DNA of 64,000 nucleotides from an uncultured Anaerobiospirillum sp. Lineage in GTDB: Bacteria; Pseudomonadota; Gammaproteobacteria; Enterobacterales; Succinivibrionaceae. Below the pieces are notes generated by a model. That model had not been told where the DNA came from, made no database searches, and saw only the letters and a program-made list of their open reading frames with translations. Below are positions 1 to 64,000 of this stretch, piece after piece. The DNA lies in assembly GCA_944392765.1 (NCBI GenBank), contig CALXXU010000004.1:1-64000 (forward strand), written 5' to 3'. Each line of letters begins with the position of its first letter. The first letter of the stretch is position 1. The position numbers were made by a program, and so were the translations under genes.

Positions 1-1877
1 CTGAGGCTTAGCGTGGCTTAGATCACTTCAAGGCCCGTGATGTCATCTTACAGGACTTAGAGGCTCAAGGTCTGTTAGACCACATCGAAGACCACACCTT
101 AGCCCAGCCATTTGGTGACCGTGGTGGTGTGCCAATTGAGCCAATGCTCACCGACCAGTGGTATGTCCGCGCCCAGGTCTTAGGCAAGGAAGCCTTAGAG
201 GCGGTTGAAGATGGCCGTATCAAGTTCGTCCCTGCCCAGTACACCAATATGTACTATTCCTGGATGCGCGACCTGCAAGACTGGTGTATTTCGCGCCAGC
301 TGTGGTGGGGTCACCGCATTCCTGCTTGGTACGACGAGCAAGGCAAGGTCTATGTCGCCCGCAATGAGGACGAGGTTCGTCAAAAGTACCACTTAGGTGC
401 TGACGTGGTCTTAACCCAAGATCCAGATGTCTTAGACACCTGGTTTAGCTCGGCCTTATGGACCTTCTCGACCTTAGGCTGGCCTGATAACACCGAAGCC
501 CTGAAGATGTATCACCCAACCTCCGTCCTGGTTACGGGCTTTGACATCATCTTCTTCTGGGTCGCCCGCATGATCATGATGACCATGCACTTTATGAAGA
601 ATGAGGATGGCTCAAGCCAAGTCCCATTCCACACCGTCTATGTCACCGGCCTCATTCGTGACGAAGAAGGCCAGAAGATGTCGAAGTCTAAGGGCAACGT
701 CTTAGACCCAATCGATATGATCGACGGTATCAGCGCCGACGACTTAGTAGCCAAGCGCACCTCGAACATGATGCAACCGCAGATTGCCGAGAAGATCGCC
801 AAGCGCACCCGCAAACAGTTCAAGGACGGTATCGCCCCACACGGCACCGATGCACTCAGATTTACCCTGTGTGCCCTGGCTTCCAATGGCCGCGACATCA
901 ACTGGGATATGAAGCGCCTTGAAGGCTACCGCAACTTCTGCAACAAGCTGTGGAATGCCTCGCGCTTTGTGCTCATGAATGTCCAAGGTGAGGTCACCAC
1001 CCCTAAGCCAGAGGACCTCAGCCTTGCGGACAAGTTCATCTTATCGAAGCTGAGCAAGGCCATCGCCAGCGTCGAGCACTACATGGATGCTTACCGCTTC
1101 GACCAAGTAGCTGTTGCCCTCTACGAGTTCATTTGGAACGAGTACTGCGACTGGTACTTGGAGTTCACCAAGGCCACCTTAAAGGATGAGAAGGCCACGG
1201 ACGCTCAAAAGAACGCCACCGCCTACACCCTGCTCAACGTCTTAGAGACCGTCTTACGCCTGGCTCACCCAGTAATCCCATTTATTACTGAGACCATTTG
1301 GCAGCAGACCGCCCCAATGTTAGGCCGCATGAATAAGGAGCAGACCATTATGCTCGCTCCTTACCCTAAGGCCGAAGACTATGAGCAAGACGAGCAAGCT
1401 GAAGAGGCCATTGCTTGGATCAAGGACTTCATCACCTGTGTCCGTAACTTACGTGCCGAGATGAAGGCCTCCCCAGCTCTTACCTTAAATGTCATGCTGC
1501 GTGGCGCAGGCGAGCTTGAGCACAAGTGCGTTGAGAACTATGCCAACTACTTACAGCTCTTAGCTAACTGCGACGTCCCAGAGTTCGTAGAACCTGGTCA
1601 AGAGTTACCTCCTTGCGTCTCCAAGCCACTGGGCAGCGCCGAAGTGCTCATCCCGATGAAGGATCTCATCAACAAGGAAGATGAGTTAAAGCGCTTAAAC
1701 GACATGGCCACCAAGCTCGAGGGCTTAATCAAGGGTGGCGAGGCCAAGCTCAACAACGAGGCCTTCGTCTCCAAGGCTCCAGCCAAGATCATCGAAGGTG
1801 CTAAGGCTCAAGTTGCCCTCAACAAGGAGCAATTAGCCAAGATCAAGGCTCAGATCGCCGAGTTAGAGCGCCTCTAA
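1..1877 (+). CDS. valS: valyl-tRNA synthetase, C-terminal ~620 aa (5' part outside window; in-frame TAG at nt 9-11)
   Basis: ORF 129..1877 plus in-frame sequence back to nt 12 reads ...[10 protein letters not shown]...[18 protein letters not shown]..., [26 protein letters not shown] (KMSKS motif), GTDALRFT, and a C-terminal coiled coil. It is colinear with E. coli ValS from about residue 330 (recalled, not computed). Stop is TAA. Confidence 0.93.
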
Positions 1878-1894
1878 AAAGCGCCTGTAACCAG

Positions 1895-2650
1895 GCACGG
1901 CCACAGCCGTGTTCGCAGCCATGTGCGGCGTACAGCTCCCGTAGTTGTACGCCGCACGCGTATCAGTGCGCAGTCAAACACACAGTAGCGGTACCCGCGC
2001 CCGGTAAGGTGCGGGCGCCCGTAATAGTGCACACCATGCGTGGCCACAACACACAGTGTCAGCACTTCCTACCGCTAAGCCACAAAATGCGCTGCCCAGC
2101 GTCCTCACCTGAGTGTGACTAGGGCACACAGCAACTGCATAGCGCGGCCATGGCACCCAGTGTCGGCACAGCGTATGGGCGAGTCGCAAATGCGTTGCGC
2201 AGCGCCTGGGTGTGACTAAGGCGCACAGCCGCATAGAGTGGCCCAGGCACACCGTGTCGGCACGGCGTACTGGTGAACCGCAAAATGCGCAACTCAGCGC
2301 CCGCACCAAGGTATGACTGGTGCCCAGCGACTGCATAGCGTGGCCCAGGCATACCGTGTCGGTACGGCGTACTGGTGGGCTGCAAAGTGCGCTGCTCAGC
2401 ACCCACACCTAGGTGTGACTGGTACACAGCAGCGGCATAGCGTGGCCAGGGTGTACCGTGTCGGCACAGCGTACTGGTGAACCACAAAACGCGCTGCTTA
2501 GCGCCCGCACCTGAGCGTGACTGGCACCCAGCAGCGCAAACGCGGCCCAAGTACACTGTGTTGGTAGAGCGTGCCGGTGAGTTGCAATACGCACTCAGCG
2601 CCCGCACCTGGGTGTGACTATGGCAGCAGCTGCATCACGCGGTTCAGGAG
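1895..2650. repeat. degenerate tandem array, ~100-bp unit, ~7 copies, intergenic (valS 3' side)
   Basis: The landmark word g(t/c)(g/a)tgact recurs at about 2113, 2212, 2313, 2414, 2516 and 2613, with a conserved context (...gcgcccgcacctg.gtgtgactgg..cagc.gcatagcg.ggcccagg.acaccgtgtcggcac.gcgtactggtga.c.caaaa.gcgc...). More diverged copies lie at 1895-2100. Confidence 0.85.
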
Positions 2651-2836
2651 CAAGCACACGCAAGCTTCTACGGCTACAACAACGAGCTAACGCCCGCCTG
2701 CGCGCACGGAACCTTATCCGGCGCTCACTGACGTAAACAATGCCCGCTGATAACAAGTGGGCGCTAAGAACCACAGCCCCGCAGCGCTGAGTTCATTTCT
2801 CAGAGTGGTGGGGCCTTTTTTACTCTTGGAGCAAAA

Positions 2837-3337
2837 TTGAAAATCAGACGCACCGAGGAGCGTGACCTACCTCAGCTCCAGAAGATCTTCACCCAAGGCA
2901 TTGCCCGTCAGCGCAGTGAAGGCAATTTCAGCCAATGGCGTGAGGATTACCCGACCATCGAAGTCGTCAAAGCTGACATTAAGGCAGGCACAGGCTGGGT
3001 CTGCGTAGCTGATGATGACCAAACTGTCTTAGGCACTTGGGCCTTAGGCGGCCACGAACCGGTCTATAACCACTTAAAGAGCGGTCAGTGGAATTACGAC
3101 TTGCCGTACCAAGTCATTCACCGCATGGGCACTGTCCCAGGCCAAGGCGCGGGTAAGTTTATCATTGCCCATCTCCAAGCAACCTGTGATTACCCAAGGG
3201 TTGATACCTTTGAGAAGAATAGTGCCATGATTAAACTGCTGCAAAAAACCGGGTTCAAGCACTGTGGCGTCGCTTACTACGAGGGCTTTGGGGATATGCA
3301 AACCTTTGATTACAAGCGTCAACATCAAACTAAATAA
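2837..3337 (+). CDS. GNAT-family N-acetyltransferase
   Basis: 166-aa ORF (TTG start in the track) with typical GNAT layout: N-terminal R.EE.DL..L, central VLGTWALGG, and a QGAGKF segment at the expected acetyl-CoA-binding Q/RxxGxG/A position. Family call is by motif only. Confidence 0.7.
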   Translation: MKIRRTEERDLPQLQKIFTQGIARQRSEGNFSQWREDYPTIEVVKADIKAGTGWVCVADDDQTVLGTWALGGHEPVYNHLKSGQWNYDLPYQVIHRMGTVPGQGAGKFIIAHLQATCDYPRVDTFEKNSAMIKLLQKTGFKHCGVAYYEGFGDMQTFDYKRQHQTK

Positions 3338-4702
3338 GATACGCAAAAAGCAAACAGAAAAGACAAAACGGCGTTATCTCCGAGTTTATTCAAGAGTAAG
3401 GAAGTAACGTTTTTTATTTCAGCCAGAAACTTAGGCCTGTGCGGCCCAACGCATTGTTATGTTGCGGCCCGCCTTTACTGGAAGTGCACATACCAAAAGA
3501 AGCACTGGGCAGGGTCACCAAAGGAGCAACGTAACGCAGCTTAATCCCGTACCTAAGCTTGTACTCTTCGTACTGATGCGTTAGTTAACTGATACCAAAG
3601 GAAACCAAGCGTAAGGCCGCAAACCTTACGTCGCGCCCGCTCCCAATTCTCACGGAGCACTTCTGAGTCAGCCCCCAAGGGCAGGCCCAGCATGTCATTG
3701 TACCCGCGCGGAAACCGAGGCATCTCCGTTCGCGTACCACTCACCAAAAAGCACAAAAGAAAAAACAATCACCCTATTGGCGTAAGCCCATGGGGCCAAT
3801 GCTTTTGCGCTCAAAACGACCTAACCCTACCTAAGAGCTAAGTCGCGTCCGCGCCCTTACCAAGCGCGGTCAAGCGGTACGCCGCACCTACCCCCACGAT
3901 GAAACCTAACGAGTCCAAGGGTAAGTGCGCGCCAATAACGGACGTAACGGACTTACATATGCCGCAAGGCATAGTACCTAGAAATCAGACCAACTTAAGC
4001 ACCGCAAGCCAAGTGAGGCTAACCCCCACTAAACAGTGAAGCTAACCCCCACTAAGCTCGGTGCCCGAAACTCAGTCCAGACGACCAAACTGTAGCTCTG
4101 GACTGAAGAAACCTGTCATTGACCAGGATTTTGGCCTGACTTCCATTGTCTCAAAAACACCAGCACCTCAAGTGCCGACCTGCTTAAGGGCTAAAGAGCA
4201 ATCTGGGCCCAAGGGCAAGGCTTAGTGCACCTCAAACCAAGCAAAACTGATCTAAAAAAGGCCATACTGCGACCAAAATCCGGTACTGGCCTCAAGTAAG
4301 GTCAAGCTTTGACCAAAGCAAGGCACCCTGCCGCTAAACGCCCTATGGTATGACCAAGCTCTTATGAGATCGGGCAGACCAAGGTCGGAGGCACAGGGCA
4401 GCCTTTAGGCTCAGGCGTGGTTTTGGAGCTCAAGCGCAAAGGATTGCGACCTGGCGAAAGCCAGGTGCGAGCTCCAATAACAGCGCTGAGGTGATGGGCA
4501 AAAACCAGCCAAGAGGCGTGGTTTTAGCGCCGCCCCCAAGCTAGATCAGGAGAGAAGTCTCCAGGCAGCAAAGCCATTTCTATGCGCTTTATGCTCAAAA
4601 TGGAGGCTTGGTCTGGGGGCAGTGCGCCCAAATGGAGACATAGGAAGCCGTGTGAGTTCGGCTTTAAGGTACGTAGAGTAAGTCCCAGCAGTTAACGCCG
4701 CA

Positions 4703-7700
4703 TTGATTAAGCTGCATGTGCAAAGTTATACCAAAGGAAACTCTTCCAAAGTGAAACAGACTTCCTCTGCGCTCACTTTCTTACTGGCACAATACCGTGC
4801 CATCTTTAAGCGTGCCTACATCAAGGGCATCGCCTCCGCCGTCATCCTGACTGCAGGCTTGGCCGCTGGCCAGGCTCAGGCTGTTGAGTTCTACGGTTAC
4901 ACCAACTCTATCGTTCAAGGCTGGAAGGACGGCACCAACAAGTTCATTGAGTACGATAAAAATAATATTGGTGATAACTTAAACAAGTTACATCTCGACA
5001 ATTTAACCGGTATCAAAGACATTACTGCTATCAGTGGTGGTGCCATCACCCACTACTCAGGCGGAGCTTTGAGCAATAAACCAAATAGTGAAGATCAGGA
5101 TCTTAACATCCAGACTCCTTCAATTAAGTATATAAACCTCATGGGCAAGACCAATATGGTAGCCAATGAGGAAGGCACCTTAACCATTACCTCAACTGTC
5201 GATAGTGGTAGCCTGACCTTAGGTGCGGGTGAAATCGCTTTAAATGTAGAACGTGCACATAGTGGAGCTGTATATACCGGCGGTGCAGTCTTTGCTGGTA
5301 TGGCTATGAGCTATAGCGGCACTACCACCCCTTCCCCTGCCACTGTCTCAGTCACCAACAGCAACTTAAGCGTTAAGGAATCCTTCTACGCTGATGATGC
5401 GGTCATCGCAGGCTACGCCGTGCATGCCTTGTCGGGCACGGCCTCGGTTAGCGGCAATACCTTAAACTACACCTCGAACGTAGTAAAGCAAGCTGCAACT
5501 GATAAATATGAGGGCGACATTGGTATTCCATCGACCATGCTGGCCGGTGGCTTTGCTCGTAGTGCAGGCGGCAGTGCCGATGCCAAGAGCAACAAGCTGT
5601 TCTTAACGGGCGATGCTGATAGCCCAACTGTTATCACCGAAAAATCCTACTTTGGTGGTGGTTATGCTACGCTCTACAAGCTTGATGGCGGCACCAGCAA
5701 GACCAACAACAGCGTTGAGGCCAGCGGCAATATCGCTCAGTTGACTAATCTGAACTACGATGCCGAATCCACTACTGGTAAGGAAGCCTTTATCTTCGGC
5801 GGTATGGCTAATAATCAAGTTAAGGCAGCCGAGGCTAACCAAATCAAAGCAGGTGTCGCTACCGCCTCAAATAACGAGCTGACCTTAACTGACGTGGCTA
5901 TTACCACTAAAGCCACCGATACCTCGGTCAGCATCTACGGCGGTGCCGCTATTAACTCATCCTTATCTGAAGGTACTACCGGCAGCTCCACGGTCAAAGC
6001 TTCGGGCAACAAGCTCACGATCGACGCTAAGGCCCCAAAAGGCACCGAGATCAATATGGCTTCAGCAGCTGTGGCAGGTAAGGGTGCAACCATTGTCGGC
6101 GGCTTAGCTAAGCAAACCTCAGGTGACACGGATGTTACGGTTGAGGCTAGCAACAACACCCTGACCATTCAGGGCAATGTTAAGCTGACCGATGTTGACC
6201 TCTACGCTGGTCGTGCCGTTAACTCGGTAACTAATGCCAAATCAGCTGGTGTCACCACGGCCGTGGACAACGTCCTGAATGTGACCGGCAATGCCGTGTT
6301 AAAGAACACCTCGATTATCGCAGCAGCGGTTACGGGCGTTGATGCCACTAGCAAAGAGGACAACAATAAGATCATCCACGAGGGCAATAAGGCTATTGTT
6401 GACTCGGGCGTCGTAGTCATCGCCACGGATAGCAAGACAGTAAACATCGCTGGTGATGAGAGCGAGATCAAGGGCTCAGTCTGGGCGAAAACCGGTGGCA
6501 CCGTAACCGTAAGCGGTATCATCAAAGAGGGTGCTTCAGCTGCTGACAATAAGTTCTTTACTGGTACTGGCTCCTTAACGGGCACCCTCTACAACGAGGG
6601 CACGGTCAATGTCCACAACGAGCTCGATATCTCGCAGGGCAAGATTTACGCTTTAGCCGATAAGGCTGTAATCCATGTCGATGGCGCCAAGAGCAAGTTT
6701 GCAGATAGCGATGTTGACCCAATGGATGAGGGCTACGCTACCTTAAAGACCACTGAGCAGCAGATTAAGGACTACTTAACCGCAGACTCAGCCACCAACA
6801 TTACCCTGCCAGTTGAAAATAAGGGCGATACGCCTACCAAGGTTGATGAGAGCTCGGCTGGTATGCTCAAGGTCTCTTCGGGCGGTACTGTAGATTTCGG
6901 TACTTCTGTCACCCTGAGCAACTTCAACTTTAACGATGCTGACACCGCTGGTGCCATTGTCGTGCAAACGTCCAATAGCGACGCCTACTTCAAGGCCAGC
7001 ACGATCAATGTCGAGCACGCTTTAGCTAAGGATACAACCACTCAGTCTGATGTCTCCAAGCTGACTGTCGCTAAGGCCTCGCAGGTACACTTGGTAGCCA
7101 ATACCTTAAACTTAGGTGCTACTGGCCTGAACTCCTCTGATAGTGCCGACATCAGCTTTGCTGACGCCACGGTCAAGGAGAATATCAACTTCTTAGCCGC
7201 CACCTCGGGTGAGGACACCGGCACCGGTGATATCAACACCGGCTACCACCTGACCACTAAGGTTATTGGCTCCAACTTCATGAAGACCAATGACCAAAAT
7301 TCGAAGCTTGAGTACTACACTGCCTTAGACGGCAATGTAAATGGCCAAGTAAAGATTGTCTCGGGTGGCTCGTTAGAGATTGTTGATGGACACTGGACGG
7401 CTCACGACCAAATCACGGTCGCCTCGGGCGGTTCCTTAGTAGTCGGCGGTACCTCTAAGGCTGATCCATTAACCAATGGCAATAACAGCTTACCTGATGC
7501 TACCTTAACCACCTCTGGTGTAGTTCTTGACGTCAGCGTAGCCACCTCAGCAGGTAGTGAAGCTACCATTACGGCTGATGGCACTGGCCACGTCAGCGAC
7601 TGGGATGGTCAAGGTGATAACCGCGATGTCATCTTAGACTTAACCAGCGGCCTCACCATGCAAGGTGCTGTCGTAGGTGACACTGAGACCATCGCAGGCA

Positions 7701-10700
7701 AGGCTACCATCGAAGCTACTAAAGACGGTGTAGTTCGCTTAAATGCCACTGACGTCAACACCATCTTAGGTCAAAACCACCGCAATGGCGTAGACAGCGG
7801 CAATGGTGCTTTCTTAAGCGCCAGCTCTAACGGTGTACTCCAGGTTGATGGCGAGGTCAATGCAGCCTTCCGTGACTTTGATGGTGATAGTGGTACCAAT
7901 GGCTTTAACTTAGCCGACACTGGTATCTTAGAGGCTACGACCCTCAACGTTGAAAATGCCAATAAAGAGCCAGCAGCTGGTTCCAGCTACCAAGAGGATG
8001 CAGACTATATCGCCTCCTCGGCCCCGATTGAGTTTGTAGGCAAGGTCCGCGCTGATGACGTACTGCTCAACGATCTGCAACTGACTGTTAAGAGTGGTGG
8101 CACCACTTCTTATGCTTCCCAGGTCAAGGTTGGCTCGGGCACGCTGGAAGTAGCCAAGAGCTTAAGCTCGGTCAACGACACAGTCGTCTTCGGTAACGCT
8201 AGTGGCGCTGCTCACTTAGTCTTAACCAGTGACGTCGTCGGTGATGAAGGCACGGTTGATGTCAACACCCTGCGCGTTGACTCGGGCTCGATCTGCGTCA
8301 AGAACGGTGAATGGACGGCTCAGAACATCACCTTAAGCGGTGCAGACACCAGCTTGACCGTCGGTGGTGACCCTCATACTGATATCAATGACAACGAGAC
8401 CGAGGCCAGCTTAACCTTCAATCACTTGGCTATGGGTGAAGGCTCCACCTTCGCAGTGCAGGCTGACGGTAAGGCTACGGTAACCACTGCTGACTTCTCG
8501 GCCTTAAATGATACTGGTGCAGTAAGTGTTGCAGGTGAATTAACCATCATTGGCGCCAACGTTTCTGATGATGCCACCAATGGCGTTCACTTCAGCGACA
8601 CTGCGGGTTCCATCAGCATTAAGAATAATGGTCTGCTGCGCTTTGACAACCTCGCAACTAACGGTGCAATTTTAGCCGATGGTGACTATAGCGGTACTAC
8701 TATCAACTTACAGGATGGCTACACCCGGATCGACAACAATGGTGGTGAGCTCTACTTAAACTTTGACTCGGGCTCGTCCTTTGATGACGAGGCAATCATT
8801 GCCTTTAAGAATGCGCTCTTTACCGCTGGTAGCTTTGCTGCTGATGGTATGCTCAAGGACGGTGGTATCCTCAACATCGGTGCAGCCTCCTTCGAGGGCT
8901 TTAACATCACCGAGCGCCTTGAGGGCACGGGCTTAGATGGCTATACCGCAACTTGGGAGCAGGTCAAGGGCTTCAGCAACATCTACGGCAACGATGTAAC
9001 CAATGACGTCAAGAACATCACCAACATCCGCGCTATCGGCTTAATTGATACGGTTAAGGGCTCTTGGGGCTCCTTATCGATGGTATCTGGTGTCGCAACT
9101 GGTGCTCAAGTTAACCTCGACGGTAATACTTGGCTCAATTACGCCACTGGTAACAACGGCTTCTTCATCAGCAACCATGACCACAGTGCCGCTTTAGGTG
9201 CCAAGGTCGCAAGCCAGAAGAGCCTGTTCTTAGTAAATGGCGGTGCTATCGGCCATATCACCTTAGAAAACGGCAGTGCAGATGTTGAGCGTAACTACAC
9301 GACCTTAGACATCGCAGATGGCGATACCACTATTGAGTCGATCACGGCTTCCAATAACAACGCATCTACCGACACCTATGCTACCCGCGTCAATGTTCGT
9401 AGCAACACCACGGTCACCGGTGAAGATGGTATCCGCGATGTCGGCGAGGTCAACGTCTTAAATGGCGCTACCTTAACCTCCACTCAGGCTGATATCCAAG
9501 AGCTCTGGGTTGAAGAGAGTACTGCTGACATCTCCGGCACCTTAACCGTTAACGGTGATGGCACCGCTGAGGGTGATGGTGAAGCCTTAGCTTTAGGCGG
9601 CCAAATCAAGGCTGGCAGCATTGTGCTCGAGGATGGCTCTGAACTGAACGCAGCTCATGGCGGTACTATCACCACTAAGAGCGTCACGGTAGCTAACAAC
9701 AGCGCAGGCAGCACCATTCAAGTCGGCTTTGATATCGATACTATCACCGATATCATCTCGGAAGAGCACGAGAACTCCTACTACACCGGCACGGGCTACT
9801 TAGAGGTTTCTGATTACTTAGATCTCAACGGTGCACGCTTAGTAGTTGATCCTGCTTACGATGAGGCTACCTCGGTTGCGGCTGTGATGAATTTCAAGAA
9901 CGGCCAAGATAAGAACTATGACAAGGTCTTCAATGACGCAGGCATTGTCAATGGCTCAGTCTTAGTTGGTAAGAACGCAGCCTTAGGTATCGGTGCTTCT
10001 TTAGCTGAGACTCGTGAGGCGATCGCTACTTACCAGACTAACGGTGCCTTAGATGCCAACAAGTATGGCTCGATCCTGTACTTAAATGGCCAGCTGACCT
10101 TAGACGGCGACTCGGAGATTGCGCTGAACTCTGATGCTAACGTTAAGACCTTAGACGGTATTCGCGATAGCCTCAAGTACACCATCACCAGCCAAGTCCA
10201 AGACCAGTACGCTGATTTAGGCTTAGGTAAGAACACCGCGATCTTGATGACCGAGGCTGCCTTCGAGAATGAGAAGGGTGAGAAGACTGGCGTTGCCATC
10301 TCCTTTGATCGCACCAATGCGGTCGTCAATGGCCAAGGTGGTGATATTGTCTTAGTTGGTGCCTTTGACGCATCTCAGACGCTCAACTTCTTCAAGGACA
10401 AGGACGGTGAGGGCCACGAAGGCGCTTACATCGCCGGTCAAGATATCAAGGTCTACACTCAAAACGGCTTCCTCTACACCACCTTAAAGGCTGGTACTGA
10501 GGACGGTTATGGCAAGGTCTTACATGTCGACACTGATCGTGCTTTCCAAGTCATGTCGGAGGCTTCCGATCCTGTAGTCAACACTCTGATCTCCTACCAC
10601 GAGGATCGCTTACCAGCTGACAGCACCAGCGGTAACGATGCAGGCAATGACAGCGGCGATGATACCGTAGCTTGGACTGAGATTCAGACTCCAAGCGCTG

Positions 10701-11836
10701 CTAACGCCAAGACCGCTGAGCCTAAGGCTGTTGAGGCCAAGGAGACCACTGAGCTGACTCAAGTTGAGCCACCAGCCAACACTGCCCCAACCACCAAGGT
10801 CACCGGCAGCAGCTCCTTCTTAAACGAGGTCGTAACTGCTTCCCACGGTGCTCCTGCTGAGCAGGCTGCTCGTTTAGCAGTTTACGGTGGTGCCGCTCAG
10901 GTTGGTTTAGCCGCCGCTGGCAGCAACTCGGATGTCTTAGAGAGCCGCTTTGGTATTGGTGCTAACGCTCAGAGCCTGAATCTGGCCTCTAACGGTATGG
11001 GTGGCACCTTATGGGTTGCTCCTATCTACAAGAGCCAAGACTCCGATGGCTTTGGTGCTCAAGGCCTCGAGTACGGTGTTGACTTCGACCTCTATGGCGT
11101 CGCCTTAGGCGGTGACTACAAGGTTACGAATGAGATCACCGTAGGTGCGATGTTCAACGTCGGTTCTGGTTCCTTAGACGGCCAAGGCAATGCCGCTGCC
11201 GCTGGTACCTCCAACGACTTTGATTACTTCGGCTTTGCTCTGTACGGTGCTTACCAAGCAGGTGCTCTGACTGTCACCGGCGACTTAAGCTACACCCAGG
11301 TCGACAACGACCTCGAGGGCAGCAACGAGGTTGGTAAGCTGACCGCCTCGAGCGATACCTCGGCTTGGAGCTTAGGTGTTACCGGCCAGTACAAGTTCAG
11401 CTTTGCCGCTGTTGACGTAACGCCACACGCTGGTCTGCGCTTCACCTCGCTTGACCTCGACGACTACAGCTTAGAGGCTGCTGGTTACGGCAATGTCGCT
11501 AACTACGATGGTGATACCTTATCGGTCTTCTCCATCCCAGTAGGCGTAACCTTCGCTAAGACCATCGAAGGCGAGAGCTGGAACGTAACCCCAGCCTTAG
11601 ACCTCCACGTCACCGGCCAGTTTGGAGATGACGAGGCTGAGGGCTCGGTTGCTTGGACCGGCACTAACCTGTCGACCAACGTAAGCTCTGAGATCTTCGA
11701 CAGCTTCACCTATGGTGCAACTGTTGGCATCCAAGCTGAGAGCAACAGCTTCAGCTTCGGTGTGGGCGTAGGCTACACCGGATCGAGCAACGTTGATGAG
11801 TTCAGCGCTCAGGCTAACGCTCGCTTCACCTTCTAG
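4703..11836 (+). CDS. giant type Va (classical) autotransporter adhesin-like protein
   Basis: 2377-aa ORF. The N-terminus ends in a signal-peptide-like AVILTAGLAAGQAQA. The long Gly/Thr/Ser/Asn/Val-rich passenger carries recurring (A/V)SGN.L.(L/I/V)T motifs, consistent with a beta-helix. A Pro/Ala/Thr/Glu linker sits around residue 2000. The ~280-aa C-terminal barrel has alternating aromatic strands and ends ...QANARFTF followed by TAG. True start is uncertain: TTG 4703, GTG 4721, or GTG 4751 preceded by aaggaaa. Confidence 0.9.
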   Translation: MIKLHVQSYTKGNSSKVKQTSSALTFLLAQYRAIFKRAYIKGIASAVILTAGLAAGQAQAVEFYGYTNSIVQGWKDGTNKFIEYDKNNIGDNLNKLHLDNLTGIKDITAISGGAITHYSGGALSNKPNSEDQDLNIQTPSIKYINLMGKTNMVANEEGTLTITSTVDSGSLTLGAGEIALNVERAHSGAVYTGGAVFAGMAMSYSGTTTPSPATVSVTNSNLSVKESFYADDAVIAGYAVHALSGTASVSGNTLNYTSNVVKQAATDKYEGDIGIPSTMLAGGFARSAGGSADAKSNKLFLTGDADSPTVITEKSYFGGGYATLYKLDGGTSKTNNSVEASGNIAQLTNLNYDAESTTGKEAFIFGGMANNQVKAAEANQIKAGVATASNNELTLTDVAITTKATDTSVSIYGGAAINSSLSEGTTGSSTVKASGNKLTIDAKAPKGTEINMASAAVAGKGATIVGGLAKQTSGDTDVTVEASNNTLTIQGNVKLTDVDLYAGRAVNSVTNAKSAGVTTAVDNVLNVTGNAVLKNTSIIAAAVTGVDATSKEDNNKIIHEGNKAIVDSGVVVIATDSKTVNIAGDESEIKGSVWAKTGGTVTVSGIIKEGASAADNKFFTGTGSLTGTLYNEGTVNVHNELDISQGKIYALADKAVIHVDGAKSKFADSDVDPMDEGYATLKTTEQQIKDYLTADSATNITLPVENKGDTPTKVDESSAGMLKVSSGGTVDFGTSVTLSNFNFNDADTAGAIVVQTSNSDAYFKASTINVEHALAKDTTTQSDVSKLTVAKASQVHLVANTLNLGATGLNSSDSADISFADATVKENINFLAATSGEDTGTGDINTGYHLTTKVIGSNFMKTNDQNSKLEYYTALDGNVNGQVKIVSGGSLEIVDGHWTAHDQITVASGGSLVVGGTSKADPLTNGNNSLPDATLTTSGVVLDVSVATSAGSEATITADGTGHVSDWDGQGDNRDVILDLTSGLTMQGAVVGDTETIAGKATIEATKDGVVRLNATDVNTILGQNHRNGVDSGNGAFLSASSNGVLQVDGEVNAAFRDFDGDSGTNGFNLADTGILEATTLNVENANKEPAAGSSYQEDADYIASSAPIEFVGKVRADDVLLNDLQLTVKSGGTTSYASQVKVGSGTLEVAKSLSSVNDTVVFGNASGAAHLVLTSDVVGDEGTVDVNTLRVDSGSICVKNGEWTAQNITLSGADTSLTVGGDPHTDINDNETEASLTFNHLAMGEGSTFAVQADGKATVTTADFSALNDTGAVSVAGELTIIGANVSDDATNGVHFSDTAGSISIKNNGLLRFDNLATNGAILADGDYSGTTINLQDGYTRIDNNGGELYLNFDSGSSFDDEAIIAFKNALFTAGSFAADGMLKDGGILNIGAASFEGFNITERLEGTGLDGYTATWEQVKGFSNIYGNDVTNDVKNITNIRAIGLIDTVKGSWGSLSMVSGVATGAQVNLDGNTWLNYATGNNGFFISNHDHSAALGAKVASQKSLFLVNGGAIGHITLENGSADVERNYTTLDIADGDTTIESITASNNNASTDTYATRVNVRSNTTVTGEDGIRDVGEVNVLNGATLTSTQADIQELWVEESTADISGTLTVNGDGTAEGDGEALALGGQIKAGSIVLEDGSELNAAHGGTITTKSVTVANNSAGSTIQVGFDIDTITDIISEEHENSYYTGTGYLEVSDYLDLNGARLVVDPAYDEATSVAAVMNFKNGQDKNYDKVFNDAGIVNGSVLVGKNAALGIGASLAETREAIATYQTNGALDANKYGSILYLNGQLTLDGDSEIALNSDANVKTLDGIRDSLKYTITSQVQDQYADLGLGKNTAILMTEAAFENEKGEKTGVAISFDRTNAVVNGQGGDIVLVGAFDASQTLNFFKDKDGEGHEGAYIAGQDIKVYTQNGFLYTTLKAGTEDGYGKVLHVDTDRAFQVMSEASDPVVNTLISYHEDRLPADSTSGNDAGNDSGDDTVAWTEIQTPSAANAKTAEPKAVEAKETTELTQVEPPANTAPTTKVTGSSSFLNEVVTASHGAPAEQAARLAVYGGAAQVGLAAAGSNSDVLESRFGIGANAQSLNLASNGMGGTLWVAPIYKSQDSDGFGAQGLEYGVDFDLYGVALGGDYKVTNEITVGAMFNVGSGSLDGQGNAAAAGTSNDFDYFGFALYGAYQAGALTVTGDLSYTQVDNDLEGSNEVGKLTASSDTSAWSLGVTGQYKFSFAAVDVTPHAGLRFTSLDLDDYSLEAAGYGNVANYDGDTLSVFSIPVGVTFAKTIEGESWNVTPALDLHVTGQFGDDEAEGSVAWTGTNLSTNVSSEIFDSFTYGATVGIQAESNSFSFGVGVGYTGSSNVDEFSAQANARFTF

Positions 11837-11912
11837 TCACAGGGCAGCTTAAGCTGCACTAAGGCCCAAAAGGCCAAATAACCGCCGTCAGGCCGCGCCT
11901 GGCGGCCCCATA

Positions 11913-11937
11913 GGGCGCACCTTTGATGCGCCCTTTT
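11913..11937 (+). terminator. rho-independent terminator after the autotransporter gene
   Basis: Hairpin gggcgca-cctttga-tgcgccc followed by tttt. Confidence 0.6.
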
Positions 11938-11957
11938 ACCAACTTTAAAAAGACAAA

Positions 11958-12815
11958 ATGATGTATCACAACCTTGGAAATAGTGTTGTCTTAACGAATT
12001 GGGAACATCATGATAGCGTTTTAACCTCTATCTTCCCATTTGCCAAAGAAGAAGAGCTTAAACACACCAGTGGCGCTCTTGAGCCACAGCTCTGGCGTGA
12101 GGTTCCTTATGGCTTTGCCCACCGCCTCCCCGAGCAAGAGACCATCAAAATTAAGTTTTATGCCAAAAACATCAATGCCTCAGATAAGCTCATAGAACAA
12201 ATAACCCCACAGGCGGCAGAGTTTGCTCACGCTCAGGCCTATAAATTGATGTGCGACGAGCTGACCAAAGGCCTCAAAAACGAGAAGTTGACTAAGATTG
12301 CTCCTAAGGAGCTGCAATCTACCGACTCCGATCTGGCCTCTAATAGCGCCGCCCGCCTTGCCCGTACCTGGCAGGAAAAGATTGAGCTCTCACCATTGGG
12401 CGCGCAAGCTATCCTCAATGATGTAGTCTGGTCTCTTGAAGAGCTAGGCCGCCAGCTTCATACCAATCCAGGCTATCTAAGCCGTCACCTGACCTTAGCC
12501 GTCCCTACTTCGCATATGCCAAACCTCATGGCTCACACCGGAGTACTCAGCTCTGCCTACGATATGCTTCAGGCCACTTATCCTGACCTCAAGATTGTGG
12601 CTATCTCTGAGTTGGATACAGGCAAGCAAGCATGTGCGCTCTTGGTCTATGCCGATAAGAGCTTTGGCCCAGCAGGCTACTTTGCGCTCAACCAAGATCC
12701 GTGGTTAGCTGATATTGGTTCCCAAAACAATGCCACCTATTGTCAAGTGACTCTGCCCAGCATCCATTTGGTTCTTACCAAGCCTGAGCAAATCGTGGTC
12801 TTAGAGGACATTTAA
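11958..12815 (+). CDS. hypothetical protein, paralog A of the PEQI-tail family (possible HK97-fold/encapsulin-like C-terminal half)
   Basis: 285-aa ORF with no signal peptide. It shares with 13167..13985 and 14075..14812 the core LTL.VP.SH.P.LMA.TG....A..ML.A..P.L......L......ALL......GPA.Y..L and the tail LVLTKPEQIVVLEDI. Confidence 0.7.
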   Translation: MMYHNLGNSVVLTNWEHHDSVLTSIFPFAKEEELKHTSGALEPQLWREVPYGFAHRLPEQETIKIKFYAKNINASDKLIEQITPQAAEFAHAQAYKLMCDELTKGLKNEKLTKIAPKELQSTDSDLASNSAARLARTWQEKIELSPLGAQAILNDVVWSLEELGRQLHTNPGYLSRHLTLAVPTSHMPNLMAHTGVLSSAYDMLQATYPDLKIVAISELDTGKQACALLVYADKSFGPAGYFALNQDPWLADIGSQNNATYCQVTLPSIHLVLTKPEQIVVLEDI

Positions 12816-12838
12816 CCGCACAGACCCGACTAAGTCCT

Positions 12839-13078
12839 TTGCACTCGCCGGTACTAGAAGTAAAGGTGGCAGCGCTAGCCTTGCCGCCTCAAGGCGCCCA
12901 CTGCCGCAAAGCAGCGAGCGCCTTGTTTGAACAAGCAGGATATTTTGTCCTAGAGCGACCACCTTACTTCACCCCAACAGATTTGGCCCGCTCGCCCATA
13001 CCTAACACACTTACGAGCCCTAATCACAAGCTGGTCATCACTAACCCCGAGCAAATCGCGATTTTAACGGATATCTAA
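12839..13078 (+). pseudogene. 3' remnant of a fourth PEQI-tail paralog
   Basis: Only the last ~50 codons resemble the family: ...AGYFVLERPPYF...HKLVITNPEQIAILTDI. Its last ~55 nt are almost identical at nucleotide level to the 3' end of 13167..13985. It lacks the N-terminal two thirds and has a TTG start only. Confidence 0.6.
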
Positions 13079-13166
13079 CAGCATCTGGCGCATGAGAACG
13101 GCGACAGCTCACCTGCCGCACAAACTAAGTCGCAATTGCTTTAAACATGACTATAAGGAGGCCAAT
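13025..13166 (+). repeat. ~142-nt direct repeat, copy 1 (CDS 3' end + stop + conserved leader with SD)
   Basis: cacaagctggtcatcactaaccccgagcaaatcgcgattttaacggatatctaaca.catctggcgcatgagaacggcgacagctcacctgccgcacaaactaagtcgcaatt.ctttaaacatgactataaggaggcc... is near-identical to 13932..14074. Confidence 0.9.
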
Positions 13167-13985
13167 ATGGCTAACGCTCAAAACGACAAGACGTTAATCA
13201 AGCTGGACCAAATTGACGGTTCATTCACCAAGCTCATTCCACCTACCAAGGCTACTGAAATTTACCTTGATAACCTGCAGCATCTGATGCGTCACGAACT
13301 GACAAGCGACGGCTGCTCCTACCAACAAATCATTGCTGATGTCATCTGCCCAAACAGGGTGAATTTGGCTAAGGCCAATGAGTTAGCTTGCAAAATTGCA
13401 AGCTCCAAGTTAGACCACGCCTTAGAGACAGAGCTTCCGGCTTGCATTAATGTAATGTTGAATGAGGGCAAAATAACCTCCATTTCAACTGAGTCCGTAG
13501 AGCCAGAGCCACCTTATTCAGGCCCGCTAGTCGTCTCAGCCTGGGCCGACAAAGCACAAGTTTTACCTAATGGTAGCACCGCTATCTTTAACGATCTAAC
13601 TATCCTTAACGCGCAGCTGCGCAGTCAGATGCAAGAGAGCACAAGTTACCACGGCAACAAGCTCACTTTAATCGTGCCAGACTCTCACGTGCCGTTTTTG
13701 ATGGCCCAAACAGGCAGCTGCGACTCAGCTCTTGCTATGCTGAAGGCAGCATTGCCAAATCTCGAGCTTTTAACTGTTCCTGCTCTTAAGCGGCAGGAAG
13801 AAGCGTACGCCTTGCTCATCTGTACCAGCCAGGCTTATGGTCCAGCATGCTACTTGAGTTTAGACGGTGAAATTCACTTCAGAGCAATCCCACATATCGA
13901 GCACATTCTTTACAAACTACATATTCCTGCGCACAAGCTGGTTATCACTAACCCCGAGCAAATCGCGGTTTTAACGGGTATCTAA
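13167..13985 (+). CDS. hypothetical protein, paralog B of the PEQI-tail family
   Basis: ATG 13167 (residue 26 of track ORF 13092..13985) is preceded by taaggagg. This is the same position as the start of paralog C behind the duplicated leader. C-terminus is HKLVITNPEQIAVLTGI. Confidence 0.75.
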   Translation: MANAQNDKTLIKLDQIDGSFTKLIPPTKATEIYLDNLQHLMRHELTSDGCSYQQIIADVICPNRVNLAKANELACKIASSKLDHALETELPACINVMLNEGKITSISTESVEPEPPYSGPLVVSAWADKAQVLPNGSTAIFNDLTILNAQLRSQMQESTSYHGNKLTLIVPDSHVPFLMAQTGSCDSALAMLKAALPNLELLTVPALKRQEEAYALLICTSQAYGPACYLSLDGEIHFRAIPHIEHILYKLHIPAHKLVITNPEQIAVLTGI

Positions 13986-14074
13986 CAAAATCTGGCGCGT
14001 GAGAACGGCGACAGCTCACCCGCCGCACAAACTAAGTCGCAATTTCCTTAAACATTGACTATAAGGAGGCCTAA
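13932..14074 (+). repeat. ~143-nt direct repeat, copy 2
   Basis: See copy 1. It spans the last ~18 codons of paralog B, the stop, and the leader/SD of paralog C. Confidence 0.9.
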
Positions 14075-14812
14075 ATGGCTCAATCGCCTGTCAGAGAAAT
14101 TGAAGTCAAGCCAACTCCTACTGAAGCCTGGACCATGCGCTTTAGAGTAACAACCAAGAATCCGGACATGCCTTTACCGCCTGTACCAAGCAATCATATC
14201 TTTAGATTTGGTAACAAGGGTTGGACTCTTGATCAAGTCCTAACAAAAGCTCAAGAGTTTGTTGGCAATTGGTTCCAGCAAGAATTGTTAGCCAATCTCA
14301 GCTCATACATCAAAGACCAAGTAACAGGCAAAGAACCACTTGGTTTTACCTTAGTTGAGGCTGCTAAAGTTCCTGGGGAGCAAAACCAACAATCCGCTAG
14401 CTGGAAAGCTAAGGGCTCTGGTTATATCAGCCAGGACGTTGAGGCTGCAGTTGCAGCGCTAGGCAAAAGTATGGGGGTCGAGCCAAGCAGCATGCGCACG
14501 CGCAGTATGACCTTGTTATACCCTCTAAGCTACAATGGGCTAATGTATAAAGTCCAAAAGCAAATTGAACACAGCCTTCCGAAGCTCGAGCTCAAAATTA
14601 AGGACGATCTGGTAACAAACAACCATCCATTTGCTCTGCTTCTCTGCAATGATGAGGCTGCCACCAAGATCGGAACCTTTGAGTGCCACGACAAAGTCAA
14701 GCTGTTTCGTGATGATGAGAATCCTGACTTTTCCCCTTTCGTATTGGCATTCCCTTCTTACAGTTTGAACATCTTTGCTCCTGAGCAAATCGCTGTTTTA
14801 ACGGGCATTTAG
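14075..14812 (+). CDS. hypothetical protein, paralog C of the PEQI-tail family
   Basis: 245-aa ORF behind taaggagg. The core SMTLLYPLSYNGLMYK...PFALLLCNDEA... and the tail NIFAPEQIAVLTGI align with paralogs A and B. Stop is TAG where B has TAA. Confidence 0.75.
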   Translation: MAQSPVREIEVKPTPTEAWTMRFRVTTKNPDMPLPPVPSNHIFRFGNKGWTLDQVLTKAQEFVGNWFQQELLANLSSYIKDQVTGKEPLGFTLVEAAKVPGEQNQQSASWKAKGSGYISQDVEAAVAALGKSMGVEPSSMRTRSMTLLYPLSYNGLMYKVQKQIEHSLPKLELKIKDDLVTNNHPFALLLCNDEAATKIGTFECHDKVKLFRDDENPDFSPFVLAFPSYSLNIFAPEQIAVLTGI

Positions 14813-14982
14813 CCTGTGCGCTCCACTGTTAATCTCTGGAGTTGATTATGCCGCTGCTAGGAAGGCGACATTATGGGCACAGGGCCTTGGCCACTGTGCC
14901 TTCCCCTCTAGGGCAGGGAGGCTTGGTACATGCCGCTATGACCTGCTCGGGATAAGGCCGTGAGTCTTATCACCTAACCTAA

Positions 14983-15015
14983 GGCGCTGCCCCTTATGGG
15001 GCGTGCGCCTTTTTG
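14983..15015 (+). terminator. rho-independent terminator closing the paralog array
   Basis: Nested hairpin ggcgc-tgcccc-ttat-ggggcg-tgcgcc followed by ttttt. Confidence 0.6.
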
Positions 15016-15017
15016 CG

Positions 15018-15401
15018 TTATTTGAGCTGCACCGAGCGGCTGGCCTTGAGTCCATCGGCGCGCACCTCAAAGTACCCCGCATCGATCTTAAACGGCTTTA
15101 AGTCATAGAGCGCGTACTCGCCCACGGCCTCGCGCCCGCACACAATCTGGCGGCTGTCCATTTTCTTGACCGCCATGCCGTTGACTGTGGCTATGACCTT
15201 ACGTGGCAGCCCTAAGATGCGCACGCCCACCACACCTTGGGTCACACCCACGATATCCACGGCAACCACGTCATAGCTCTCGCCTTGTTGGCGCGCGTAA
15301 AAGGTCGCACAGTCATTGCGGGGCATGCCGCCGCGCTGCGCTGCTTGTGCGGTCGTGATGCAGGTCAGCCCCAGCAGCAGTGCCATCATCCATCGCATCA
15401 T
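15018..15401 (-). CDS. hypothetical secreted protein
   Basis: 127-aa ORF with a signal-peptide-like N-terminus (MMRWMMALLLGLTCITTAQAAQ). No family recognised. Confidence 0.55.
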   Translation of the reverse strand: MMRWMMALLLGLTCITTAQAAQRGGMPRNDCATFYARQQGESYDVVAVDIVGVTQGVVGVRILGLPRKVIATVNGMAVKKMDSRQIVCGREAVGEYALYDLKPFKIDAGYFEVRADGLKASRSVQLK

Positions 15402-15670
15402 TTGCCTCTACCTCCGCTCTGTTCTGCTTACCTTCTGAGCACTCGCTTTAATGTCATATTTTGGTGCAAGATGGCTCAATTGTGCCCAGCGGCGCATCGC
15501 TTGCTCACTTGTGGGCCATTCTCACCTAAGATTAGCATTTTACGCGGCTGTGCTGCGGGGCTTTTTGCCTTTTGTTAGTTGGGAGCGCTAAGTTTTGTGG
15601 TAACTGGGGCCAGTTAGCGTCCTTTTTCTTATTGGTTTAGTTCCCAGTCATTGTGAAAGGGATCTCTTCA

Positions 15671-16942
15671 ATGGAATTTGCCTCAAAGTGCCTGCACGGT
15701 GGTTACGAGCCTAAGAATGGTGAGCCAGGTGCTCTGCCTATTATCCAAAGCACGACCTTCAAGTACGACAAGACTGCTGATGTCGCTGCCCTGTTTGACC
15801 TCAAGGCCGCTGGCTTCTTCTACTCGCGCCTGGCCAACCCAACGGTTGACTACGTCGAAAAGAAGATTGCTGCCTTAGAAGGCGGCGTCGGCGCCATCTG
15901 CACTAGCTCGGGTCAAGCTGCTTGCTTTGTCTCGCTGATGAACCTGTGCCGCGCCGGTGACCACGTAGTTGCTTGCTCTAACCTCTATGGTGGCACCATC
16001 AACCTTCTGGCTGTGACCATGAAGCGCTTTGGCGTTGAGATCACCTTCGTTGACCAGCGTTTACCTAACTCTGAGCTGGTTAAGTACTTCCGCCCTAACA
16101 CTAAGGCCGTCTTCGGTGAGACTATCACCAACCCATCGACCGACGTCTTAGATATCGCCCGTATCGCTGATCTCGCCCACAGCCAAGGTGTACCTTTAAT
16201 CGTGGATAACACCTTTGCTACCCCTTATCTGTGCCGTCCAATCGAGTTCGGTGCTGATATCGTCATGCACTCCACCACCAAGTATATCGATGGCCACGCC
16301 TTAGGCGTCGGTGGTGTCATCGTCGACTCGGGTAAGTTCGATTGGGCCGCTCATAAGGACAAGTTCCCTGAGTTCAGCGAGCCAGATGAGTCCTACCACG
16401 GCTGCGTTTACACTGAGGCTTTTGGCAACGCTGCCTATATCGTTAAGGCCCGTGCCCAGTTAATCCGCGACTTAGGCTGCCTGCAAAGCCCACAGAATGC
16501 CTTCTACATCAACTTAGGCCTTGAGACCTTACCTCTGCGTATGCAGCAGTACTGCAAGAACGCTCAGGTGGTCGCCGAGTTCTTAGCCAAGCACGAAAAG
16601 GTCGCTCAGGTTGCCTACCCAGGCCTGCCAGGCAGCCATGACCACGAGCTGGCCCAGAAGTACCTGCCAAATGGTTGCTCGGGCGTAATCGCCTTCGTCT
16701 TAAAGGGTGGCCGTGAGGCTGGTGTCCGCTTCATCGACAGCCTCAAGATGATCAGCCTTGAGGTCCACGTAGCAGACATCAAGTCCTGCGTCCTGCACCC
16801 AGCTAGCTCGACCCACCGTCAGCTCACCGATGAGCAGTTAGCCGCTGCTGGTATCGATGCTGGTTCGATCCGCCTGTCGGTTGGCCTTGAGGATGTTAAG
16901 GACACCTTAGCTGACCTCGAGCAAGCTTTAGCTCAGGCCTAA
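15671..16942 (+). CDS. metY: O-acetylhomoserine sulfhydrylase (PLP-dependent Cys/Met metabolism family), copy 1
   Basis: MEFASKCLHGGYEP..., SRLANPT, the PLP-lysine context HSTTKYIDGH, and RLSVGLEDV. The start is set at the ATG homologous to the copy 2 start (residue 7 of the track ORF). Confidence 0.88.
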   Translation: MEFASKCLHGGYEPKNGEPGALPIIQSTTFKYDKTADVAALFDLKAAGFFYSRLANPTVDYVEKKIAALEGGVGAICTSSGQAACFVSLMNLCRAGDHVVACSNLYGGTINLLAVTMKRFGVEITFVDQRLPNSELVKYFRPNTKAVFGETITNPSTDVLDIARIADLAHSQGVPLIVDNTFATPYLCRPIEFGADIVMHSTTKYIDGHALGVGGVIVDSGKFDWAAHKDKFPEFSEPDESYHGCVYTEAFGNAAYIVKARAQLIRDLGCLQSPQNAFYINLGLETLPLRMQQYCKNAQVVAEFLAKHEKVAQVAYPGLPGSHDHELAQKYLPNGCSGVIAFVLKGGREAGVRFIDSLKMISLEVHVADIKSCVLHPASSTHRQLTDEQLAAAGIDAGSIRLSVGLEDVKDTLADLEQALAQA

Positions 16943-17300
16943 TCTCGCTTGAGCTTGGGCCGAGCTTGAGCTCAGAACAAGCACAGCTTGTGCTCAAACT
17001 TAATGCGGAGCTTAGACCAAGCTCGACTTGAGCTCAAACATAAGCCGGTTGTGCTGAGGCCAGCCCAGCTTGAGCTTTGGTCTATCCGGTTCGAGCTGAG
17101 GTCTAAACTTGCTTGAGCTCAGGTTTAAGTCAGCTTTAGCTCAGGGCTTAAACCGACTTGAGATCAGGCTTAAATTGGTTTGGTCTCAAGCCCAATGCTG
17201 GGTTCGTCATAACCCAGCGCCCGCACCCCCAACTATCTCTGGTAGCTGGGGGTGCTTGTTTTTGGGGCAAGCAAAATCGTTATCAGGCCACGTATTTATC
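16943..17300. repeat. GC-rich cryptically repetitive spacer built from cttgagctcag / gcttag-type words
   Basis: gagcttgagctcag, cgacttgagctcaa, cagcttgagcttt, ttcgagctgagg, gcttgagctcagg and cgacttgagatcagg recur every 20-40 bp. There is no ORF. Confidence 0.7.
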
Positions 17301-17510
17301 TAGCCTCGGCGCAAGATTAGGCAAGCGCCCGCCCCTTAGTCCTACTAATCATGAGCGCTCAGGGCAAGAAGTGCACAATGCGCTCAAACTTCGTTTTGGG
17401 GCCTCAGTCCAGCACAGGGCAGGCCTGAGCCAGCGTGGGACAAGGCGTGCAGCGCTTTGGGCAGCCGCTAAGATGGAGCGCTCACAAGCCCAATTCGACG
17501 GAGGATCAAG

Positions 17511-18812
17511 ATGGAATTTGCCACCCAATGCCTGCACGCCGGTTATGAGCCTCAGAATGGTGAGCCAGGCGCACTGCCGATTATCCAAAGCACCACCTTC
17601 AAGTACGATCAGACCGCCGATGTCGCGGCCCTCTTTGACTTAAAGGCTGCGGGCTTTTTCTACTCACGCCTTGCTAACCCAACCGTAGATGCCGTTGAGC
17701 GCAAGCTCGCCGCCTTAGAAGGCGGTGTCGGCGCGATCTTAACCAGCTCCGGTCAAGCTGCCAGCTTTATCGCCTTGATGAATCTGTGCCACGCCGGTGA
17801 CCATATTGTGGCCAGCTCCACTATCTACGGTGGTGTGATCAACCTCTTAGCCGTGACTATGAAGCGTTTTGGCATTGAGGTGACCTTGGTCGACCAGAGC
17901 TTGCCTAACGCTGAGCTTGATCAGTACTTTCGCCCAAACACTAAGGCCTTCTACGCTGAGAGCGTGGCCAATCCATCGGCACGCGTCTTAGACTTTGCCC
18001 GCATGGCCGAGCTCGCGCATAGCCACGGCGTGCCGCTGGTAGTCGATAACACTTTCGCTACCCCTTACCTGTGCCGCCCAATTGAGTTTGGGGCCGATAT
18101 CGTGGTTCACTCTACCTCAAAATACCTGGACGGCCACGCCTTAGGCTTGGGCGGTGCCATTATCGACTCGGGTAAGTTTGATTGGGTCGAACATAAGGAC
18201 AAGTTCCCAGAGTTCAGCGAGCCTGACGCGTCTTATCACGGCTGTGTGTACACCGAAGCTTTCGGCAACGCTGCCTATATCGTTAAGGCTCGGGCCCAGC
18301 TCATTCGTGACATTGGCTGCCTGCAAAGCCCACAAAACGCGTTCTACCTCAACCTGGGTCTTGAGACCTTACCTCTGCGCATGCAGCAATATTGCAAGAA
18401 CGCTCAAGCCGTGGCTGAGTACTTAAGCAAGCATCCTAAAGTCGAGGAGGTCTTCTACCCCGGCCTTACGTCCAGCCCAGATCACGAGTTGGCGCAGAAG
18501 TACCTGCCACGTGGCGTATCGGGCGTGCTCTCATTCACGCTCAAGTGCAATGAGGCAACCGCCAGCGCCCCTGATGCGGGACGTCAGTTAGCCGCGCAAT
18601 TCATCGATCACTTACAGCTCGTGGCTTTAAAGGTCCACGTGGCCGATATCAAGAGCATTGTGATGCATCCGGCCAGCACCAGCCACCGCCAGCTCACGGC
18701 GGAGCAATTGGCTGCCGCCGGAGTTAGCCCAACCTTAGTTCGCCTCTCGGTGGGTCTTGAGGATGTCAGCGATATCATTGCTGACTTAGAGCAGGCCTTA
18801 GCGCAAATCTAA
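17511..18812 (+). CDS. metY: O-acetylhomoserine sulfhydrylase, copy 2 (tandem paralog)
   Basis: 433 aa, colinear with copy 1 and mostly identical by eye. Motifs HSTSKYLDGH and RLSVGLEDV are present. It carries a short insertion (CNEATASAPDAGRQLAAQ). SD ggagga precedes the ATG. Confidence 0.88.
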   Translation: MEFATQCLHAGYEPQNGEPGALPIIQSTTFKYDQTADVAALFDLKAAGFFYSRLANPTVDAVERKLAALEGGVGAILTSSGQAASFIALMNLCHAGDHIVASSTIYGGVINLLAVTMKRFGIEVTLVDQSLPNAELDQYFRPNTKAFYAESVANPSARVLDFARMAELAHSHGVPLVVDNTFATPYLCRPIEFGADIVVHSTSKYLDGHALGLGGAIIDSGKFDWVEHKDKFPEFSEPDASYHGCVYTEAFGNAAYIVKARAQLIRDIGCLQSPQNAFYLNLGLETLPLRMQQYCKNAQAVAEYLSKHPKVEEVFYPGLTSSPDHELAQKYLPRGVSGVLSFTLKCNEATASAPDAGRQLAAQFIDHLQLVALKVHVADIKSIVMHPASTSHRQLTAEQLAAAGVSPTLVRLSVGLEDVSDIIADLEQALAQI

Positions 18813-19164
18813 ACTTACGTGCGGCTGATCATGGCGCGGTAGAGGAACAATGCCACCAGATAGAGCACCTCTACCTCCAGCCCGTAACAGCCGCTCCGAG
18901 CGAGGCGCAAGTAGGCCCGCACTCATGGCGGTACAGACCTGCCAGCTGACTAAACGGCCTGAGGACGCCATGAGTATTCCCAAGACGAGTGACGCACAGA
19001 CACTATGACCGGTGCACGCCACTGGTTAACCCACCGCACCTTGCAGCTTTTCATCTTACTGCGAGGAGCCAGCATCAACTGAGAACATTGCACCTGCACA
19101 AAAGCACTGCAACTTTGCACTAACACTCAACCCAGCCCCAGAACCATTCAGGTTAGGCGTGTTC

Positions 19165-20076
19165 TCAGTGGTAGTCACCAAAGGTGGGAATGGTCGCAGC
19201 GTGGTCAGGCCCTACCACTTGGGCGAAAAAGCGATTGATAGCAAGCGGGCAGAAGACCTTAACCTGAGCCGCTCGGTCGAAGCAAAAGCCCCCATAATGG
19301 CGCTCAAGCTCTAAGCATAGCTCCTCCGTGCTCAGATGCAGGCGCTCCGCTGCCACCTCAAGGTAATCCTCAAAGTAAGTGGTGAGCTCAGCTGCGGTGT
19401 AGCCCAACAAGTCCGCATACGCAGGCTCCCAGGTGAGATCACGGATATCGGAGCCGCCCCAAATGGTGGAAGATTGGTGACAAGTCACTCCTGTTAAGAG
19501 CGTAAACCAAAGGTTCGGCAACTCCCGTAGCCACGCTGCTAACTGCCGGAGCACCTTGCTGGTAGCATCAAAAGCCGCTCTGTGATGGAGCTGAGCCGAT
19601 AATGGGAAATCCCAATCATCAATCAGAACGACAAGATCAGTCCCGTGGGTCATGACCTCGAGTTCACCTAAAGTCTCAGTCAAAGATAGGCCTTGTTCGC
19701 TAAGCGCAGCGGCCTCAGTAAAGCCTGCTGCCTCAAAGGCAGAGCACAAGCGCGCCGCCAAGTCAGCACTCAGCGTGGTGGGGTTAGTTAGGCCCGCTAA
19801 GGACATCATGACCACCGGAAAGGTGCCGTGCGGCCACCGGGCTTGCACCGCCAGCCCCGCACAAGCTGGATTGTCTTGAGCACCATGAGCAAAGAGCTCT
19901 TGCAGCGTTGATAGCAGCAAGGTTTTGCCAAAACCATTAGGTCGCGCAAGAAATAAGGTTGAGCCCAGAGCCAGCTCTGCCAGCTGAGCAGTCTTATCCA
20001 CCAAGAGCTTATGCTGCTGACGCAACTGCCTCAAGCTCTCCGTCCCCAGTGGCAAGTCTTGTAACGCTTGTTCCAT
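19165..20076 (-). CDS. predicted AAA-ATPase (PF09820-like N-terminal domain), truncated form
   Basis: From ATG 20076 (SD aagga): MEQALQDLPLGTESLRQLRQQHKLLVDKTAQLAEL...LFLARPNGFGKTLLLSTLQELFAHG...VLIDDWDFPL. This matches the characteristic LP.G...F..l......vDKT..i..l...FL.RPRRFGKSL pattern of that family (recalled). It lacks the usual C-terminal PD-(D/E)XK domain. Confidence 0.65.
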   Translation of the reverse strand: MEQALQDLPLGTESLRQLRQQHKLLVDKTAQLAELALGSTLFLARPNGFGKTLLLSTLQELFAHGAQDNPACAGLAVQARWPHGTFPVVMMSLAGLTNPTTLSADLAARLCSAFEAAGFTEAAALSEQGLSLTETLGELEVMTHGTDLVVLIDDWDFPLSAQLHHRAAFDATSKVLRQLAAWLRELPNLWFTLLTGVTCHQSSTIWGGSDIRDLTWEPAYADLLGYTAAELTTYFEDYLEVAAERLHLSTEELCLELERHYGGFCFDRAAQVKVFCPLAINRFFAQVVGPDHAATIPTFGDYH

Positions 20077-20491
20077 CTTCTGTTCCTTGACACTCAACGG
20101 TCGGCGCGCCATGACCACTGTACGCCCTCTCAAGCGCTTGGTCGTGGGCTGCTTTCAATAGCTTGATCGTTATGCGGTCGTTATGCGGTACTTCGGCTCA
20201 ACGCGGTGGTCATTGCTGGTCGTAGCGCTTAAGAACGAAGCACAAAGACCGTACCATAATGCAGCCGCTGCGAGCTGCTACGAGACCTGCCTGATAGCGA
20301 CCTTTAGCTTGAGACAACTGGCGCCCCAGTGATGACAACTGGCGATCCAGTGATTTTGCAGCTCCCCCACACCAGCGCCCAGCTCATTGAGACAAGGCCT
20401 TAGGCGTAACGAACCCTCACCCATAACGTTCCATGTTCACCACTTAAGTATATAATAACACCACACTGTAGACTTAACGAGGAGCATATCC

Positions 20492-21751
20492 ATGGAGCAA
20501 CTACCCCGTCTCACCCTCGGCAATCCCTACTTTTGCCGCGTGCGCGATGAACACACCGTGCTGGTGGACAAGACTGCTAAGCTGGTCGAGCTGACCAACA
20601 ATCACAGGGTCTTTTTAGCGCGCCCGCGCCATATGGGCAAAACCCTGCTACACACCACCCTTACCGAGCTCTTTACCCATGGCGCCCGTAATAATCCTTA
20701 CTTTGAGGGCTTAGCGATTAAAGAGCAGTGGCCGGATGAATGGCGCTACCCGGTGGTTTACCTCTCACTCTTTGGGCTAAGTGACACAGAGAGCTTGGAG
20801 GCGAGCCTGTGCGCCCGTATCCGCTCTGCCTTGGTCAAAGCAGGTTTTAATGAGGCGCAAGACCCTCCAGTAGATGTTCTGAACCACCAATTAGAGCGCA
20901 TGAGCAATCTGATCTTTGGTCATAAAATCGCGGTGCTGATTGATGACTGGGTCTATCCGCTCCTGACCTGCGGTAACGATGTCGCTGCATACGAGGCTAG
21001 GCATGCGGTATTTCAGACGCTCATGGGCTGGCTCTATGTTCAGGAAGGCATAGCTTTCACCTTGGTGACTGGTTTAGGCCGCGATCCCTATCCATCCATG
21101 GTCGGAGACCTATTGGACATCAGCCGAGATACCTTTTTTGCAGATCTCACCGGCTTTACCTCCGAGGAAATCAGCACCTACTTTGCGCCACACCTCAAGC
21201 GTGCCGCTGAGCTGCGAGGCTGTAGCTCAAGCGAGCTGGTCGATCAAATCCAGGAGCACTACGGCAACATGTGCTTTGACCACGACTACCAAGTCATCGT
21301 GGCATGCCCATGGTCGGTCACCAACTTTTTGCAGAAAGTGGTCGATCAGCCTGACAGCGAGCCGCAGTTCGTGCCGTTTCGCAGGGAAGGCTATCGCTCC
21401 GATAAGCTGAGCATGCGACCGACGTCAGGTAACTTGGTCAATCCAAAGCCTCAAGCCCCCAACCGCGATCAAGTGCTGCGGCAAGCCTTCCTCAACATGA
21501 TTGAGCAGGCCTCAGATCCCCATTCTTGGCGCAAGCAAGTTCCGGTCAAGCGCGACCTGCTGATAAATACCTTGACCCAAGAATATGAGGTAATCAAGCG
21601 CGCAGAGGTCGAAGTTGACTACGATGAGATCAAGGGCATGGTCTTAGGCTGCGTCGCTTTTGCCGGTATGCGCGGCATGTCTTATGACTGCCAGATCGAG
21701 TGCGATGAGTTAGTGGCGCGCTTTATCGAAGCCTTACCAAATCTGCCTTAG
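20492..21751 (+). CDS. predicted AAA-ATPase (PF09820-like), paralog of 19165..20076
   Basis: MEQLPRLTLGNPYFCRVRDEHTVLVDKTAKLVEL...VFLARPRHMGKTLLHTTLTELFTHG...VLIDDWVYPL. SD gaggag is present. The gene is divergently oriented to its paralog. Confidence 0.65.
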   Translation: MEQLPRLTLGNPYFCRVRDEHTVLVDKTAKLVELTNNHRVFLARPRHMGKTLLHTTLTELFTHGARNNPYFEGLAIKEQWPDEWRYPVVYLSLFGLSDTESLEASLCARIRSALVKAGFNEAQDPPVDVLNHQLERMSNLIFGHKIAVLIDDWVYPLLTCGNDVAAYEARHAVFQTLMGWLYVQEGIAFTLVTGLGRDPYPSMVGDLLDISRDTFFADLTGFTSEEISTYFAPHLKRAAELRGCSSSELVDQIQEHYGNMCFDHDYQVIVACPWSVTNFLQKVVDQPDSEPQFVPFRREGYRSDKLSMRPTSGNLVNPKPQAPNRDQVLRQAFLNMIEQASDPHSWRKQVPVKRDLLINTLTQEYEVIKRAEVEVDYDEIKGMVLGCVAFAGMRGMSYDCQIECDELVARFIEALPNLP

Positions 21752-21979
21752 CGCGCCTTGACCGATTGACCCTAAGCTTTTTAGCTGACTGAGATTTATG
21801 CGCTTGAGCTTAACTGAATCTCAGCGCCCAGGCTTAGGGCCTGAGCTTAACAGCCCATAAGCACTGGGGCTTAGGGCCTGAGCTTAGCTGCCCTTAGCTC
21901 AAGTCTAAGCCCAGCACTGAGCCTTCATCTGGCTATAGTGACCATGTTTTGTAGAGGCCAAACAGGAGGCTCAGAATCC

Positions 21980-22903
21980 ATGCCCCGATTCAATCCATTC
22001 CACAGCAGCAATAAGAACTGGGTGGCTCAAGCAGAGCACAAGCTAAAGGTAGCTTGGCACTCCAATGATATGACATCCGTAGTCCAAACTCTAAATCAAC
22101 TCATGGGCTCAATTCCAGCTCCCATGTGGGACGGCATACCAGATGCTGCTTTTCGCACCTTCATCAGCTGGGCCTTTCAGGCCAGCCAAGTATCTGATCA
22201 TGTGCGCGAAATAATGAGCAACCAAGGAGCTGCCAAACTTGAAGTTAGTCTGGGCGCTCAAATCTGTCTGATCGTGCCCAAATGCTTGCACTGCAACCAT
22301 GGCACCGCAACCACTGAGTGCGCACAGTCGATCTTGCAGCTCGCGGCCGAGGCTCAAATCCAGATAAAAGGAAACACGATAGGACAGCCGCGTTTAGCCC
22401 TAATTTTAGTGATCGATGCAGCCAGCCCTCAAATTGCCTACTGGCGCTTTATCAAGCACGATCTAGCGTTCCAATCAGGCTGGGTCGAGCCCTTTCACGA
22501 GCCCGCAGCAGCTGGGAGCTCGGAGTACACTACTCAAGACGCTCTCGTGCAACCAACAGCAGACCATCAGGCCGCTGCCGCCCATGTCGCCATAGCCCCG
22601 TCTGACCCGCACCTAAAGACCACGTTCCAATATGTGATTGAATTAGCCGCCGAAGCTCCTAACGGCATCAATCAGCTCACCATCACGCCAGATAAGCTCG
22701 TGTCTAACCTGCTCTTACTTGTTCAAAAGCTTCTGCAGGCTGACATCAAGTTCACCACAGCAGAGCTAACCCCTATGGTTAACGCCGCCATTCGAGCTTC
22801 GCTCGCAACTGATGCCCCTAATGCCATTGTGGTTGATCGCGCTGCTTTGACCGAGCAGTTAAGCGCGACTCTGCTCGATCTAAAACCAGGCTCAGCGTCT
22901 TAA
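21980..22903 (+). CDS. hypothetical protein (possibly a degenerate PD-(D/E)XK_9-like module split from the upstream gene)
   Basis: ATG 21980 sits behind aggagg (residue 15 of the track ORF). The segment FRTFISWAFQ...SNQGAAKLEVSLGAQICLIVPKC...AQSILQLAAEAQ...LALILVIDAAS.QIAYWRF has the order of elements seen C-terminal to PF09820 domains. However, the catalytic residues look substituted. Confidence 0.4.
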   Translation: MPRFNPFHSSNKNWVAQAEHKLKVAWHSNDMTSVVQTLNQLMGSIPAPMWDGIPDAAFRTFISWAFQASQVSDHVREIMSNQGAAKLEVSLGAQICLIVPKCLHCNHGTATTECAQSILQLAAEAQIQIKGNTIGQPRLALILVIDAASPQIAYWRFIKHDLAFQSGWVEPFHEPAAAGSSEYTTQDALVQPTADHQAAAAHVAIAPSDPHLKTTFQYVIELAAEAPNGINQLTITPDKLVSNLLLLVQKLLQADIKFTTAELTPMVNAAIRASLATDAPNAIVVDRAALTEQLSATLLDLKPGSAS

Positions 22904-22989
22904 GCTGAGCCTAGCTAGGGCAAACCCTAAACGCAGGGGCTTAGGGCCTGCGCTTAAGGCCTGAAGCGCTTGGGGTTAAGCACTGGGGC

Positions 22990-24360
22990 TTAGCGGGCCT
23001 TGAGGGCCTCGACTAAGCGGCCCTTGACGTTCTCAAAGCCGCCGTTGCTCATGACTACGACCGTGGTGTGCTCATCGGTGGCCTTGACCACGGCGTCAAT
23101 CAGGTCTTGGGTGTTGGTCATGATGATGTGCAGCGGCTTAGGGCAGTCGCGCTCTAAGATCGACATATCCCAGTGCACGGCCTCATTGTGATAGACAAAG
23201 ACCTCATCGGCGGCGGCAAAGGATGCTCCCAAGAACTCACGATTGGCCCCCATCTTCATCGAGTTGGAGCGTGGCTCAAAGACGCAGACAATGCGCCGCT
23301 CTGGACCGACACTCTTGCGCAGGCCCTCTAAGGTGGTGGCAATCGCGGTTGGATGGTGGGCAAAGTCGTCATAGACCTTGATGTCCCCAATGGTGCCGAC
23401 GAGCTCCATGCGGCGCTTTGGCATCTTAAAGGTAGCCAGCGCCTGAGCGCCGTCCTTAAAGTCAATGCCGATCGACTTGGCTGCTAACAGCGCCATAAAG
23501 GCATTGTGGGCATTGTGCACGCCGGTGGCCGCTAAGGACACCGCGCACAGCTCGGCGCCGCTTGCTTGCTCGATTACCTTGAAGGCTGAGCCATCTTCGT
23601 GGGTGAGCTCGAGGGAGTAAGGGCAGTCCTCAGCCCCGACCGCGATACTCTTCGACCACAGGCCCTTTTTGATGGTGTCCACGGCATTTTGGTCATGGGC
23701 TGGATAGATCACCGTGCCCGAGCTTGGGACAATGCGCACCATCTGGTGGAATTGCTTCTTGATGTCTTCGATGCTGTTGAAGATATCGGCGTGGTCAAAC
23801 TCGATATTGTTGATAATGGCGATATTCGGGTGATAGTGGACGAACTTGGAGCGCTTATCAAAGAAGGCGCAGTCGTACTCATCGGCCTCAATCACAAAGT
23901 ACTCGCTGTCGGTAGCGCGCGCCGAGTAACCAAAGTTCTCAGGAATGCCACCCACTAAGAAGCTTGGATTACGGCCAGTGGCCTCTAAGATCCAAGTTAG
24001 CATGGCCGTGGTGGTGGTCTTGCCATGGGTGCCCGAGACTGCAAGCACAGTCTTGTGACGCAGATAGAGATCTTCTAAGAACTGAGGACCTGAGACGTAG
24101 TTCATGCGCTCATCGAGCATGCGCTCCACGACCGGCATGCCGCGCTTCATGACATTGCCCACTACGATGAGGTCAGGCTTGCAATCGAGCTGCTCGGCGC
24201 CATAGCCTTGGTAAATCTCAATGCCCGCCTCCTTGAGCTCATCGCTCATTGGGGGATAGACATTTTGGTCTGAGCCCGTAACTTTATGCCCAGCCTGCTG
24301 TGCAATCAGGGCAATACCGCCCATAAAGGTGCCGCAAATACCAAGGATATGAATGTGCAT
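22990..24360 (-). CDS. mpl: UDP-N-acetylmuramate:L-alanyl-gamma-D-glutamyl-meso-diaminopimelate ligase
   Basis: From Met13 of the track ORF: MHIHILGICGTFMGGIALIA..., GTHGKTTT, EADEYDCAFFDKRSKFVHY, and FDHADIF. It is colinear with E. coli Mpl (recalled). Confidence 0.9.
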   Translation of the reverse strand: MHIHILGICGTFMGGIALIAQQAGHKVTGSDQNVYPPMSDELKEAGIEIYQGYGAEQLDCKPDLIVVGNVMKRGMPVVERMLDERMNYVSGPQFLEDLYLRHKTVLAVSGTHGKTTTTAMLTWILEATGRNPSFLVGGIPENFGYSARATDSEYFVIEADEYDCAFFDKRSKFVHYHPNIAIINNIEFDHADIFNSIEDIKKQFHQMVRIVPSSGTVIYPAHDQNAVDTIKKGLWSKSIAVGAEDCPYSLELTHEDGSAFKVIEQASGAELCAVSLAATGVHNAHNAFMALLAAKSIGIDFKDGAQALATFKMPKRRMELVGTIGDIKVYDDFAHHPTAIATTLEGLRKSVGPERRIVCVFEPRSNSMKMGANREFLGASFAAADEVFVYHNEAVHWDMSILERDCPKPLHIIMTNTQDLIDAVVKATDEHTTVVVMSNGGFENVKGRLVEALKAR

Positions 24361-24399
24361 GACAAAACTCGCTTCTCGCAAGAATAAAAAAGCCAAGAC

Positions 24400-25170
24400 C
24401 CCGGCCCTCTCCCACCCTTGGGAGTAAGCCTAAGTCTTGGCTATTGTAGCCGATCGCGCCGCCCTGGGCGCGCCACCTGCCGCACCGCGCATTGCGCCGC
24501 CACGGCGCCCGCTCAGTGCGCCCTGAACTATGCGCCGCATCAACTAGGCACCCGTATTAAGCGCGCCATGCGGACCACGCGCGAACTAAGCAGCTCGCAG
24601 CGCGCTGAACTTGTTATGAGCCTATGAGCACACGCTGGGACGTATTAAGCGCACTCTCCGCACGCTACGCTCAGTCAGCTTGAGGCGCGCAGAGCGCAGT
24701 CCCTTGGAGCGTGTGGCACACACTCAGGGCCGTACTAAGCTCACTTACGTTCACGCTGAGCGTAGCAAGCTCAGCTCGTTGGGAGCCCACTCTGAGCTTA
24801 ATCTGGAAACGAGCTAAACCCACTGGGTATCCACAGCTCTGCAAATCGAGATTAGCTCGTTTCGAGCCCGTTATGAGCACCATCGAGGTACGTACTAAGC
24901 TCGCTTAGTGCCCGCGCTCAGCTTAGCAAGCACACGCTCAGAGCGCTCTGGCTCAATCTGCTGAGAGCTTGCACCCAACACATTCTGGGCACACGCACTG
25001 AGCTGGTTATGGGCCTGCGCTGGGCACGTACTGAGTCAGCACTATTGCTCAGCCCGCTTGGTACCTACGCCGGGTGCGTCCTGTGAGCACCTGGACTCGA
25101 GTTGAGCTCAATGAGCCAGACTGAAGCTCGCTTTGAGTGCGCTCTAACCAGAGGCAGAAGGTGCGCTGCG
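24400..25170. repeat. GC-rich word-repeat spacer (ctgagc/gctcag/gcttag/ctaagc-rich)
   Basis: About 770 bp without a credible ORF. It is packed with gtactaagctc, gctgagcgtagcaagctcagctc, ctgagcttaatc, gcgctcagcttagcaagc and similar words. Confidence 0.65.
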
Positions 25171-25178
25171 AGCTGGTC

Positions 25179-26303
25179 TTACTCCAATGGTACGGTCTGA
25201 GTGAGGTTGTGGTGCACCTGGCACTTGAGGTAAACGTCAAAGGCGCGCGAGTGCGTTTCCTTGGCCTTGCCCTGCTCATCGATTTCGATGGCATAGACCG
25301 CGACGTCGTTCTTATTGCCCCACTCGACGGCCTCCTTGGCGCCCATGACTAATAAGCCGGTATCCAAGGCGTCGGTCACTAAGGCAGCGCGATCAACCAC
25401 CGAAACCGAGACGGTGCGGTGGGCAATTGGACGGCCGGTCTTTGGGTCAATTACGTGGGAGTAGAAGTCGTTGGTCTTATCGTCGATAAAGAAATTGCGG
25501 TAAGAACCAGCCGTCGAAATCGCCATGCCCTGCGGGCAGACAGCGGTAAAGACCTTTTGGCCGTTGCTTAATGGGTCTTCAATGCCGACGCGCCAGAGCT
25601 TGCCCTCAGGGTTGGCGCCCTTGGAGCGAATGGCACCGGCAATGGCGATCATGTAATTTGCCACACCCTTTTGATCCATGATGGCCGCGAGCTCATCGGC
25701 TGCTAAGCCCTCACCAATGGTCGAGAGGTCAAGCTCGACGCGTGGGTCGGTCTTAACTAAGAAGGCCGTGCCCCCAGCTCTACGCAGCGAGAACTTGTCT
25801 AAGCCGACATAGGTCTTAGTCTCGGCGATCTGCTCATCAGTTGGGGCATGCTCAATTTGGCCTTTTGGACCAAAGCCCCAGAGGTTGACCAGCGGTCCTA
25901 CCGTTGGATCCATCGCTTGGCCGATGCGGCGCGACTGGCGTTGCACTTCCTCGAGCACCTGACCTAAGTAGCTTGAGATTGGGAAGTCACCGGTGCTGTG
26001 GTGCTCATTGAAGCGGGCAATTTCGGCCGTCTTATCAAAGGTCGAAATGGCCTTGCCCACCTTGGTGAAGACAAATTCGGCGTCCGAGCGTAAGGTGTCC
26101 TCACCACCAGGATAGCCGCCTGGCACCGTGATGTAATAGAAGGTACCAAAAACCTGACCATTGATCTTGGTGACTTCAGTAAAAGGCTGGGTGAGCACAT
26201 CACCACTCGTGCCGCCCACCGGCGTCTGCTCCTTACCACAGCCGCTTAATGCCACCAAAGATAAAGCTAAGAGCGACGCGGTCAGTACTTTTGTTACCTT
26301 CAT
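25179..26303 (-). CDS. apbE: FAD:protein FMN transferase (ApbE family lipoprotein)
   Basis: Lipobox LVALSGC, motifs AISTAGSYRNFF and SHVIDPKTGRP, and ApbE-typical length. Confidence 0.88.
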   Translation of the reverse strand: MKVTKVLTASLLALSLVALSGCGKEQTPVGGTSGDVLTQPFTEVTKINGQVFGTFYYITVPGGYPGGEDTLRSDAEFVFTKVGKAISTFDKTAEIARFNEHHSTGDFPISSYLGQVLEEVQRQSRRIGQAMDPTVGPLVNLWGFGPKGQIEHAPTDEQIAETKTYVGLDKFSLRRAGGTAFLVKTDPRVELDLSTIGEGLAADELAAIMDQKGVANYMIAIAGAIRSKGANPEGKLWRVGIEDPLSNGQKVFTAVCPQGMAISTAGSYRNFFIDDKTNDFYSHVIDPKTGRPIAHRTVSVSVVDRAALVTDALDTGLLVMGAKEAVEWGNKNDVAVYAIEIDEQGKAKETHSRAFDVYLKCQVHHNLTQTVPLE

Positions 26304-26343
26304 TACAACCTCCCTCTAGGGCCTAAACCTGCTGGATTAAGGC

Positions 26344-26577
26344 CTAAACCTGTTGGAACTCAATCGGCTCGTGCATGCAATGCTTGGTTGGCTTATGCTC
26401 CTTTTTGCCGTTGAAGCCACAGGAGGTGTTAGCACAAGCCGCGCAGTTGATGCCCTCTAAGATGGCGTGAGCCTCGCTCTCGCTCTTGAGCGCACCGCGC
26501 TTGAAAATCAGACTGAGCGCCATGCACAGCACAAACACACAAAAGATGCCAAAGGTCACTAAGTAAATCATTCCCAC
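26344..26577 (-). CDS. small Cys-rich membrane protein, NqrM-like (DUF539-like)
   Basis: 77 aa with one N-terminal TM helix followed by K/R and a Cys cluster (CAACANTSCG...KHC). It lies immediately upstream of apbE, co-oriented. Family assignment rests on architecture and context only. Confidence 0.45.
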   Translation of the reverse strand: MGMIYLVTFGIFCVFVLCMALSLIFKRGALKSESEAHAILEGINCAACANTSCGFNGKKEHKPTKHCMHEPIEFQQV

Positions 26578-26829
26578 CTCACTTGCGCGCTCCAGGGTGA
26601 ACCGGCGCGCTCATTGTAAGCTGACATTAAGAAAACTATAGCGCAAAAGGCCTAAATCTGTATGGCCTTGCGCAAATTTATCCGGTGCGCGACGTTGATT
26701 GTGCGCACCGGCCTCACTAAAATAAGGGGATTTTGGACTGCGCGCGCCTAAGCGGCCTGCGCTTTAAGTCCTAGTTTAGGGTGCCTTAACCTAATAAAGG
26801 TTAAATTTTAACGAAGGTTAAATTTTGTC

Positions 26830-28554
26830 ATGCGCACAAGTCGTTACTTGCTCTCAACGTTAAAAGAGAATCCAGTTGAGGCCGTGGTCGATAGCCACCG
26901 CCTGATGTTACGTGCCGGCCTGATCCGTCAGGTCGCCTCCGGTATCTACAACTGGTTGCCCACCGGCCTTAGAGTGCTGCACAAGGTCGAGGCCATTGTG
27001 CGCGAGGAAATGAATAAGAAGGGCGCCATCGAGATCTCGATGCCTGTAGTGCAACCGGCCGATTTATGGCGTGAGTCCGGCCGCTACGTCAAGTACGGCC
27101 CAGAGCTGTGCCGCCTCAAGGACCGCAAGGAGAATGAGTTCGTCTTAGGTCCAACCCACGAAGAGGTGATCACCGCCTTATGCCGCAACGAGATTAAGTC
27201 CGCCCGTCAGCTGCCACTTAACCTCTACCAAATCCAGACCAAGTTCCGCGACGAGATGCGCCCACGCTTTGGTGTGATGCGCGGCCGTGAGTTCATTATG
27301 AAGGACGCCTACTCCTTCCATATTGACCACGAGAGCTTAGAGCAGACCTATCAGGATATGTATGACGCTTACAGCGCCATCTTCACCCGCTTAGGCCTGA
27401 CCTTCCGCGCGGTCGAGGCCGACACCGGCAGTATCGGTGGTAACCACTCCCATGAGTTCCAGGTCTTAGCTGAGGCCGGTGAAGACACCATCGCTTACTC
27501 CGATGAGTCGAACTACGCGGCCAACATCGAAATGGCTGAGGCCTTAGCCCCGACCGAGCAGCGCGGTGAGCCAGGCGAGCCTTACAGCAAGGCCCCAACC
27601 CCAGGCTGCCACACCGTCGATGAGGCCGCTGCGGCCCTCAAGATGGACGCGAACAACGTCTTAAAGAGCTTAGTCGTTCGTGGTGAGCCTAAGGAAGACG
27701 GCTCCTGCGAGCTCATCATGCTGTGCCTGCGCGGTAACCAAGAGTTAAACGAGGTTAAGGCAGGTAAGATTGAAGGTATCTCCAACCCAGTTGAGTTTGC
27801 CTCCGACGAGGAAATCTCCGCCTTAATGGGTGCGCACCCAGGCTCATTAGGTCCAGTCGGCTTTAAGGGTCGCATCATCTTCGATCGCAACGCCAATGTC
27901 ATGAGCAACTTTGCCTGTGGCGCCAACGAAGACGGTTACCACTTAATCAACGTCAACTTAGATCGCGATATCCCAACCTACGAAGTCGCCGACTTACGCA
28001 ATGTTGAGGAAGGCGATCCCAGCCCAGATGGCAAGGGCCACATTAAGCTGCGTAAGGGCATTGAGGTCGGCCAGGTCTTTATGCTCGGTACTAAGTACTC
28101 GCAGGCGATGGGCGCCACCGTCACCGACAGCAAGGGTCAGAACATCCCAATGGAGATGGGCTGCTACGGTATCGGTGTCACCCGCGTTATCGCCGCTGCT
28201 ATCGAGCAGCACCACGACGACAAGGGCATTGTCTGGCCTGATTCCATGGCTCCGTTCATGGTCGGCATCGTCGCTATTGGCTTAGGCAAGAGCGAGGAAG
28301 TCAAGGCCGAGGCTGAGAAGCTCTACCAAGAGCTCGAGGACTTAGGCGTTGAGGTACTCTACGATGATCGCGACGAGCGTGCTGGTGTCATGTTCTCGGA
28401 CATGGAGTTAATCGGCATTCCACACGTCATCACCGTCGGTGCTAAGGCCTTAGCTAACGGCCAGCTCGAGTACAAGAACCGCCGTACCGGTGAGCGCGAG
28501 TTCATCGCCAAGGATCAAGTCTTAGCTGCGTTAAAGCAAAAGTTAGGGTTCTAA
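26830..28554 (+). CDS. proS: prolyl-tRNA synthetase (bacterial type with editing insertion)
   Basis: [15 protein letters not shown]...[31 protein letters not shown], and GCYGIGVTR. 574 aa. Confidence 0.93.
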
Positions 28555-28579
28555 GACTAAATAGCAGTCCCCGTACTGC

Positions 28580-28618
28580 AAGCCCCCGCCTGCCCCGCAG
28601 CGCGGGGGCTTTTGTTTT
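28580..28618 (+). terminator. rho-independent terminator after proS
   Basis: Hairpin agcccccgc-N12-gcgggggct followed by tttgtttt. Confidence 0.65.
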
Positions 28619-29511
28619 GAGAGCCCAGCCCAGCCCCACTGCACACCGGCCGCTGGCCCATGCCCCTACCATCACGCACTGCGCCCTACCGCCCTCAGCC
28701 GCATACGGTGCGTCCCGCCGTCCTTCTGCCCCGACTTCACCCCCGCGCCCCTGACAGCGCATAGAGCACGCGCGCCCTCCTAGCGCCAAGCACACGCGCT
28801 CTCAGGCATCACGGCGTAAGCCGATCACGTCTATGGACATGCCAACCACGCGCCCGAGCGCAGCACGGCTGCGGCCACGTGCGCCAGTCAGCCGCCTAAG
28901 TTCTGCGCCGCTGCAACTCAGGGCGCTCTGGTGTGACTGAGCAGGGTAGATCCACCCTCAGAGCAGCAAAGATAGTGCGCTGACAGCGCAGTTATGAGGG
29001 CCGCGCCCCTAGCTCAGACCAATTTAGGTCTTGACAAGTAAGGCACGGTGGTTAAGACGGTTTGAAGCGCGCCATGTGCTTCCAAAATGCATTTTTTGTG
29101 TGAAGGTTCACATCGATCTTGTTCACACTTTTAATGTAACTAAGTAACATTAAAAAAAGATGATATTTATCGAATTTATGTCCAGAAAAATGGGGTGACA
29201 GCCCCGTCTGAGCCCGGTTAAAACCATGCTAAAAAAGTGCTTTTCATGTTACACGGTTAGCAAGGGTTAACCGCTCTTGTGTTCATCCGTGCGCAACCTT
29301 CGTGCCTTTACGGCAAAAGCACAGCTTAGGTTAAACTTTTCCCCACACTCGACCCAGCAGCCCCCCAACCTGCACGCTCAAGCCATATTTCATCAGGATT
29401 TTGCGCTCTAGTGACTTTTATTAGCAATTGAGCGTAATACGCACGCAAGTGTGGTGATTTGCGCCTCACCTTCCGCAAATGACACACTCAAAAGGGGGTT
29501 AACTGGCATAG

Positions 29512-29527
29512 TGTGAGCACACTCACA
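29512..29527 (+). promoter_or_regulatory. candidate CRP-binding site upstream of mglB
   Basis: TGTGA-gcacac-TCACA has perfect consensus half-sites with the canonical 6-nt spacer, ~295 nt upstream of the mglB ATG. Confidence 0.4.
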
Positions 29528-29546
29528 AAGTTAGCACAAAGTTCAA

Positions 29547-29560
29547 TGTAAACGTTACCA
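29547..29560 (+). promoter_or_regulatory. candidate GalR/GalS (LacI-family) operator
   Basis: tgtaaacgttacca is a near-palindrome around a central CG. It resembles the TGTAAnCGnTTACA LacI-family consensus (recalled) and lies 20 nt downstream of the CRP-like site. Confidence 0.3.
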
Positions 29561-29821
29561 CAAAAAGTCGTGAAAATTTGTAACATTGGCTTACGAATGC
29601 GGGTTTGCGCAGCATCTTGACTAAGAAGTAAGCGTAATCATATGGGATCACGTCTAATTTTTTCTAAGCTAAAACATGATGCGTTTCTCATTTTTTGCCC
29701 CGACAACTCTCTATCATGTGCGTGTCCTGAGGTTGCGCCCGAGGTAGCATCTATCGCTACCACCCAAAGAGTCTAGGGGGCCAAACCTTAAGGCTGATTC
29801 ACTGTAGAGGGTTACTAATCT

Positions 29822-30850
29822 ATGAAGAAGTCACTGATTGCTGTTGCTGCTGCCGCTTTATTTGCAACCGCTGCTGCTGGCACCGCTCAGGCAAGCGATG
29901 TTCTGATCGGTTCTTGCATTTACAAGTTCGACGATACTTTCATGACTGGCGTTCGCAACAACATGCAAAAGGCCGCTGAAAGCTTAGGCGCTGAGATCGA
30001 GCTCGTAGACTCGCAAAACCGTCAGCCAATGCAGAACGACCAAGTTGATACCTTCATCACCAAGGGTGTTAACGCCTTAATCATCAACCCAGTAGACCGT
30101 TCGGCCGCTGGTCCTTTAGCTGACAAGGCCAAGGCTGCTGACTTACCAATCGTCTTCATCAACCGTGAGCCAGACAAGGCAGTGTTAGACGGCTGGGATA
30201 AGGCCTACTACGTTGGCGCTAAGGCTGAGGAGTCGGGCACCATCGGCGGTCAGTTAATTGCTGAGTACTTCAAGGCTCACCCAGAGGCTGATAAGAACAA
30301 GGACGGCAAGCTCCAGTACATCTTAATCAAGGGCGAGCAAGGCCACCAGGACGCTACCTTACGTTCTGAGTACTGCGTCAAGGCTATGAAGGACGCTGGC
30401 TTAGACATCGTTGAGGTTGGTGCTGACAACGCTAACTGGGATAAGGTTCAAGGCCACGACAAGATGAAGAATTTCATCACCTCCTTAGGTATTGATGGCA
30501 TTGAGGCCGTTTTAGCTAACAACGACGACATGGCTTTAGGTGCAGTTGAGGCCTTAAAGTCTGAGGGCTACAACTTAGGTACCGATGGCAAGGATCCTTC
30601 CAAGTTCATCCCAGTTGTTGGTGTTGACGCTACCGCTCCAGCTCTGCAAGCCATTTCCAAGGGCCAGATGTTAGGTACTTCCTTAAACGACGCTGTTAAC
30701 CAGGGTACCGCTGCTGTTCGCATTGCTAACCAAGTAGCAAGCGGTGGTGAGGTTAACGAGCAGAGCATCGGCTACAAGATCACCGATGGCAAGTACGTCT
30801 GGATTCCATACGTTCGCGTAACCCAAGAGAACTACAAGGACTTCATGTAA
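29822..30850 (+). CDS. mglB: periplasmic D-galactose/D-glucose-binding protein
   Basis: Signal peptide ending AQA. IGSCIYKFDDTFMTGVRNNM...DSQNRQPMQNDQVDTFITKGVNALIINPVD...PIVFINREP parallels E. coli MglB (recalled). Confidence 0.85.
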   Translation: MKKSLIAVAAAALFATAAAGTAQASDVLIGSCIYKFDDTFMTGVRNNMQKAAESLGAEIELVDSQNRQPMQNDQVDTFITKGVNALIINPVDRSAAGPLADKAKAADLPIVFINREPDKAVLDGWDKAYYVGAKAEESGTIGGQLIAEYFKAHPEADKNKDGKLQYILIKGEQGHQDATLRSEYCVKAMKDAGLDIVEVGADNANWDKVQGHDKMKNFITSLGIDGIEAVLANNDDMALGAVEALKSEGYNLGTDGKDPSKFIPVVGVDATAPALQAISKGQMLGTSLNDAVNQGTAAVRIANQVASGGEVNEQSIGYKITDGKYVWIPYVRVTQENYKDFM

Positions 30851-31494
30851 TAGTTCTCTGTTGAGCTGAAAGCTAAAGCCGCAAAAGAAGGCAGCGCCTC
30901 TCTTGCGGCACCGCCCAGAAGACGCCCTAAGCAAGAGCACAGCTCGGCTGTCTTGCCGCACCGGCGGCCGACTGGGCGGTTTTTTCAGTTTTCAGCCCCG
31001 CCCCACCACGCCCTCAGGCCACTCCCCAAGAAAATCAGCTCATAAAAAGAGAACTCTAAGAGCCCGTCCTGAGCGCACGGTGGGTCGTTGGGGACTGAGC
31101 CTTGAGATGCGCTGCAAGTTGCAGTTCATCTCAGGGCTCAGTCTACGTCCAAAGCGTAAAGCACCTAGTGCCCCCTAACTGGCAAGCTTAAGGGGCGCTC
31201 GGTTTGAGCCCTGATGCCGCAGGCATCACAAGCTCTTACAGTGGAAACTTAGTGCTGCTGCAAACCTTTTAGGGCGCGCAGCGGCACTATCAGCGCTCAG
31301 CGGCACTATCAGCGCTCAGCTCCATGCCCGCTCACACAGCTACCCAGCTCACCAAGCTCACAGCTTACTGAGAACCAGCTCACCTAGCTACCAGCTTACG
31401 AGCAGCCTAGCTCCCTGAGCCTCACACCGCGCTTAAAGGCCAACCTCCTTTACCAACCACTGTCCCGCTTTACGCAGTTGCGAGGATCAAATTC

Positions 31495-33003
31495 ATGAGT
31501 CAGTACATCCTTGAGATGAACGATATCGTGAAGCGCTTCCCTGGTGTATTGGCACTTGACCACGCCAATCTAAAGGTAAGACCAGGCACTGTGCACGCCT
31601 TAATGGGTGAGAACGGCGCCGGTAAATCAACGCTCATGAAATGTCTGTTTGGTCTGTATCACCCAGATGAGGGTGAGATCTTATTTAATGGCAAGTCCAT
31701 TAATGACATTCCAAACACCAAGACGGCTCTTGCCATGGGTATTTCCATGATTCACCAAGAGCTGCACCCAATCCGCTTCCGCTCGGTCATGGAAAATGTG
31801 TGGATTGGTCGCTTCCCAAAGAAGTACGGTTTTGTTGACCATCAGGCCATGTACGACAAGACCATTGCTCTGTTCAAGAGCATTGGCCTCGACGTCGACC
31901 CGAAGGAATTAGCAGGCCGCGTCTCTGCCTCCAAGCTCCAGCTGGTAGAAATCGCCCGCGCCATTTCCTATGACGCTAAGATCATCATCATGGACGAGCC
32001 AACCTCTTCGTTAACTGAGAACGAGGTTGAGTATCTGTTCAAGATCATCAACAAGCTGCGTGACGAAGGCCGTTCGATCATCTACATCTCCCACAAGATG
32101 GAAGAGATCTTAAAGATCTCCGATGATGTCACCATTATGCGTGACGGTAAGTACATCGGTACTTATGCCGCTAAGGACATTGACCAAGACTTCATCATCA
32201 AGAAGATGGTGGGCCGTGATATGTCCAACCGCTTCCCACCACGCACTGATGCTCCAGCCCCTCAAGAGGAAGTCGTCCTCGAGGTTAAGGACTTCACCGC
32301 TGCTAACCCACGCTCGTTCAAGGACGTTAACTTCCAGTTACACCGTGGCGAGATCTTAGGTATCGGTGGTCTGGTTGGTGCCCAGCGTACTGAGCTTGTT
32401 GAGACTATCTTCGGCCTGCGCGCCTTAGATCACGGCACGATCTACAAGAACGGCAAGGAGATCAAGGTAAACTCGGTGCGCGATGCTAAGCGCAACGGTA
32501 TTGCTCTGTTAACCGAAGAGCGCCGTCAAAACGGTATCTTTGGCATCTTGTCGATCTTAGATAACACGGTTATCGCTGCCCAAAAGAGCTTCGCTCACAT
32601 GGGTGTTTTGGACACCGCCAAGCGTGCCCCGGCTGCCGAGCAAGCTTGTAAAGAGCTCAAAGTAAAAACGCCAAACCTGCAGGTTCCAATCAAGAACCTC
32701 TCTGGTGGTAACCAACAGAAGGTGTTAATTGCCCGCTGGCTTTTGACCAATTCGGACATCATCATCTTCGACGAGCCAACCCGTGGTATCGACGTTGGTG
32801 CCAAGTACGAAATCTATACCTTAATGCTTGATCAGCTGAAGCAAGGCAAGTCCATCATCATGATTTCCTCGGAAATGCCAGAACTTATGGGTATGTCCGA
32901 CCGCATCATGGTTATGTGCGAAGGTCACGTCACCGGCTTTGTGGACAAGCAGAACTTTGACCAGGTCGAGATTATGCGCCTGGCTTCCAGCTTTAAGAAG
33001 TAG
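31495..33003 (+). CDS. mglA: sugar ABC transporter ATP-binding protein (duplicated ABC domains)
   Basis: GENGAGKST (Walker A), LSGGNQQKV (signature) and IIIFDEPTRGIDV. 502 aa with two-domain architecture. Confidence 0.88.
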   Translation: MSQYILEMNDIVKRFPGVLALDHANLKVRPGTVHALMGENGAGKSTLMKCLFGLYHPDEGEILFNGKSINDIPNTKTALAMGISMIHQELHPIRFRSVMENVWIGRFPKKYGFVDHQAMYDKTIALFKSIGLDVDPKELAGRVSASKLQLVEIARAISYDAKIIIMDEPTSSLTENEVEYLFKIINKLRDEGRSIIYISHKMEEILKISDDVTIMRDGKYIGTYAAKDIDQDFIIKKMVGRDMSNRFPPRTDAPAPQEEVVLEVKDFTAANPRSFKDVNFQLHRGEILGIGGLVGAQRTELVETIFGLRALDHGTIYKNGKEIKVNSVRDAKRNGIALLTEERRQNGIFGILSILDNTVIAAQKSFAHMGVLDTAKRAPAAEQACKELKVKTPNLQVPIKNLSGGNQQKVLIARWLLTNSDIIIFDEPTRGIDVGAKYEIYTLMLDQLKQGKSIIMISSEMPELMGMSDRIMVMCEGHVTGFVDKQNFDQVEIMRLASSFKK

Positions 33004-33014
33004 AAGAGGTTTGT

Positions 33015-34235
33015 ATGGCTAACACCATTTCCCAACAATCCTACTACAAGGCTCTGACGGGCTTAGGCGCTGGCGTAATTGTATTAGGCGCCATCCTATA
33101 CTTCGTCGCCATCAAGACCTTGTACGATTTGCCTGTCATCATGATGTTGGTAGGCTTATGGATGACACTCCAAAACGGTTATCGCTACACCCATCCACGT
33201 CCAGGTGCCCGCGATATCGTTTTAAATGCCAAGACGCTCAACAACGTCCTGACCAATTACGCGATCATCATCGCGATGGTGGTCTTAGTTTTGATCATTT
33301 GTATCCTGCAACCGCGCTTCATGCAGATTCGCGTGGTCTTGGATATTATGACCCAGTCGTCAACTAAGCTCATCATTGCCTTAGGTATCTGCTTTACCCT
33401 GATTATCGCAGGCTGCGACCTGTCCGCTGGTCGTATTGTGGGCTTAGCCGCCGTTATCTCCACCTCGATGCTGCAAACGGCCGACTACGCTAACCGTTTC
33501 TACCCAGATCTGGCTCAACTGCCACTGTTCATCCCGATCATTATTGCGATCGCGATCTGCATGCTGTTTGGTGCCCTAAACGGCTTCCTAGTAGCGCAGT
33601 ACGAGATGCACCCGTTCATTGCAACCTTGGCCACCTCGGTTATCGTTTACGGTTCGTGCTCGCTGTACTTCGACTTACCACCTAACAACTCGCAGCCAAT
33701 CGGTGGTGTCCGTCCAGACTTTGCTGCCTTAGGTCAGACCAAATTCTTCCAGGGCGGCGGCTTCCCAGGCATCTCGATTCTGATTCCTATTGCCGCAGTT
33801 GTCACCGTAGCCATCTGGTTCGTCCTCAACAAGACCGTCTTTGGTAAGAACGTTTATGCCTTAGGTGGTAACCGTGAGGCTGCCGTGGTCGCCGGTGTTA
33901 ACGTCTACGCAACCAACCTCTTCATCTTCGTTTTAGCCGCTGGTCTCTATGGCTTAGCTGGTGTGTTAGAAGCTGCACGTACCGCTGGTGCAACCAACCA
34001 ATACGGTATGGGCTATGAGCTGGACGCTATCGCCGCGTGCGTGGTTGGTGGTGTATCGCTGATGGGTGGTATTGCAACCGTCTCAGGCATCATCGCTGGT
34101 GTCTTCGTCTTCACCATTATCACCTACGGCTTACAGTTCATCTCGGTATCGCCAATGTGGCAGCAGGTCATCAAGGGCATCATTATTGCCACCGCTGTTG
34201 CTATTGATATGGGCAAGTACCGCAAGAAGAACTAA
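33015..34235 (+). CDS. mglC: sugar ABC transporter permease (MglC/RbsC family) with an N-terminal extension
   Basis: 406-aa polytopic ORF directly downstream of mglA, with family motifs DLSAGRIVGL and YALGGNREAA. Confidence 0.8.
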   Translation: MANTISQQSYYKALTGLGAGVIVLGAILYFVAIKTLYDLPVIMMLVGLWMTLQNGYRYTHPRPGARDIVLNAKTLNNVLTNYAIIIAMVVLVLIICILQPRFMQIRVVLDIMTQSSTKLIIALGICFTLIIAGCDLSAGRIVGLAAVISTSMLQTADYANRFYPDLAQLPLFIPIIIAIAICMLFGALNGFLVAQYEMHPFIATLATSVIVYGSCSLYFDLPPNNSQPIGGVRPDFAALGQTKFFQGGGFPGISILIPIAAVVTVAIWFVLNKTVFGKNVYALGGNREAAVVAGVNVYATNLFIFVLAAGLYGLAGVLEAARTAGATNQYGMGYELDAIAACVVGGVSLMGGIATVSGIIAGVFVFTIITYGLQFISVSPMWQQVIKGIIIATAVAIDMGKYRKKN

Positions 34236-34289
34236 TCCCAAACCAACAAAAAAAAAAGAAACAAAAAGCTCTGGGCCCCGGCCCAGGGC

Positions 34290-34321
34290 GCCCTTGGCCC
34301 CTTCGGGGCCAAGGGCTTTAT
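34290..34321 (+). terminator. rho-independent terminator after mglC
   Basis: gcccttggcccc-ttcg-gggccaagggc followed by tttat. Confidence 0.6.
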
Positions 34322-34459
34322 GGCACCTAAAAAGCCAAGGCTCGCCCCGCGCGGGCCGCGCGCTGCTCCCGCAACGCACAGCGCACTTCACGCTCCCAGC
34401 GCCATATGCGCTAAGCGCGCACGCAGAGCGCGGCAGAGCTTTCCTAGACCGGGCTTGGC

Positions 34460-34590
34460 CCGACCGCGATGTCCTAAACAGCGTGTCCTAGACAGCGTGT
34501 CCTAGACAGCGCTTTGCCGGACAGTGATTTCCTAGACAACGATTTCCTGGACAGCGATTTCCTGGACAGCGATTTCCTGGACAGCGATTT
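34460..34590. repeat. 15-bp tandem repeat, ~9 copies (ttcctggacagcgat and variants)
   Basis: The run reads gtcctaaacagcgt / gtcctagacagcgt / gtcctagacagcgct / ttgccggacagtgat / ttcctagacaacgat / ttcctggacagcgat x3 / ttccttggcaccaag. Confidence 0.9.
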
Positions 34591-34903
34591 CCTTGGCACC
34601 AAGGGTGCTGTTTTTGCTAAGATCCCAAAAAACCTTGTCTCAAGGCACCACACCATGCATGTGATGCCCTAGGGGCGTACCTTCGGGCACGCCCTTTTTA
34701 ATGCCCGCAATCTAGGAAAGCGCACCAAATCGGTTCAAGACAACTGACTAAAACCAAGCGGTGCACCAATAAAAATCAGCGCCCGAGTGTACCCCACAGC
34801 GGTGCTAAAATCGCCCTATTTCCTAATAAACACGGGCCCGCGCCGCAGCGACGCCCTATTGCCAGCGCTCTTGCAGCGCCAATAAACCAAGGATTTGTGA
34901 TTG

Positions 34904-35722
34904 ATGAAGAAGTTACTGTCTGCCTTAGTCTTAGGCGCAGGTTTATGCGCTGCCCTGAGCTCGACCACTTTTGCTCAGACCTTACGCGTGGGCACTCACC
35001 CAACCTTTGCTCCATTTGAGTTTGTTGACAGCGAAGGCACGCCAATTGGCTTTGACCTCGACGTCATCAACGCCATTGCCAAGGTTAATGGTGATGAGAT
35101 TCAAATTGAGTCGATGCCATTTGACGGCTTAATCCCATCGATTTTGACCGGCAACCTCGACCTCATTATTTCGGGCATGACGATCACCGACGAGCGCAAG
35201 AAGCGCGTCGACTTCTCCAAGGGCTACTACAACTCCAAGCTCTCGATCATTATCAAGAAGGATAAGGCCCAAGAGTACACCAGCGCTGAGTCCTTAAAGG
35301 GCAAGACTATTTGCGTCCAGATTGGCACCACTGGCCACGCCTTTGCCGACAAGATTAGCCCAGATAACGTCAAGGCCTTAAACAACGAGCCTGATGCCAT
35401 CTTAGAGCTGACCAATGGTGGCTGCGAGGCCGTGATCAACGACCGCCCAGTTAACCTCTACTACCTGCAAAAGGCCAACTTAGACACCTTAATCGACTTT
35501 GTTGACCCACAGTTTGAGAAGCAGGCTGACGTCTACGGCATTGCCATGCGCAAGGGCAACGAGGAGCTGTTAAACAAGATCAACTCGGGCTTAGATAAGA
35601 TCACCGCCTCCGGCGAGCTCGACGCCATTCACTTAAAGTGGTTTGGCCAGGACACCAAGGGCCGCACCGCCGAGCAAATCGCCGCTGAAAAGGCTCAAGC
35701 CGAAGCCCCTGCCGCCGAGTAA
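34904..35722 (+). CDS. amino-acid ABC transporter substrate-binding protein (family 3), orphan
   Basis: Signal peptide, then LRVGTHPTFAPFEF...G..IGFDLD...DLIISGMTIT.ERKK.VDFS.GYY. No adjacent permease or ATPase gene. Confidence 0.8.
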   Translation: MKKLLSALVLGAGLCAALSSTTFAQTLRVGTHPTFAPFEFVDSEGTPIGFDLDVINAIAKVNGDEIQIESMPFDGLIPSILTGNLDLIISGMTITDERKKRVDFSKGYYNSKLSIIIKKDKAQEYTSAESLKGKTICVQIGTTGHAFADKISPDNVKALNNEPDAILELTNGGCEAVINDRPVNLYYLQKANLDTLIDFVDPQFEKQADVYGIAMRKGNEELLNKINSGLDKITASGELDAIHLKWFGQDTKGRTAEQIAAEKAQAEAPAAE

Positions 35723-35773
35723 AAAAAAAGAGTTCACAGCAGGGCAAGCCTGCTTAAATAAAGTCTTGAAACC

Positions 35774-35800
35774 AAGGCCAACCTCACGGTTGGCCTTTTT
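35774..35800 (+). terminator. rho-independent terminator after the binding-protein gene
   Basis: aaggccaacc-tcac-ggttggcctt followed by ttt. Confidence 0.65.
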
Positions 35801-35890
35801 GCGCCTTGCTGAACCCCGCAGCCCCAAGGCCCGCGCGCCCTGCGGCAACCTGTCACTCGCAGAATGCTAGGCAAAGAAGGTGACAGCTAG

Positions 35891-35926
35891 GCGCTAAAAA
35901 GGCACCACCGAGGGTGCCTTTAGCGC
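35891..35926 (-). terminator. terminator for minus-strand gene 35943..36230
   Basis: On the minus strand: gcgctaaaggcacc-ctcggt-ggtgcctttttagcgc. Confidence 0.5.
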
Positions 35927-35942
35927 GAGCTTCACTGGCGTT

Positions 35943-36230
35943 TTAGTCCATGTGCAGCAGCTTCTTAATCTCAGGGTGCCATTGTAAAGCTATATCGTGA
36001 AAATGACTAAACTCAGGGTCATTCCATTGAATCATTAAGGATTTACTGAAATCGTCGAGATCAACCCAAACAAAGTTTGGTCCACCTTGGTAGCTCGTGA
36101 AGTAGTCGATCAATGGGATATCCGAAACCCGATAAACCGGACGCCCTTTCCAGTCGCCGACGTACTCTAAGAGCTCGCAGTTCTTAAAGCGCTCTCTGAG
36201 CTTCTTGGTGATTTCCAAATTCTCGGGCAT
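35943..36230 (-). CDS. hypothetical protein (95 aa)
   Basis: ATG 36230 is preceded by aaggag (residue 29 of the track ORF). No family recognised. Confidence 0.5.
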   Translation of the reverse strand: MPENLEITKKLRERFKNCELLEYVGDWKGRPVYRVSDIPLIDYFTSYQGGPNFVWVDLDDFSKSLMIQWNDPEFSHFHDIALQWHPEIKKLLHMD

Positions 36231-36397
36231 TGCTTGCTCCTTGCCTCTAAGGCTGTAAGCTTGAAGGCTCATTAGACGCAGCCGCAACTGCGCCCAATAA
36301 GCAGGCCGGAGCATAGTCTGCGCCTAAGCGCTCAGGGCTAATGCGCCAGCCACATTAGCCCAAGAAAAGCCACGCTGATGCAGCCACCAGCAAGCTC

Positions 36398-36832
36398 TCA
36401 ATCACGGTGTTTCTCTAAGGGCGCACGGTCAGCAGGTCGCTGCGCTGTCTGAGAGTGCTGAGCTTCTTGCGCCTCAAGCTGCGCCGCCTTGCGCTCAGCT
36501 TCGATCTGACGCTTAAGTGCAGCTTCGTACTCCTCAATTGCCTCCGCATACCGGAGCTCTGCTACAGCCTGCTCCCGCAAGGCTTGCACATACCTGTGCT
36601 CCGCTTGCACTTGCTCAAGCAAGGCTTGCGCGTACTGGTGCTCAGCTTCCTCCAGCTCATGCACGGCCTGCGCGTACTCGCGCTCCGCTGCGGCTTGCTG
36701 ACGCAAACCCCAGATGAGCTTAAGGTTAGCCCAGTAGCTCTTGCTTTGAGCTACAGCGTATTTGCCTACGGCCAGCCAGTGCTTGCCCAGCAAGCTCAAA
36801 TACTTCAGTTCGGCCAGGATAAGCTTGTGCAT
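36398..36832 (-). CDS. hypothetical coiled-coil protein with internal AE(H/R)(Q/R)Y(A/V)QAL repeats
   Basis: 144-aa ORF with an amphipathic N-terminus, then repeated EYAQAVHELEEAEHQYAQALLEQVQAEHRYVQALREQAVAELRYAEAIEEYEAAL. Confidence 0.5.
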   Translation of the reverse strand: MHKLILAELKYLSLLGKHWLAVGKYAVAQSKSYWANLKLIWGLRQQAAAEREYAQAVHELEEAEHQYAQALLEQVQAEHRYVQALREQAVAELRYAEAIEEYEAALKRQIEAERKAAQLEAQEAQHSQTAQRPADRAPLEKHRD

Positions 36833-36885
36833 GCACTATCCTCTTTTTGTTTGGCTCGGCACACATAGCGGCAGTGATCTGCCCA

Positions 36886-37020
36886 CTAGAAAAGCCGAGC
36901 ATTGCTGACCACCACCATACCGGCGCAAAGGTCAAATGTTTTGAGCGGGTATTTTAAGGGGGTGCGGCAAAAGATGGGATACACTTGACTTCGTGGAACG
37001 CAACTATTGACTTTAGTCAC
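36886..37020. repeat. ~130-bp dispersed repeat, copy A
   Basis: aaaagccgagcattgctgaccaccaccataccggcgcaaaggtcaaatgttttgagcgggtattttaagggggtg... is similar to 37118..37250. Its 5' part also recurs at 38661..38700. Confidence 0.75.
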
Positions 37021-37117
37021 GGTCACATCCTTCCCAACCAGTGACCCACGACCACAGTCCAATGTTTCTTCCACCACTTAGACAGCTCATCGGTAACAAG
37101 CCAATGGCGCTGTAAGC

Positions 37118-37250
37118 GCAACAGTACATGACCAACCACCACCATCCCGGCGCATTGGTCAAATGTTTTGAACGGGTATTTTAAGGGGGTGAAGAGGAAA
37201 TTGGGGTAAACTGAATTGCGTTGGGCGGCAACGATTGACATAAGTTTCCA
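37118..37250. repeat. ~130-bp dispersed repeat, copy B
   Basis: ...tgaccaaccaccaccatcccggcgcattggtcaaatgttttgaacgggtattttaagggggtg... Confidence 0.75.
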
Positions 37251-37643
37251 TTCTCGATCAAGGCCTGAGAAACTAAGAACAAGGATAGAAACCAAGTCAA
37301 CCGCTCCCGCCAAACCGAGGGCAGATAAGCCCAGAGCAACGGCCTAGGGAACGGAGAGTTAATTACGGCCAAACAGCTAAGGTGATTAACTCTTTCCTTC
37401 CAACACTGACATTACGGCCCGTTAGCTTTCGATCGATGTGGTAGTTGCTCGAAGGCAAACAAACCAAGATGTCAGCTCTAGGATCCCTGTAAACCAAGGC
37501 TGTAGCAATACCGCCAGCACAGGGGAAAATCCTCGCTTAAGGCAGCAGGAGGATCCCGCTTAGAGTATCACCTCCCCTGTGCTAAAACAAGGTTCTGCCG
37601 AACGCTCGGCAGGTTATCTACCAACTCCAAGCGGAGAGACGCG

Positions 37644-38207
37644 ATGATCATTAATCGAGTCTATACAGAGCGCAAGTTGGGCTACTGCAACAAGTGCTTT
37701 GTCTGGATGCTGGGAACCACGATCTCATTAGTCCTTTATTTGACCTTCGAGCTCACCTTCAACGAAAATCCTGGGCTTTTTATTGGCTGTTCGTTAGCCG
37801 TTATAGGGCTGTGCGTCGCCATGCTCGTTATTGGTTGGACCATCTACATCACGCTAAATGACTTGAAGGATAGTCCACCACCTCAAGCCAACTCCAGTGA
37901 TAGGGGTAAAGTACCGACAGCTGCTGACGGTGACAGTGTAAACTCCGCACAAACTGAGAACAGTCTAAGGACTGGGGTTCACATTGTATTTAAGGCTACT
38001 TTTAATGCTAACGATAAAGCTGTGACTTCTGCTGATATCCCACTTGACTCAAGGGGTAATGTCATATTCATTGCCCCATGCCAAGCAGATAAAGTAACCG
38101 TTAACCAAGGATACTCTGCCACCACTGGAGCTGAAACAGCCCCAGAAAATGATCAAACTAGACCTGAAACAAAGACTCTGATCAGAGTTAGTTTTGGTCT
38201 TTTTTGA
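37644..38207 (+). CDS. hypothetical membrane protein (2 predicted TM helices)
   Basis: 187-aa ORF with hydrophobic stretches WMLGTTISLVLYLTF and LFIGCSLAVIGLCVAMLVIGWTIYI. Composition is visibly AT-richer than the neighbours. Confidence 0.55.
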   Translation: MIINRVYTERKLGYCNKCFVWMLGTTISLVLYLTFELTFNENPGLFIGCSLAVIGLCVAMLVIGWTIYITLNDLKDSPPPQANSSDRGKVPTAADGDSVNSAQTENSLRTGVHIVFKATFNANDKAVTSADIPLDSRGNVIFIAPCQADKVTVNQGYSATTGAETAPENDQTRPETKTLIRVSFGLF

Positions 38208-38381
38208 CCATAGGCCCCACTGATTGCAAGCTTGCAGAAAATGGGGCAGACCGCAAGAGGTATGCGACTCGCAAAAAGCACTGCTTTCAGGTCGCAAACC
38301 TCTTATAATAGAGTCAGTACCATCTGGCGCAATTTAGGCGCCGTGTGGCTCAAACCAGTGCTTTTGAAAATCGAGGTGCAA

Positions 38382-38477
38382 ATGGATCTTAACTGGATGG
38401 ATTGGGTTTTTATCGCATTATGCGCTTTGTTCGGTGCATCAGCAGTATTCTATGCCATTTTGCTTAACCGCTTATAA
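38382..38477 (+). CDS. 31-aa hydrophobic peptide, copy 1 (type I toxin-like candidate)
   Basis: MDLNWMDWVFIALCALFGASAVFYAILLNRL. SD gaggtg lies 4-5 nt upstream. TATAAT sits at about 38304-38309, roughly 70 nt upstream. A hairpin plus T-run lies downstream at about 38560-38595. A paralogous copy lies 426 bp downstream. Confidence 0.45.
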   Translation: MDLNWMDWVFIALCALFGASAVFYAILLNRL

Positions 38478-38807
38478 CGGCATTTAGCACCGCATTCATC
38501 ACGCAGAAAATAGTAGGCTGAGCCAATCCTATCTCAATCAGCCTAAATGCGAAAAATAGCCTTAGCCTAGCCGCTAAGGCTGTTTTGTCTCTAAGGCACG
38601 GATTTCATGAGCAAGAGCTCACACATGTCGTTTAGCCCAGAGGCAGCGGGCAGCCCACCATAAAAGCCGAGCATTGCTGACCACTACCATCCTGGCGCAC
38701 AAAGCGAAAGATTTGAGGTCGCAAACCTTCTATAATGGTCAGAGACAGCTGGCGCAAGTTAGGATCCTTGTTGCTCAAACCAGTGCTTTTTTGAAGTCGG
38801 GTGCAAA

Positions 38808-38903
38808 ATGGACTTTTCTTGGACTGATTGGGTCACTATCTCACTCTTCGCATCATTCGGGGCATTAGCGGTATTTTATGCCGTTTTACTTGCTCGCTCA
38901 TAA
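38808..38903 (+). CDS. 31-aa hydrophobic peptide, copy 2 (below the ORF-track length cutoff)
   Basis: atggacttttcttgg...cgctcataa encodes MDFSWTDWVTISLFASFGALAVFYAVLLARS. TATAAT at about 38731-38736 is in the same relative position. The 5' leader and 3' hairpins are conserved with copy 1. Substitutions between copies keep the frame and hydrophobicity. Confidence 0.45.
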   Translation: MDFSWTDWVTISLFASFGALAVFYAVLLARS

Positions 38904-39096
38904 GCGGGTCGGGCTCAACCCAGCATTGAGCCCCGAGCAATCACGCCAATGGTAGGCTGAGCCAATCCTACCTGGCCTAAATGCGGGAAATGGCCTTAGC
39001 CGAGCAGCTAAGGCTGCCGCTTGGCTCGCTTCCTCGCGCAAAGACGAAAACGGGAAGCTTGTGGCCTCCCGCTTTTCTTTATTTTGCTTGTGCTAC

Positions 39097-40209
39097 TTAG
39101 ATGATGACTAAGCGGCCTTCAATGGCACCGGCTTGGTCTAAGGCCTCTAATACCGACATCAAGTCGCCTGGGGCTAAGCCCACTTCGTTGATGGCACGGA
39201 CCAAGTCATCGAGGGTGGTGCCTGGGTCAAACTTGAACATGCGGCCCTGCTTTTCCTCGACGTTGATATTGGAGTTTGGAACCACTGCCGTGCGGCCTTG
39301 GCTAAATGGAGCAGGCTGCGATACTTGTGGGTCTTCGCTGACCGTGACGGTTAGGCCACCGTGAGTTACGGCCACTGGCTTTAAGCGCACGTTGCTGCCC
39401 ACGACGATGGTGCCAGTACGCGAGTTAACCACGATACGGGCATCTTCTTGGCCCTCAGCGATATCGAGGTTCTCTAAGGAGGCCATGAACTCCACGCGCT
39501 TGCTTGGGTCACGTGGCGCGGTAACGCGAATCGAGACTGCGTCTTGAGCTACAGCCGAGCCTTGACCAAAGATGCTGTTGATGGTGTCTGCGACGTTCTT
39601 AGCCGTGGTGAAATCTGGGCGATCTAAGTTCCAGGTGATGCTGTCGGTTAAGTTGAAGTCAGTTGGAACCTCACGCTCGACCGTGGCACCGTTAGGAATA
39701 CGACCAACGGTTGGAGTGTTGACCACAACGCGCGAGCCGTCGGCACCGGATACGCCTAAGCCACCGACGACTAAGGAGCCTTGGGCGACCGCATAGACGT
39801 TGCCGTCAATACCACGCAGCATGGTTTGCAAGAGCGAGCCACCGCGCAGCGACTCGGCCTCGCCGATCGCTGAAACCGTGATATCAACTTGCTGGCCCGG
39901 CTTGGCAAATGGTGGCAGTTCGGCGTGCACGACTACTGGAGCGACGTCAGAGATCTTTAAGGTGACGTTATCTGGAACCTTGATGCCAAAGTTGTTGAGC
40001 ATCGAGCGGAAGGTCTGCTCGGTGAAGTCAGAGTTACTCTCACCGGTACCGGCTAAACCAGCCACCAGACCGTAACCGATCAATTGGTTGCTGCGCACAC
40101 CCTGCACCGAGGCCAAGTCTTTAAGGCGAGCGGCCTGGGTGGTGGTCATGGTTGCGCCCAGAGTGAGCACACAGCAGACTAAAGCGAAAAGAAATTTATA
40201 AATGCGCAT
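39097..40209 (-). CDS. flgI: flagellar P-ring protein
   Basis: Signal peptide, then [29 protein letters not shown]... and C-terminal ...[17 protein letters not shown]. Confidence 0.93.
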
Positions 40210-40356
40210 AACCTACTATCCTGACCTACGTCCTAACCGAGCCTTACCCTCTTAAGCTTAATGCTTGTCGCTTAGCCCTGACTGAGTGCTAACTTCGCGC
40301 TAACTTCGCGCTAGCTTGCGCGAGCCTAGCTGCGCGCTAGCTCTGAGCTCCTTGGC

Positions 40357-41049
40357 TTAGAAGAAGATGTTAAAGGCGCTGTTGAAGAAGCGGCTGATAA
40401 AGCCACGCTCTTGGGTATCAGCAAAGTCGCCGGTGCCACCGTATTGGATGCGGGCATTGGCGATACGCTGCGACGAAACCGTGTTGTCGGAGCTGACGTC
40501 CTCAGAGCGCACGATACCAGTGACGCGGATGTACTCATTGCCGTTATTGAGCATGAGCCACTTCTCGCCGCGCACCACCAGATTGCCGTTGGCTAAGACC
40601 TTGACCACGCTCACCGAGATATTACCGGTTAAGCTGTTGGACTGGCTCGCGTCGGAGTTGCCTTCAAAATCTGAGGTGTTGCTGAGGCTAGCCGAGGTAT
40701 CGTAACCATTGATCGTCACTGGACGGCCGCCCACTGCCAACGCACCAAAGCCAATGCTATTGCTCTTGCCTAAGGTGGTACCGGCATTCTTCGAGGCGCT
40801 GGTACGCTCGTCTAACTGCACCGAGATTAAGTCGCCGACCTTGTGGGCACGGGTATCGGTGTACAGGCCGTTATTGGAGGAATAAGGATTAAAAAGCGAG
40901 CCGGTTGGCACTGCCGTAGTGTAATCTTCTTCCGGCAAGGCAGGAGCAAAATCAGGATCATCCGGCTGCGGGCCTAATGCATCAAGCGCACAACCCGTGA
41001 GCAGGAAAGGCATTAGCCCTACTAACATCGCCTTTTGTAACTTGGTCAT
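40357..41049 (-). CDS. flgH: flagellar L-ring lipoprotein
   Basis: Lipobox LLTGC, plus GSLFNP, AHKVGDLISVQLDE and ITGNISV.V..VL.NGNLVVRGEK. Confidence 0.92.
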   Translation of the reverse strand: MTKLQKAMLVGLMPFLLTGCALDALGPQPDDPDFAPALPEEDYTTAVPTGSLFNPYSSNNGLYTDTRAHKVGDLISVQLDERTSASKNAGTTLGKSNSIGFGALAVGGRPVTINGYDTSASLSNTSDFEGNSDASQSNSLTGNISVSVVKVLANGNLVVRGEKWLMLNNGNEYIRVTGIVRSEDVSSDNTVSSQRIANARIQYGGTGDFADTQERGFISRFFNSAFNIFF

Positions 41050-41151
41050 GTCCTACCTCTTTGTTTTGCCGGTACGCTACCGCTTTATGCTACCGTTGCG
41101 CTCCTTATCCCAAGCCTAGGCCCTTGAGGGCCTAAGCTGCTTTACGGGCTA

Positions 41152-41937
41152 TTAGGTCGATTGGATTAAAGTACCCATCATCGAGTCCACGGTAGTGAGA
41201 ACCTTAGAGTTCATTTCGTAGACACGCTGAGCCTGAATTAAGTTAACCAGCTCTTCGGTGACCTTAACGTTCGAGGTCTCAAGTTGACCTTGGCGAATCG
41301 TGCCCATACCGTTTTCACCACCGACACCCTGCTGTGGGTCGCCCGAGGCCGAAGTCTGTAAGTACAGGTTCTGACCAATTGGCTCAAGGCCGGCCGGATT
41401 GATGAAGTTGGTTACGGTGATCTGACCTAAGTCTTGGGCTTCGGTCTGACCTGCGATCTGTACGGAAACCTGGCCATCGATCGAAACCGAGATACCGACT
41501 GCATCTTCTGGGATGGTGATCTCAGGTAATAAGGTGTAGCCCTCAGCGGTGACAATCACACCTTCTTCGTTGGTGGTGAACTGACCGTTGCGGGTGTAGG
41601 CCGTGGTGCCGTCTGGCATTTCAATCTCAAAGAAACCGGCGCCGTTGATCATCAGATCTAAGGAGTTATCGGTGGACTCAACATCACCTTGGGTGAAGTT
41701 CTTTTGGGTAGCGACCACGCGGGCACCGGCACCAACCATTAAGCCCTCTGGTAAGAAGGCATCAGCGGTCGAGCGACCACCTGGCTGGTTGACCTTTTGA
41801 TAGAGCAGGTCTTCGAAAATGGCGCGGCTCTTCTTATAGCCGACGGTCGAGGCGTTGGCTAAGTTGTTGGACGTAACCGAGATATTGGTCTGCTGGCTGT
41901 CCAAACCAGTCTTACAAATCCATAAAGCTGGAATCAT
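41152..41937 (-). CDS. flgG: flagellar distal rod protein
   Basis: LWI.KTGLDSQQTNISVTSNNLANASTVGYKK...C-terminal LETSNV.V.EELVNLI.AQRVYE.NSKV. Confidence 0.92.
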   Translation of the reverse strand: MIPALWICKTGLDSQQTNISVTSNNLANASTVGYKKSRAIFEDLLYQKVNQPGGRSTADAFLPEGLMVGAGARVVATQKNFTQGDVESTDNSLDLMINGAGFFEIEMPDGTTAYTRNGQFTTNEEGVIVTAEGYTLLPEITIPEDAVGISVSIDGQVSVQIAGQTEAQDLGQITVTNFINPAGLEPIGQNLYLQTSASGDPQQGVGGENGMGTIRQGQLETSNVKVTEELVNLIQAQRVYEMNSKVLTTVDSMMGTLIQST

Positions 41938-41953
41938 GTATAGCCTCTACTGA

Positions 41954-42700
41954 TTAATCGTAAGCAAGTAAACGGTTTTGCTGGTCAGCCATCTCACCTG
42001 CTGACTGCATCATCTTGACTTGAGCCTCATACTGGCGCTGGACGCGGATTAAGCTCGTCAATTCTTCGACAGGATTTACGTTCGAGGCCTCAAGCATACC
42101 GCTTTGGAGCTGAGCCGTATTATCCATATTGAGGGTGGCCCCATCACGCGAGCGGAACAGGCCATCATAGCCCTTTTCGATCGTGGTTAAATCAGGCTTG
42201 ACCATCTTGATGCGCTGATAGGTTTCCACCACATCAGAATCAGCCCCTAAAGGCTTGCCGGTGATATAACCATCAGCATTGATGTTGATCTCGGCAAGGG
42301 GCATCGGCAACACAATCTGATTGCCGTTTTCATCTAAGACGTCTAAACCATTGGAGGTATGAAGCACTCCATCAGGGCCTAAGGCGAAATTACCGTAACG
42401 GGTATAAGCCTCGTTGCCTTGGGCATCAGCCACCGCAAAGAAGCCATCGCCTTGCATCGCCACGTCTAAGGTGCGGCCGGTGGTCTGCATCGCGCCACCT
42501 TGGAAGTTATAGCCTGGTACCTCGGTCATGGCAAAGGCGCGCGTAGGATAGGCATTGCCAAACACGCTCATGGCACGGGTATTTTCAAACTCAGCCTTAA
42601 AACCAGTCGTGTTTGCATTGGCTAAATTATTGGAGCGCACCGACAAGGAGTGAAAATTCTCCTTAGCACCGGCCATCGCCACCCATAACAAATTATCCAT
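41954..42700 (-). CDS. flgF: flagellar proximal rod protein
   Basis: MDNLLWVAMAGAKE......SNNLANANTTGFKA...LEASNVNPVEELTSLI.VQRQYE. Confidence 0.9.
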   Translation of the reverse strand: MDNLLWVAMAGAKENFHSLSVRSNNLANANTTGFKAEFENTRAMSVFGNAYPTRAFAMTEVPGYNFQGGAMQTTGRTLDVAMQGDGFFAVADAQGNEAYTRYGNFALGPDGVLHTSNGLDVLDENGNQIVLPMPLAEININADGYITGKPLGADSDVVETYQRIKMVKPDLTTIEKGYDGLFRSRDGATLNMDNTAQLQSGMLEASNVNPVEELTSLIRVQRQYEAQVKMMQSAGEMADQQNRLLAYD

Positions 42701-42842
42701 ACGACACTCCTCTTAAGAAAAGCACCCCTAACTTTAGCAAGCCTTATGCCACGCCCAAGTCCCCATCAAGCCCAGGCCAAGCCCCATTTAGCGGGCGTTG
42801 GCGCCGCTTTGCGGCGATCCTGCTGAGTGCTTACGGCGCTTG

Positions 42843-42910
42843 GTTGCGCTATTGCTCTGCGCTGGTTACGCCATTGCTCTGCGCAGGTTGCGCTCCTAGC
42901 GCGCAGTGGC
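42843..42910. repeat. 22-23-bp tandem repeat x3 in the flgD-flgF spacer
   Basis: ggttgcgctattgctctgcgct / ggttacgccattgctctgcgca / ggttgcgctcctagcgcgca. Confidence 0.75.
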
Positions 42911-43039
42911 TGCTTGCTGATTAGCCCCGCTATTTTAAGCCATTTTGGGATCAAATCGTGCTTTGTGGCACTAAATACAGCAAGGCCAAGATCCACGGCG
43001 TGGGCCTTGGCCTCAAGGCGAGGACACGATATGCGATCT

Positions 43040-43927
43040 TTAGATCGTGACCTTCTTGGCGTCCTCGAAGGAAATCTCACCGGCACCATAGATCGAGAGC
43101 ATGGTATCGCTGGTGGTATTGCCTAAGGTGACCGAGGTGACTAAGCCTAAGCTCTTAACCGGCAGACGAATAGTCTCACCGGCGGCATTCTTGCCCGTGA
43201 CCTCTAAGACGTACTTACCGGCGGCGCACAGCTGATACTGTGGGGTATCAGGATCGGTGGTGCCCTCATCGCCATCGGCGACCTCATCACCCGTGCCGGT
43301 ATCGGTGCCGGTATCAGTACCCGTATCGGTACCATCAGCGGCGGCAACCTCATCACCGGTGGAGGTATCACCCTCACCGCCGCCGGTCGATGGGGTCTCC
43401 ACTGGGCCATCCGGCGAGTAAATGCCTGGCCAGGCAAACTTGATTTCGCTGGTTAAGGCATCAGCGCTATCGCGGTACACGACTTCACCTGAGGAGGCAT
43501 CCTTGATGGTGAGCTCGAGATCGTAATAGGTCTCGTCACCGGCATCGATCGCCCAGCTTAAGGTGTTGGAGCCATCGAAGAAGCCCTTATTGCTATCGGT
43601 GTACACATAGGTACCGATGAGCGAAGTGGCGTTGAGCGCCGAGCTCGACTTAACCTGCTCGATAATGCCATCCATGCTGGTGTTGATCGAGTTTAAGCTC
43701 TCAACCATGGACAGCTGCGACATTTGCGATACCAGCTCGGTATTGTCGGCTGGATTGGTTGGATCTTGTGCTTGCAGCTGCGTGGTGAGCAGCATTAAGA
43801 AGTCCTCTTGGGTTAAGGTTTGATCCTTAACTTGAGAGGCGGCGTCTTTGACCGACTCAGTCGTGTTTAAGCCCAGATCTTCGTAGATCGAACTGCTGGA
43901 GCTCGTTGTAGAGTAAACACTAGGCAT
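43040..43927 (-). CDS. flgD: flagellar hook-capping (hook assembly) protein
   Basis: From ATG 43927 (SD gagga; residue 66 of the track ORF): ...LTQEDFLMLLTTQLQAQDPTNPADNTELVSQMSQLSMVESLN... It contains an acidic TG/TD low-complexity insertion (GTDTGTDTGTDTGTGDEV). Confidence 0.88.
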   Translation of the reverse strand: MPSVYSTTSSSSSIYEDLGLNTTESVKDAASQVKDQTLTQEDFLMLLTTQLQAQDPTNPADNTELVSQMSQLSMVESLNSINTSMDGIIEQVKSSSALNATSLIGTYVYTDSNKGFFDGSNTLSWAIDAGDETYYDLELTIKDASSGEVVYRDSADALTSEIKFAWPGIYSPDGPVETPSTGGGEGDTSTGDEVAAADGTDTGTDTGTDTGTGDEVADGDEGTTDPDTPQYQLCAAGKYVLEVTGKNAAGETIRLPVKSLGLVTSVTLGNTTSDTMLSIYGAGEISFEDAKKVTI

Positions 43928-44254
43928 GACGTCCTCGCATGGCCCCCAATAAGAAAAATTCTCAGGCCCGAAGGCCCCTTCTTTCAGGGCCTTTAATGCA
44001 TGATTTAAGCCACCAGCAAAATACGATAAATAAGCCATTTTAGCCCCAAAGCGGATCATTTTTGCCGCTTTGAGCAGTGCCCTTAACTGGGGCTTTCTGC
44101 CATTTTGTGGCTTGGGGCACAAGCAAGGTTTGAGGGCTGCGCTATGATACAGGCCATAGCCCCTAGGGCCTTAAGGCACGGGCAGTGCGCCCTGATCGAT
44201 GCGCCTTGGTCTGCACCCTTAAGCCCCAGGGACTCAATTGGCTGAGAGGAATTT

Positions 44255-44839
44255 ATGGTTCACAACTATTTTGCCGAGCAGGACATCGCTAAGTCCTATC
44301 GCCTGCTCAACATCGGCGCTACCACCTTGATCGGCGCCTCCTACGAGGGTGACCTCGACTATATGGCCGCCGCTTGGGCTGGCGTCTGCGATTTTGATAA
44401 GGGCTATGCCATTATCGATAAGAGCCACTACACCCGTCCTTTGATTGAGAAGTCGGGACGCTTTGTCCTGTGCTACCCAACCGTCGGTATCGTCAAGCAG
44501 GTGATGAAGTTAGGCTCGATCTCCAAGAACGATGACAAGGACAAGCTCGAGCACAGTGGTGCTGAGTTAATCGAGCTCCCAGGCATCTCCATGCCGGTTC
44601 CTAAGGGCTGCGCCGCCTACCTCGAGTACGAGGTCATCCCTAATGCGCAAATGGAGCAGAGCATCGATATGTTCTTAGGCAAGTGCGTTAAGGTCATCAG
44701 CGATACCCGCGTGTACCACAACAACCACTGGCACTTTGACTCGGCCGATGAATCGCTGCGTACCCTGCACTATGTCGCAGGTGGCCACTTCTACGCTATC
44801 GGCAAGGAAATCTACCTGCCTGAGTACGGCGACGACTAA
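44255..44839 (+). CDS. flavin reductase-like (FMN-binding split-barrel) protein
   Basis: 194 aa. The layout ...LLNIGATTLIGASYEGDLDYMAAAWAGVCDFDKGYAIIDKSHYTRPLIEKSGRFVL... is typical of the flavin reductase-like domain. It lies on the opposite strand between flgC and flgD. Confidence 0.55.
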   Translation: MVHNYFAEQDIAKSYRLLNIGATTLIGASYEGDLDYMAAAWAGVCDFDKGYAIIDKSHYTRPLIEKSGRFVLCYPTVGIVKQVMKLGSISKNDDKDKLEHSGAELIELPGISMPVPKGCAAYLEYEVIPNAQMEQSIDMFLGKCVKVISDTRVYHNNHWHFDSADESLRTLHYVAGGHFYAIGKEIYLPEYGDD

Positions 44840-44978
44840 GGCCCAGCCCGTTGGGGCCCCACCAAAATAAAAAACCGCTTGCGCTCTTTATCAGGACGCA
44901 GGCGGTTTTTAGATCAAGTTAGAGAAAAATCGGTTACGCCCCTAAGGGGCTAAGCCAGGCCAAGGGCTTAGACTAGGC

Positions 44979-45440
44979 TTAGTTATTTTGGCCTAAGCGT
45001 AAGGTCTGGAGCAGCATGCTCTTGGCGCTATCGGCAACCTGAACAGCGGTCTGATAGGAGCGCTGAGCGCTCATCATATCGGCCATTTCTTCAACTGGGT
45101 TGATATTTGGGCGGTAGATATAGCCGTCAGCGTCGGCCAGGGGATGAGTTGGGTTGTACTCCTTGATGGTTGGAGCATCAGACTCAACTACGCCGCGCAG
45201 CGACACGCCGATACCAAAAGGCTCACCGCTAACCGGATCAACCGGCTCGCCGGTTTGCTCGTTACGGGCGACCGCCTCTTCCCAGGCCGCCGAGAACAGT
45301 GGACGGCGGGCCTTATAAGTTTCTTCGACCGAAGAGCTGACCGACTCAGCATTAGCCAAGTTCGATGCCGTGGCGTTCAAGCGGACCGACTGGGCATTCA
45401 TCGCCGTGCCCGCAATGTCTAAAATTCTGAAAACACTCAT
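44979..45440 (-). CDS. flgC: flagellar basal-body rod protein
   Basis: MSVFRILDIAGTAMNAQSVRLNATASNLANAES...PNINPVEEMADMMSAQRSYQ. Confidence 0.92.
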   Translation of the reverse strand: MSVFRILDIAGTAMNAQSVRLNATASNLANAESVSSSVEETYKARRPLFSAAWEEAVARNEQTGEPVDPVSGEPFGIGVSLRGVVESDAPTIKEYNPTHPLADADGYIYRPNINPVEEMADMMSAQRSYQTAVQVADSAKSMLLQTLRLGQNN

Positions 45441-45521
45441 CTGAGCCTCGTTAACTTCTGACTACTGCTTGAGATCTCTGGGCGCACGCCCTCTGAGCTT
45501 ACGCTCTGAGCTTAGCTCTGA

Positions 45522-45947
45522 TTACTGGCCACTTAAGGAACGGCGTAAGGTGGAAATCTTACCGTTGAGGAATTGCATCGTAGCTTGGTACTCGATGTTA
45601 TTGCTCATGTACTTCATGCGCTCAGAGCTGGCCTCGACCGTATTGCCGTTGCCGGTGTCAGGCTGGAACGGATTGCGGTACTTCAAGATCAAATTAGGCT
45701 CTTGCATGGCCTCGAGGTCGGCTAAGGTCATGTGACCTTGCGCGGTGGTCTGCATCTGCATCTCAGTGGTAGGCGTGGTTGGAACGTGAGCCGCCTGCAC
45801 TAAGGCCTCATTGAAGTCGATATCACGGGCCTTAAAGCCTGGGGTGTCAGCATTGGCTAAATTACCAGCAATGACTTCGGCGCGCTGATTGCGGATGCGC
45901 ATCGTGTGCTGGTGGACACCAAAAACTTTATCAAAAGTTACCGCCAT
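45522..45947 (-). CDS. flgB: flagellar basal-body rod protein
   Basis: From ATG 45947 (SD gaggga; residue 23 of the track ORF): MAVTFDKVFGVHQHTMRIRNQRAEVIAGNLANADTPGFKARDIDF... Confidence 0.9.
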   Translation of the reverse strand: MAVTFDKVFGVHQHTMRIRNQRAEVIAGNLANADTPGFKARDIDFNEALVQAAHVPTTPTTEMQMQTTAQGHMTLADLEAMQEPNLILKYRNPFQPDTGNGNTVEASSERMKYMSNNIEYQATMQFLNGKISTLRRSLSGQ

Positions 45948-46009
45948 CTCTGTTCCCTCATTTGCCCCTGCGGCGATCACATCACCCGCAGATTTCCTCC
46001 AACATTGTA

Positions 46010-46024
46010 TCAAAAGCTATGCCA
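46010..46024 (-). promoter_or_regulatory. candidate sigma-54 promoter for flgBC
   Basis: The minus strand reads TGGCAT-agctt-TTGA with canonical GG-N10 spacing but GA instead of GC at -12. It lies ~60 nt upstream of the flgB ATG. Vibrio-type flgB operons are sigma-54 dependent (established knowledge). Confidence 0.3.
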
Positions 46025-46045
46025 CAACCCCAATCAGGCCATCAG

Positions 46046-46075
46046 ATACAACAAAGCCTGCGCTCTGCGCAGGCT
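46046..46075 (-). terminator. rho-independent terminator downstream of cheR
   Basis: Minus strand: agcctgcgc-aga-gcgcaggct followed by ttgttgt. Confidence 0.55.
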
Positions 46076-46145
46076 CTGGTGAGATTAGCTGCTACCTGGG
46101 GTAGCGGCAAGCTTGGCGTTAGCGCTTAGCTAAGGCGTTAGCACT

Positions 46146-46217
46146 AGGCTAGGCCTTTAAGCGATAGGCTAAGCCTTTAAGCGATAGGCTAAGCCTTTAA
46201 GCGATAGGCTAAGCCTG
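46146..46217. repeat. 20-bp tandem repeat x3.6 overlapping the cheR stop codon
   Basis: aggcta(a/g)gcctttaagcgat repeated. The innermost copies encode the last residues ...GLAYRLKA and the stop. Confidence 0.9.
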
Positions 46218-47394
46218 GGTTGCAGCGAACCATCTCGTACTTGTCCGAGAGGCCCTGAATCGACTCGGAGGAGCCTAAGATCAGGTAGCCGCCTGGATTT
46301 AAGCACAGCGAGAACTTGTTTAAGATCTGGCTCTTAACGTCATTGGAGAAGTAAATGAGGACGTTGCGGCAGAAGATGACATCAAAGCGGCCTAATAAGC
46401 TGTAGGAGCCTAAGAGGTTCATCTGCTTGAAGGTGACCATCTGCTTGATCTTATCGTCCACGCGCATGACGTTAGGATCCTTGGTCGGCTTGAAGAAGCG
46501 GGCCTTACGCTCAGCGCTTAAGCCACGGGCTAAGGCGTGGTTATCGTAGTGAGCAAAGCGGCAACGATCTAACATCTCAGGGGAAATATCGGTGCCAATG
46601 ATCTGACATTGATTTGGATCAACGTGAACCATATTAGTGACTTGCTCTTGCACGATCATCGCGATCGAATAAGGCTCTTGGCCTGAGGAGCAAGCGGCCG
46701 ACCAGATGCGTACTGGAGACTTACCGCTGCGGGCTAACTCCGGCAGAATGATGTTCTTTAACGCAAGGTATGGATAGGTGTCGCGGAACCATAAGGTTTC
46801 GTTGGTGGTCATGGCGTCGATCACCGCCGAGCTAATATCCTTGTAGATATTAGGCTGCATGGCGCGGTTGATGAGCTCATCGATGGTGGAAACCTTAAAG
46901 CGCAAGAGCAGCGAGGATAAGCGGCTGTTGACCAGATAGTGCTTATTGTCACCTAAGACAATACCGCTTTGATCTTCGATGTACTGCGCAAAGCGCTTGT
47001 ATTGGGCGTCCGAGACCGTACGCGACTGCACTTGCAGGCGATCTTGGGTCGTAGGCTGAATATCAGGGTTACGAGCCGCAACCGAATCATAGCCCGCCTT
47101 TTGCGAGGCAATGGCTAAGTTGGTGATGCCAGGGTAGGAGCTTGGCGTGAATTGAGCGCGATTAGGCTGCGCAGTCTTACGCATAACCGAGGCAATGGCA
47201 TTACCGTTGGCAGCACGGTTGCTCACTGAGCTGGTTCCTCGGCTACTGGTAGTTATGCTGCCATAGAGCGAGGATGGGGCATCGCTCGTATTAGAGCGCG
47301 TGTTACGGGAGAAAAACGAGGTTCCAGAAGTGCGCGAGTTTAAATTACTCGAAGCAGCATCTAAACCATAACGACTTTGAGGAGAGCCTGCCAT
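46189..47394 (-). CDS. cheR: chemotaxis protein methyltransferase with ~130-aa Ser/Thr/Asn-rich N-terminal extension
   Basis: Residues ~130-401 carry the CheR domain: ...TNETLWFRD.YP...VRIWSAACSSGQEPYSIAM...FDVIFCRNVLIYFS... The N-terminal 130 aa are low-complexity (SSNLNSRTSGTSFFSRNTRSNTS...). Confidence 0.9.
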   Translation of the reverse strand: MAGSPQSRYGLDAASSNLNSRTSGTSFFSRNTRSNTSDAPSSLYGSITTSSRGTSSVSNRAANGNAIASVMRKTAQPNRAQFTPSSYPGITNLAIASQKAGYDSVAARNPDIQPTTQDRLQVQSRTVSDAQYKRFAQYIEDQSGIVLGDNKHYLVNSRLSSLLLRFKVSTIDELINRAMQPNIYKDISSAVIDAMTTNETLWFRDTYPYLALKNIILPELARSGKSPVRIWSAACSSGQEPYSIAMIVQEQVTNMVHVDPNQCQIIGTDISPEMLDRCRFAHYDNHALARGLSAERKARFFKPTKDPNVMRVDDKIKQMVTFKQMNLLGSYSLLGRFDVIFCRNVLIYFSNDVKSQILNKFSLCLNPGGYLILGSSESIQGLSDKYEMVRCNPGLAYRLKA

Positions 47395-47892
47395 ATGTAC
47401 CTCTTATTGCGCCGCTAGCCTTGCCCAGCGCGAGCAAAGCGCGCTACATCCTAGCTAAATTAACACCGCTCAGCAGATTGTACCTAGGAGCGGATTTATG
47501 CCCACATTTGATGAGGCCTGCCCTTGGCAAGTCAGTAGCCAAGCCCATCAAACAACCGAAACCTAGCAGTAAGCGCCTTAGGCTTACCAAAACAAGCACC
47601 AGTTGCTTACGAAAAAACACACAACCTAGAGCTTAACTAATATAACGCAAATAAGCGCTCATAGCCACATCTAGGCACAATCCCTGCGGGGATTTGTGGC
47701 CCCTCCCCCAAATTACGCACCCCGGCTCAGCCCAGGCTCAGCCCCACGGCTTAAGCTCAAAGCATCAGCCTCGTGGCATCAGCCCAGCTGGAACCCCACT
47801 TGCGTCGGTCCTATTTAAGTCAGCCTAACCTGCGCTCCATGGCAAAGGCGTGCTTGCGCACGCCTAGGAGGAGGGAAAAGGGAGCGCTTGCC

Positions 47893-48864
47893 TTAGTTCT
47901 TGAACGCGTTCTTCATGACGCAGTCGGCGCCGGAAGTACCGCTTTGGATGATGGCTAAGCCCTTTTCTACGGCAGCCGCCAATTCATCTGGGTTGAACTT
48001 AGGGATGAAGTCGTTAGCACCTGCCTTGGAGACCATGTTCTGGTTGAACACGCCCGACAAGGAGGTGTGCAAGATAACGTAGAGGTCACGCAGCGCGGCC
48101 TCATTGCGAATATTGGCGCACAGGGTGTAACCGTCCATTTCAGGCATCTCAACGTCGGAGATCACCAAGGAGACGGTTTCTTGAACCTTGTGGCCATCAG
48201 CTAACATGTCATGGAGGGCATGCAAGGCGGCCTTGCCGTCGTGCGCCTCGATGACTTCGACGCCAATCTCACTTAAGGCGCGCTTAACCTGCTTTAAGGC
48301 GACCTTAGAGTCATCGGCAACCAAGACGCGGGTACCCTCAGGAACCTTCAGCGCCTTGATGGCATCAGAGGTGACTTCGGTGTTCTTAGGGGCGATCTCA
48401 TCTAAGATCTTCTCGACGTCGAGGATTTCGATCAACTCATCGTCGATCTCGGTGACCGCAGTCATGTAATTGGAGTGACCAGCGCCCTGAGGTGGCGGCA
48501 TGATCTTATTCCAATTCATATTGATGATGCGCTCTACACTGGAGACCAAGAAGGCGTGAGTCGAACGGTTGTACTCGGCGATGATGATAAAGCCCTTTTC
48601 GTAGTTCTTGGTTGGGCGGCCACCGATAGCGTAGGCCAAGTCGATCACCGACAAGGTATTGCCACGAATGTGCGCAACACCGATCACGAATTGGTGCAAG
48701 CGTGGCATTACGGTCAAGCGTGGGCATGGCAAAACTTCACGGACCTTGAACACGTTAATACCATAGCGTTGGGTCAATCCGGACAATCTAAAGAGCAAAA
48801 GCTCCATACGGTTCTGACCAACCAGCTCGGTAAGCTGGTTGACTTTATCCATTACGCCAGCCAT
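47893..48864 (-). CDS. cheV: CheW-like coupling protein fused to a receiver domain
   Basis: The N-terminus is CheW-like (ELLLFRL...YGINVFKVREV...). The C-terminus is a REC domain (RVLVADDS...LVISDVEMPEMDGYTL). SD aagggga is present. Confidence 0.9.
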   Translation of the reverse strand: MAGVMDKVNQLTELVGQNRMELLLFRLSGLTQRYGINVFKVREVLPCPRLTVMPRLHQFVIGVAHIRGNTLSVIDLAYAIGGRPTKNYEKGFIIIAEYNRSTHAFLVSSVERIINMNWNKIMPPPQGAGHSNYMTAVTEIDDELIEILDVEKILDEIAPKNTEVTSDAIKALKVPEGTRVLVADDSKVALKQVKRALSEIGVEVIEAHDGKAALHALHDMLADGHKVQETVSLVISDVEMPEMDGYTLCANIRNEAALRDLYVILHTSLSGVFNQNMVSKAGANDFIPKFNPDELAAAVEKGLAIIQSGTSGADCVMKNAFKN

Positions 48865-49147
48865 GTTTATCCCCTTTCAGAAAAAACTCACGCGGCGCCA
48901 CCACGGCACCCTAGCTTCAGCAAGCACGCTTTGTGCCCGATCACGGCAGGCTTAAATTACCGCGTTCTGGTACAGCGCAATGTTCAGTATAGATAAGCAC
49001 GCCACCATTTGCACCACTCGTCATGTCACAACCGCACCTGCATCGCATTTTTGCCCCCTGAGTGCCCCCTAAGTGAGGGCTGGTACAATGAGCAAAATTG
49101 CAACGCACCGTTGCAGCGCGCACCAGCTCAGTGAGGAGGTCAGGTAA

Positions 49148-49876
49148 ATGAGATTATCGTTAAGGCACAAGCTTGGCGCCATGGTGATGAGTCTGACGCT
49201 GAGTCTCACGCTGAGTCTCACGCTGTGTGCCCCGGCTTTAGCTACGGTCGAAGAGGTTGAGTTCTTACGGCGGGTGGCCGAGCAATATGTGCTGGCGCAA
49301 TTTCAAAACCGCACTGATGACATCAAGGTCGAGGTTGAAGCTGGACGCTTAGATGAGCGGCGCAATTATGGCGGCCGCTGCGAAGGCTACCTCACAGCGC
49401 AGCTGCGCGGCAACGAGATTCGCAGTTCCTCGCAGGTCATGATTTCTTGCAGCCAGCCGGGCAATCAATACACGCTCTACATTCCGGTGCGCGTCAGCGT
49501 CTTAACTCCGGCCTTAGTGGCCGCGCGCAACTTAACCAAGGGCAATGTCATCAGCCCCGATGACTTAAAGCAGGTCTATCTCAACGAAAACACCAACCTC
49601 ACCACGGCGGTATCCGACCCTAATGTCTTGGTGGGCAGTCGCTTAAAGCGTGACGTGCGCCAAGGCGAGCAAATCAGATCTAATGGCTTTTGCGTGGTGT
49701 GCAAGAACGATAAGGTCAACATCGTCGCCCGATCAGGCGGCCTCTCACTTAAGACCTCAGGCATTGCCCTGCAAGAAGGCAATGTCAATGAATCGATTCG
49801 GGTGCGCAATATCAAGAGCGATAAGGTCATCTCGGCGGTGGTCACCGCCCCAGGTGAAGTCCAAGTGATTTTCTAA
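49148..49876 (+). CDS. flgA: flagellar P-ring assembly chaperone
   Basis: The signal sequence contains LTLSLTLSLTL. The protein has a SAF-like C-terminal part: VAARNL.KGNVIS.DDL...VGSRLKRDVRQGEQI...VNIVARSGGLSLKTSGIALQEGNVNESIRVRN. Confidence 0.85.
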   Translation: MRLSLRHKLGAMVMSLTLSLTLSLTLCAPALATVEEVEFLRRVAEQYVLAQFQNRTDDIKVEVEAGRLDERRNYGGRCEGYLTAQLRGNEIRSSSQVMISCSQPGNQYTLYIPVRVSVLTPALVAARNLTKGNVISPDDLKQVYLNENTNLTTAVSDPNVLVGSRLKRDVRQGEQIRSNGFCVVCKNDKVNIVARSGGLSLKTSGIALQEGNVNESIRVRNIKSDKVISAVVTAPGEVQVIF

Positions 49877-50213
49877 AGCAAGTGACCTTCTAAAACGAAC
49901 TACACCGAACTGGGCCCCACCATTGGGGCCCAAATTATTTGGACCCGGCTATGGCAGCAATCTGGGGATATGCCCCAAAAGAAAGCAGGGAGCTCCCAAA
50001 TAGTGACAACAGCGCGCCCGACCCCACAAATTTTAAGATTTTTGTCGGTCAGCCCTTTAGAAAAGCGCGCGCAATCCGTTACTAACGGTAAAGCAAAGCC
50101 CATTTTTCTGGGCAATGCTCTCAGGCGCTTCAAGGGTCATTAAGCACCGAGGGCAAATAGGTATGCGTTGCAAGATTTTGGCCCAAGATTTTCTGTTCAA
50201 GAGGGAATTTAAC

Positions 50214-50546
50214 ATGGCAATCGATTTCGTACGTGAAAGAGCGATTACGGCCATGCCCGAGAGTGTGGCTCAAACCCGCAGTGCAACTAAGGCCCAGTCC
50301 AAGGTCGCAGCCTACAGTGCAGGCAGCGCCGCCAAGACCCAAGAGCCTGATGACGTCCGCTTCACCGAAGGCGCCAAGACTGTAGCTCGCGCCACCGATC
50401 TCGCGCTGCAATCTGATGGCATCGACTACGCCAAGGTCGCGGCCATTCGCCATCAATTAGCCACCGGCACTTTCGAGTTTAACGACCAGCGCACCGCCGC
50501 CAAGATGTTAGCGGCATCGCAAGATCTAAGCTTCCTCCTCGATTAG
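50214..50546 (+). CDS. flgM: anti-sigma-28 factor
   Basis: From ATG 50214 (SD gaggga; residue 34 of the track ORF), 110 aa. The C-terminal IDYAKVAAIRHQLATGTFEFNDQRTAAKML is the typical FlgM sigma-28-binding region. It follows flgA. Confidence 0.8.
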   Translation: MAIDFVRERAITAMPESVAQTRSATKAQSKVAAYSAGSAAKTQEPDDVRFTEGAKTVARATDLALQSDGIDYAKVAAIRHQLATGTFEFNDQRTAAKMLAASQDLSFLLD

Positions 50547-50603
50547 CGCAGGCCGCTGCCCTAAGGCAGCACCCGAGCCTGCACTCACCTTGGACAGACT
50601 TAA

Positions 50604-50632
50604 TAAAAAAGCCAGCATCCGCTGGCTTTTTT
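50604..50632. terminator. bidirectional rho-independent terminator (flgM on plus, CobS-like operon on minus)
   Basis: aaaaaa-gccagc-atcc-gctggc-tttttt. Confidence 0.75.
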
Positions 50633-50736
50633 CGTGGGCGCCAAGCGCCCAACCAAGGCAGGGCCCAAGTGTCAGGCCCAACCATGGTCAGGCCCAACCC
50701 AAGCGCAGGGCCCAGTGCTGGGCTCAGCGCAGTGGG

Positions 50737-53343
50737 CTAGGCCGAGGCCTTACGCCTCCCCTTGGCCTTGACCTTAGGCTTGGCCGCGAGCAAGTCGGCT
50801 TGGCACTTTTGCAAGCGCGCTAAGTGCGACTGCACCTGGGTCAAGTTGTACTTGAGTAGGCGCTCCTTCTCCTGCTGGTACTTGGCTTCATCGTCCACCT
50901 GGTGAGGTAAGGCGTTGAAGTTACTGCCGTAGCCAAAGATGTCGTAGCTCAGGCGCAACAGGTACTCGTACTCGGCAGGCGGCAGACGCGAGGCAAAGCC
51001 CAGCGAAATCGCCTCCTGCACCGAAAGCTCAGGATGGCCGTAGTAGAGCGTGGCGATGCGCAAGAGCGAGCGACTGGAAAAAGGCGCGGACAGGCCTGAC
51101 ACCGGAGCGCCCTCACTTGAGGCAGTTTCAGCTTCCACCTTAGCGACCGCTTGCGCGCGCTCGAGCTTAGTGCAGCTATTTTCATGGAGCTGCTCAAAGC
51201 CGGGCATCTGCTCCTCGCAGTGAGCAAAGAGCTCGTTGGCGGCAGTATTGGCCTCAACCGTGTCGCGCGCGCCGTCGTACTGGGTGAGCAAGCTTTGGTG
51301 GGCTAAGAGCTCATCAAAGAACGGACTTAACTGGGCACTGTTCAGCTCTGCTTGCGCGGCAGCCACTGAGGCCTCAGGCAAGTTGGCGTTTTGCGCCAAC
51401 AAGTCCTTTAAGGCCTGAGCGTGTTCCTTTAAGTCCTGCATGGTGGCGGCAAGCAAACGCACCTCAGCTTGCTCCAAGCGCTGCAATAAGGCGCGATTGT
51501 CTAAGCCGCTGTTATGGCCTAAACGCACTTCGGTGGCAAAGCGCAAAATGCCGTCACGAAAGTCCGGATTGAGCTTGGGACAAGCGCGCTCTAACATCAA
51601 GCGCTCTTGGGCAGCGCTAGGGTAGCCCACCTCGCAAAAGCGCCAGCGATCGAGGAAGGCCTGGTTTTGCAGCTTGACGCCATGATAGGAGCCCGACTCA
51701 TCGCCCTGGCCCTTGGAGTTGGCGGTCGCCACGACACGAAAGAAAGGATGGGGCTTGATCACCTCGCCATTATTGGCACTGATGGTCAAGGCGCGTCCTT
51801 CCAAGACATCGTTGAGTGCCGCGAGCTCCCCTGGGCTCATCAGGTCGATCTCGTTTAAGAGCAAGATCTCGCCGTAGAGCATGGCCCGCGCCAGCGGCCC
51901 ATAGCTAAAGCGCAGCTGACCGTGATCTAAGATATGGGCGCCGATCAAATCGCTGACCTCACTTTTTTGCGATAAGGTCACCGACTCTAATGGCCAATCA
52001 AGACGCGCCGCCACCTCAAACACAGCCGAGGTTTTGCCGCAGCCGGTAGGCCCCGATAAGAACAGCGCGTCATGGCTTGGCTCAGTCAAATAGAGCAGCA
52101 GCTCATAGAGCGTGCTACGGGCAAAGATGTAGTTGGAGTTAGACGGCGGCACCATCGACACTACCGTCGAATCAACCACCGCAAGCTCAGCTGAGCCCAG
52201 TCCCAACGCGCCCCCTGACACCAAGGAATCGGCAAAGAGCGGCTCAAGCTCCACCGTGCGCAGCGCCACCGCAGTTTGGTCCTTGATGCTGATCAAAGGG
52301 GTGTGCGCCTGCAAGGCCGCCCGATTGAACTCAGAGCGCAAGACCACGCGCACCGCCGTACTGTCGGGAGCTGCGGCATAGCGCACCACGTCATAAGGCT
52401 CAAGCCCATCTAAGTAGGAGCACACCTCCTCCTCTAAGGCGATGGTCAGTGCCGCTCCGGTGCGCACCGTGGGGGTGTTCAAGGCCAAATGCAGCTTGGC
52501 CGCCCCCACCGAGTGGGCCACTGTCCCTACCGAGTGCGCCACTGCCCCCACCGAGTGGGTCACTGCCCCTACCGAGTGCTCCACTGCCCCCACCGAGTGG
52601 GTCACTGCCCCTACCGACTGTGCCGTTACCCCTACCGACTGTGCCGTTACCCCTACCGAGTGCGCCGTTGCCCACGCCTCAGCATTGCCCGGCACGCAGC
52701 CCGGTGGGCACAAGGTCACATCATTGGGCACCGTTGGGCATGGGAAGGCCACGACGTTCCGCACCTCCTCACTGGAGCGCAGCTGGGTGCGCACCTGGTC
52801 GCTGGCAAGGCGCGCCCAGTACATGGAGCCATGCTTGAGATGTCCGCTACGCTCAGGCAAAAGCTGCGCCCCAAAGTGCGCCTGCGGCGGCTCAAACATA
52901 GCGTCCAATGGTGCCCCATGGAGTACCCCCGAGTAGACCCGACTGGTGACCAAGGAAGGCAAGTTAGAATCAGGCGGCGGCAGCATCACCCGCGTAACTG
53001 AGGGCAGCACTGAGCAAGGCTGAAGCGCCACTCCCGATGCCACCACCGGCGCGCGCCGAGCAGGGGCCATCTGCACGCCCACGGACGACAGCAATAACAC
53101 GCCCAGTGTAGCGGCGAGCTGCGGCGCAATCATGCTGATTTCACCGTAGCCCCATGGATCCATGAGGTACTGACCCCAGGCGCTATCGCTCGGTGCATTG
53201 AGCCCCAGCGCACTGAGTGCCGCCTCCCCCAAAGATAGCTCCGTCCTCAAGGCAAAGCCGATGGGAGCGGCCATGCTTGGGTGGAGCGGCAACGACCAGG
53301 CATTACTGCCTGCGGCCGTGATCAGAGCCATAAACTTAGTCAT
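50737..53343 (-). CDS. CobS-like AAA+ ATPase (AAA_5/MoxR superfamily) with ~430-aa N-terminal extension, coiled-coil insertion and basic tail
   Basis: The start is set at ATG 53343 (SD gggagg), which overlaps the upstream stop as ATGACTAA. The core is LFLSGPTGCGKTSAVFEVAARLDWP...ILLLNEIDL...IKPHPFFRVVATANSKGQGDESGSYHGVKLQNQAFLDRW...APFSSRSLLRIATLYYG...LSYDIFG. It parallels CobS GxxGxGKS / VAARLNWP / IRPHPAFRLFATANT.GLGD..GLYHGT..INQAQMDRW (recalled). The N-terminal extension carries 8 HSVGAV-type heptapeptide repeats. Confidence 0.8.
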   Translation of the reverse strand: MTKFMALITAAGSNAWSLPLHPSMAAPIGFALRTELSLGEAALSALGLNAPSDSAWGQYLMDPWGYGEISMIAPQLAATLGVLLLSSVGVQMAPARRAPVVASGVALQPCSVLPSVTRVMLPPPDSNLPSLVTSRVYSGVLHGAPLDAMFEPPQAHFGAQLLPERSGHLKHGSMYWARLASDQVRTQLRSSEEVRNVVAFPCPTVPNDVTLCPPGCVPGNAEAWATAHSVGVTAQSVGVTAQSVGAVTHSVGAVEHSVGAVTHSVGAVAHSVGTVAHSVGAAKLHLALNTPTVRTGAALTIALEEEVCSYLDGLEPYDVVRYAAAPDSTAVRVVLRSEFNRAALQAHTPLISIKDQTAVALRTVELEPLFADSLVSGGALGLGSAELAVVDSTVVSMVPPSNSNYIFARSTLYELLLYLTEPSHDALFLSGPTGCGKTSAVFEVAARLDWPLESVTLSQKSEVSDLIGAHILDHGQLRFSYGPLARAMLYGEILLLNEIDLMSPGELAALNDVLEGRALTISANNGEVIKPHPFFRVVATANSKGQGDESGSYHGVKLQNQAFLDRWRFCEVGYPSAAQERLMLERACPKLNPDFRDGILRFATEVRLGHNSGLDNRALLQRLEQAEVRLLAATMQDLKEHAQALKDLLAQNANLPEASVAAAQAELNSAQLSPFFDELLAHQSLLTQYDGARDTVEANTAANELFAHCEEQMPGFEQLHENSCTKLERAQAVAKVEAETASSEGAPVSGLSAPFSSRSLLRIATLYYGHPELSVQEAISLGFASRLPPAEYEYLLRLSYDIFGYGSNFNALPHQVDDEAKYQQEKERLLKYNLTQVQSHLARLQKCQADLLAAKPKVKAKGRRKASA
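52505..52672. repeat. 21-bp in-frame tandem repeat x8 inside the CobS-like gene
   Basis: Plus strand reads cc(c/t)accga(g/c)tg.g.c(a/g)(c/t)t(g/a)(c/t)c x8, encoding ...HSVGVTAQSVGVTAQSVGAVTHSVGAVEHSVGAVTHSVGAVAHSVGTVAHSVGAA... Confidence 0.9.
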
Positions 53344-55000
53344 AGCAACCTCCCGATAACGAGGTGTCGTTGCAACCGGCAGCTGCGGACAGCAGGTTCG
53401 CATCACCAGGGCAACGCAACTCAGATGCGAGCACCGAGTGCGCCTCAGACCGATCCCCCGCGCTAGAGCAAGGCGGCGTGACCGAACGTACCTCACTTGC
53501 GCGGCGCCCTTTTCTTTGACGGCGCGCTTCCTCTTGCTCGCGCTCTTGGCGGCGACGCACCTGCTCCTTTAAGGGCAGCTGAACCGGGATGGTGGCGGCG
53601 GACAAAGGTGCGCTCGAGTCATTCCAGCCAGCGGCGATCCAATCGAGATCGGCTTGGCTTAAGAACGGGGGATCGGGCATGAGATCAGCATCCCAAGCCC
53701 AAGGCCCCAAACCGCAATCACTAAAGCCCGACTCCCCTAAGCCGTCGGAGCTGCGCCAATCATGGAAGAGCTCCGCGTAAGCAGCTTGCGCCTCCAGCGC
53801 CGCTTGGAGCTTGCACTCCAAATCAGGCTCAAGGTCAGGTGCCGACTGCAATAAGGACATGAGGCGCCACGAACGCGGCAGCGGCTCGGCCAGTGGAGAA
53901 TCATCCCAGCGCATCCCAGCCTGGCCCAGCTCAATTAAAGGCACGGGCTCGACTGGATCAAGCGGCGCGGCCAAGGCCGTGTCATCAAGTGGGGTCCAAC
54001 CGGCACGAGTTGCGGCCAAGGTGTCCTGCGCTGAAGCGCGGCGCAAATCGCGGCGCGTTTCGTTTACGACCAAGGCCGCCGACGCATCAGCAGGCAAGTA
54101 TGGAGCGCCCGCCCCTGCCAGGTCGCGCGCCCACAGCGCCAAAGTCGGACCATCGACTGCCGCAGCGCTACCTGCTAACAAGTCATCGGGCAAGGTCGCC
54201 CCGATAAGGCGCGCCCCAAAGGTGCCGTGCGCCGCCTCGGCGTTAAAGGCGAGTTTCTTAGCGCCCATTTCTTGGGCGATGGCCTCAAGCAAGGTCGGCG
54301 GCAGCGCCAGCGCCTCAGCAGGCGCCGCAGCAGAGGCCAAAGGCAGCGTCCCCGTGCTCTGGTGCGCCGCTATGTTCTGTTCCCAGAGCACGTTATGGAA
54401 GCAGGCAGCAGAGCTTTGACCAGATTCTACGGAGTCCCTAGCCGCCACGCCCTCACAAGCCTGAGTGCCTACCGTCTCAGGAACCGGAGCACAACTCCGA
54501 GTACCTGCGACTGCAACAACCGAAGCATTGTTGAGCGCAACACACTGAGCGTCACTGGCTTCATCAGCCTGAGCACCTGCTGTAGCACTCTGAGCCAACT
54601 CACCTGCAGCAGGCTGAGCGCAGGTGGTCGCGGCACTTAGTAGCCATGAGCGCTTAGCACTGGAGTTTGCCATTGCCTGAGTGCAGGTGTTCACGGCACT
54701 CTGAGCCCACGCGCCATCAGTTAGCTGAGCGCGCATTACCTCACCCCAGGATGCAGCGCCATCAGTTAGCTGAGCGCGCATTACCTCACCCCAGGATGCA
54801 GCGCCATCCTGGACGTTGAGCGTGAATGCTGAGGACTCGGAGCTGAGGCGTGCGCTGGCGTAAACCCCTACGCCCTGCGGCAGAGCGCAGCAAGTCTGAG
54901 GGCGCGTCTTAGCAGTCAGCGGTGGGAGCACCGCGTCAAAGCCCTTGGTCGCAGGTGCGGCCGCAGAGCTAGGCAGGGATGACATGATGCAAGTAGGCAT
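53336..55000 (-). CDS. hypothetical Ala-rich acidic protein (554 aa)
   Basis: ATG 55000 sits behind agagagg. It is translationally coupled to the CobS-like gene. It contains a perfect 15-aa tandem duplication (DGAASWGEVMRAQLT x2) and a C-terminal basic patch RRRQEREQEEARRQRKGRR. No vWA/MIDAS motif was seen. Confidence 0.6.
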   Translation of the reverse strand: MPTCIMSSLPSSAAAPATKGFDAVLPPLTAKTRPQTCCALPQGVGVYASARLSSESSAFTLNVQDGAASWGEVMRAQLTDGAASWGEVMRAQLTDGAWAQSAVNTCTQAMANSSAKRSWLLSAATTCAQPAAGELAQSATAGAQADEASDAQCVALNNASVVAVAGTRSCAPVPETVGTQACEGVAARDSVESGQSSAACFHNVLWEQNIAAHQSTGTLPLASAAAPAEALALPPTLLEAIAQEMGAKKLAFNAEAAHGTFGARLIGATLPDDLLAGSAAAVDGPTLALWARDLAGAGAPYLPADASAALVVNETRRDLRRASAQDTLAATRAGWTPLDDTALAAPLDPVEPVPLIELGQAGMRWDDSPLAEPLPRSWRLMSLLQSAPDLEPDLECKLQAALEAQAAYAELFHDWRSSDGLGESGFSDCGLGPWAWDADLMPDPPFLSQADLDWIAAGWNDSSAPLSAATIPVQLPLKEQVRRRQEREQEEARRQRKGRRASEVRSVTPPCSSAGDRSEAHSVLASELRCPGDANLLSAAAGCNDTSLSGGCYD

Positions 55001-55014
55001 AACAAGGACCTCTC

Positions 55015-55473
55015 TTAGTTACGGGAAAAAACTGGGTTGAAACGGGCCGCTGAGCGTAACAGCTGCTCGTAATAGGAAATCAAAGCGCCAGGCTTGGGAT
55101 CGCCCGTCAGGTCGCATGAAGACAGAATGCCCTGGGCTTGGGGCTTAAGCTCACCTACCACCGTACCAGTACCGCAATGAGCGGTATCAGTGGCGCACGC
55201 GATGGGGTCCATAGCAGAACCAGGACGCAGCGCCGGGCACATTTGCGCCAGACGATCGCGCTCGACGGTGGCAATGCCGAGCACCACCATCATGGCCACA
55301 ATGCCAAAGAGGTAGTACGTCCACAATTTGTCACGGCCCACCGAGTCGATACCGCCCCTGCTGTGAGAAAACTTGATTAAGTGCTTGACGGCGCGCATCG
55401 CACCTAAGTTATTGCTCTTAAAACCAGGGGCGCAAGCGCCATGAGGACGGGCATGAAAGGCATGGTTAGTCAT
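55015..55473 (-). CDS. hypothetical single-pass membrane protein (152 aa)
   Basis: ATG 55473 behind gagga (residue 40 of the track ORF). TM segment LWTYYLFGIVAMMVVLGIATV, and a Cys-containing C-terminal part. Confidence 0.5.
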   Translation of the reverse strand: MTNHAFHARPHGACAPGFKSNNLGAMRAVKHLIKFSHSRGGIDSVGRDKLWTYYLFGIVAMMVVLGIATVERDRLAQMCPALRPGSAMDPIACATDTAHCGTGTVVGELKPQAQGILSSCDLTGDPKPGALISYYEQLLRSAARFNPVFSRN

Positions 55474-55597
55474 ACAAATAAATCCTCGAGTTAGTTGGCA
55501 ATACCAGTACAGGCCAAGGGAGCTAAGGGAGTTGCGCTCAGCCCCAAGAAGTAGAATCAGAAGACAGCGGCACCAGGATGGCGGCACCATGACGGCG

Positions 55598-55978
55598 TTA
55601 CCACCCTGTGGTAAGGCCGGAGCCGTCCCCTGCTCTAAGCTTGGAATCCAGATGCAACAGCGTCAGCCGAGCAGCCTCAGAGCGCGAGTACGAGCTTTGG
55701 AGCAAATCCCAAAACTTAGGACAGGTCAGGATCGCCAGCCCCGCTTCCGGGCCGAACTCTTTCAGCAAGCCAAAGTAATTGGCGTAATTGGGTACGTGTT
55801 GGATGAACAGAAAGGCGAAAGGGACCACCTGGTTAAAACGCTCTTGGAGCTCTTCTGAGCCAAAGCGCAGCGGGTTAAGCCCGACCGACTCTTGGTGGCT
55901 GATACGTGCGGCACGGCGCTCACTCTTAGCCTTACGGCTACGTTGTTGGCGTAAGTTGCGTTGCTTAGCACTCTTCAT
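55598..55978 (-). CDS. small protein with arginine-rich N-terminus, paralog 4
   Basis: MKSAKQRNLRQQRSRKAKSERRAARISHQ...; 126 aa; SD ggaga. Confidence 0.55.
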   Translation of the reverse strand: MKSAKQRNLRQQRSRKAKSERRAARISHQESVGLNPLRFGSEELQERFNQVVPFAFLFIQHVPNYANYFGLLKEFGPEAGLAILTCPKFWDLLQSSYSRSEAARLTLLHLDSKLRAGDGSGLTTGW

Positions 55979-56038
55979 AACAAGAAAATCTCCACAAAGG
56001 CCCAGCCCCAGCTGGGCAGAAACAAAAGAGCCAGGAAA

Positions 56039-56506
56039 CTAGTGCGCGGCCGAAACTTCAGGCGCGGCCAAAATACGCTCGACCAAGGCGGCGTCCTCAC
56101 CCCAGCCTAGTGCCTCTAAGGCACAGTCGATGGGCTCAGGTGGGCGTTTAAACTCAGCGGCGCGCACGATTGCAAGATAGGACGGAGCCTTAGCGCCTCG
56201 GCGCTGATAGCGGGGCTCATGGCACAGCACAGCATCAGCCGCTGCTTGCGGCGCGACGCCATCCTTGACCCGCGCCCAGAAATCATCGGAGGACAGGAAC
56301 TCCTCACATTGCGCGCATGACTTGGTATCAAAGAGCGCGCGATAGCCGGGGTTGAGCCGCTCCAAGTAGAGCTGAACCTCAGGCCAGCACGGGTTAAGGG
56401 CAAAACACAGTGGAAGGCCCTGACTCTCAAGGCGGTTCTGACTCTCAGCACAGCGCTGATACTGCTTGCTGCGACTGCGCAGCTGACGATGCTTACGCTT
56501 ACTCAT
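56039..56506 (-). CDS. small protein with arginine-rich N-terminus, paralog 3
   Basis: MSKRKHRQLRSRSKQYQR...; 155 aa. Its start overlaps the end of the upstream ORF. Confidence 0.55.
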   Translation of the reverse strand: MSKRKHRQLRSRSKQYQRCAESQNRLESQGLPLCFALNPCWPEVQLYLERLNPGYRALFDTKSCAQCEEFLSSDDFWARVKDGVAPQAAADAVLCHEPRYQRRGAKAPSYLAIVRAAEFKRPPEPIDCALEALGWGEDAALVERILAAPEVSAAH

Positions 56507-56816
56507 ATAAACGTGGTCCTAAGATCAGAGACAAAGTGAGGAGCGGGAACTTGTGATTCCACGCAATTGCTTCGGCGGGAAAGTTGTCGGGGTGAAAGGT
56601 CTGATGGTGTCGGCCCATAAGCTTGCGCAACGTGCCATACTGAGGCACTTGCGGGCAGAGCTCCGTGCTATAGAAGGGCTCTGTGACGCCTGTGCTGACG
56701 GGGTGCAGCAGGGCTGCATGCGCCTTACGGGCGGCACGACGCGTTTGCTGCGCCTTGCGGGCGGCACGACGCGTTTGCAGCGCCTTGCGGTTTTGCTGGT
56801 TATGCTTGGTCTTCAT
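56499..56816 (-). CDS. small protein with arginine-rich N-terminus, paralog 2
   Basis: From ATG 56816 (SD gggag): MKTKHNQQNRKALQTRRAARKAQQTRRAARKAH... It contains a 30-bp in-frame tandem duplication at about 56721-56790. Confidence 0.55.
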   Translation of the reverse strand: MKTKHNQQNRKALQTRRAARKAQQTRRAARKAHAALLHPVSTGVTEPFYSTELCPQVPQYGTLRKLMGRHHQTFHPDNFPAEAIAWNHKFPLLTLSLILGPRLYE

Positions 56817-56874
56817 AGGACAAACTCCCAATAAACGAAAAGAGAACGAAGGAGAACGAGCGAGATGAGCCGAA

Positions 56875-57135
56875 CTAGCCCAGCCAAAAGCGCGATGGCA
56901 CCAAGTCGAGGCCTACGACTTCGTGATGGCGCTCAAAGGACCTGACGCTCCGGGAATGGACTTTTCCCAACTGCGTAAAACCGTTGAACTGAACAGACTC
57001 CGGCGCAGAGGACTCAGTCTTGAGGGCGAACACGGCCTTGAGTGCAGACGCGGCCTTGAACGCAGCGCGCTCCTTACGAGCAGCCCGGCGTAACTCGTGG
57101 GTCCTAAGGTTTTGGTGGCGGTAATTGGTCTTCAC
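56875..57135 (-). CDS. small protein with arginine-rich N-terminus, paralog 1
   Basis: From GTG 57135 (ggag ~10 nt upstream): (M)KTNYRHQNLRTHELRRAARKERAAFKA..., which aligns residue-for-residue with paralog 2. The start is uncertain (TTG 57150 in the track). Confidence 0.5.
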   Translation of the reverse strand: MKTNYRHQNLRTHELRRAARKERAAFKAASALKAVFALKTESSAPESVQFNGFTQLGKVHSRSVRSFERHHEVVGLDLVPSRFWLG

Positions 57136-57163
57136 AGCAAACAGCTCCAAACGAAGAAGGGAC

Positions 57164-58153
57164 TTAAGCGCACAGGTGGGTGCCGTAGGCAGTCAAGGTT
57201 TGCGGCGCAGCGGCCAAGGCTTTAGCGATCCGACTGTCACGGGCCAGCCACGCAAGCAAAGCATGGTGGTGTTGATAAGCTAGGCTCGCGCGCAAGGAGG
57301 CCAAGGGTGAATGCTGGGCAAAGAGCTCATGCGAGGCGTCATGGGTCAGAACAGCCGTAAGCTCAGTTAAGGGGCAGAGCTGGTTTTGGGCTAAGAAGGC
57401 GCCATAGACCGGCGTGATGGCCTCAGGATTAAGGCAGAGCTGCAAGGCGTGGTTGGACGCAAGTGCCGTTGGCGTGGTTAAATCCAAGCCACGAAGTGAC
57501 TTCAGGGACTTAGCTAAAGCAGATTTAGCAGCGCACTGACCACCATAGGTGTTATGACCTGGCAGGCCATAAGACAAAGGACGCAGACCCAAGGCTTGGG
57601 CGTAGCACTGGCGTGGGATGTAATGGGAGCCATAAAACAGCGCCACCGGGTGGAACGGCGCTACCTGATGGAAGGTGATCGCTGCTTCGTACGGCGTATC
57701 AAAGGTCAGGTACGGCAGGCGTGGCTCGTAGCGCGCTTCACTAGGAGCCAAAGCCAAGGCGCTCACCATTAAGGCAGGCTCGGCGCTATTAACTACCGTG
57801 CGTTTTGCCGCTGGTACCCCCACTGGGGTAGGCAGCATGACGTAGCTGAGCTCAGGTTGCACCGCAAAGCCGGTCAGCACCAACTTGTGGCCAAAGTACT
57901 GGGCCAAAAGCGAGCGCAAGAGCGTATCAAGATCGCGATCGGCCACAGGGAAGATAAGGCGGGTGACCACAGCTTTCTTGGCAGGTGCCGCCGTGCCTGG
58001 GACTGACGGCAACATGCATTGAGCTGACGCTACGGTGTTCTTAGCAGGAGCGACGATCGCGCTGGCCAGCAAGCAATGCTGCTGAGAAGGTAAGAGGCCG
58101 ACGGCCAGTTCGGCCTTGAGTTGGGCGCCGCAGAGGCGTAATTGCGAGTACAT
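57164..58153 (-). CDS. hypothetical protein (329 aa), first gene of the operon
   Basis: The start is taken at Met51 of track ORF 57164..58303 (MYSQLRLCG...), because a strong hairpin plus T-run occupies the upstream part of the ORF. No family recognised. Confidence 0.5.
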   Translation of the reverse strand: MYSQLRLCGAQLKAELAVGLLPSQQHCLLASAIVAPAKNTVASAQCMLPSVPGTAAPAKKAVVTRLIFPVADRDLDTLLRSLLAQYFGHKLVLTGFAVQPELSYVMLPTPVGVPAAKRTVVNSAEPALMVSALALAPSEARYEPRLPYLTFDTPYEAAITFHQVAPFHPVALFYGSHYIPRQCYAQALGLRPLSYGLPGHNTYGGQCAAKSALAKSLKSLRGLDLTTPTALASNHALQLCLNPEAITPVYGAFLAQNQLCPLTELTAVLTHDASHELFAQHSPLASLRASLAYQHHHALLAWLARDSRIAKALAAAPQTLTAYGTHLCA

Positions 58154-58164
58154 AGTTTTTTTTC

Positions 58165-58200
58165 CCCGTAATAAAAAAGCCTCTGGATAAATCACAGAGG
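58165..58200 (-). terminator. terminator-like hairpin immediately upstream of the operon's first ATG (terminator or attenuator)
   Basis: Minus strand: gcctctg-tgatttatc-cagaggc followed by ttttttatt, ~12 nt before the ATG. Confidence 0.4.
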
Positions 58201-58793
58201 CTTTAACTAAATGAGAAGGAGCTTTCCTGTACTCAAATTTAGCAAACGACTTCGGAGCACCCGCGCGTAATAAAAAGCAAAACGCGCCTTGCTGTTGTAT
58301 CAATCAAAGCGCCAGCAAATGGCTAAGAAATCAGGATTAACAGCACATAATTCCCATACACCTGTACCACCAAACAAAGTGAGTAATCAAACACTAAAGA
58401 ACCCTGAAGCAATCAGGGATTAAGCCAAAAAGCAGCTCAAGAATTTTTCAATAGGCGTCACAAATGTAGCTAGCAAAGCGCAAGCAAAACGCTTAAACAA
58501 GCGAAAAATGCGACCTGCAAATCAATGAGAAATAAACTTGCAAAATTATGATCAAAATCATGTTTACGTAAAAGTTTAAGCGCGAAGTGCCCTGAGGCCA
58601 AAATATATCTAGAAAAGCACGCGAAGCCTTATGCCATCAGGCTTTGCGCACTCACCACGCACCAAATCACATAGTTACAACGTCGACCAAAGTGATGAAA
58701 AGGCCAGAAAAGCTGATATTTAAGCCAAAAACGCCACTAAAAGGGACAAATTCGGCCGCTTCGGCTGCAACTCGTTGCAAGTGCATTGTCGCC

Positions 58794-58969
58794 GATCGTT
58801 AGATCATCAGATCAAGCAGATCGCAGATCCACGGATCGCGGAGATCGGAGATCATCAGATCGCTCAGCTCACAAGGTTGCAGCTTACGCGGAGTGCCAGA
58901 TCACTGAGATCATCAGAGCGCGAGATCTCTGATCTCATCAGATAGCAGATCATGCAGATCGTGCAGATC
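58794..58969. repeat. dense GATC cluster / degenerate (c)agatc(n) short repeats
   Basis: I counted 16 GATC tetramers in ~176 bp, mostly as cagatc or gagatc, in the spacer between the operon and the flagellin gene. Confidence 0.85.
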
Positions 58970-60134
58970 GTCGGTTTGCCACTATAAGAGCACTCTATGG
59001 TTGCTCTGAAGCGGAGGCAACCTTTGGGGCAGGAGCCTACCTACTGGATCTCAGAAGAAGCGATCTATGGCTGCTATGAACAGGCGGCAAGCTTAGGTCG
59101 GGTTGATACCTACAGCGCAAAGACCTGCCCACGGTCGCAAGCGAGCGACGCGCTGAAACCGTCGTGAAGGGAATAGTCTTAGCCTTAAGCGGCTACGGAA
59201 TTGTGCTTACCTGACCATCGAGCAAGCGTCAGTCAGGCCTAAGTCAAGCACATCAAAGGGCGGATTTGGCGCACAGGGGCAAGCTTTCCTAGTCAACAAC
59301 TTTCTAGTACCTGCTCTAATCTTAGCTGGTACTGCTATCAAGAAGATCGCCCTGAGACCACTCAGCTCAACCCCTAGCCTAATGAAGCTCAGGCCTCTTA
59401 CACCCAAGAACACATTTAATGAAGTTAATTCGATACTCATCGCATTTCCTAGTCAACTAAAATCTTTCAAAAAGCAATAAAGTCAGCTTGATAGCTGCTG
59501 CATCCCTTATAACAAGCCATTTCCACTCTAAGACTGTGTGTATCTATACCGATTACACGCAAACCCCGCTTTTACTCACAAGCTGCATTAAACGGCTGAT
59601 TTATCGCATTTTATTAAACTTCAAGCTGATGATGGAGAACAATGCTCGTAGCAAAAATTTTTTCTTGCCTGGGCCTAAAGTTTGGGTAAGGACACGCAAA
59701 CAGCCCAACATTTTGGTCATTTTTGGCTTACTTATGCGGTTTTACTCTTTAATCTAAAGTTTAGATCAAAGCTGAGATTTAGAGGCTAGTTGTAACTATT
59801 GATCTATCGTCTAGGCTTGATTCTATCTTGGTTTACACAAGATCACACAACGATCATTAAACATCGTAGCCCACGGCTCGTTAACTAAGGTGTCAGATGC
59901 AGAAATGCATAAGAACTTCGACATTAAGTCGCAACCGGGAAATCAAAACCAGCATGGGACGGCAGTTTGTTGCACGGCGCCATGATGGTGTTCTTACTCA
60001 AGGCACGCAAAGGCTGGTCAGAGCCTGAGCATGGTTGGTCAGAACCTAGCTGATGGTAAGAGCAAGCTTTTGTGTGACTTAGTGCTGCTCATGGGCCAAA
60101 AGCCCTGAACTTAGAGCAATAAGAGGAACTCAAA

Positions 60135-61046
60135 ATGGCAGTTTATGTAAATACTAACGTATCGTCCTTAAATGGCCAGCGTTACCTGAACAACGTTCAG
60201 AACAGCCTGAACACCACCTACACCCGTCTTTCTTCGGGCTTACGCATCAACTCCGCTAAGGATGACTCCGCAGGCCTCCAGATCGCCGACCGCTTAACCT
60301 CCCAGATCAACGGCTTAAACCAAGGCAACCGTAATGCTAACGACGGTATCGCTTTAGCTCAGACCGTTGAAGGCGGCCTCGACGAAATCTCGAACATGCT
60401 GCAACGCATTCGTACCTTAGCAGTTCAATCCTCTAACGGTACCTTAGGTGACGATGATCGTGAGTCGATCCAAAACGAGGTTACCGCCTTAACTGATGAA
60501 ATCACCCGTATCGCTGAGCAAACCACCTTTGGTGGCAAGAAGATTTTAATGGGCTACAACGGTGGTGATTCCATTTACGGTACCACTGCTAAAACCCAAC
60601 CTGGCGCTGGTGCTACCAAGGCTGGTCTGATTCTGCACGTTGGTGCAAACCAAGACGACACCATCAACATGGAAGTCTACAGCTTCCAGTTCACCAAGTT
60701 AGCCAATGCAGCAGGCTTAGCTGGCACTGACCTCAATGGCAAGACCTTCTCGGTCAGCACCCAATGCGCAGCTAACCGCACCATCACCTCGATCGACGCT
60801 ATGATCGATGTTGTTGACTCGCAGCGTGCTGAGTTAGGTGCTATCCAGAACCGCTTAGAGTCCTCGATCCGCAACCAGTCCAATGTCTCCGCTAACTCCG
60901 CTGATGCACGTTCGCGTATCCGTGACGCAGACTTCGCCGAGGAGTCCGCTAACCTGTCGCAACAGTCCATCATCCAGCAGGCTGCTACCTCCATGCTGAT
61001 GCAGGCTAACACCCGTCCTCAGCTGGCCCTCTCGATGTTAGGTTAA
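60135..61046 (+). CDS. fliC: flagellin (short, 303 aa)
   Basis: MAVYVNTNVSSLNGQRYLN...LSSGLRINSAKDDSAGLQIADRL...N.NDGIALAQT.EG.L.E....LQRIR.LAVQS.NGT... C-terminal LGAIQNRLES...ADFAEESANLS...QAATSMLMQAN. SD aagagga is present. Confidence 0.93.
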   Translation: MAVYVNTNVSSLNGQRYLNNVQNSLNTTYTRLSSGLRINSAKDDSAGLQIADRLTSQINGLNQGNRNANDGIALAQTVEGGLDEISNMLQRIRTLAVQSSNGTLGDDDRESIQNEVTALTDEITRIAEQTTFGGKKILMGYNGGDSIYGTTAKTQPGAGATKAGLILHVGANQDDTINMEVYSFQFTKLANAAGLAGTDLNGKTFSVSTQCAANRTITSIDAMIDVVDSQRAELGAIQNRLESSIRNQSNVSANSADARSRIRDADFAEESANLSQQSIIQQAATSMLMQANTRPQLALSMLG

Positions 61047-61113
61047 TAGATTTAGGGTAGCCCCCAAAATCTAATTCTCTAACTGAGATGACTTAGGACC
61101 TAAGGTCCTACGA

Positions 61114-61146
61114 AAGCCTGGCCCGCTTCAGCTGGTCAGGCTTTTG
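61114..61146 (+). terminator. rho-independent terminator after the flagellin gene
   Basis: aagcctg-gcccgcttcagctggt-caggctt followed by ttg. Confidence 0.5.
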
Positions 61147-61363
61147 TGCACCCGCGCGCCACGCAGTGCAATGCACGTACAGCGCGGCACACACGCTCCT
61201 GATTCACTGAGGCCCAGAGTTCCGCCTCAGCTAACCATCTCAGAGCCAAGCAAAATCGTTACTGCCGCAAGCTTATGCTTGCCTGCTTGGCATGAGCCTA
61301 AGCTCCGACGTTTCGAGTGGTCGGAGCTTATTTTTTGCTTTTTTCATAGATACAACTTTAAGT

Positions 61364-61396
61364 TAACAAAAACCCCGGCGATGAGGCACGGGGTTT
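61364..61396 (-). terminator. rho-independent terminator after flgN
   Basis: Minus strand: aaccccg-tgcctcatcgc-cggggtt followed by tttgtt. Confidence 0.6.
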
Positions 61397-61430
61397 GGTT
61401 GCGCCAAGGCTTTTGCCTAAACTTTTGTGC

Positions 61431-61907
61431 TTAGGCGTTGATGTTAACGCGCAGTGGGCTGGTAGCAGTGGTATTGCCCTTATCGGTGTAGGTCATATTG
61501 CGCGAGTACTTGTCGCGCGACTGCATCAGCACGTCGTAGAGGCGCTTGTTGGCCGATAAGGACAGCGTGATGAGCTTGCCATTGGTCTCGTTCATCATCT
61601 TGCACTTGGCCAGCTTCTCTTTAATCTGAGCGACGCGCTCTGGGTACTTGGTCTTAAGCTGCGCCGACTCCGGATGGAGCTTGATGCGCTGGTCGTTGGC
61701 CTGGAGCTTGAGCATAAAGGACGATTTGTCCTCGGCAATCGTCTCGAGCTCTTCGAGGCGACGCTCCTTAATGGCGTTGTACTCGCGCGCCAGAATCTTA
61801 ATGACATTGTCTAAGATGGCATCTTGGTCATTGAGGTAATCGACCAAGGTCTTAACCACCGGAACCGCCTTGCGGTTGAGCGATCGGATCGGACGGCGTG
61901 CAATCAT
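61431..61907 (-). CDS. flgN: FlgN-like flagellar export chaperone
   Basis: 158 aa, helical. LVDYLNDQDAILDNVIKILAREYNAIKERRLEELETIAEDKSSFMLKLQ... matches FlgN family layout, and the gene is in a flagellar context. SD gagagg is present. Confidence 0.6.
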   Translation of the reverse strand: MIARRPIRSLNRKAVPVVKTLVDYLNDQDAILDNVIKILAREYNAIKERRLEELETIAEDKSSFMLKLQANDQRIKLHPESAQLKTKYPERVAQIKEKLAKCKMMNETNGKLITLSLSANKRLYDVLMQSRDKYSRNMTYTDKGNTTATSPLRVNINA

Positions 61908-62305
61908 TGAAAACCTCTCACTACCTTAATGGCCCTGCGGGCAGCGCCCGCTCCTGCCCCAAACGGCAAAAATCATCCTGCGCCCTGCCGCTATCTCAGC
62001 AGTACCGCCCCTATTCCAGCCTTCAGACTAGACTATACCGCTCTAATACAAGCTTTGCGCCTATTTTGGGCGGAATGACTCTAGTGCTGGCTACTTAGCT
62101 CAAGCTTTACACCTACTTTCAGCTCTACGCCTCACGGCAGCAGCAAAGGCGGCACTGAGCGCGCTCTAATCTTACCATGGCTCAGAAAATTAAGCCCAGA
62201 GCCCTAGGCTTTTGGCCCAAAACTCCAGGCTGGGCATCGATTAAGATGCCTTGAGCTTAGCGCTCCGTTCTTTTTTAGCTGGTAACGCTAAGCGTGCTTT
62301 CGTGG

Positions 62306-62773
62306 TTAGAACACACCACGGATTTGATAGAGGTCGTACAGGCGCTTGGTATCAAGCTCCAGCTCGGTGACGTAGGTGTCGCCAATTGGGTACTGACGCA
62401 CCACGCGCGCACCGTGCACCATGCCCTCAACCTCGGTGGTTAAGGTGTCCGAGCGCTCGACCGTATTGCCATTGCGGTTCTGTGCCTTAACGTAGACGCC
62501 CACTAACTGCTCGGTGAGCTCACGATAGGCTTCCATCTTGGAAGCGCGCATGGCGTTGATCTGCTTTTCGGTGGAAGTCGCACCCTTTTGCTTGGAGAGC
62601 ACGGCATAGCCCGAAGCCCGCAAAATTGGGTACTGGTCGATGTCATTGACGCCGGTGTCGGTGTAGTGAACCGCCATCGAGGCATTGCGCATCATGCTCG
62701 AGCAGCCTGAGGATCCCAAGGCCAGCGCTGCAGCTGCTACGCTCAAAGCTGCTACGGCCAGACACTTTCTCAT
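62306..62773 (-). CDS. flgP: LPP20-family flagellar lipoprotein (FlgP-like)
   Basis: Lipobox LGSSGC. The sequence ILRASGYAVLSKQKGATSTEKQINAMRASKMEAYRELTEQLVGVYV...VEGMVHGARVV...GDTYVTELELD has the LPP20/FlgP pattern. It lies downstream of the FlgO-like gene, as in Vibrio flgOP. Confidence 0.7.
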   Translation of the reverse strand: MRKCLAVAALSVAAAALALGSSGCSSMMRNASMAVHYTDTGVNDIDQYPILRASGYAVLSKQKGATSTEKQINAMRASKMEAYRELTEQLVGVYVKAQNRNGNTVERSDTLTTEVEGMVHGARVVRQYPIGDTYVTELELDTKRLYDLYQIRGVF

Positions 62774-62787
62774 CTTCTACTCCTCGG

Positions 62788-64000
62788 TTACTCGCTATAA
62801 CGTTGGTAATTGCTCTCGTCAGCAGTGTCGCGCACTAACATCGTATTGTGCACGTAGCTGCTGGCTGGATAGACCACTGGGTCGACGTCATCGCCGAAGC
62901 TGTTGATCCAAGTGGCGGTGGCTGAACCTGACTTCTCCATGCGGTACTTATCGTAAGTACCACGGGAGGTCGCACCGACAACCACGTCCTTGGTGAAACG
63001 TGGGTCACTCTGGCGCATCTGCTCAATGCGATCGGCATCGCTCATATAGGCGTTGTTAGCAGGCTGGCCCATCGCGGCGGCAGCGGTACCACTGTAGGTG
63101 GTTGTGGTCGTGATGACACGGCCATCAGGCTCGGTGACCGTGGTAATGGTGCTAGCCGAGTTTGGGTCGCTATAGGCTAAGAAGACGCCACCTAAAGGCT
63201 GGCCGCTCGCGGAGCGTACCTGGGCCTTGGTTAAGGTATTAGCAGTGCTTTGGCGCTCCACCCCATGAACCTGCAAAGCCGAAGTTCTGGTATTGGCGTT
63301 GGTGCCTGCTAATTGGCCCTGGTAGATGCGGATTAAATCTGGGCTCAGATAATTCTTGGTACCGGTGAAAGCGCAGTTCTTTTGCGCAGTACGGTAGCAA
63401 TTAGGCAAGAGGGAATAAGGGATGATGTCGGTCGCGGTCGCTACCGTCTGGCGGGTCTGCATGTTCACGATGCGTGCAACCACCACCACGCCATCCTTAT
63501 TGCGGGTCATGGTACCGCCCAAGAGATACTTCACATGAGTATCGCTGGCAATTTTCTTCCAGTCGCGCGAGAAGATGTAGTCGCCATCCTTGGAGACAGC
63601 TAATTTGCCCGTGAGCTTGTACTCGGTGACCTCGAAGGCGCGGCTGCTCATTTCGTGCGTGAACATTTCAGCTAATGCACGGCCTAAATAGCCCGAATCT
63701 TCGTAGGTATCAGTATCCACAAATGCGGTTAAAGCAAGGCGTGGCATGGTCACGATTTTGACATTGCCATTAGCGGAGCTGCGGTCAATTGGGGCATCAG
63801 GCAGCAAATAGTAGAACATGTTTTGCTGCAGAGTATCTGCCATACGTGACGCGATAGTGCTCATCTCCATACCGCGTTGCATATAGACGCTGCTATCGCC
63901 TTGAGTGTGAGCACCCTCAACCTGAGCAGTCGTACCATTGTTGCGGCTAACATTGGTGCTGGTGCAGGCTGGGAGTAACAAGCTCGCGCAAAGGGCGACG
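62788..64000 (-). CDS. flgO: FlgO-like lipoprotein with long C-terminal extension (5' end outside window)
   Basis: The reading frame stays open to the window edge: ...VALCASLLLPAC TS gives a lipobox. LALTAFVDTDTYEDSGYLGRALAEMFTHEMSSRAFEVTEYKLTG...YLLGGTMTRNKDGVVVVARIVNMQT resembles the FlgO/LpoB-like fold pattern. The call also rests on position upstream of flgP. Confidence 0.5.
   Translation of the reverse strand, partial: VALCASLLLPACTSTNVSRNNGTTAQVEGAHTQGDSSVYMQRGMEMSTIASRMADTLQQNMFYYLLPDAPIDRSSANGNVKIVTMPRLALTAFVDTDTYEDSGYLGRALAEMFTHEMSSRAFEVTEYKLTGKLAVSKDGDYIFSRDWKKIASDTHVKYLLGGTMTRNKDGVVVVARIVNMQTRQTVATATDIIPYSLLPNCYRTAQKNCAFTGTKNYLSPDLIRIYQGQLAGTNANTRTSALQVHGVERQSTANTLTKAQVRSASGQPLGGVFLAYSDPNSASTITTVTEPDGRVITTTTTYSGTAAAAMGQPANNAYMSDADRIEQMRQSDPRFTKDVVVGATSRGTYDKYRMEKSGSATATWINSFGDDVDPVVYPASSYVHNTMLVRDTADESNYQRYSE

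Follow-up and report, generated by a model that had tools for sequence, protein, structure and literature searches.

We found that the gene array lying directly 3′ of a giant autotransporter gene in the window (the whole 64-kb stretch of DNA analysed) encodes major capsid proteins that were domesticated from a phage and whose ancestor was a relative of the PF09950 capsid protein found in E217/Pa193-like myophages. This assignment is well supported, as is the conclusion that the ancestor shed its N-terminal ∼100 residues together with its phage neighbours and gave rise to a compact (207–312 aa), complete HK97-fold family. What the proteins do is less certain. Our preferred proposal, with a probability of about 0.4, is that the array is a conflict locus whose domesticated subunits may interfere with phage capsid assembly.

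The array consists of three intact genes and one 3′ remnant (Table 1), and both the ORF listing and the family profile confirmed the original prediction of three intact proteins (285, 272 and 245 aa) and a remnant following the autotransporter. A mechanical listing gives four ORFs on the plus strand, of 285, 79, 297 and 245 aa, the third of which begins at 13092. We took the start of cassette 2 from its homologue P0001, which places it at the internal ATG 13167. The predicted size of 272 aa was right: homologues start at this ATG, and a strong Shine-Dalgarno sequence (TATAAGGAGGCC) precedes it and also ORF4. When all six reading frames of the window were translated and compared with the family profile, exactly these four ORFs matched (E 6e-90 to 1e-16), and there was no further match. 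The remnant (..AGYFVLERPPYFTPTDLARSPIPNTLTSPNHKLVITNPEQIAILTDI) represents the 3′ end of a cassette of which another strain retains an intact, 298-aa copy (L001 1273–2169). Its DNA homology to intact copies begins at ∼12864–12926 in blastn matches to L001 and L023, and the part upstream has decayed. Cassette 3 has a 7-residue deletion within the SHVPFLMA region. Signal peptides were not apparent in the N-termini of the array proteins, which were inspected by eye and not with a predictor.

Table 1. Features of the array and its surroundings (window positions)
Feature	Position	Strand	Evidence or remark
Giant autotransporter gene, 2377 aa	4703..11836	+	PF03797 beta-domain, residues 2103–2356, E 6e-29
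Structured spacer, four hairpins	11837..11957	+	RNA fold −50 kcal/mol, z = −4.4, 0/200 shuffles fold as well
Cassette 1 (ORF1), compact HK97-fold capsid-derived protein, 285 aa	11958..12815	+	Family profile E 1.8e-77
3′ remnant, fourth cassette type	12839..13078	+	Family profile E 1.4e-16, profile positions 220–272
Junction repeat, copy 1 (cassette 3′ end, ∼90 nt spacer, next cassette's Shine-Dalgarno)	12994..13148	+	
Cassette 2 (ORF3), compact HK97-fold capsid-derived protein, 272 aa	13167..13985	+	Family profile E 6e-90
Junction repeat, copy 2	13901..14055	+	
Cassette 3 (ORF4), 245 aa, paralog diverged furthest	14075..14812	+	Family profile E 1e-66; alignments
Right boundary of slot, codons of conserved C-terminal PEQIAVLTGI and stop	14780..14812	+	blastn
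Terminator-like hairpin with U-run, between array and convergent 127-aa gene	14980..15017		Scan and fold

The family profile matched the E217/Pa193 capsid proteins in the PDB (8frs/9b40; E 1.3e-8) and nothing else there, with no encapsulin chain even at E ≤ 10. The phrog_264 (major head protein) profile matched cassette 1 (E 1.2e-4) and cassette 2 (E 5.7e-3), and a profile built from phage major capsid proteins alone recovered ORF1 (E 2e-15) and ORF3 (E 2.6e-17). In an exhaustive search, the proteins ranking below the short family were 339–384 aa long and passed or approached PF09950. Comparison of the short family with PF09950-type capsid proteins by hhalign (99.6%, E 6e-25) aligned columns 108–272 with columns 191–353, so that the homology covers the C-terminal ∼165 aa up to a common ..IT.P..IA..TGI end. 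The array family is 60–130 residues shorter than the PF09950 capsid proteins, its N-terminal ∼107 residues are not alignable, and the N-terminal ∼190 residues of the phage protein stay outside the alignment. Even in the conserved half, identity to the closest phage capsid proteins is only ∼25%. A Pfam search of the window proteins gave no match to PF09950 even at E ≤ 10, and the distant member P0044 reached 16.3 bits against a Pfam cut-off of 26.8. Membership in PF09950 thus lies below the Pfam gathering threshold, and the homology is visible in profile-profile comparison only. The window proteins had no match to Linocin_M18 (PF04454) at E ≤ 10 either. The original prediction had noted a resemblance to family-1 encapsulins from a comparison with a Thermotoga maritima motif; since neither Linocin_M18 nor a PDB encapsulin was matched, that resemblance is one of fold only. 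The profile searches it had suggested led to phage major capsid proteins (phrog_264, 8frs/9b40 and, by hhalign, the PF09950 type). Judged by these profiles, the closest relatives are the PF09950 (formerly DUF2184) capsid proteins of E217/Pa193-like myophages, not family-1 encapsulins.

The best long relative, P0045, sits in a module with portal, MuF, Pa193_gp24, cement, capsid, E217_gp27, sheath and tube genes. In contrast to the phage loci L026–L028, no head morphogenesis module (portal, scaffold, cement, tail) surrounds the array, whose genes are tandem, strain-variable and chromosomal. The contigs of P0045-type loci come from BRZ_* assemblies, named in the same way as the Anaerobiospirillum MAG, and have a GC content of 0.55 and a tetranucleotide correlation with the window of 0.88. 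Only sample naming and base composition thus link these E217-like relatives to such bacteria as hosts, and we know of no phage of these bacteria.

AlphaFold2 modelled ORF1 with a pLDDT of 88.1 and a pTM of 0.86, and ORF3 with 70.7 and 0.71, respectively. When both models were searched with Foldseek, every match among the top 50 per search was a capsid or virus-like-particle entry or an encapsulin. The best matches were the capsids of Pa193, E217, FCWL1 and T1, the Pyrococcus furiosus virus-like particle, and the encapsulins of Myxococcus xanthus, Bacillus methanolicus and T. maritima (E 3e-11 to 1e-5, TM 0.45–0.56), near full length and with 224–292 aligned columns for ORF1. The first match of the ORF1 model was the Pa193 capsid protein (E 2.9e-11), making the PF09950 capsids, which share the HK97 fold and the homologous C-terminal part, also the best structural match listed. 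The ORF1 model has a 32-residue spine helix (75–106), strands and helices in the expected order, P-domain strands and an E-loop-like hairpin. The predicted topology is that of the HK97-fold capsid/encapsulin superfamily (Pfam clan CL0373), as the structure check suggested in the original prediction was to establish. The prediction of an HK97-like C-terminal core was right about the fold and too narrow about its extent: in the models the fold spans the whole protein, including the spine helix and hairpin of the ‘hypervariable’ half. Host-encoded HK97-fold proteins outside viruses have so far been known as encapsulins, of which there are four families, and single genes in phage satellites; the array would be an additional, independently domesticated HK97 lineage with a traceable E217/Pa193-type phage ancestor. 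The family-4 ‘A-domain’ encapsulins (DUF1884, PF08967) likewise occur outside viruses and derive from an HK97 capsid protein of which they retain only a part (PMC8346489). They are cut to the A-domain, by that paper's label, whereas the modelled array proteins keep the spine helix, the P-domain strands and the hairpin, and PF08967 had no Pfam match to them.

The four products can be aligned, with invariant columns concentrated at the C-terminal PEQI..L..I end. Identity among the three intact paralogs is 11–16% before a conserved Trp and 26–36% after it, and the N-terminal halves, which had been called hypervariable, are clearly more diverged. The accompanying claim that only the C-terminal ∼110 aa are shared was slightly overstated: conservation does peak C-terminally, but the family profile aligns all three intact paralogs end to end. 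In a neighbour-joining tree (computed without support values), the three window paralogs represent three deep clades, and cassette 3 falls in a separate one with P0023 and P0034. The four copies of the C-terminal motif PEQIAVLTGI differ at synonymous sites. Recent local duplication and diversification of the paralogs was considered and rejected, given the three deep clades and the exchange of cassettes between strains.

Related loci extending far enough upstream all have one gene order (ValS, autotransporter, array, 127-aa gene, two MetY genes), and the organism is Anaerobiospirillum in every context where it is readable. In the syntenic loci, the array is preceded by ValS, a small uncharacterised gene and the autotransporter, and followed by the 127-aa gene, two genes each of the Cys_Met_Meta_PP and AAA-ATPase_like families, and a Mur ligase. 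Related strains carry differing sets of 1–3 cassettes in a slot that reaches from the autotransporter stop codon up to 33 nt before the end of the final cassette. The flanks are 87–97% identical between strains, and the content of the slot is exchanged exactly between 11836 and 14780: homology ends at the stop codon of the autotransporter, which marks the left boundary, and restarts at 14780 in all four blastn alignments (L001, L002, L010 and L023). Remnants, split copies and truncated copies occur in the slot (L010, L020 and L002 have remnants or split copies), and some strains carry unrelated inserts, a PRTase-like gene and a 158/160-aa gene. None of the slot's non-cassette genes is a recognised defence gene, and the PRTase match is under Pfam's threshold; the 158/160-aa gene has no Pfam match and is missing from the window. 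The two junction repeats are 85% identical over 155 nt. It is well supported that the family is split into deep paralog lineages, with 1–3 cassettes in one slot and ∼155-nt conserved junctions. The GC content is 0.48 in the array and 0.54 in the window. The family comprises ∼45 clusters among 1.84 billion representatives, which is small enough for complete study, and it is unnamed and unannotated in every source searched, with no match in Pfam, NCBIfam or PADLOC (0 families at E ≤ 10 for all four products in PADLOC-DB 2.0).

We estimated dN/dS by pairwise Nei-Gojobori comparisons, several of which rest on few substitutions. The values were 0.22 for cassette 2 against the L001 allele and 0.53 for cassette 3 against the L007 allele, and the cassette range of 0.22–0.53, on alleles diverged to dS 0.3–0.7, exceeds the 0.05–0.15 of neighbouring genes. 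The array genes are under purifying but relaxed selection. These ratios, the synonymous changes in the kept C-terminal motif and the two strong Shine-Dalgarno sequences argue for real genes. The arrays of the window and L007 are almost identical (dS 0.005–0.02), and MetY2, 3 kb off, has a dS of 0.64, a value that exchange between the pair of MetY paralogs may have raised.

How could a capsid protein act against capsids? From what is generally known of the HK97 fold, the conserved C-terminal half would comprise the A-domain and the P-domain sheet, which make contacts within the capsomer. The cassette proteins would be cytoplasmic, dominant-negative or redirecting capsid subunits. Their C-terminal half, still similar to the phage protein, would let them join or cap the capsomers of an infecting phage, and the replaced N-terminal half, corresponding to the N-arm, E-loop and spine-helix region with its inter-capsomer and scaffold contacts, would derail closure of the shell. 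Individual cassettes may match individual phage capsid types, and on this proposal such matching would account for the deep diversity, the swapping of cassettes, the remnants and the relaxed selection. More tentatively, and with some doubt, the locus could be a chromosomal arsenal reshuffled by recombination that poisons or misdirects E217/PB1-like head assembly, each lineage being tuned to one capsid type. Interference with capsid assembly is favoured by a conflict-locus signature of slot replacement, 1–3-cassette arrays, remnants, inserts, low GC, raised dN/dS, deep clades and near-identical window and L007 arrays close to a diverged MetY2. One precedent is Ccm of the satellite SaPIbov5, a diverged HK97-fold capsid homologue encoded outside the phage, which co-assembles with the phage capsid protein and redirects assembly at an identity of 24% (PMC8569155). 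Ccm enters the phage's capsid lattice (PMC8569155), whereas for the array proteins we only infer co-assembly; and Ccm is a single gene that serves to package its mobile satellite, which also has genes for an integrase and for packaging, whereas the array has several paralogs and no satellite. The anti-phage defence Tab acts by blocking virion assembly (PMC10884400); with this and other such defences the array would share virion morphogenesis, not nucleic acid, as the proposed target. Against interference, the variability of the cassettes could stem from causes besides phage pressure, and complete compact HK97 subunits of encapsulin size fit self-assembly equally well. The lack of PADLOC matches and of recognised defence genes in the slot, the ∼25% identity to phage capsid proteins and a phage-host link from sample naming and base composition only also count against it. 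If interference is true, a new class of anti-phage defence would have been made out of the virus's own shell protein; with a shuffled arsenal, HK97-fold genes of a bacterial chromosome would for the first time be seen to evolve by birth and death.

Self-assembly would make the array a new, fifth kind of encapsulin-like nanocompartment, with each cassette protein forming a small icosahedral cytoplasmic shell. The N-terminal half of encapsulins faces the lumen; in the array proteins, this variable half would select cargo or be a fused mini-cargo, and the paralogs would form separate or mixed shells. The complete compact HK97 fold without a delta domain, the encapsulin size (245–285 aa), encapsulins among the best structural matches listed (TM up to 0.56), the position outside any phage or satellite, purifying selection and a strictly conserved C-terminal strand all agree with such a shell, and the Pfam clan CL0373 includes both PF09950 and Linocin_M18 (PMC8346489). 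Family-1 encapsulins (Linocin_M18; T. maritima, M. xanthus EncA) are likewise compact HK97-fold proteins of ∼260–290 aa outside phage, with a fold-level similarity of E 1e-9 to 1e-5. However, the array proteins have no detectable sequence relation to them (no Linocin_M18 match and no encapsulin sequence even at E ≤ 10), and in the syntenic loci neither a conserved cargo gene beside the array nor a Pfam family of known cargo (DyP, ferritin-like, IMEF, hemerythrin and others) is present. Swapped cassettes, copy numbers and types that vary among close strains, remnants, split copies and deep paralog lineages in one slot are atypical of metabolic organelles and typical of conflict loci, and raised dN/dS and low GC also speak against a nanocompartment. 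A new, cargo-less shell is thus the main rival reading but rather unlikely, a weapon against phage head assembly being the more likely of the two. Should the proteins self-assemble, they would form a new family akin to encapsulins, whose naturally diverged shell proteins could be used in engineering. That the array is inert debris left by old prophages and persisting by chance is very improbable and already largely refuted. The remnant in the window, the remnants and split copies elsewhere and a GC below that of the genome suit it, but three ORFs are intact, with strong ribosome-binding sites, dN/dS is 0.22–0.53 on well-diverged alleles, several species retain the family, which forms one monophyletic group of proteins shorter than all phage relatives, and no locus contains another phage gene. 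Annotation of the syntenic loci showed no portal, terminase, protease or known cargo gene, in agreement with the original prediction, and its view of shell-protein-like paralogs outside a prophage is supported by the lack of phage, satellite or cargo genes nearby. Least probable is that the array belongs to a phage satellite (PICI or cf-PICI-like) equipped with capsid proteins of its own. HK97-fold capsid homologues are known from satellites (Ccm, for instance; PMC8569155), but integrase, replication, terminase-small-subunit and connector genes, a tRNA and an att site are all absent near the array, housekeeping genes bound the slot at the same place in all strains, and the family had no match in IMG/VR or in phage and plasmid collections.

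A functional link to the autotransporter, with the cassette proteins as a cytoplasmic holdase or cage for the passenger or its export, or for joint release, is improbable. The array does lie 3′ of the autotransporter in the window, as it does in each related locus reaching far enough upstream, including a more distant species whose passenger domain differs (L010, L020), and in L020 the arrangement is unchanged. Yet synteny explains this adjacency, since the gene order as a whole is common to all of these loci; other genes may be inserted between the two, the locus of the distant member P0038 has no autotransporter, and no signal peptides were seen by inspection. We know of no autotransporter that requires such a partner, and this one is probably context rather than a functional partner; under capsid interference, its adjacency would be conserved synteny without functional coupling. 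Terminator-like hairpins lie between the two and flank the array on both sides. The last hairpin of the upstream spacer (GGGCGCA..TGCGCCC followed by UUUUA), which a simple terminator scan did not list as it has 4 U only, looks like an intrinsic terminator and would part the array from the autotransporter transcript. The first copy of the junction repeat is unstructured as RNA (z +1.4).

Three intact genes and a 3' remnant follow a giant autotransporter gene, an arrangement that had been read from the DNA alone and that the ORF list, an alignment and a family profile now confirm. A six-frame scan of the entire window with the family profile returned exactly these four ORFs (E values of 6e-90 to 1e-16) and no fifth. 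Homologues of the second intact gene begin at position 13167, giving a true product of 272 aa, the size originally proposed. A strong Shine-Dalgarno sequence, TATAAGGAGGCC, lies upstream of both ORF3 and ORF4. All four products can be aligned, with the invariant residues gathered at the C-terminal PEQI..L..I end; the intact paralogs are 11-16% identical before a conserved tryptophan and 26-36% after it. The 79-aa ORF is a genuine 3' remnant, because its C-terminal sequence recurs in an intact 298-aa gene of another strain (L001). We refer to each gene of the family as a cassette.

Features of the array, its neighbourhood and related loci (array ORFs as in the ORF list)
Feature	Location	Strand	Product or remark
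Autotransporter ORF	window 4703-11836	same as array	2377 aa; PF03797 beta-domain, E 6e-29
ORF1 (cassette 1)	window 11958-12815	same as autotransporter	285 aa
Remnant ORF	window 12839-13078	same as autotransporter	79 aa
ORF3 (cassette 2), mechanical ORF	window 13092-13985	same as autotransporter	297 aa
ORF4 (cassette 3)	window 14075-14812	same as autotransporter	245 aa
127-aa gene	window 15018-15401	-	signal-peptide-like N-terminal segment MMRWMMALLLGLTCITTAQA
MetY leaders	window 15402-15652 and 16943-17510		long leader before each MetY gene
MetY1 and MetY2	window 15653-16942 and 17511-18812		Cys_Met_Meta_PP, O-acetylhomoserine sulfhydrylase-like
AAA-ATPase_like pair	window 19165-20133 and 20492-21751	- and +	PF09820, divergent
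Slot gene	L001 414-890		158 aa, all-helical-looking
Intact cassette	L001 1273-2169		298 aa
Slot gene	L010 8670-9245		191 aa, PRTase-like
Low-complexity protein	L016 11411-17353		1980 aa
Autotransporter	L020 3975-9845
Slot gene	L023 537-1019		160 aa, all-helical-looking
Collagen-repeat protein	L026 6181-6903		240 aa, PF01391

Searches of Pfam, NCBIfam and PADLOC with the four products gave nothing usable, and PHROGs gave a weak match to phrog_264, 'major head protein' (E values of 1.2e-4 for ORF1 and 5.7e-3 for ORF3). In the PDB the family profile found two distinct sequences only, the major capsid proteins of the Pseudomonas phages E217 (8frs) and Pa193 (9b40); the E value was 1.7e-6 with nine sequences in the profile and 1.3e-8 with 43. 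No encapsulin in the PDB was matched even at E <= 10, and in Pfam the family falls outside Linocin_M18; the likeness to family-1 encapsulins first suggested did not hold at the sequence level. AlphaFold2 models reached a pLDDT of 70.7 and a pTM of 0.71 for ORF3 (9-sequence alignment) and 88.1 and 0.86 for ORF1 (43 sequences). Among the matches listed by Foldseek for the two models were solely capsid or virus-like-particle entries and encapsulins, in agreement with the HK97-like fold of the original prediction. The best match of ORF1 was the Pa193 capsid protein (E value of 2.9e-11), and its listed alignments covered 224-292 columns with TM scores of 0.45-0.56. In the ORF1 model, the elements follow one another as expected: short N-terminal strands, a hairpin (residues 28-70, with a low-confidence tip), a spine helix of 32 residues (75-106), then the A- and P-domains with their helices and sheets. 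Hence, the entire protein is predicted to be a compact HK97-fold subunit, and the fold is not restricted to the C-terminal half as had been supposed.

When 1.84 billion cluster representatives were searched exhaustively with HMMER, 59 proteins were found. About 45 are short relatives (207-312 aa); about 12, of 339-384 aa, reach or come close to a match with Pfam PF09950 Major_capside (formerly DUF2184). The short family and these phage proteins were compared profile against profile (probability 99.6%, E value of 6e-25): columns 108-272 of the family pair with columns 191-353 of the phage proteins, and the alignment runs to a common ..IT.P..IA..TGI end; the N-terminal ~107 family residues did not align. 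Within a small local set, a profile made from the phage proteins only recovered ORF3 (E ~1e-17) and ORF1 (E ~1e-15). We could show, as judged from these profiles, that the short family is homologous to PF09950 phage capsid proteins in its C-terminal 165 residues. It scores below the Pfam threshold for PF09950 and is therefore not a member, and it is absent from every PADLOC family. The best-scoring long relative (P0045) is located in a typical E217/Pa193-like head-tail module with portal, Mu F, Pa193_gp24, cement protein, capsid protein, E217_gp27, tail terminator, sheath and tube. On the E217-like phage contigs, the gene immediately before the major capsid gene encodes a collagen-repeat protein.

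A neighbour-joining tree built from the C-terminal 165 residues, without support values, shows the short family as monophyletic and places the three window paralogs in three deep clades. This tree points to one domestication followed by old diversification and rules out recent local duplication as the origin of the paralogs. The E217-like contigs with the nearest full-length relatives come from the same BRZ assembly series as an Anaerobiospirillum MAG and are similar in composition, a weak link between phage and host. Literature searches turned up neither the family nor capsid-derived arrays from Anaerobiospirillum, and no source searched gave the family a name. The family adds a new lineage to the domesticated HK97-fold proteins, a kind known from encapsulins and from Ccm, the capsid-protein homologue of SaPIbov5; its novelty lies in its genomic behaviour and in the phage ancestor to which it can be traced.

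The cassettes occupy a slot that varies between strains. Flanking DNA is 87-97% identical to the window; homology breaks off precisely at the stop codon of the autotransporter gene (11835) and restarts at 14780, where the last cassette encodes its C-terminal motif. The slot holds three cassettes and the remnant in the window and L007, the 158-aa gene with cassettes of 298 and 268 aa in L001, a truncated 227-aa and a 268-aa cassette in L002, the PRTase-like gene with a small remnant and a single cassette of 278 aa in L010, and the 160-aa gene with a cassette of a further type (289 aa) in L023. In a more distant species with a different passenger domain (L020), it contains one intact and one split cassette. 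The 158/160-aa protein, encoded in some strains between autotransporter and cassettes, has no Pfam match and is missing from the window. The 191-aa protein, from one Anaerobiospirillum MAG, has weak, sub-threshold phosphoribosyltransferase matches (Pribosyltran, PRTase-CE) and may represent a further accessory or conflict gene that uses this hotspot.

Between cassettes, a junction of 155 nt that comprises the cassette 3' end, spacer and Shine-Dalgarno sequence is repeated with 85% identity, which provides unequal recombination with a substrate. The GC content of the array (0.48) is lower than that of the window (0.54). We examined the conserved inter-cassette spacer of ~90 nt for a role as structured RNA or recombination site; its fold was no more stable than those of shuffles. 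Rfam had no families in positions 1-30000, and the window contains no tRNAs. The C-terminal motif shows synonymous differences among its four copies, so it is maintained at the protein level; these differences, and the same motif in phage capsid proteins, rule out a mere DNA recombination site. The 121-nt spacer after the autotransporter contains four hairpins (z = -4.4), the last followed by UUUU, and another hairpin with a U-run lies downstream of the array. Because of these signals on both sides, the array is probably its own transcription unit. A sigma-70 promoter scan found fewer sites than in shuffles.

Pairwise Nei-Gojobori estimates gave dN/dS of 0.22 (dS 0.74) for ORF3 and its 75% identical L001 allele and 0.53 (dS 0.29) for ORF4 and its L007 allele, compared with 0.05-0.15 for neighbouring genes. 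By these estimates, the cassette genes are functional and faster-evolving than housekeeping genes, under purifying but relaxed selection. ORF1 and ORF3 are almost identical between the window and L007 (dS 0.005-0.02), whereas MetY2, 3 kb from the array, has a dS of 0.64, with the caveat that the two MetY genes may themselves swap sequence; the dS of the adjacent 127-aa gene is 0.09. The difference between the array and MetY2 suggests that the array was recently exchanged between diverged backgrounds.

Deep paralog lineages, presence/absence variation, remnants, low GC, faster evolution and exchange between strains together form a pattern that we infer to be that of a conflict locus, and the combination looks unlike encapsulin operons. 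In HK97-fold subunits, contacts inside the capsomer fall to the A-domain and the P-domain sheet, those between capsomers and with the scaffold to the N-arm, E-loop and spine region. The conserved half of the family is the A-domain/P-domain side, whereas the replaced half is the N-arm/E-loop/spine side. Because of this division, a cassette subunit would be expected to enter a phage capsomer and be unable to extend the lattice. We tentatively propose interference with capsid assembly as the mechanism, with a probability of roughly 0.4. There are precedents: SaPIbov5 Ccm, 24% identical to the phage capsid protein, sits in pentamers and redirects assembly (PMC8569155), and Tab is a defence acting at the virion-assembly stage (PMC10884400).

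The main rival, a new encapsulin-like shell, would account for the compact and complete predicted fold and the encapsulin-like size, but cargo is lacking and the locus is variable; we consider it less likely than interference with assembly. No phage, satellite or cargo genes lie near the array, and that the capsid-derived genes belong to a phage satellite seems the least likely reading of all. Coupling of the array to the autotransporter is unlikely; their proximity is accounted for by the gene order that the loci share, and the distant member P0038 is a singleton at a different locus that lacks an autotransporter. Still less do we favour inert debris: the slot does contain remnants, but the intact cassettes show the signs of selection described.

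Among GTDB species representatives, the sole match was an uncultured Anaerobiospirillum MAG with the gene order of the window, and the taxonomic range rests on this one named MAG together with synteny and composition. JGI metagenome contigs and IMG/VR scanned for the PEQI[AV]VL motif gave no confirmed relatives, and tblastn with ORF3 found nothing in phage and plasmid collections. Many family members are on contigs of only 1-3 kb. ENA and Logan contigs with close relatives are syntenic with the window, in the order autotransporter, variable slot, 127-aa gene on the opposite strand, two Cys_Met_Meta_PP genes, two AAA-ATPase_like genes and Mur ligase. At the locus of P0038 (L016), the neighbouring 367-aa, 1980-aa and two 273-aa proteins were checked and are neither family members nor autotransporters. 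The 1980-aa protein adjoins P0038 and contains many AEAKARAEAEAAERARREQEERERQE repeats; the two 273-aa paralogs and a RelB/YafQ pair follow.

The autotransporter itself is a hypervariable surface protein, because its passenger domain of ~2000 aa is replaced between the window and L020. Only an extended signal-peptide region and the beta-barrel are kept between these species, with DNA matches at 4706-4883 and 11012-11835 of the window. The conserved 127-aa gene is the constant right-hand neighbour of the slot in all strains, and its product has no Pfam match. The tandem MetY paralogs share ~75% DNA identity, and neither leader contains an Rfam riboswitch at threshold. Downstream of them, the AAA-ATPase_like region is partly different in L023, which has a single 592-aa version.

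Follow-up and report, generated by a model that had tools for sequence, protein, structure and literature searches.

Why should a flagellar locus contain a block of eight genes, only one of which matches a known family? We considered this question for a 64,000-nucleotide stretch of DNA (the window) from an uncultured Anaerobiospirillum (Succinivibrionaceae). Eight co-directional minus-strand ORFs (g1 to g8) sit between flgA-flgM and the flagellin gene, both of which are on the plus strand, and flgN is found on the opposite strand, about 11 kb away from flgM. The first-pass annotation had described this arrangement and had recognised only the last gene, as a CobS-like AAA+ ATPase; on all of these points we agree with it. 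The start codons in the following list were refined by comparison with the orthologues in L088, from the closest species (recovered loci are given L numbers).

g1, 57164..58153, minus strand: 329 aa; ORF call, with orthologues
g2, 56875..57135, minus strand: 86 aa; GTG start, and the ORF extends up to 57150
g3, 56499..56816, minus strand: 105 aa
g4, 56039..56506, minus strand: 155 aa; overlaps g3 via ATGAGTAA
g5, 55598..55978, minus strand: 126 aa; weak paralogue of g4
g6, 55015..55473, minus strand: 152 aa, not 191; start set by alignment to L088_g6
g7, 53336..55000, minus strand: 554 aa; translationally coupled to g8
g8, 50737..53343, minus strand: 868 aa; CobS-like ATPase

These are real genes. 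All eight are intact, and each has a dN/dS ratio below 1 (range 0.16–0.70) when compared to a relative with 81% identity. The g3/g4 overlap and the g7/g8 overlap (ATGACTAA) were both read in the sequence. Among the eight, g8 alone matched any family: for g1–g7 there was no credible match in Pfam, NCBIfam, PHROG, or PADLOC (g6 had one sub-threshold chance match, E = 0.053), and none of them belongs to a known cobalamin, flagellar, or phage-structural family. As had been noted, there is no integrase at the operon and no tRNA gene in the window; bet, exo, and tra genes are likewise absent from the operon.

Judging from its sequence, g8 is a CobS-like, MoxR-class (AAA_5) AAA+ ATPase. It matches AAA_5 with E = 6e-20 (72 bits, above the gathering cutoff of 22) and phrog_249 with E = 5.9e-50 (residues 477–665 on profile positions 129–316). 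Its best NCBIfam match is CobS (TIGR01650; E = 6e-20), at 71.7 bits versus an equivalog cutoff of 558.55. We also aligned g8 to solved midasin, CobS, and NorQ chains: residues 391–574 align to residues 33–219 of a CobS chain with E = 7e-23, NorQ and CbbQ chains give about 1e-14, and midasin AAA domains score above CobS. The parts of g8 that we refer to below are as follows.

AAA+ core, 51487..52164, minus strand: residues ~394–619 (alignments A1 and A7)
Walker A GPTGCGKT, 52030-52053, minus strand: invariant in A1 and A7
Walker B LLLNEID, 51844-51864, minus strand: Asn replaces Asp, and the Glu is kept
Lid insertion, 51094..51516, minus strand: residues ~610–750; hypervariable in length and sequence (A1 and A7)
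Tandem repeat in the N-terminal extension, 52502..52673, minus strand: in-frame 21-nt x 8.2 array, heptapeptide (A/T)(H/Q)SVG(A/V)(V/T)

The Walker A motif, catalytic glutamate, sensor 1, arginine finger, and sensor 2 are all kept; the sensor-1 Asn (in ATAN), the LDRW arginine finger, and the SxR of the lid (sensor 2) are invariant columns in A1 and A7. The Walker B motif has NE and not DE, as is probably the case in most of the mobile-element relatives. This NE form accounts for 90 of the 117 motif matches among the recovered loci and the window, which is a count for the whole family and not for ICE members only. The protein is 2.4–2.6 times as long as the minimal family members (332–364 aa), close to the first estimate of 2.5 times. 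The added parts are a ~360-aa N-terminal extension, a ~125-aa insertion in the lid, and a Lys/Arg tail, all of which had been anticipated and are seen in the alignments. The insertion site has 22 aa in the short-form ATPases. The heptapeptide repeat, also reported earlier, is single-copy in relatives of 81% identity. The aligned ATPases that were read to the C-terminus end in basic tails, except for P0007. At 0.16, dN/dS for g8 is the low end of the range.

CobS-like ATPases of this class commonly suggest a vWA partner, and the first-pass annotation had seen none. We agree: neither g7 nor any other operon product has a vWA domain by profile search or motif scan, and the only DxSxS strings, DTSLS at the C-terminus of g7 and DESGS inside the AAA core, are not MIDAS motifs in context. 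The ATPase resembles those of the MoxR-vWA pairs (NorQ/NorD, CbbQ/CbbO, and RavA/ViaA) in belonging to the AAA+ clade with an LDR(F/W) arginine finger and a sensor-2 Arg in the lid, and in having a gene translationally coupled to it; it differs in that a protein with a predicted SSB-like OB fold takes the place of the conserved partner. GvpN, the gas-vesicle AAA+ protein, also belongs to the CobS-like ATPases and functions with no vWA partner. It is the second-best NCBIfam match of g8 (E = 7e-11), but g8 scores 42 bits versus a cutoff of 267 and there are no gas-vesicle genes.

The conserved partner emerged from comparing flagellar loci. The order flgO-flgP-flgN-[operon]-flgM/flgA-cheV-cheR is found in L001/L002/L008, L004/L006/L007/L011, L009, L096, L098, L100, and the distant L095; L088 and L090 have the same order, read on the flgM/flgA-cheV-cheR side only. 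All Succinivibrionaceae flagellar loci that we recovered carry a relative of the ATPase in the slot between flgN and flgM/flgA, even in a distant lineage whose cheV is 65% and flgO 37% identical. In L012, the pair still adjoins flgP-flgN and dnaG lies on the far side. What is conserved across the family is a ~100-aa protein with a predicted SSB-type OB fold, followed closely by a 332–364 aa CobS-like ATPase with a short basic tail. This family-wide two-gene core is beyond what the first-pass annotation could see. It had asked whether the gene set co-occurs elsewhere: the full set of eight recurs only in L088, L090 and L001 have five- and four-gene versions, and no accessory genes can be recognised in AT-rich Anaerobiospirillum. 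In a neighbour-joining tree, the flagellar-locus ATPases form one clade, beside an ICE/prophage group, and the tree mirrors the locus clades. The operon is old, vertically inherited, and specific to the Succinivibrionaceae; it is no recent import.

In the window, the counterpart of the minimal OB proteins is predicted to be g1, which would make it an SSB-like OB-fold protein. It had been listed as a 329-aa orphan, which holds in that no family profile matches it, but not in that it is a core gene with a predicted fold. Its orthologues have 79%, 41%, and 32% identity, and its dN/dS is 0.32. In the AF2 model (alignment A6; pTM 0.62), residues 1–165 are beta-rich with pLDDT of ~80–90, and the prediction for this N-terminal part (~165 residues) is an SSB-type OB fold in which a variable insertion follows strand 2. 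The rest of the protein, its C-terminal half, is modelled as helical with low confidence. When we searched with Foldseek, SSBs ranked top in both PDB and BFVD, although all of these matches are weak (E of 0.01–1 overall; E of 0.2–1 and target-normalised TM of up to 0.68 in PDB; E = 0.011 in BFVD). At the sequence or profile level, g1 has no link to SSB profiles or to the minimal OB proteins, and it does not match PF00436. For the minimal partners, the similarity extends to sequence profiles. A 118-aa ORF in L012 aligns to the SSB profile by hhalign (probability 91.9%, E = 7e-7, 102 columns), and a 102-aa ORF at the orthologous position in L095 gives E = 1.7e-4 by hhalign and E = 0.0028 against Pfam SSB (18.1 bits versus a cutoff of 26). 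All PF00436 scores of the minimal partners are under the Pfam gathering threshold. Their alignments span either the entire OB domain of the SSB/PriB type or its C-terminal half. Unlike typical members, the operon's OB proteins lack an acidic C-terminal tail, their genes are away from replication or repair genes, and g1 is enlarged by the loop insertion and by ~165 aa of helical sequence at its C-terminus. OB folds can also bind proteins and sugars.

In Anaerobiospirillum, this core has been inflated. According to the models, the OB protein gained the loop insertion and the helical C-terminal half, and according to the alignments, the ATPase gained its disordered, repeat-bearing N-terminal extension and the long lid insertion. 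Lineage-specific, fast-evolving partners were also added: Arg-rich small proteins, a single-pass membrane protein, and an acidic Ala/Pro-rich protein. Disordered partner proteins reach 2358 aa in A. succiniciproducens.

The small proteins g2–g5 have 9–12 Lys/Arg within their first 35 residues, and the first-pass annotation took all four to be paralogues. This stands, weakly, for g4 and g5 (27% identity, E = 5e-4 by BLASTP; L090_g2 matches both) but not for g2 and g3, which share just the Arg-rich N-terminal peptide (...ELRRAARKERAA in g2). g2 is basic (pI 11.2), with a dN/dS of 0.41 and only 50% amino acid identity to its L088 orthologue. g3 is also basic (pI 11.0; dN/dS of 0.51); in its N-terminus the unit QTRRAARKA is duplicated, through a 30-nt x 2.4 tandem repeat in the gene (56719-56790). 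g4 has an Arg/Lys-rich N-terminus, a conserved core at residues ~42–114, orthologues in L088, L001, and L090, and a dN/dS of 0.19; g5 begins with MKSAKQRNLRQQRSRKAKSERRAAR and has a dN/dS of 0.65. The Arg-rich small proteins are confined to the GC-rich clade and are therefore not essential to the core mechanism. The other two partners are as first described. g6 is a single-pass membrane protein with a predicted TM segment at residues 52–70 (Kyte-Doolittle 19-residue maximum of 2.04) and a dN/dS of 0.70. g7 is acidic and Ala/Pro-rich (pI 4.6, net charge -26). Its N-terminal half is variable and repeat-bearing (45-nt x 2.2 at 54711-54808), and residues ~230–495 are conserved (alignment A2), with orthologues in L001 and L090; this conserved region is Pro-rich with short motifs.

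Outside the family, the nearest relatives of the ATPase are in the ssb-bet-exo recombination modules of ICEs and prophages (42–52% identity in the core). Among 78 non-flagellar loci with an ATPase relative, ssb lies within a few kb in 46 and bet in 50; one annotated locus reads traN ... AAA ATPase-hyp-ssb-bet. Since the flagellar-locus ATPases are a single clade with its nearest relatives in such modules, a single capture from a mobile element, in an ancestor of the Succinivibrionaceae, apparently gave rise to this lineage. The 'CobS-like' AAA_5 proteins of SXT/R391-type ICEs, islands, and prophages (phrog_249, annotated as 'porphyrin biosynthesis') match the minimal Succinivibrionaceae forms in size. 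They differ in being mobile and beside bet, exo, and conjugation genes, whereas the operon is chromosomal, in a fixed flagellar slot. Further differences are that the operon's OB partner is highly diverged and directly upstream, and that the Anaerobiospirillum form has the large extension and lid insertion.

Our best explanation, which we find plausible but hold tentatively, is that the core is a domesticated mobile-element pair: an SSB-like adaptor and an AAA+ remodeller that act on single-stranded nucleic acid. The ATPase would form the usual MoxR-type ring and hydrolyse ATP. The SSB-like protein, in place of a vWA adaptor, would be the substrate-binding part on single-stranded DNA or RNA, with the Arg-rich small proteins as additional substrate-binding parts in the GC-rich clade. 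The ring would then load, strip, or remodel the resulting nucleoprotein complex, an interaction that the acidic g7 and the basic ATPase tail would tune. On this view, the operon would sit in the flagellar locus through a historical accident that became frozen, or at most because the site is convenient for regulation. The Lys/Arg-rich N-termini of g2–g5 and the basic ATPase tails speak for a role with nucleic acid. The argument from the ICE 'CobS-like' gene is guilt by association and is thin. Also, the position has been kept across three diverged lineages, even after rearrangements, which exceeds what a frozen accident would lead us to expect and counts against this explanation. A g1-family paralogue was found elsewhere without an ATPase, which also counts against it, as do the weak structural matches of g1 and the confinement of the Arg-rich proteins to the GC-rich clade.

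The main rival, possible but on balance unlikely, is that the operon encodes a factor dedicated to the polar-tuft flagella of the Succinivibrionaceae, which could be a chaperone, an assembly factor, a polar organiser, or a post-transcriptional regulator. The conserved position, which extends to the distant lineage and to the broken locus of L012, is its only support; by analogy, other systems use MoxR-class ATPases such as NorQ, CbbQ, and RavA as assembly chaperones. The operon and the flagellin gene of the window also have a long, conserved intergenic region in common, which contains two features:

Stem-loop, 58176..58204, minus strand: 10-bp stem and then a T-run; the g1 ATG is ~20 nt downstream (alignment A3)
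Non-coding leader or promoter region, 58183..58972, minus strand: 80–94% identical to L088 (windowed identity)

Conservation of the leader exceeds that of most coding sequence in the operon, and the stem-loop is kept with compensatory changes in four species. Other evidence points away from the flagellum. In L095 and L012, a hairpin that resembles an intrinsic terminator follows flgN, which makes the pair a transcription unit of its own. Crude consensus scans found no sigma-54 or sigma-28 site upstream of g1, unlike flgF and flgO, which are preceded by sigma-54 sites. Codon usage is unlike that of the flagellar genes, which suggests lower expression, and dN/dS in the operon is 3 to >20 times that of the flanking flagellar genes. 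Finally, no partner resembles a flagellar family in profile searches, and the accessory genes turn over between clades.

That turnover of fast-evolving accessory proteins would also suit a conflict system, in which the OB protein senses ssDNA and the AAA+ protein is the effector or regulator, whether for anti-phage or anti-plasmid defence or as a retained anti-defence. The mobile-element origin of the ATPase lineage, in-frame tandem repeats that vary between close strains, and dN/dS of up to 0.65–0.70 (g5 and g6) fit this as well. Nevertheless, we consider it quite unlikely. PADLOC gave only P-loop-level noise (E of 0.002–0.02 over ~30 residues), profile searches of the eight products detected no effector domain, such as a nuclease or toxin, and viral contigs have no close relatives of the ATPase (identity of 40% or less). 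Furthermore, the operon occupies one fixed syntenic slot and is not patchy as defence islands are.

From composition, the first-pass annotation suggested that the block was acquired; we considered this as a recent GC-rich island with a CobS-like ATPase and a novel, fixed set of partners. The block is indeed richer in GC (0.56–0.63 versus ~0.53 in the flanks), and its synonymous codon choice for Leu, Ala, and Arg is significantly different from that elsewhere in the window. Among leucine codons, TTG is enriched, as claimed (0.27 versus 0.07–0.13), and TTA is depleted (0.14 versus 0.40), but the claimed enrichment of CTA was not found (0.03). GC3, however, is like that of the flanks (0.62–0.73 versus 0.58–0.77). 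The excess is at codon positions 1 and 2 (0.52–0.63 versus 0.43–0.50), because the proteins are rich in Ala, Pro, Arg, and Gly. In four species, the block's GC tracks host GC (39% to 64%), at 0.36–0.48 in AT-rich and 0.61–0.66 in GC-rich species. Together with the family-wide occupancy of the slot, the single ATPase clade that matches the locus clades, and the lack of an integrase or tRNA, this speaks against the suggested acquisition and leaves a recent island very improbable. A cobaltochelatase or other metal-insertion CobS of cobalamin synthesis has next to no chance of being correct: g8 shares a colinear AAA_5 core with CobS (the small subunit of aerobic cobaltochelatase; PDB 9ujv), including the N-terminal helix region, but fails the equivalog cutoff and is outscored by midasin, its lid insertion, N-terminal extension, and basic tail are unlike CobS, CobT, CobN, and vWA proteins are missing from the eight products, and the genomic context is flagellar.

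There is also a slim chance that the SSB-like protein and the ATPase are a new flagellar component, for instance one in which an ATP-driven organiser that binds nucleic acid or protein would act with disordered partners that scaffold or regulate the polar tufts. If so, then an accessory of mobile-element recombination would have been re-used by the Succinivibrionaceae as a flagellar factor.

Eight co-directional ORFs, g1 to g8, were read on the minus strand of the window from 58153 down to 50737, between flagellar genes on the plus strand:

49148-50546, plus strand: flgA-flgM, one flank of the operon
50737-53343, minus strand: g8, the last gene of the operon (868 aa)
57164-58153, minus strand: g1, the first gene of the operon (329 aa)
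60135-61046, plus strand: flagellin gene, the other flank

The closest species (locus L088, whose ATPase is 81% identical) has the same eight genes, which encode proteins of 324, 74, 95, 170, 130, 153, 579, and 821 aa. Its orthologues set three of the start codons: g2 at 57135 (GTG), g3 at 56816, and g6 at 55473. Two pairs of genes overlap by 8 nt (g7/g8, ATGACTAA; g3/g4, ATGAGTAA). Relative to L088, the dN/dS of the eight genes is 0.16-0.70 (Nei-Gojobori method), so these genes are coding and under purifying selection. Purifying selection is far stronger on flgM, flgA, cheV, and cheR, whose dN/dS relative to L088 is 0.00-0.05.

Among the eight products, g8 alone has family matches in Pfam, NCBIfam, PHROGs, or PADLOC: AAA_5 (E = 6e-20), phrog_249 (6e-50), GvpN (7e-11), and CobS (TIGR01650, 6e-20, yet with 72 bits versus a cutoff of 558). 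For g1-g7, these databases gave no credible match (g6 had one sub-threshold chance match, E = 0.053). We found no vWA domain, and no MIDAS motif in a plausible context, in the operon's products; there is no tRNA gene within the window, and an Rfam search of the window gave no match. The first-pass annotation, which was made from the sequence alone, was thus correct that eight minus-strand ORFs lie between flgA-flgM and the flagellin gene (as both the ORF calls and the L088 orthologues indicate), that the last one encodes a CobS-like AAA+ ATPase, and that a vWA/MIDAS partner and a flanking tRNA are absent. Alignments to short forms of the ATPase also agree with its claim that g8 is enlarged by an N-terminal extension, a lid insertion, and a Lys/Arg tail.

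Some other genes in the window are listed here as separate observations:

4703-11836, plus strand: 2377-aa protein with a C-terminal autotransporter beta-domain (PF03797, E = 6e-29); its passenger region had no Pfam match
19165-20133, minus strand, and 20492-21751, plus strand: two divergent genes, both "Predicted AAA-ATPase" (PF09820, E ~ 1e-21), adjoining two tandem genes for Cys/Met-metabolism PLP enzymes
44255-44839, plus strand: flavin-reductase-family gene (194 aa; PF01613 in its orthologues) between flgC and flgD and on the opposite strand from them, in the same place in all of the Anaerobiospirillum loci that we examined

It had been proposed that the block is GC-rich and was therefore acquired. 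The block is GC-richer (0.56-0.63 versus ~0.53 elsewhere in the window), but acquisition does not follow: the excess is in codon positions 1 and 2, and GC3 is like that of the other genes in the window (0.62-0.73 versus 0.58-0.77). The GC excess arises because the products are rich in Ala, Leu, Pro, and Arg (for instance, Ala is 15.0% versus 10.1% and Pro is 6.3% versus 3.3%). In other species, the GC content of the block equals that of the host (0.36-0.48 in L004, ~0.44-0.45 in L009 from A. succiniciproducens DSM 6400, and 0.61-0.66 in L001). Furthermore, in a neighbor-joining tree of the AAA core, the ATPases from flagellar loci form one clade, and because the branching within this clade follows the species groups, we reject a recent acquisition. 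Overall, GC3, conserved synteny, the host-tracking GC content, and the single ATPase clade contradict it.

Codon usage in the operon and in the rest of the window
TTA: 0.14 in the operon, 0.40 in the rest of the window
TTG: 0.27 in the operon, 0.07-0.13 in the rest of the window
GCG: 0.29 in the operon, 0.08-0.16 in the rest of the window
CTA: 0.03 in the operon, not enriched relative to the rest of the window

As for the leucine codons that were said to be enriched, this holds for TTG but not for CTA. Because GC3 is unchanged and synteny is conserved, we read the deviant synonymous usage as weak translational selection (that is, low expression) and not as foreign origin.

Full-length relatives of g8 are confined to Anaerobiospirillum genomes and metagenome-assembled genomes (MAGs), with shorter ones in Succinivibrio-like MAGs; other proteins match the AAA core only. 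This distribution assigns the window to an uncultured Anaerobiospirillum, of the family Succinivibrionaceae. In every locus that we recovered, the relative of g8 is in one identical slot, with flgT and flgO-flgP-flgN on one side of the operon and flgM/flgA and then cheV-cheR-flgB on the other. This slot was seen in GC-rich species (L001, L002, L008, L088, and L090), in AT-rich species (L004, L006, L007, L011, L096, L098, and L100), and in DSM 6400. (One NCBI assembly is the source of both L004 and L006, which hence are two nearly identical versions of the locus, either copies or haplotypes.) An insertion of flagellin genes separates flgN from g1 in the window, L088, and L090. Orthologues of g1, g4/g5, g6, and g7 are still recognisable across the GC-rich clade (30-50% identity), where the number of genes is 8, 5, or 4. 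HMMs of the five accessory families, run against 90 loci, had matches in this clade only, and profile-profile comparisons with hhalign found no link between the accessory families and proteins of the AT-rich clade. Judging from these comparisons, the accessory genes are not conserved. In DSM 6400, the operon is replaced (L009 2030-11764) by genes for an 851-aa and then a 2358-aa protein, both of low complexity and rich in Ser, Thr, Ala, and Gln; the ATPase is the C-terminal third of the 2358-aa protein, and an MCP gene lies between its gene and flgM.

Two small loci, each with one short ORF before the ATPase gene, are the most telling. In L012, from a Succinivibrio MAG, flgP-flgN is followed by a 118-aa ORF and a 332-aa ATPase that lacks the extension and has only 22 aa at the site of the window's lid insertion; the genes beyond it, one for a lipoprotein and dnaG, are unrelated. 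In L095, a distant metagenomic relative (34% GC; cheV is 65% identical and flgO 37%), flgO-flgP-flgN is followed by a terminator, a 102-aa ORF, the gene of a 364-aa ATPase that starts 15 nt further on, and an EamA transporter, beyond which are flgM and flgA on the opposite strand and then cheV-cheR. The 118-aa ORF aligned to the SSB alignment with an hhalign probability of 91.9% (E = 7e-7, 102 columns), and the 102-aa ORF matched with an hhalign E of 1.7e-4 (in Pfam, SSB was sub-threshold at E = 0.0028). These small proteins are very probably SSB-type OB folds.

The first gene of the window's operon, g1, is likely to be an OB fold as well. Its family has very few members (13 representatives in 1.84 billion proteins), and its profile had no sequence-profile link to the PDB, E. 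coli PriB, the SSB alignment, or the L012 OB protein. With only 8 close sequences aligned, AlphaFold2 reached a pLDDT of just 32; when distant representatives were included, the model was usable (pTM 0.62, pLDDT ~80-90 at residues 1-165), and this region is beta-rich with a single helix at 72-86. By eye, the conserved blocks of g1 follow the SSB pattern (strand 1, strand 2, a variable insertion, strand 3, a helix, and strands 4 and 5). Foldseek against the PDB placed SSBs at the top, with weak scores (Streptomyces SsbB, Plasmodium SSB, human mtSSB, OB proteins of the RECC, and yeast Rim1, with a target-normalised TM of 0.68). Against BFVD, it found a phage "putative SSB" (a weak hit, E = 0.011, probability 0.82) and then other SSB, DUF669, and LEF-3 entries. 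Given the block pattern, the model, the Foldseek hits, and its position as the first gene, as with the minimal OB ORFs, g1 is probably the same kind of protein as they are. By eye, the first gene of the AT-rich operons resembles an OB fold with a ~280-aa insertion (in L004) or one in two ORFs (in L096); hhalign of these genes against SSB gave no confirmation. The L096 ORFs, at 3299-3529 and 3745-4206, have the N- and C-terminal halves of the putative fold; the gene may truly be split, or the break may come from a frameshift or from the assembly. A 436-aa paralogue of g1 (P0087, L093 10001-11311) lies between metA-like and CinA-like genes, away from any ATPase or flagellar gene, which shows that members of the g1 family can occur outside the operon.

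Outside the family, the best matches to the ATPase are ~320-aa ATPases (42-52% identity over the core) from hosts that include Shewanella, Vibrio, Marinomonas, Providencia, Sutterella, Oscillospiraceae, and Desulfovibrio. Within a few kb of these ATPases, ssb is present in 46 of 78 loci and the bet recombinase in 50; an annotated Salmonella genomic island has the order traN ... AAA ATPase-hypothetical-ssb-bet. We take this mobile-element context to be the ssb-bet-exo-cobS block of SXT/R391, in which bet and exo promote recombination between ICEs; to our knowledge, "cobS" has no established role there. CobS-like AAA+ genes are frequent in ICEs, plasmids, and phages, where they are labelled "porphyrin biosynthesis." This label is almost certainly wrong, and we know of no function that has been assigned to them. 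A Walker B motif with Asn for Asp (LLLNE) accounts for 90 of 117 motif matches across the loci compared (a count pooled over all of them), including every flagellar-locus form listed. Viral contigs had no close relative of the flagellar-type ATPase (identity of 40% or less). The simplest history is that a mobile-element piece carrying ssb and the ATPase was captured once at the flgN/flgM junction in the family's ancestor and then descended vertically.

The N-terminal extension of g8 (~360 aa) is absent from the short forms and hypervariable among species: such extensions are rich in Gln, Asn, and Ser in AT-rich hosts and in Ala, Val, and Pro in the window. It contains a 21-nt repeat (8.2 copies) that is single-copy in 81%-identity relatives. 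Another ~125 aa are inserted between the first lid helix and the sensor-2 helix (LSAPFSxRSLLRI), and the Lys/Arg tail is also an addition relative to the short forms. In the acidic protein g7, a 45-nt duplication varies between strains, and the central region is conserved, is Pro-rich, and ends in QLPLKEQVRRR. g2-g5 have 9-12 Lys/Arg within their first 35 residues and share a peptide, ...R-x-x-(E/Q)-RRAAR(K), which is duplicated in g3 (a 30-nt duplication); g6 is a predicted single-pass membrane protein. These additions were found only within the GC-rich clade. Separately, an ATPase of the AT-rich clade (P0014 in L006) has an exact internal duplication of ~47 residues in its C-terminal lid (HGFAARLEPKEFAFVMRMTFEIFGYVSEFDKLPRTISNVEEYLDFRK; columns 1501-1600 of ATPase alignment A1).

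The region upstream of g1 has features of its own:

58176-58204, minus strand: stem-loop of 10 bp with a T-run, ~20 nt upstream of the g1 start codon
58183-58972: non-coding, ~800 nt, 80-94% identical to L088
58794-58969: 16 GATC sites in ~175 bp, in degenerate GATCTGNN octamers spaced at ~8-9 nt (background 4.2/kb)

Four species retain the stem-loop, with compensatory base changes (in L001, without the T-run); it could be a terminator, an attenuator, or a 5' stabilising hairpin. The non-coding stretch exceeds most of the coding part of the operon in conservation (64-90% for the coding part) and could act as a long leader or encode an unannotated RNA; we also considered a type III toxin-antitoxin or an ncRNA. 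The GATC cluster, between the flagellin gene and g1, also has 16 sites in L088 but is missing in L001, in L090, and in the AT-rich species; it could be a Dam/SeqA-type regulatory element. Antitermination by lambda-N-like action of Arg-rich peptides on the conserved hairpin was set aside; the Arg-rich proteins are limited to one clade.

The ATPase retains Walker A, the catalytic Glu, sensor 1, the Arg finger, and sensor 2, and it belongs to the ring-forming MoxR/CobS clade. We infer that its family-wide partner is an SSB-like protein and not a vWA protein. The most likely activity, which we put forward tentatively, is ATP-driven remodelling of a single-stranded nucleic-acid complex: the ATPase would load, strip, or remodel a complex on single-stranded DNA or RNA, with the OB protein as its adaptor. 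We favor this because the SSB-like partner is family-wide, because ssb and bet travel with such ATPases in mobile elements, and because of the basic tails and Arg-rich peptides. The main rival, a true flagellar function of the pair, seems less likely. Its sole support is the striking positional conservation, whereas the pair is a separate transcription unit, scans upstream of g1 found no sigma-54 or sigma-28 consensus site, codon usage suggests low expression, selection on the operon is relaxed, and accessory genes turn over between clades. A role in conflict or defence would fit this turnover and the repeats, but it is still less probable, as there is no effector and no PADLOC signal and the locus is fixed rather than patchy.

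In the literature on Anaerobiospirillum flagella, MoxR with flagella, and cobS with SXT, we found no description of this module. The ATPase itself is in a known superfamily and near a known mobile-element family. Three features are new: the ATPase is obligately paired with an SSB-like OB protein rather than with a vWA one, it has been domesticated at one fixed site of the flagellar locus throughout a bacterial family, and a compact two-gene module has been inflated into an eight-gene, disorder-rich operon. A whole bacterial family has long retained one CobS-like lineage, always adjoining an SSB-like gene, and since A. succiniciproducens DSM 6400 is cultured, this gives a tractable chromosomal model for CobS-like ATPases. 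The module pairs a MoxR-class ATPase with an OB-fold partner where a vWA protein would be expected. It points to single-stranded nucleic acid as what the ATPase works with, and not to a vWA-bound metal enzyme. If the flagellar position is functional, then the module would be a new flagellar accessory system.
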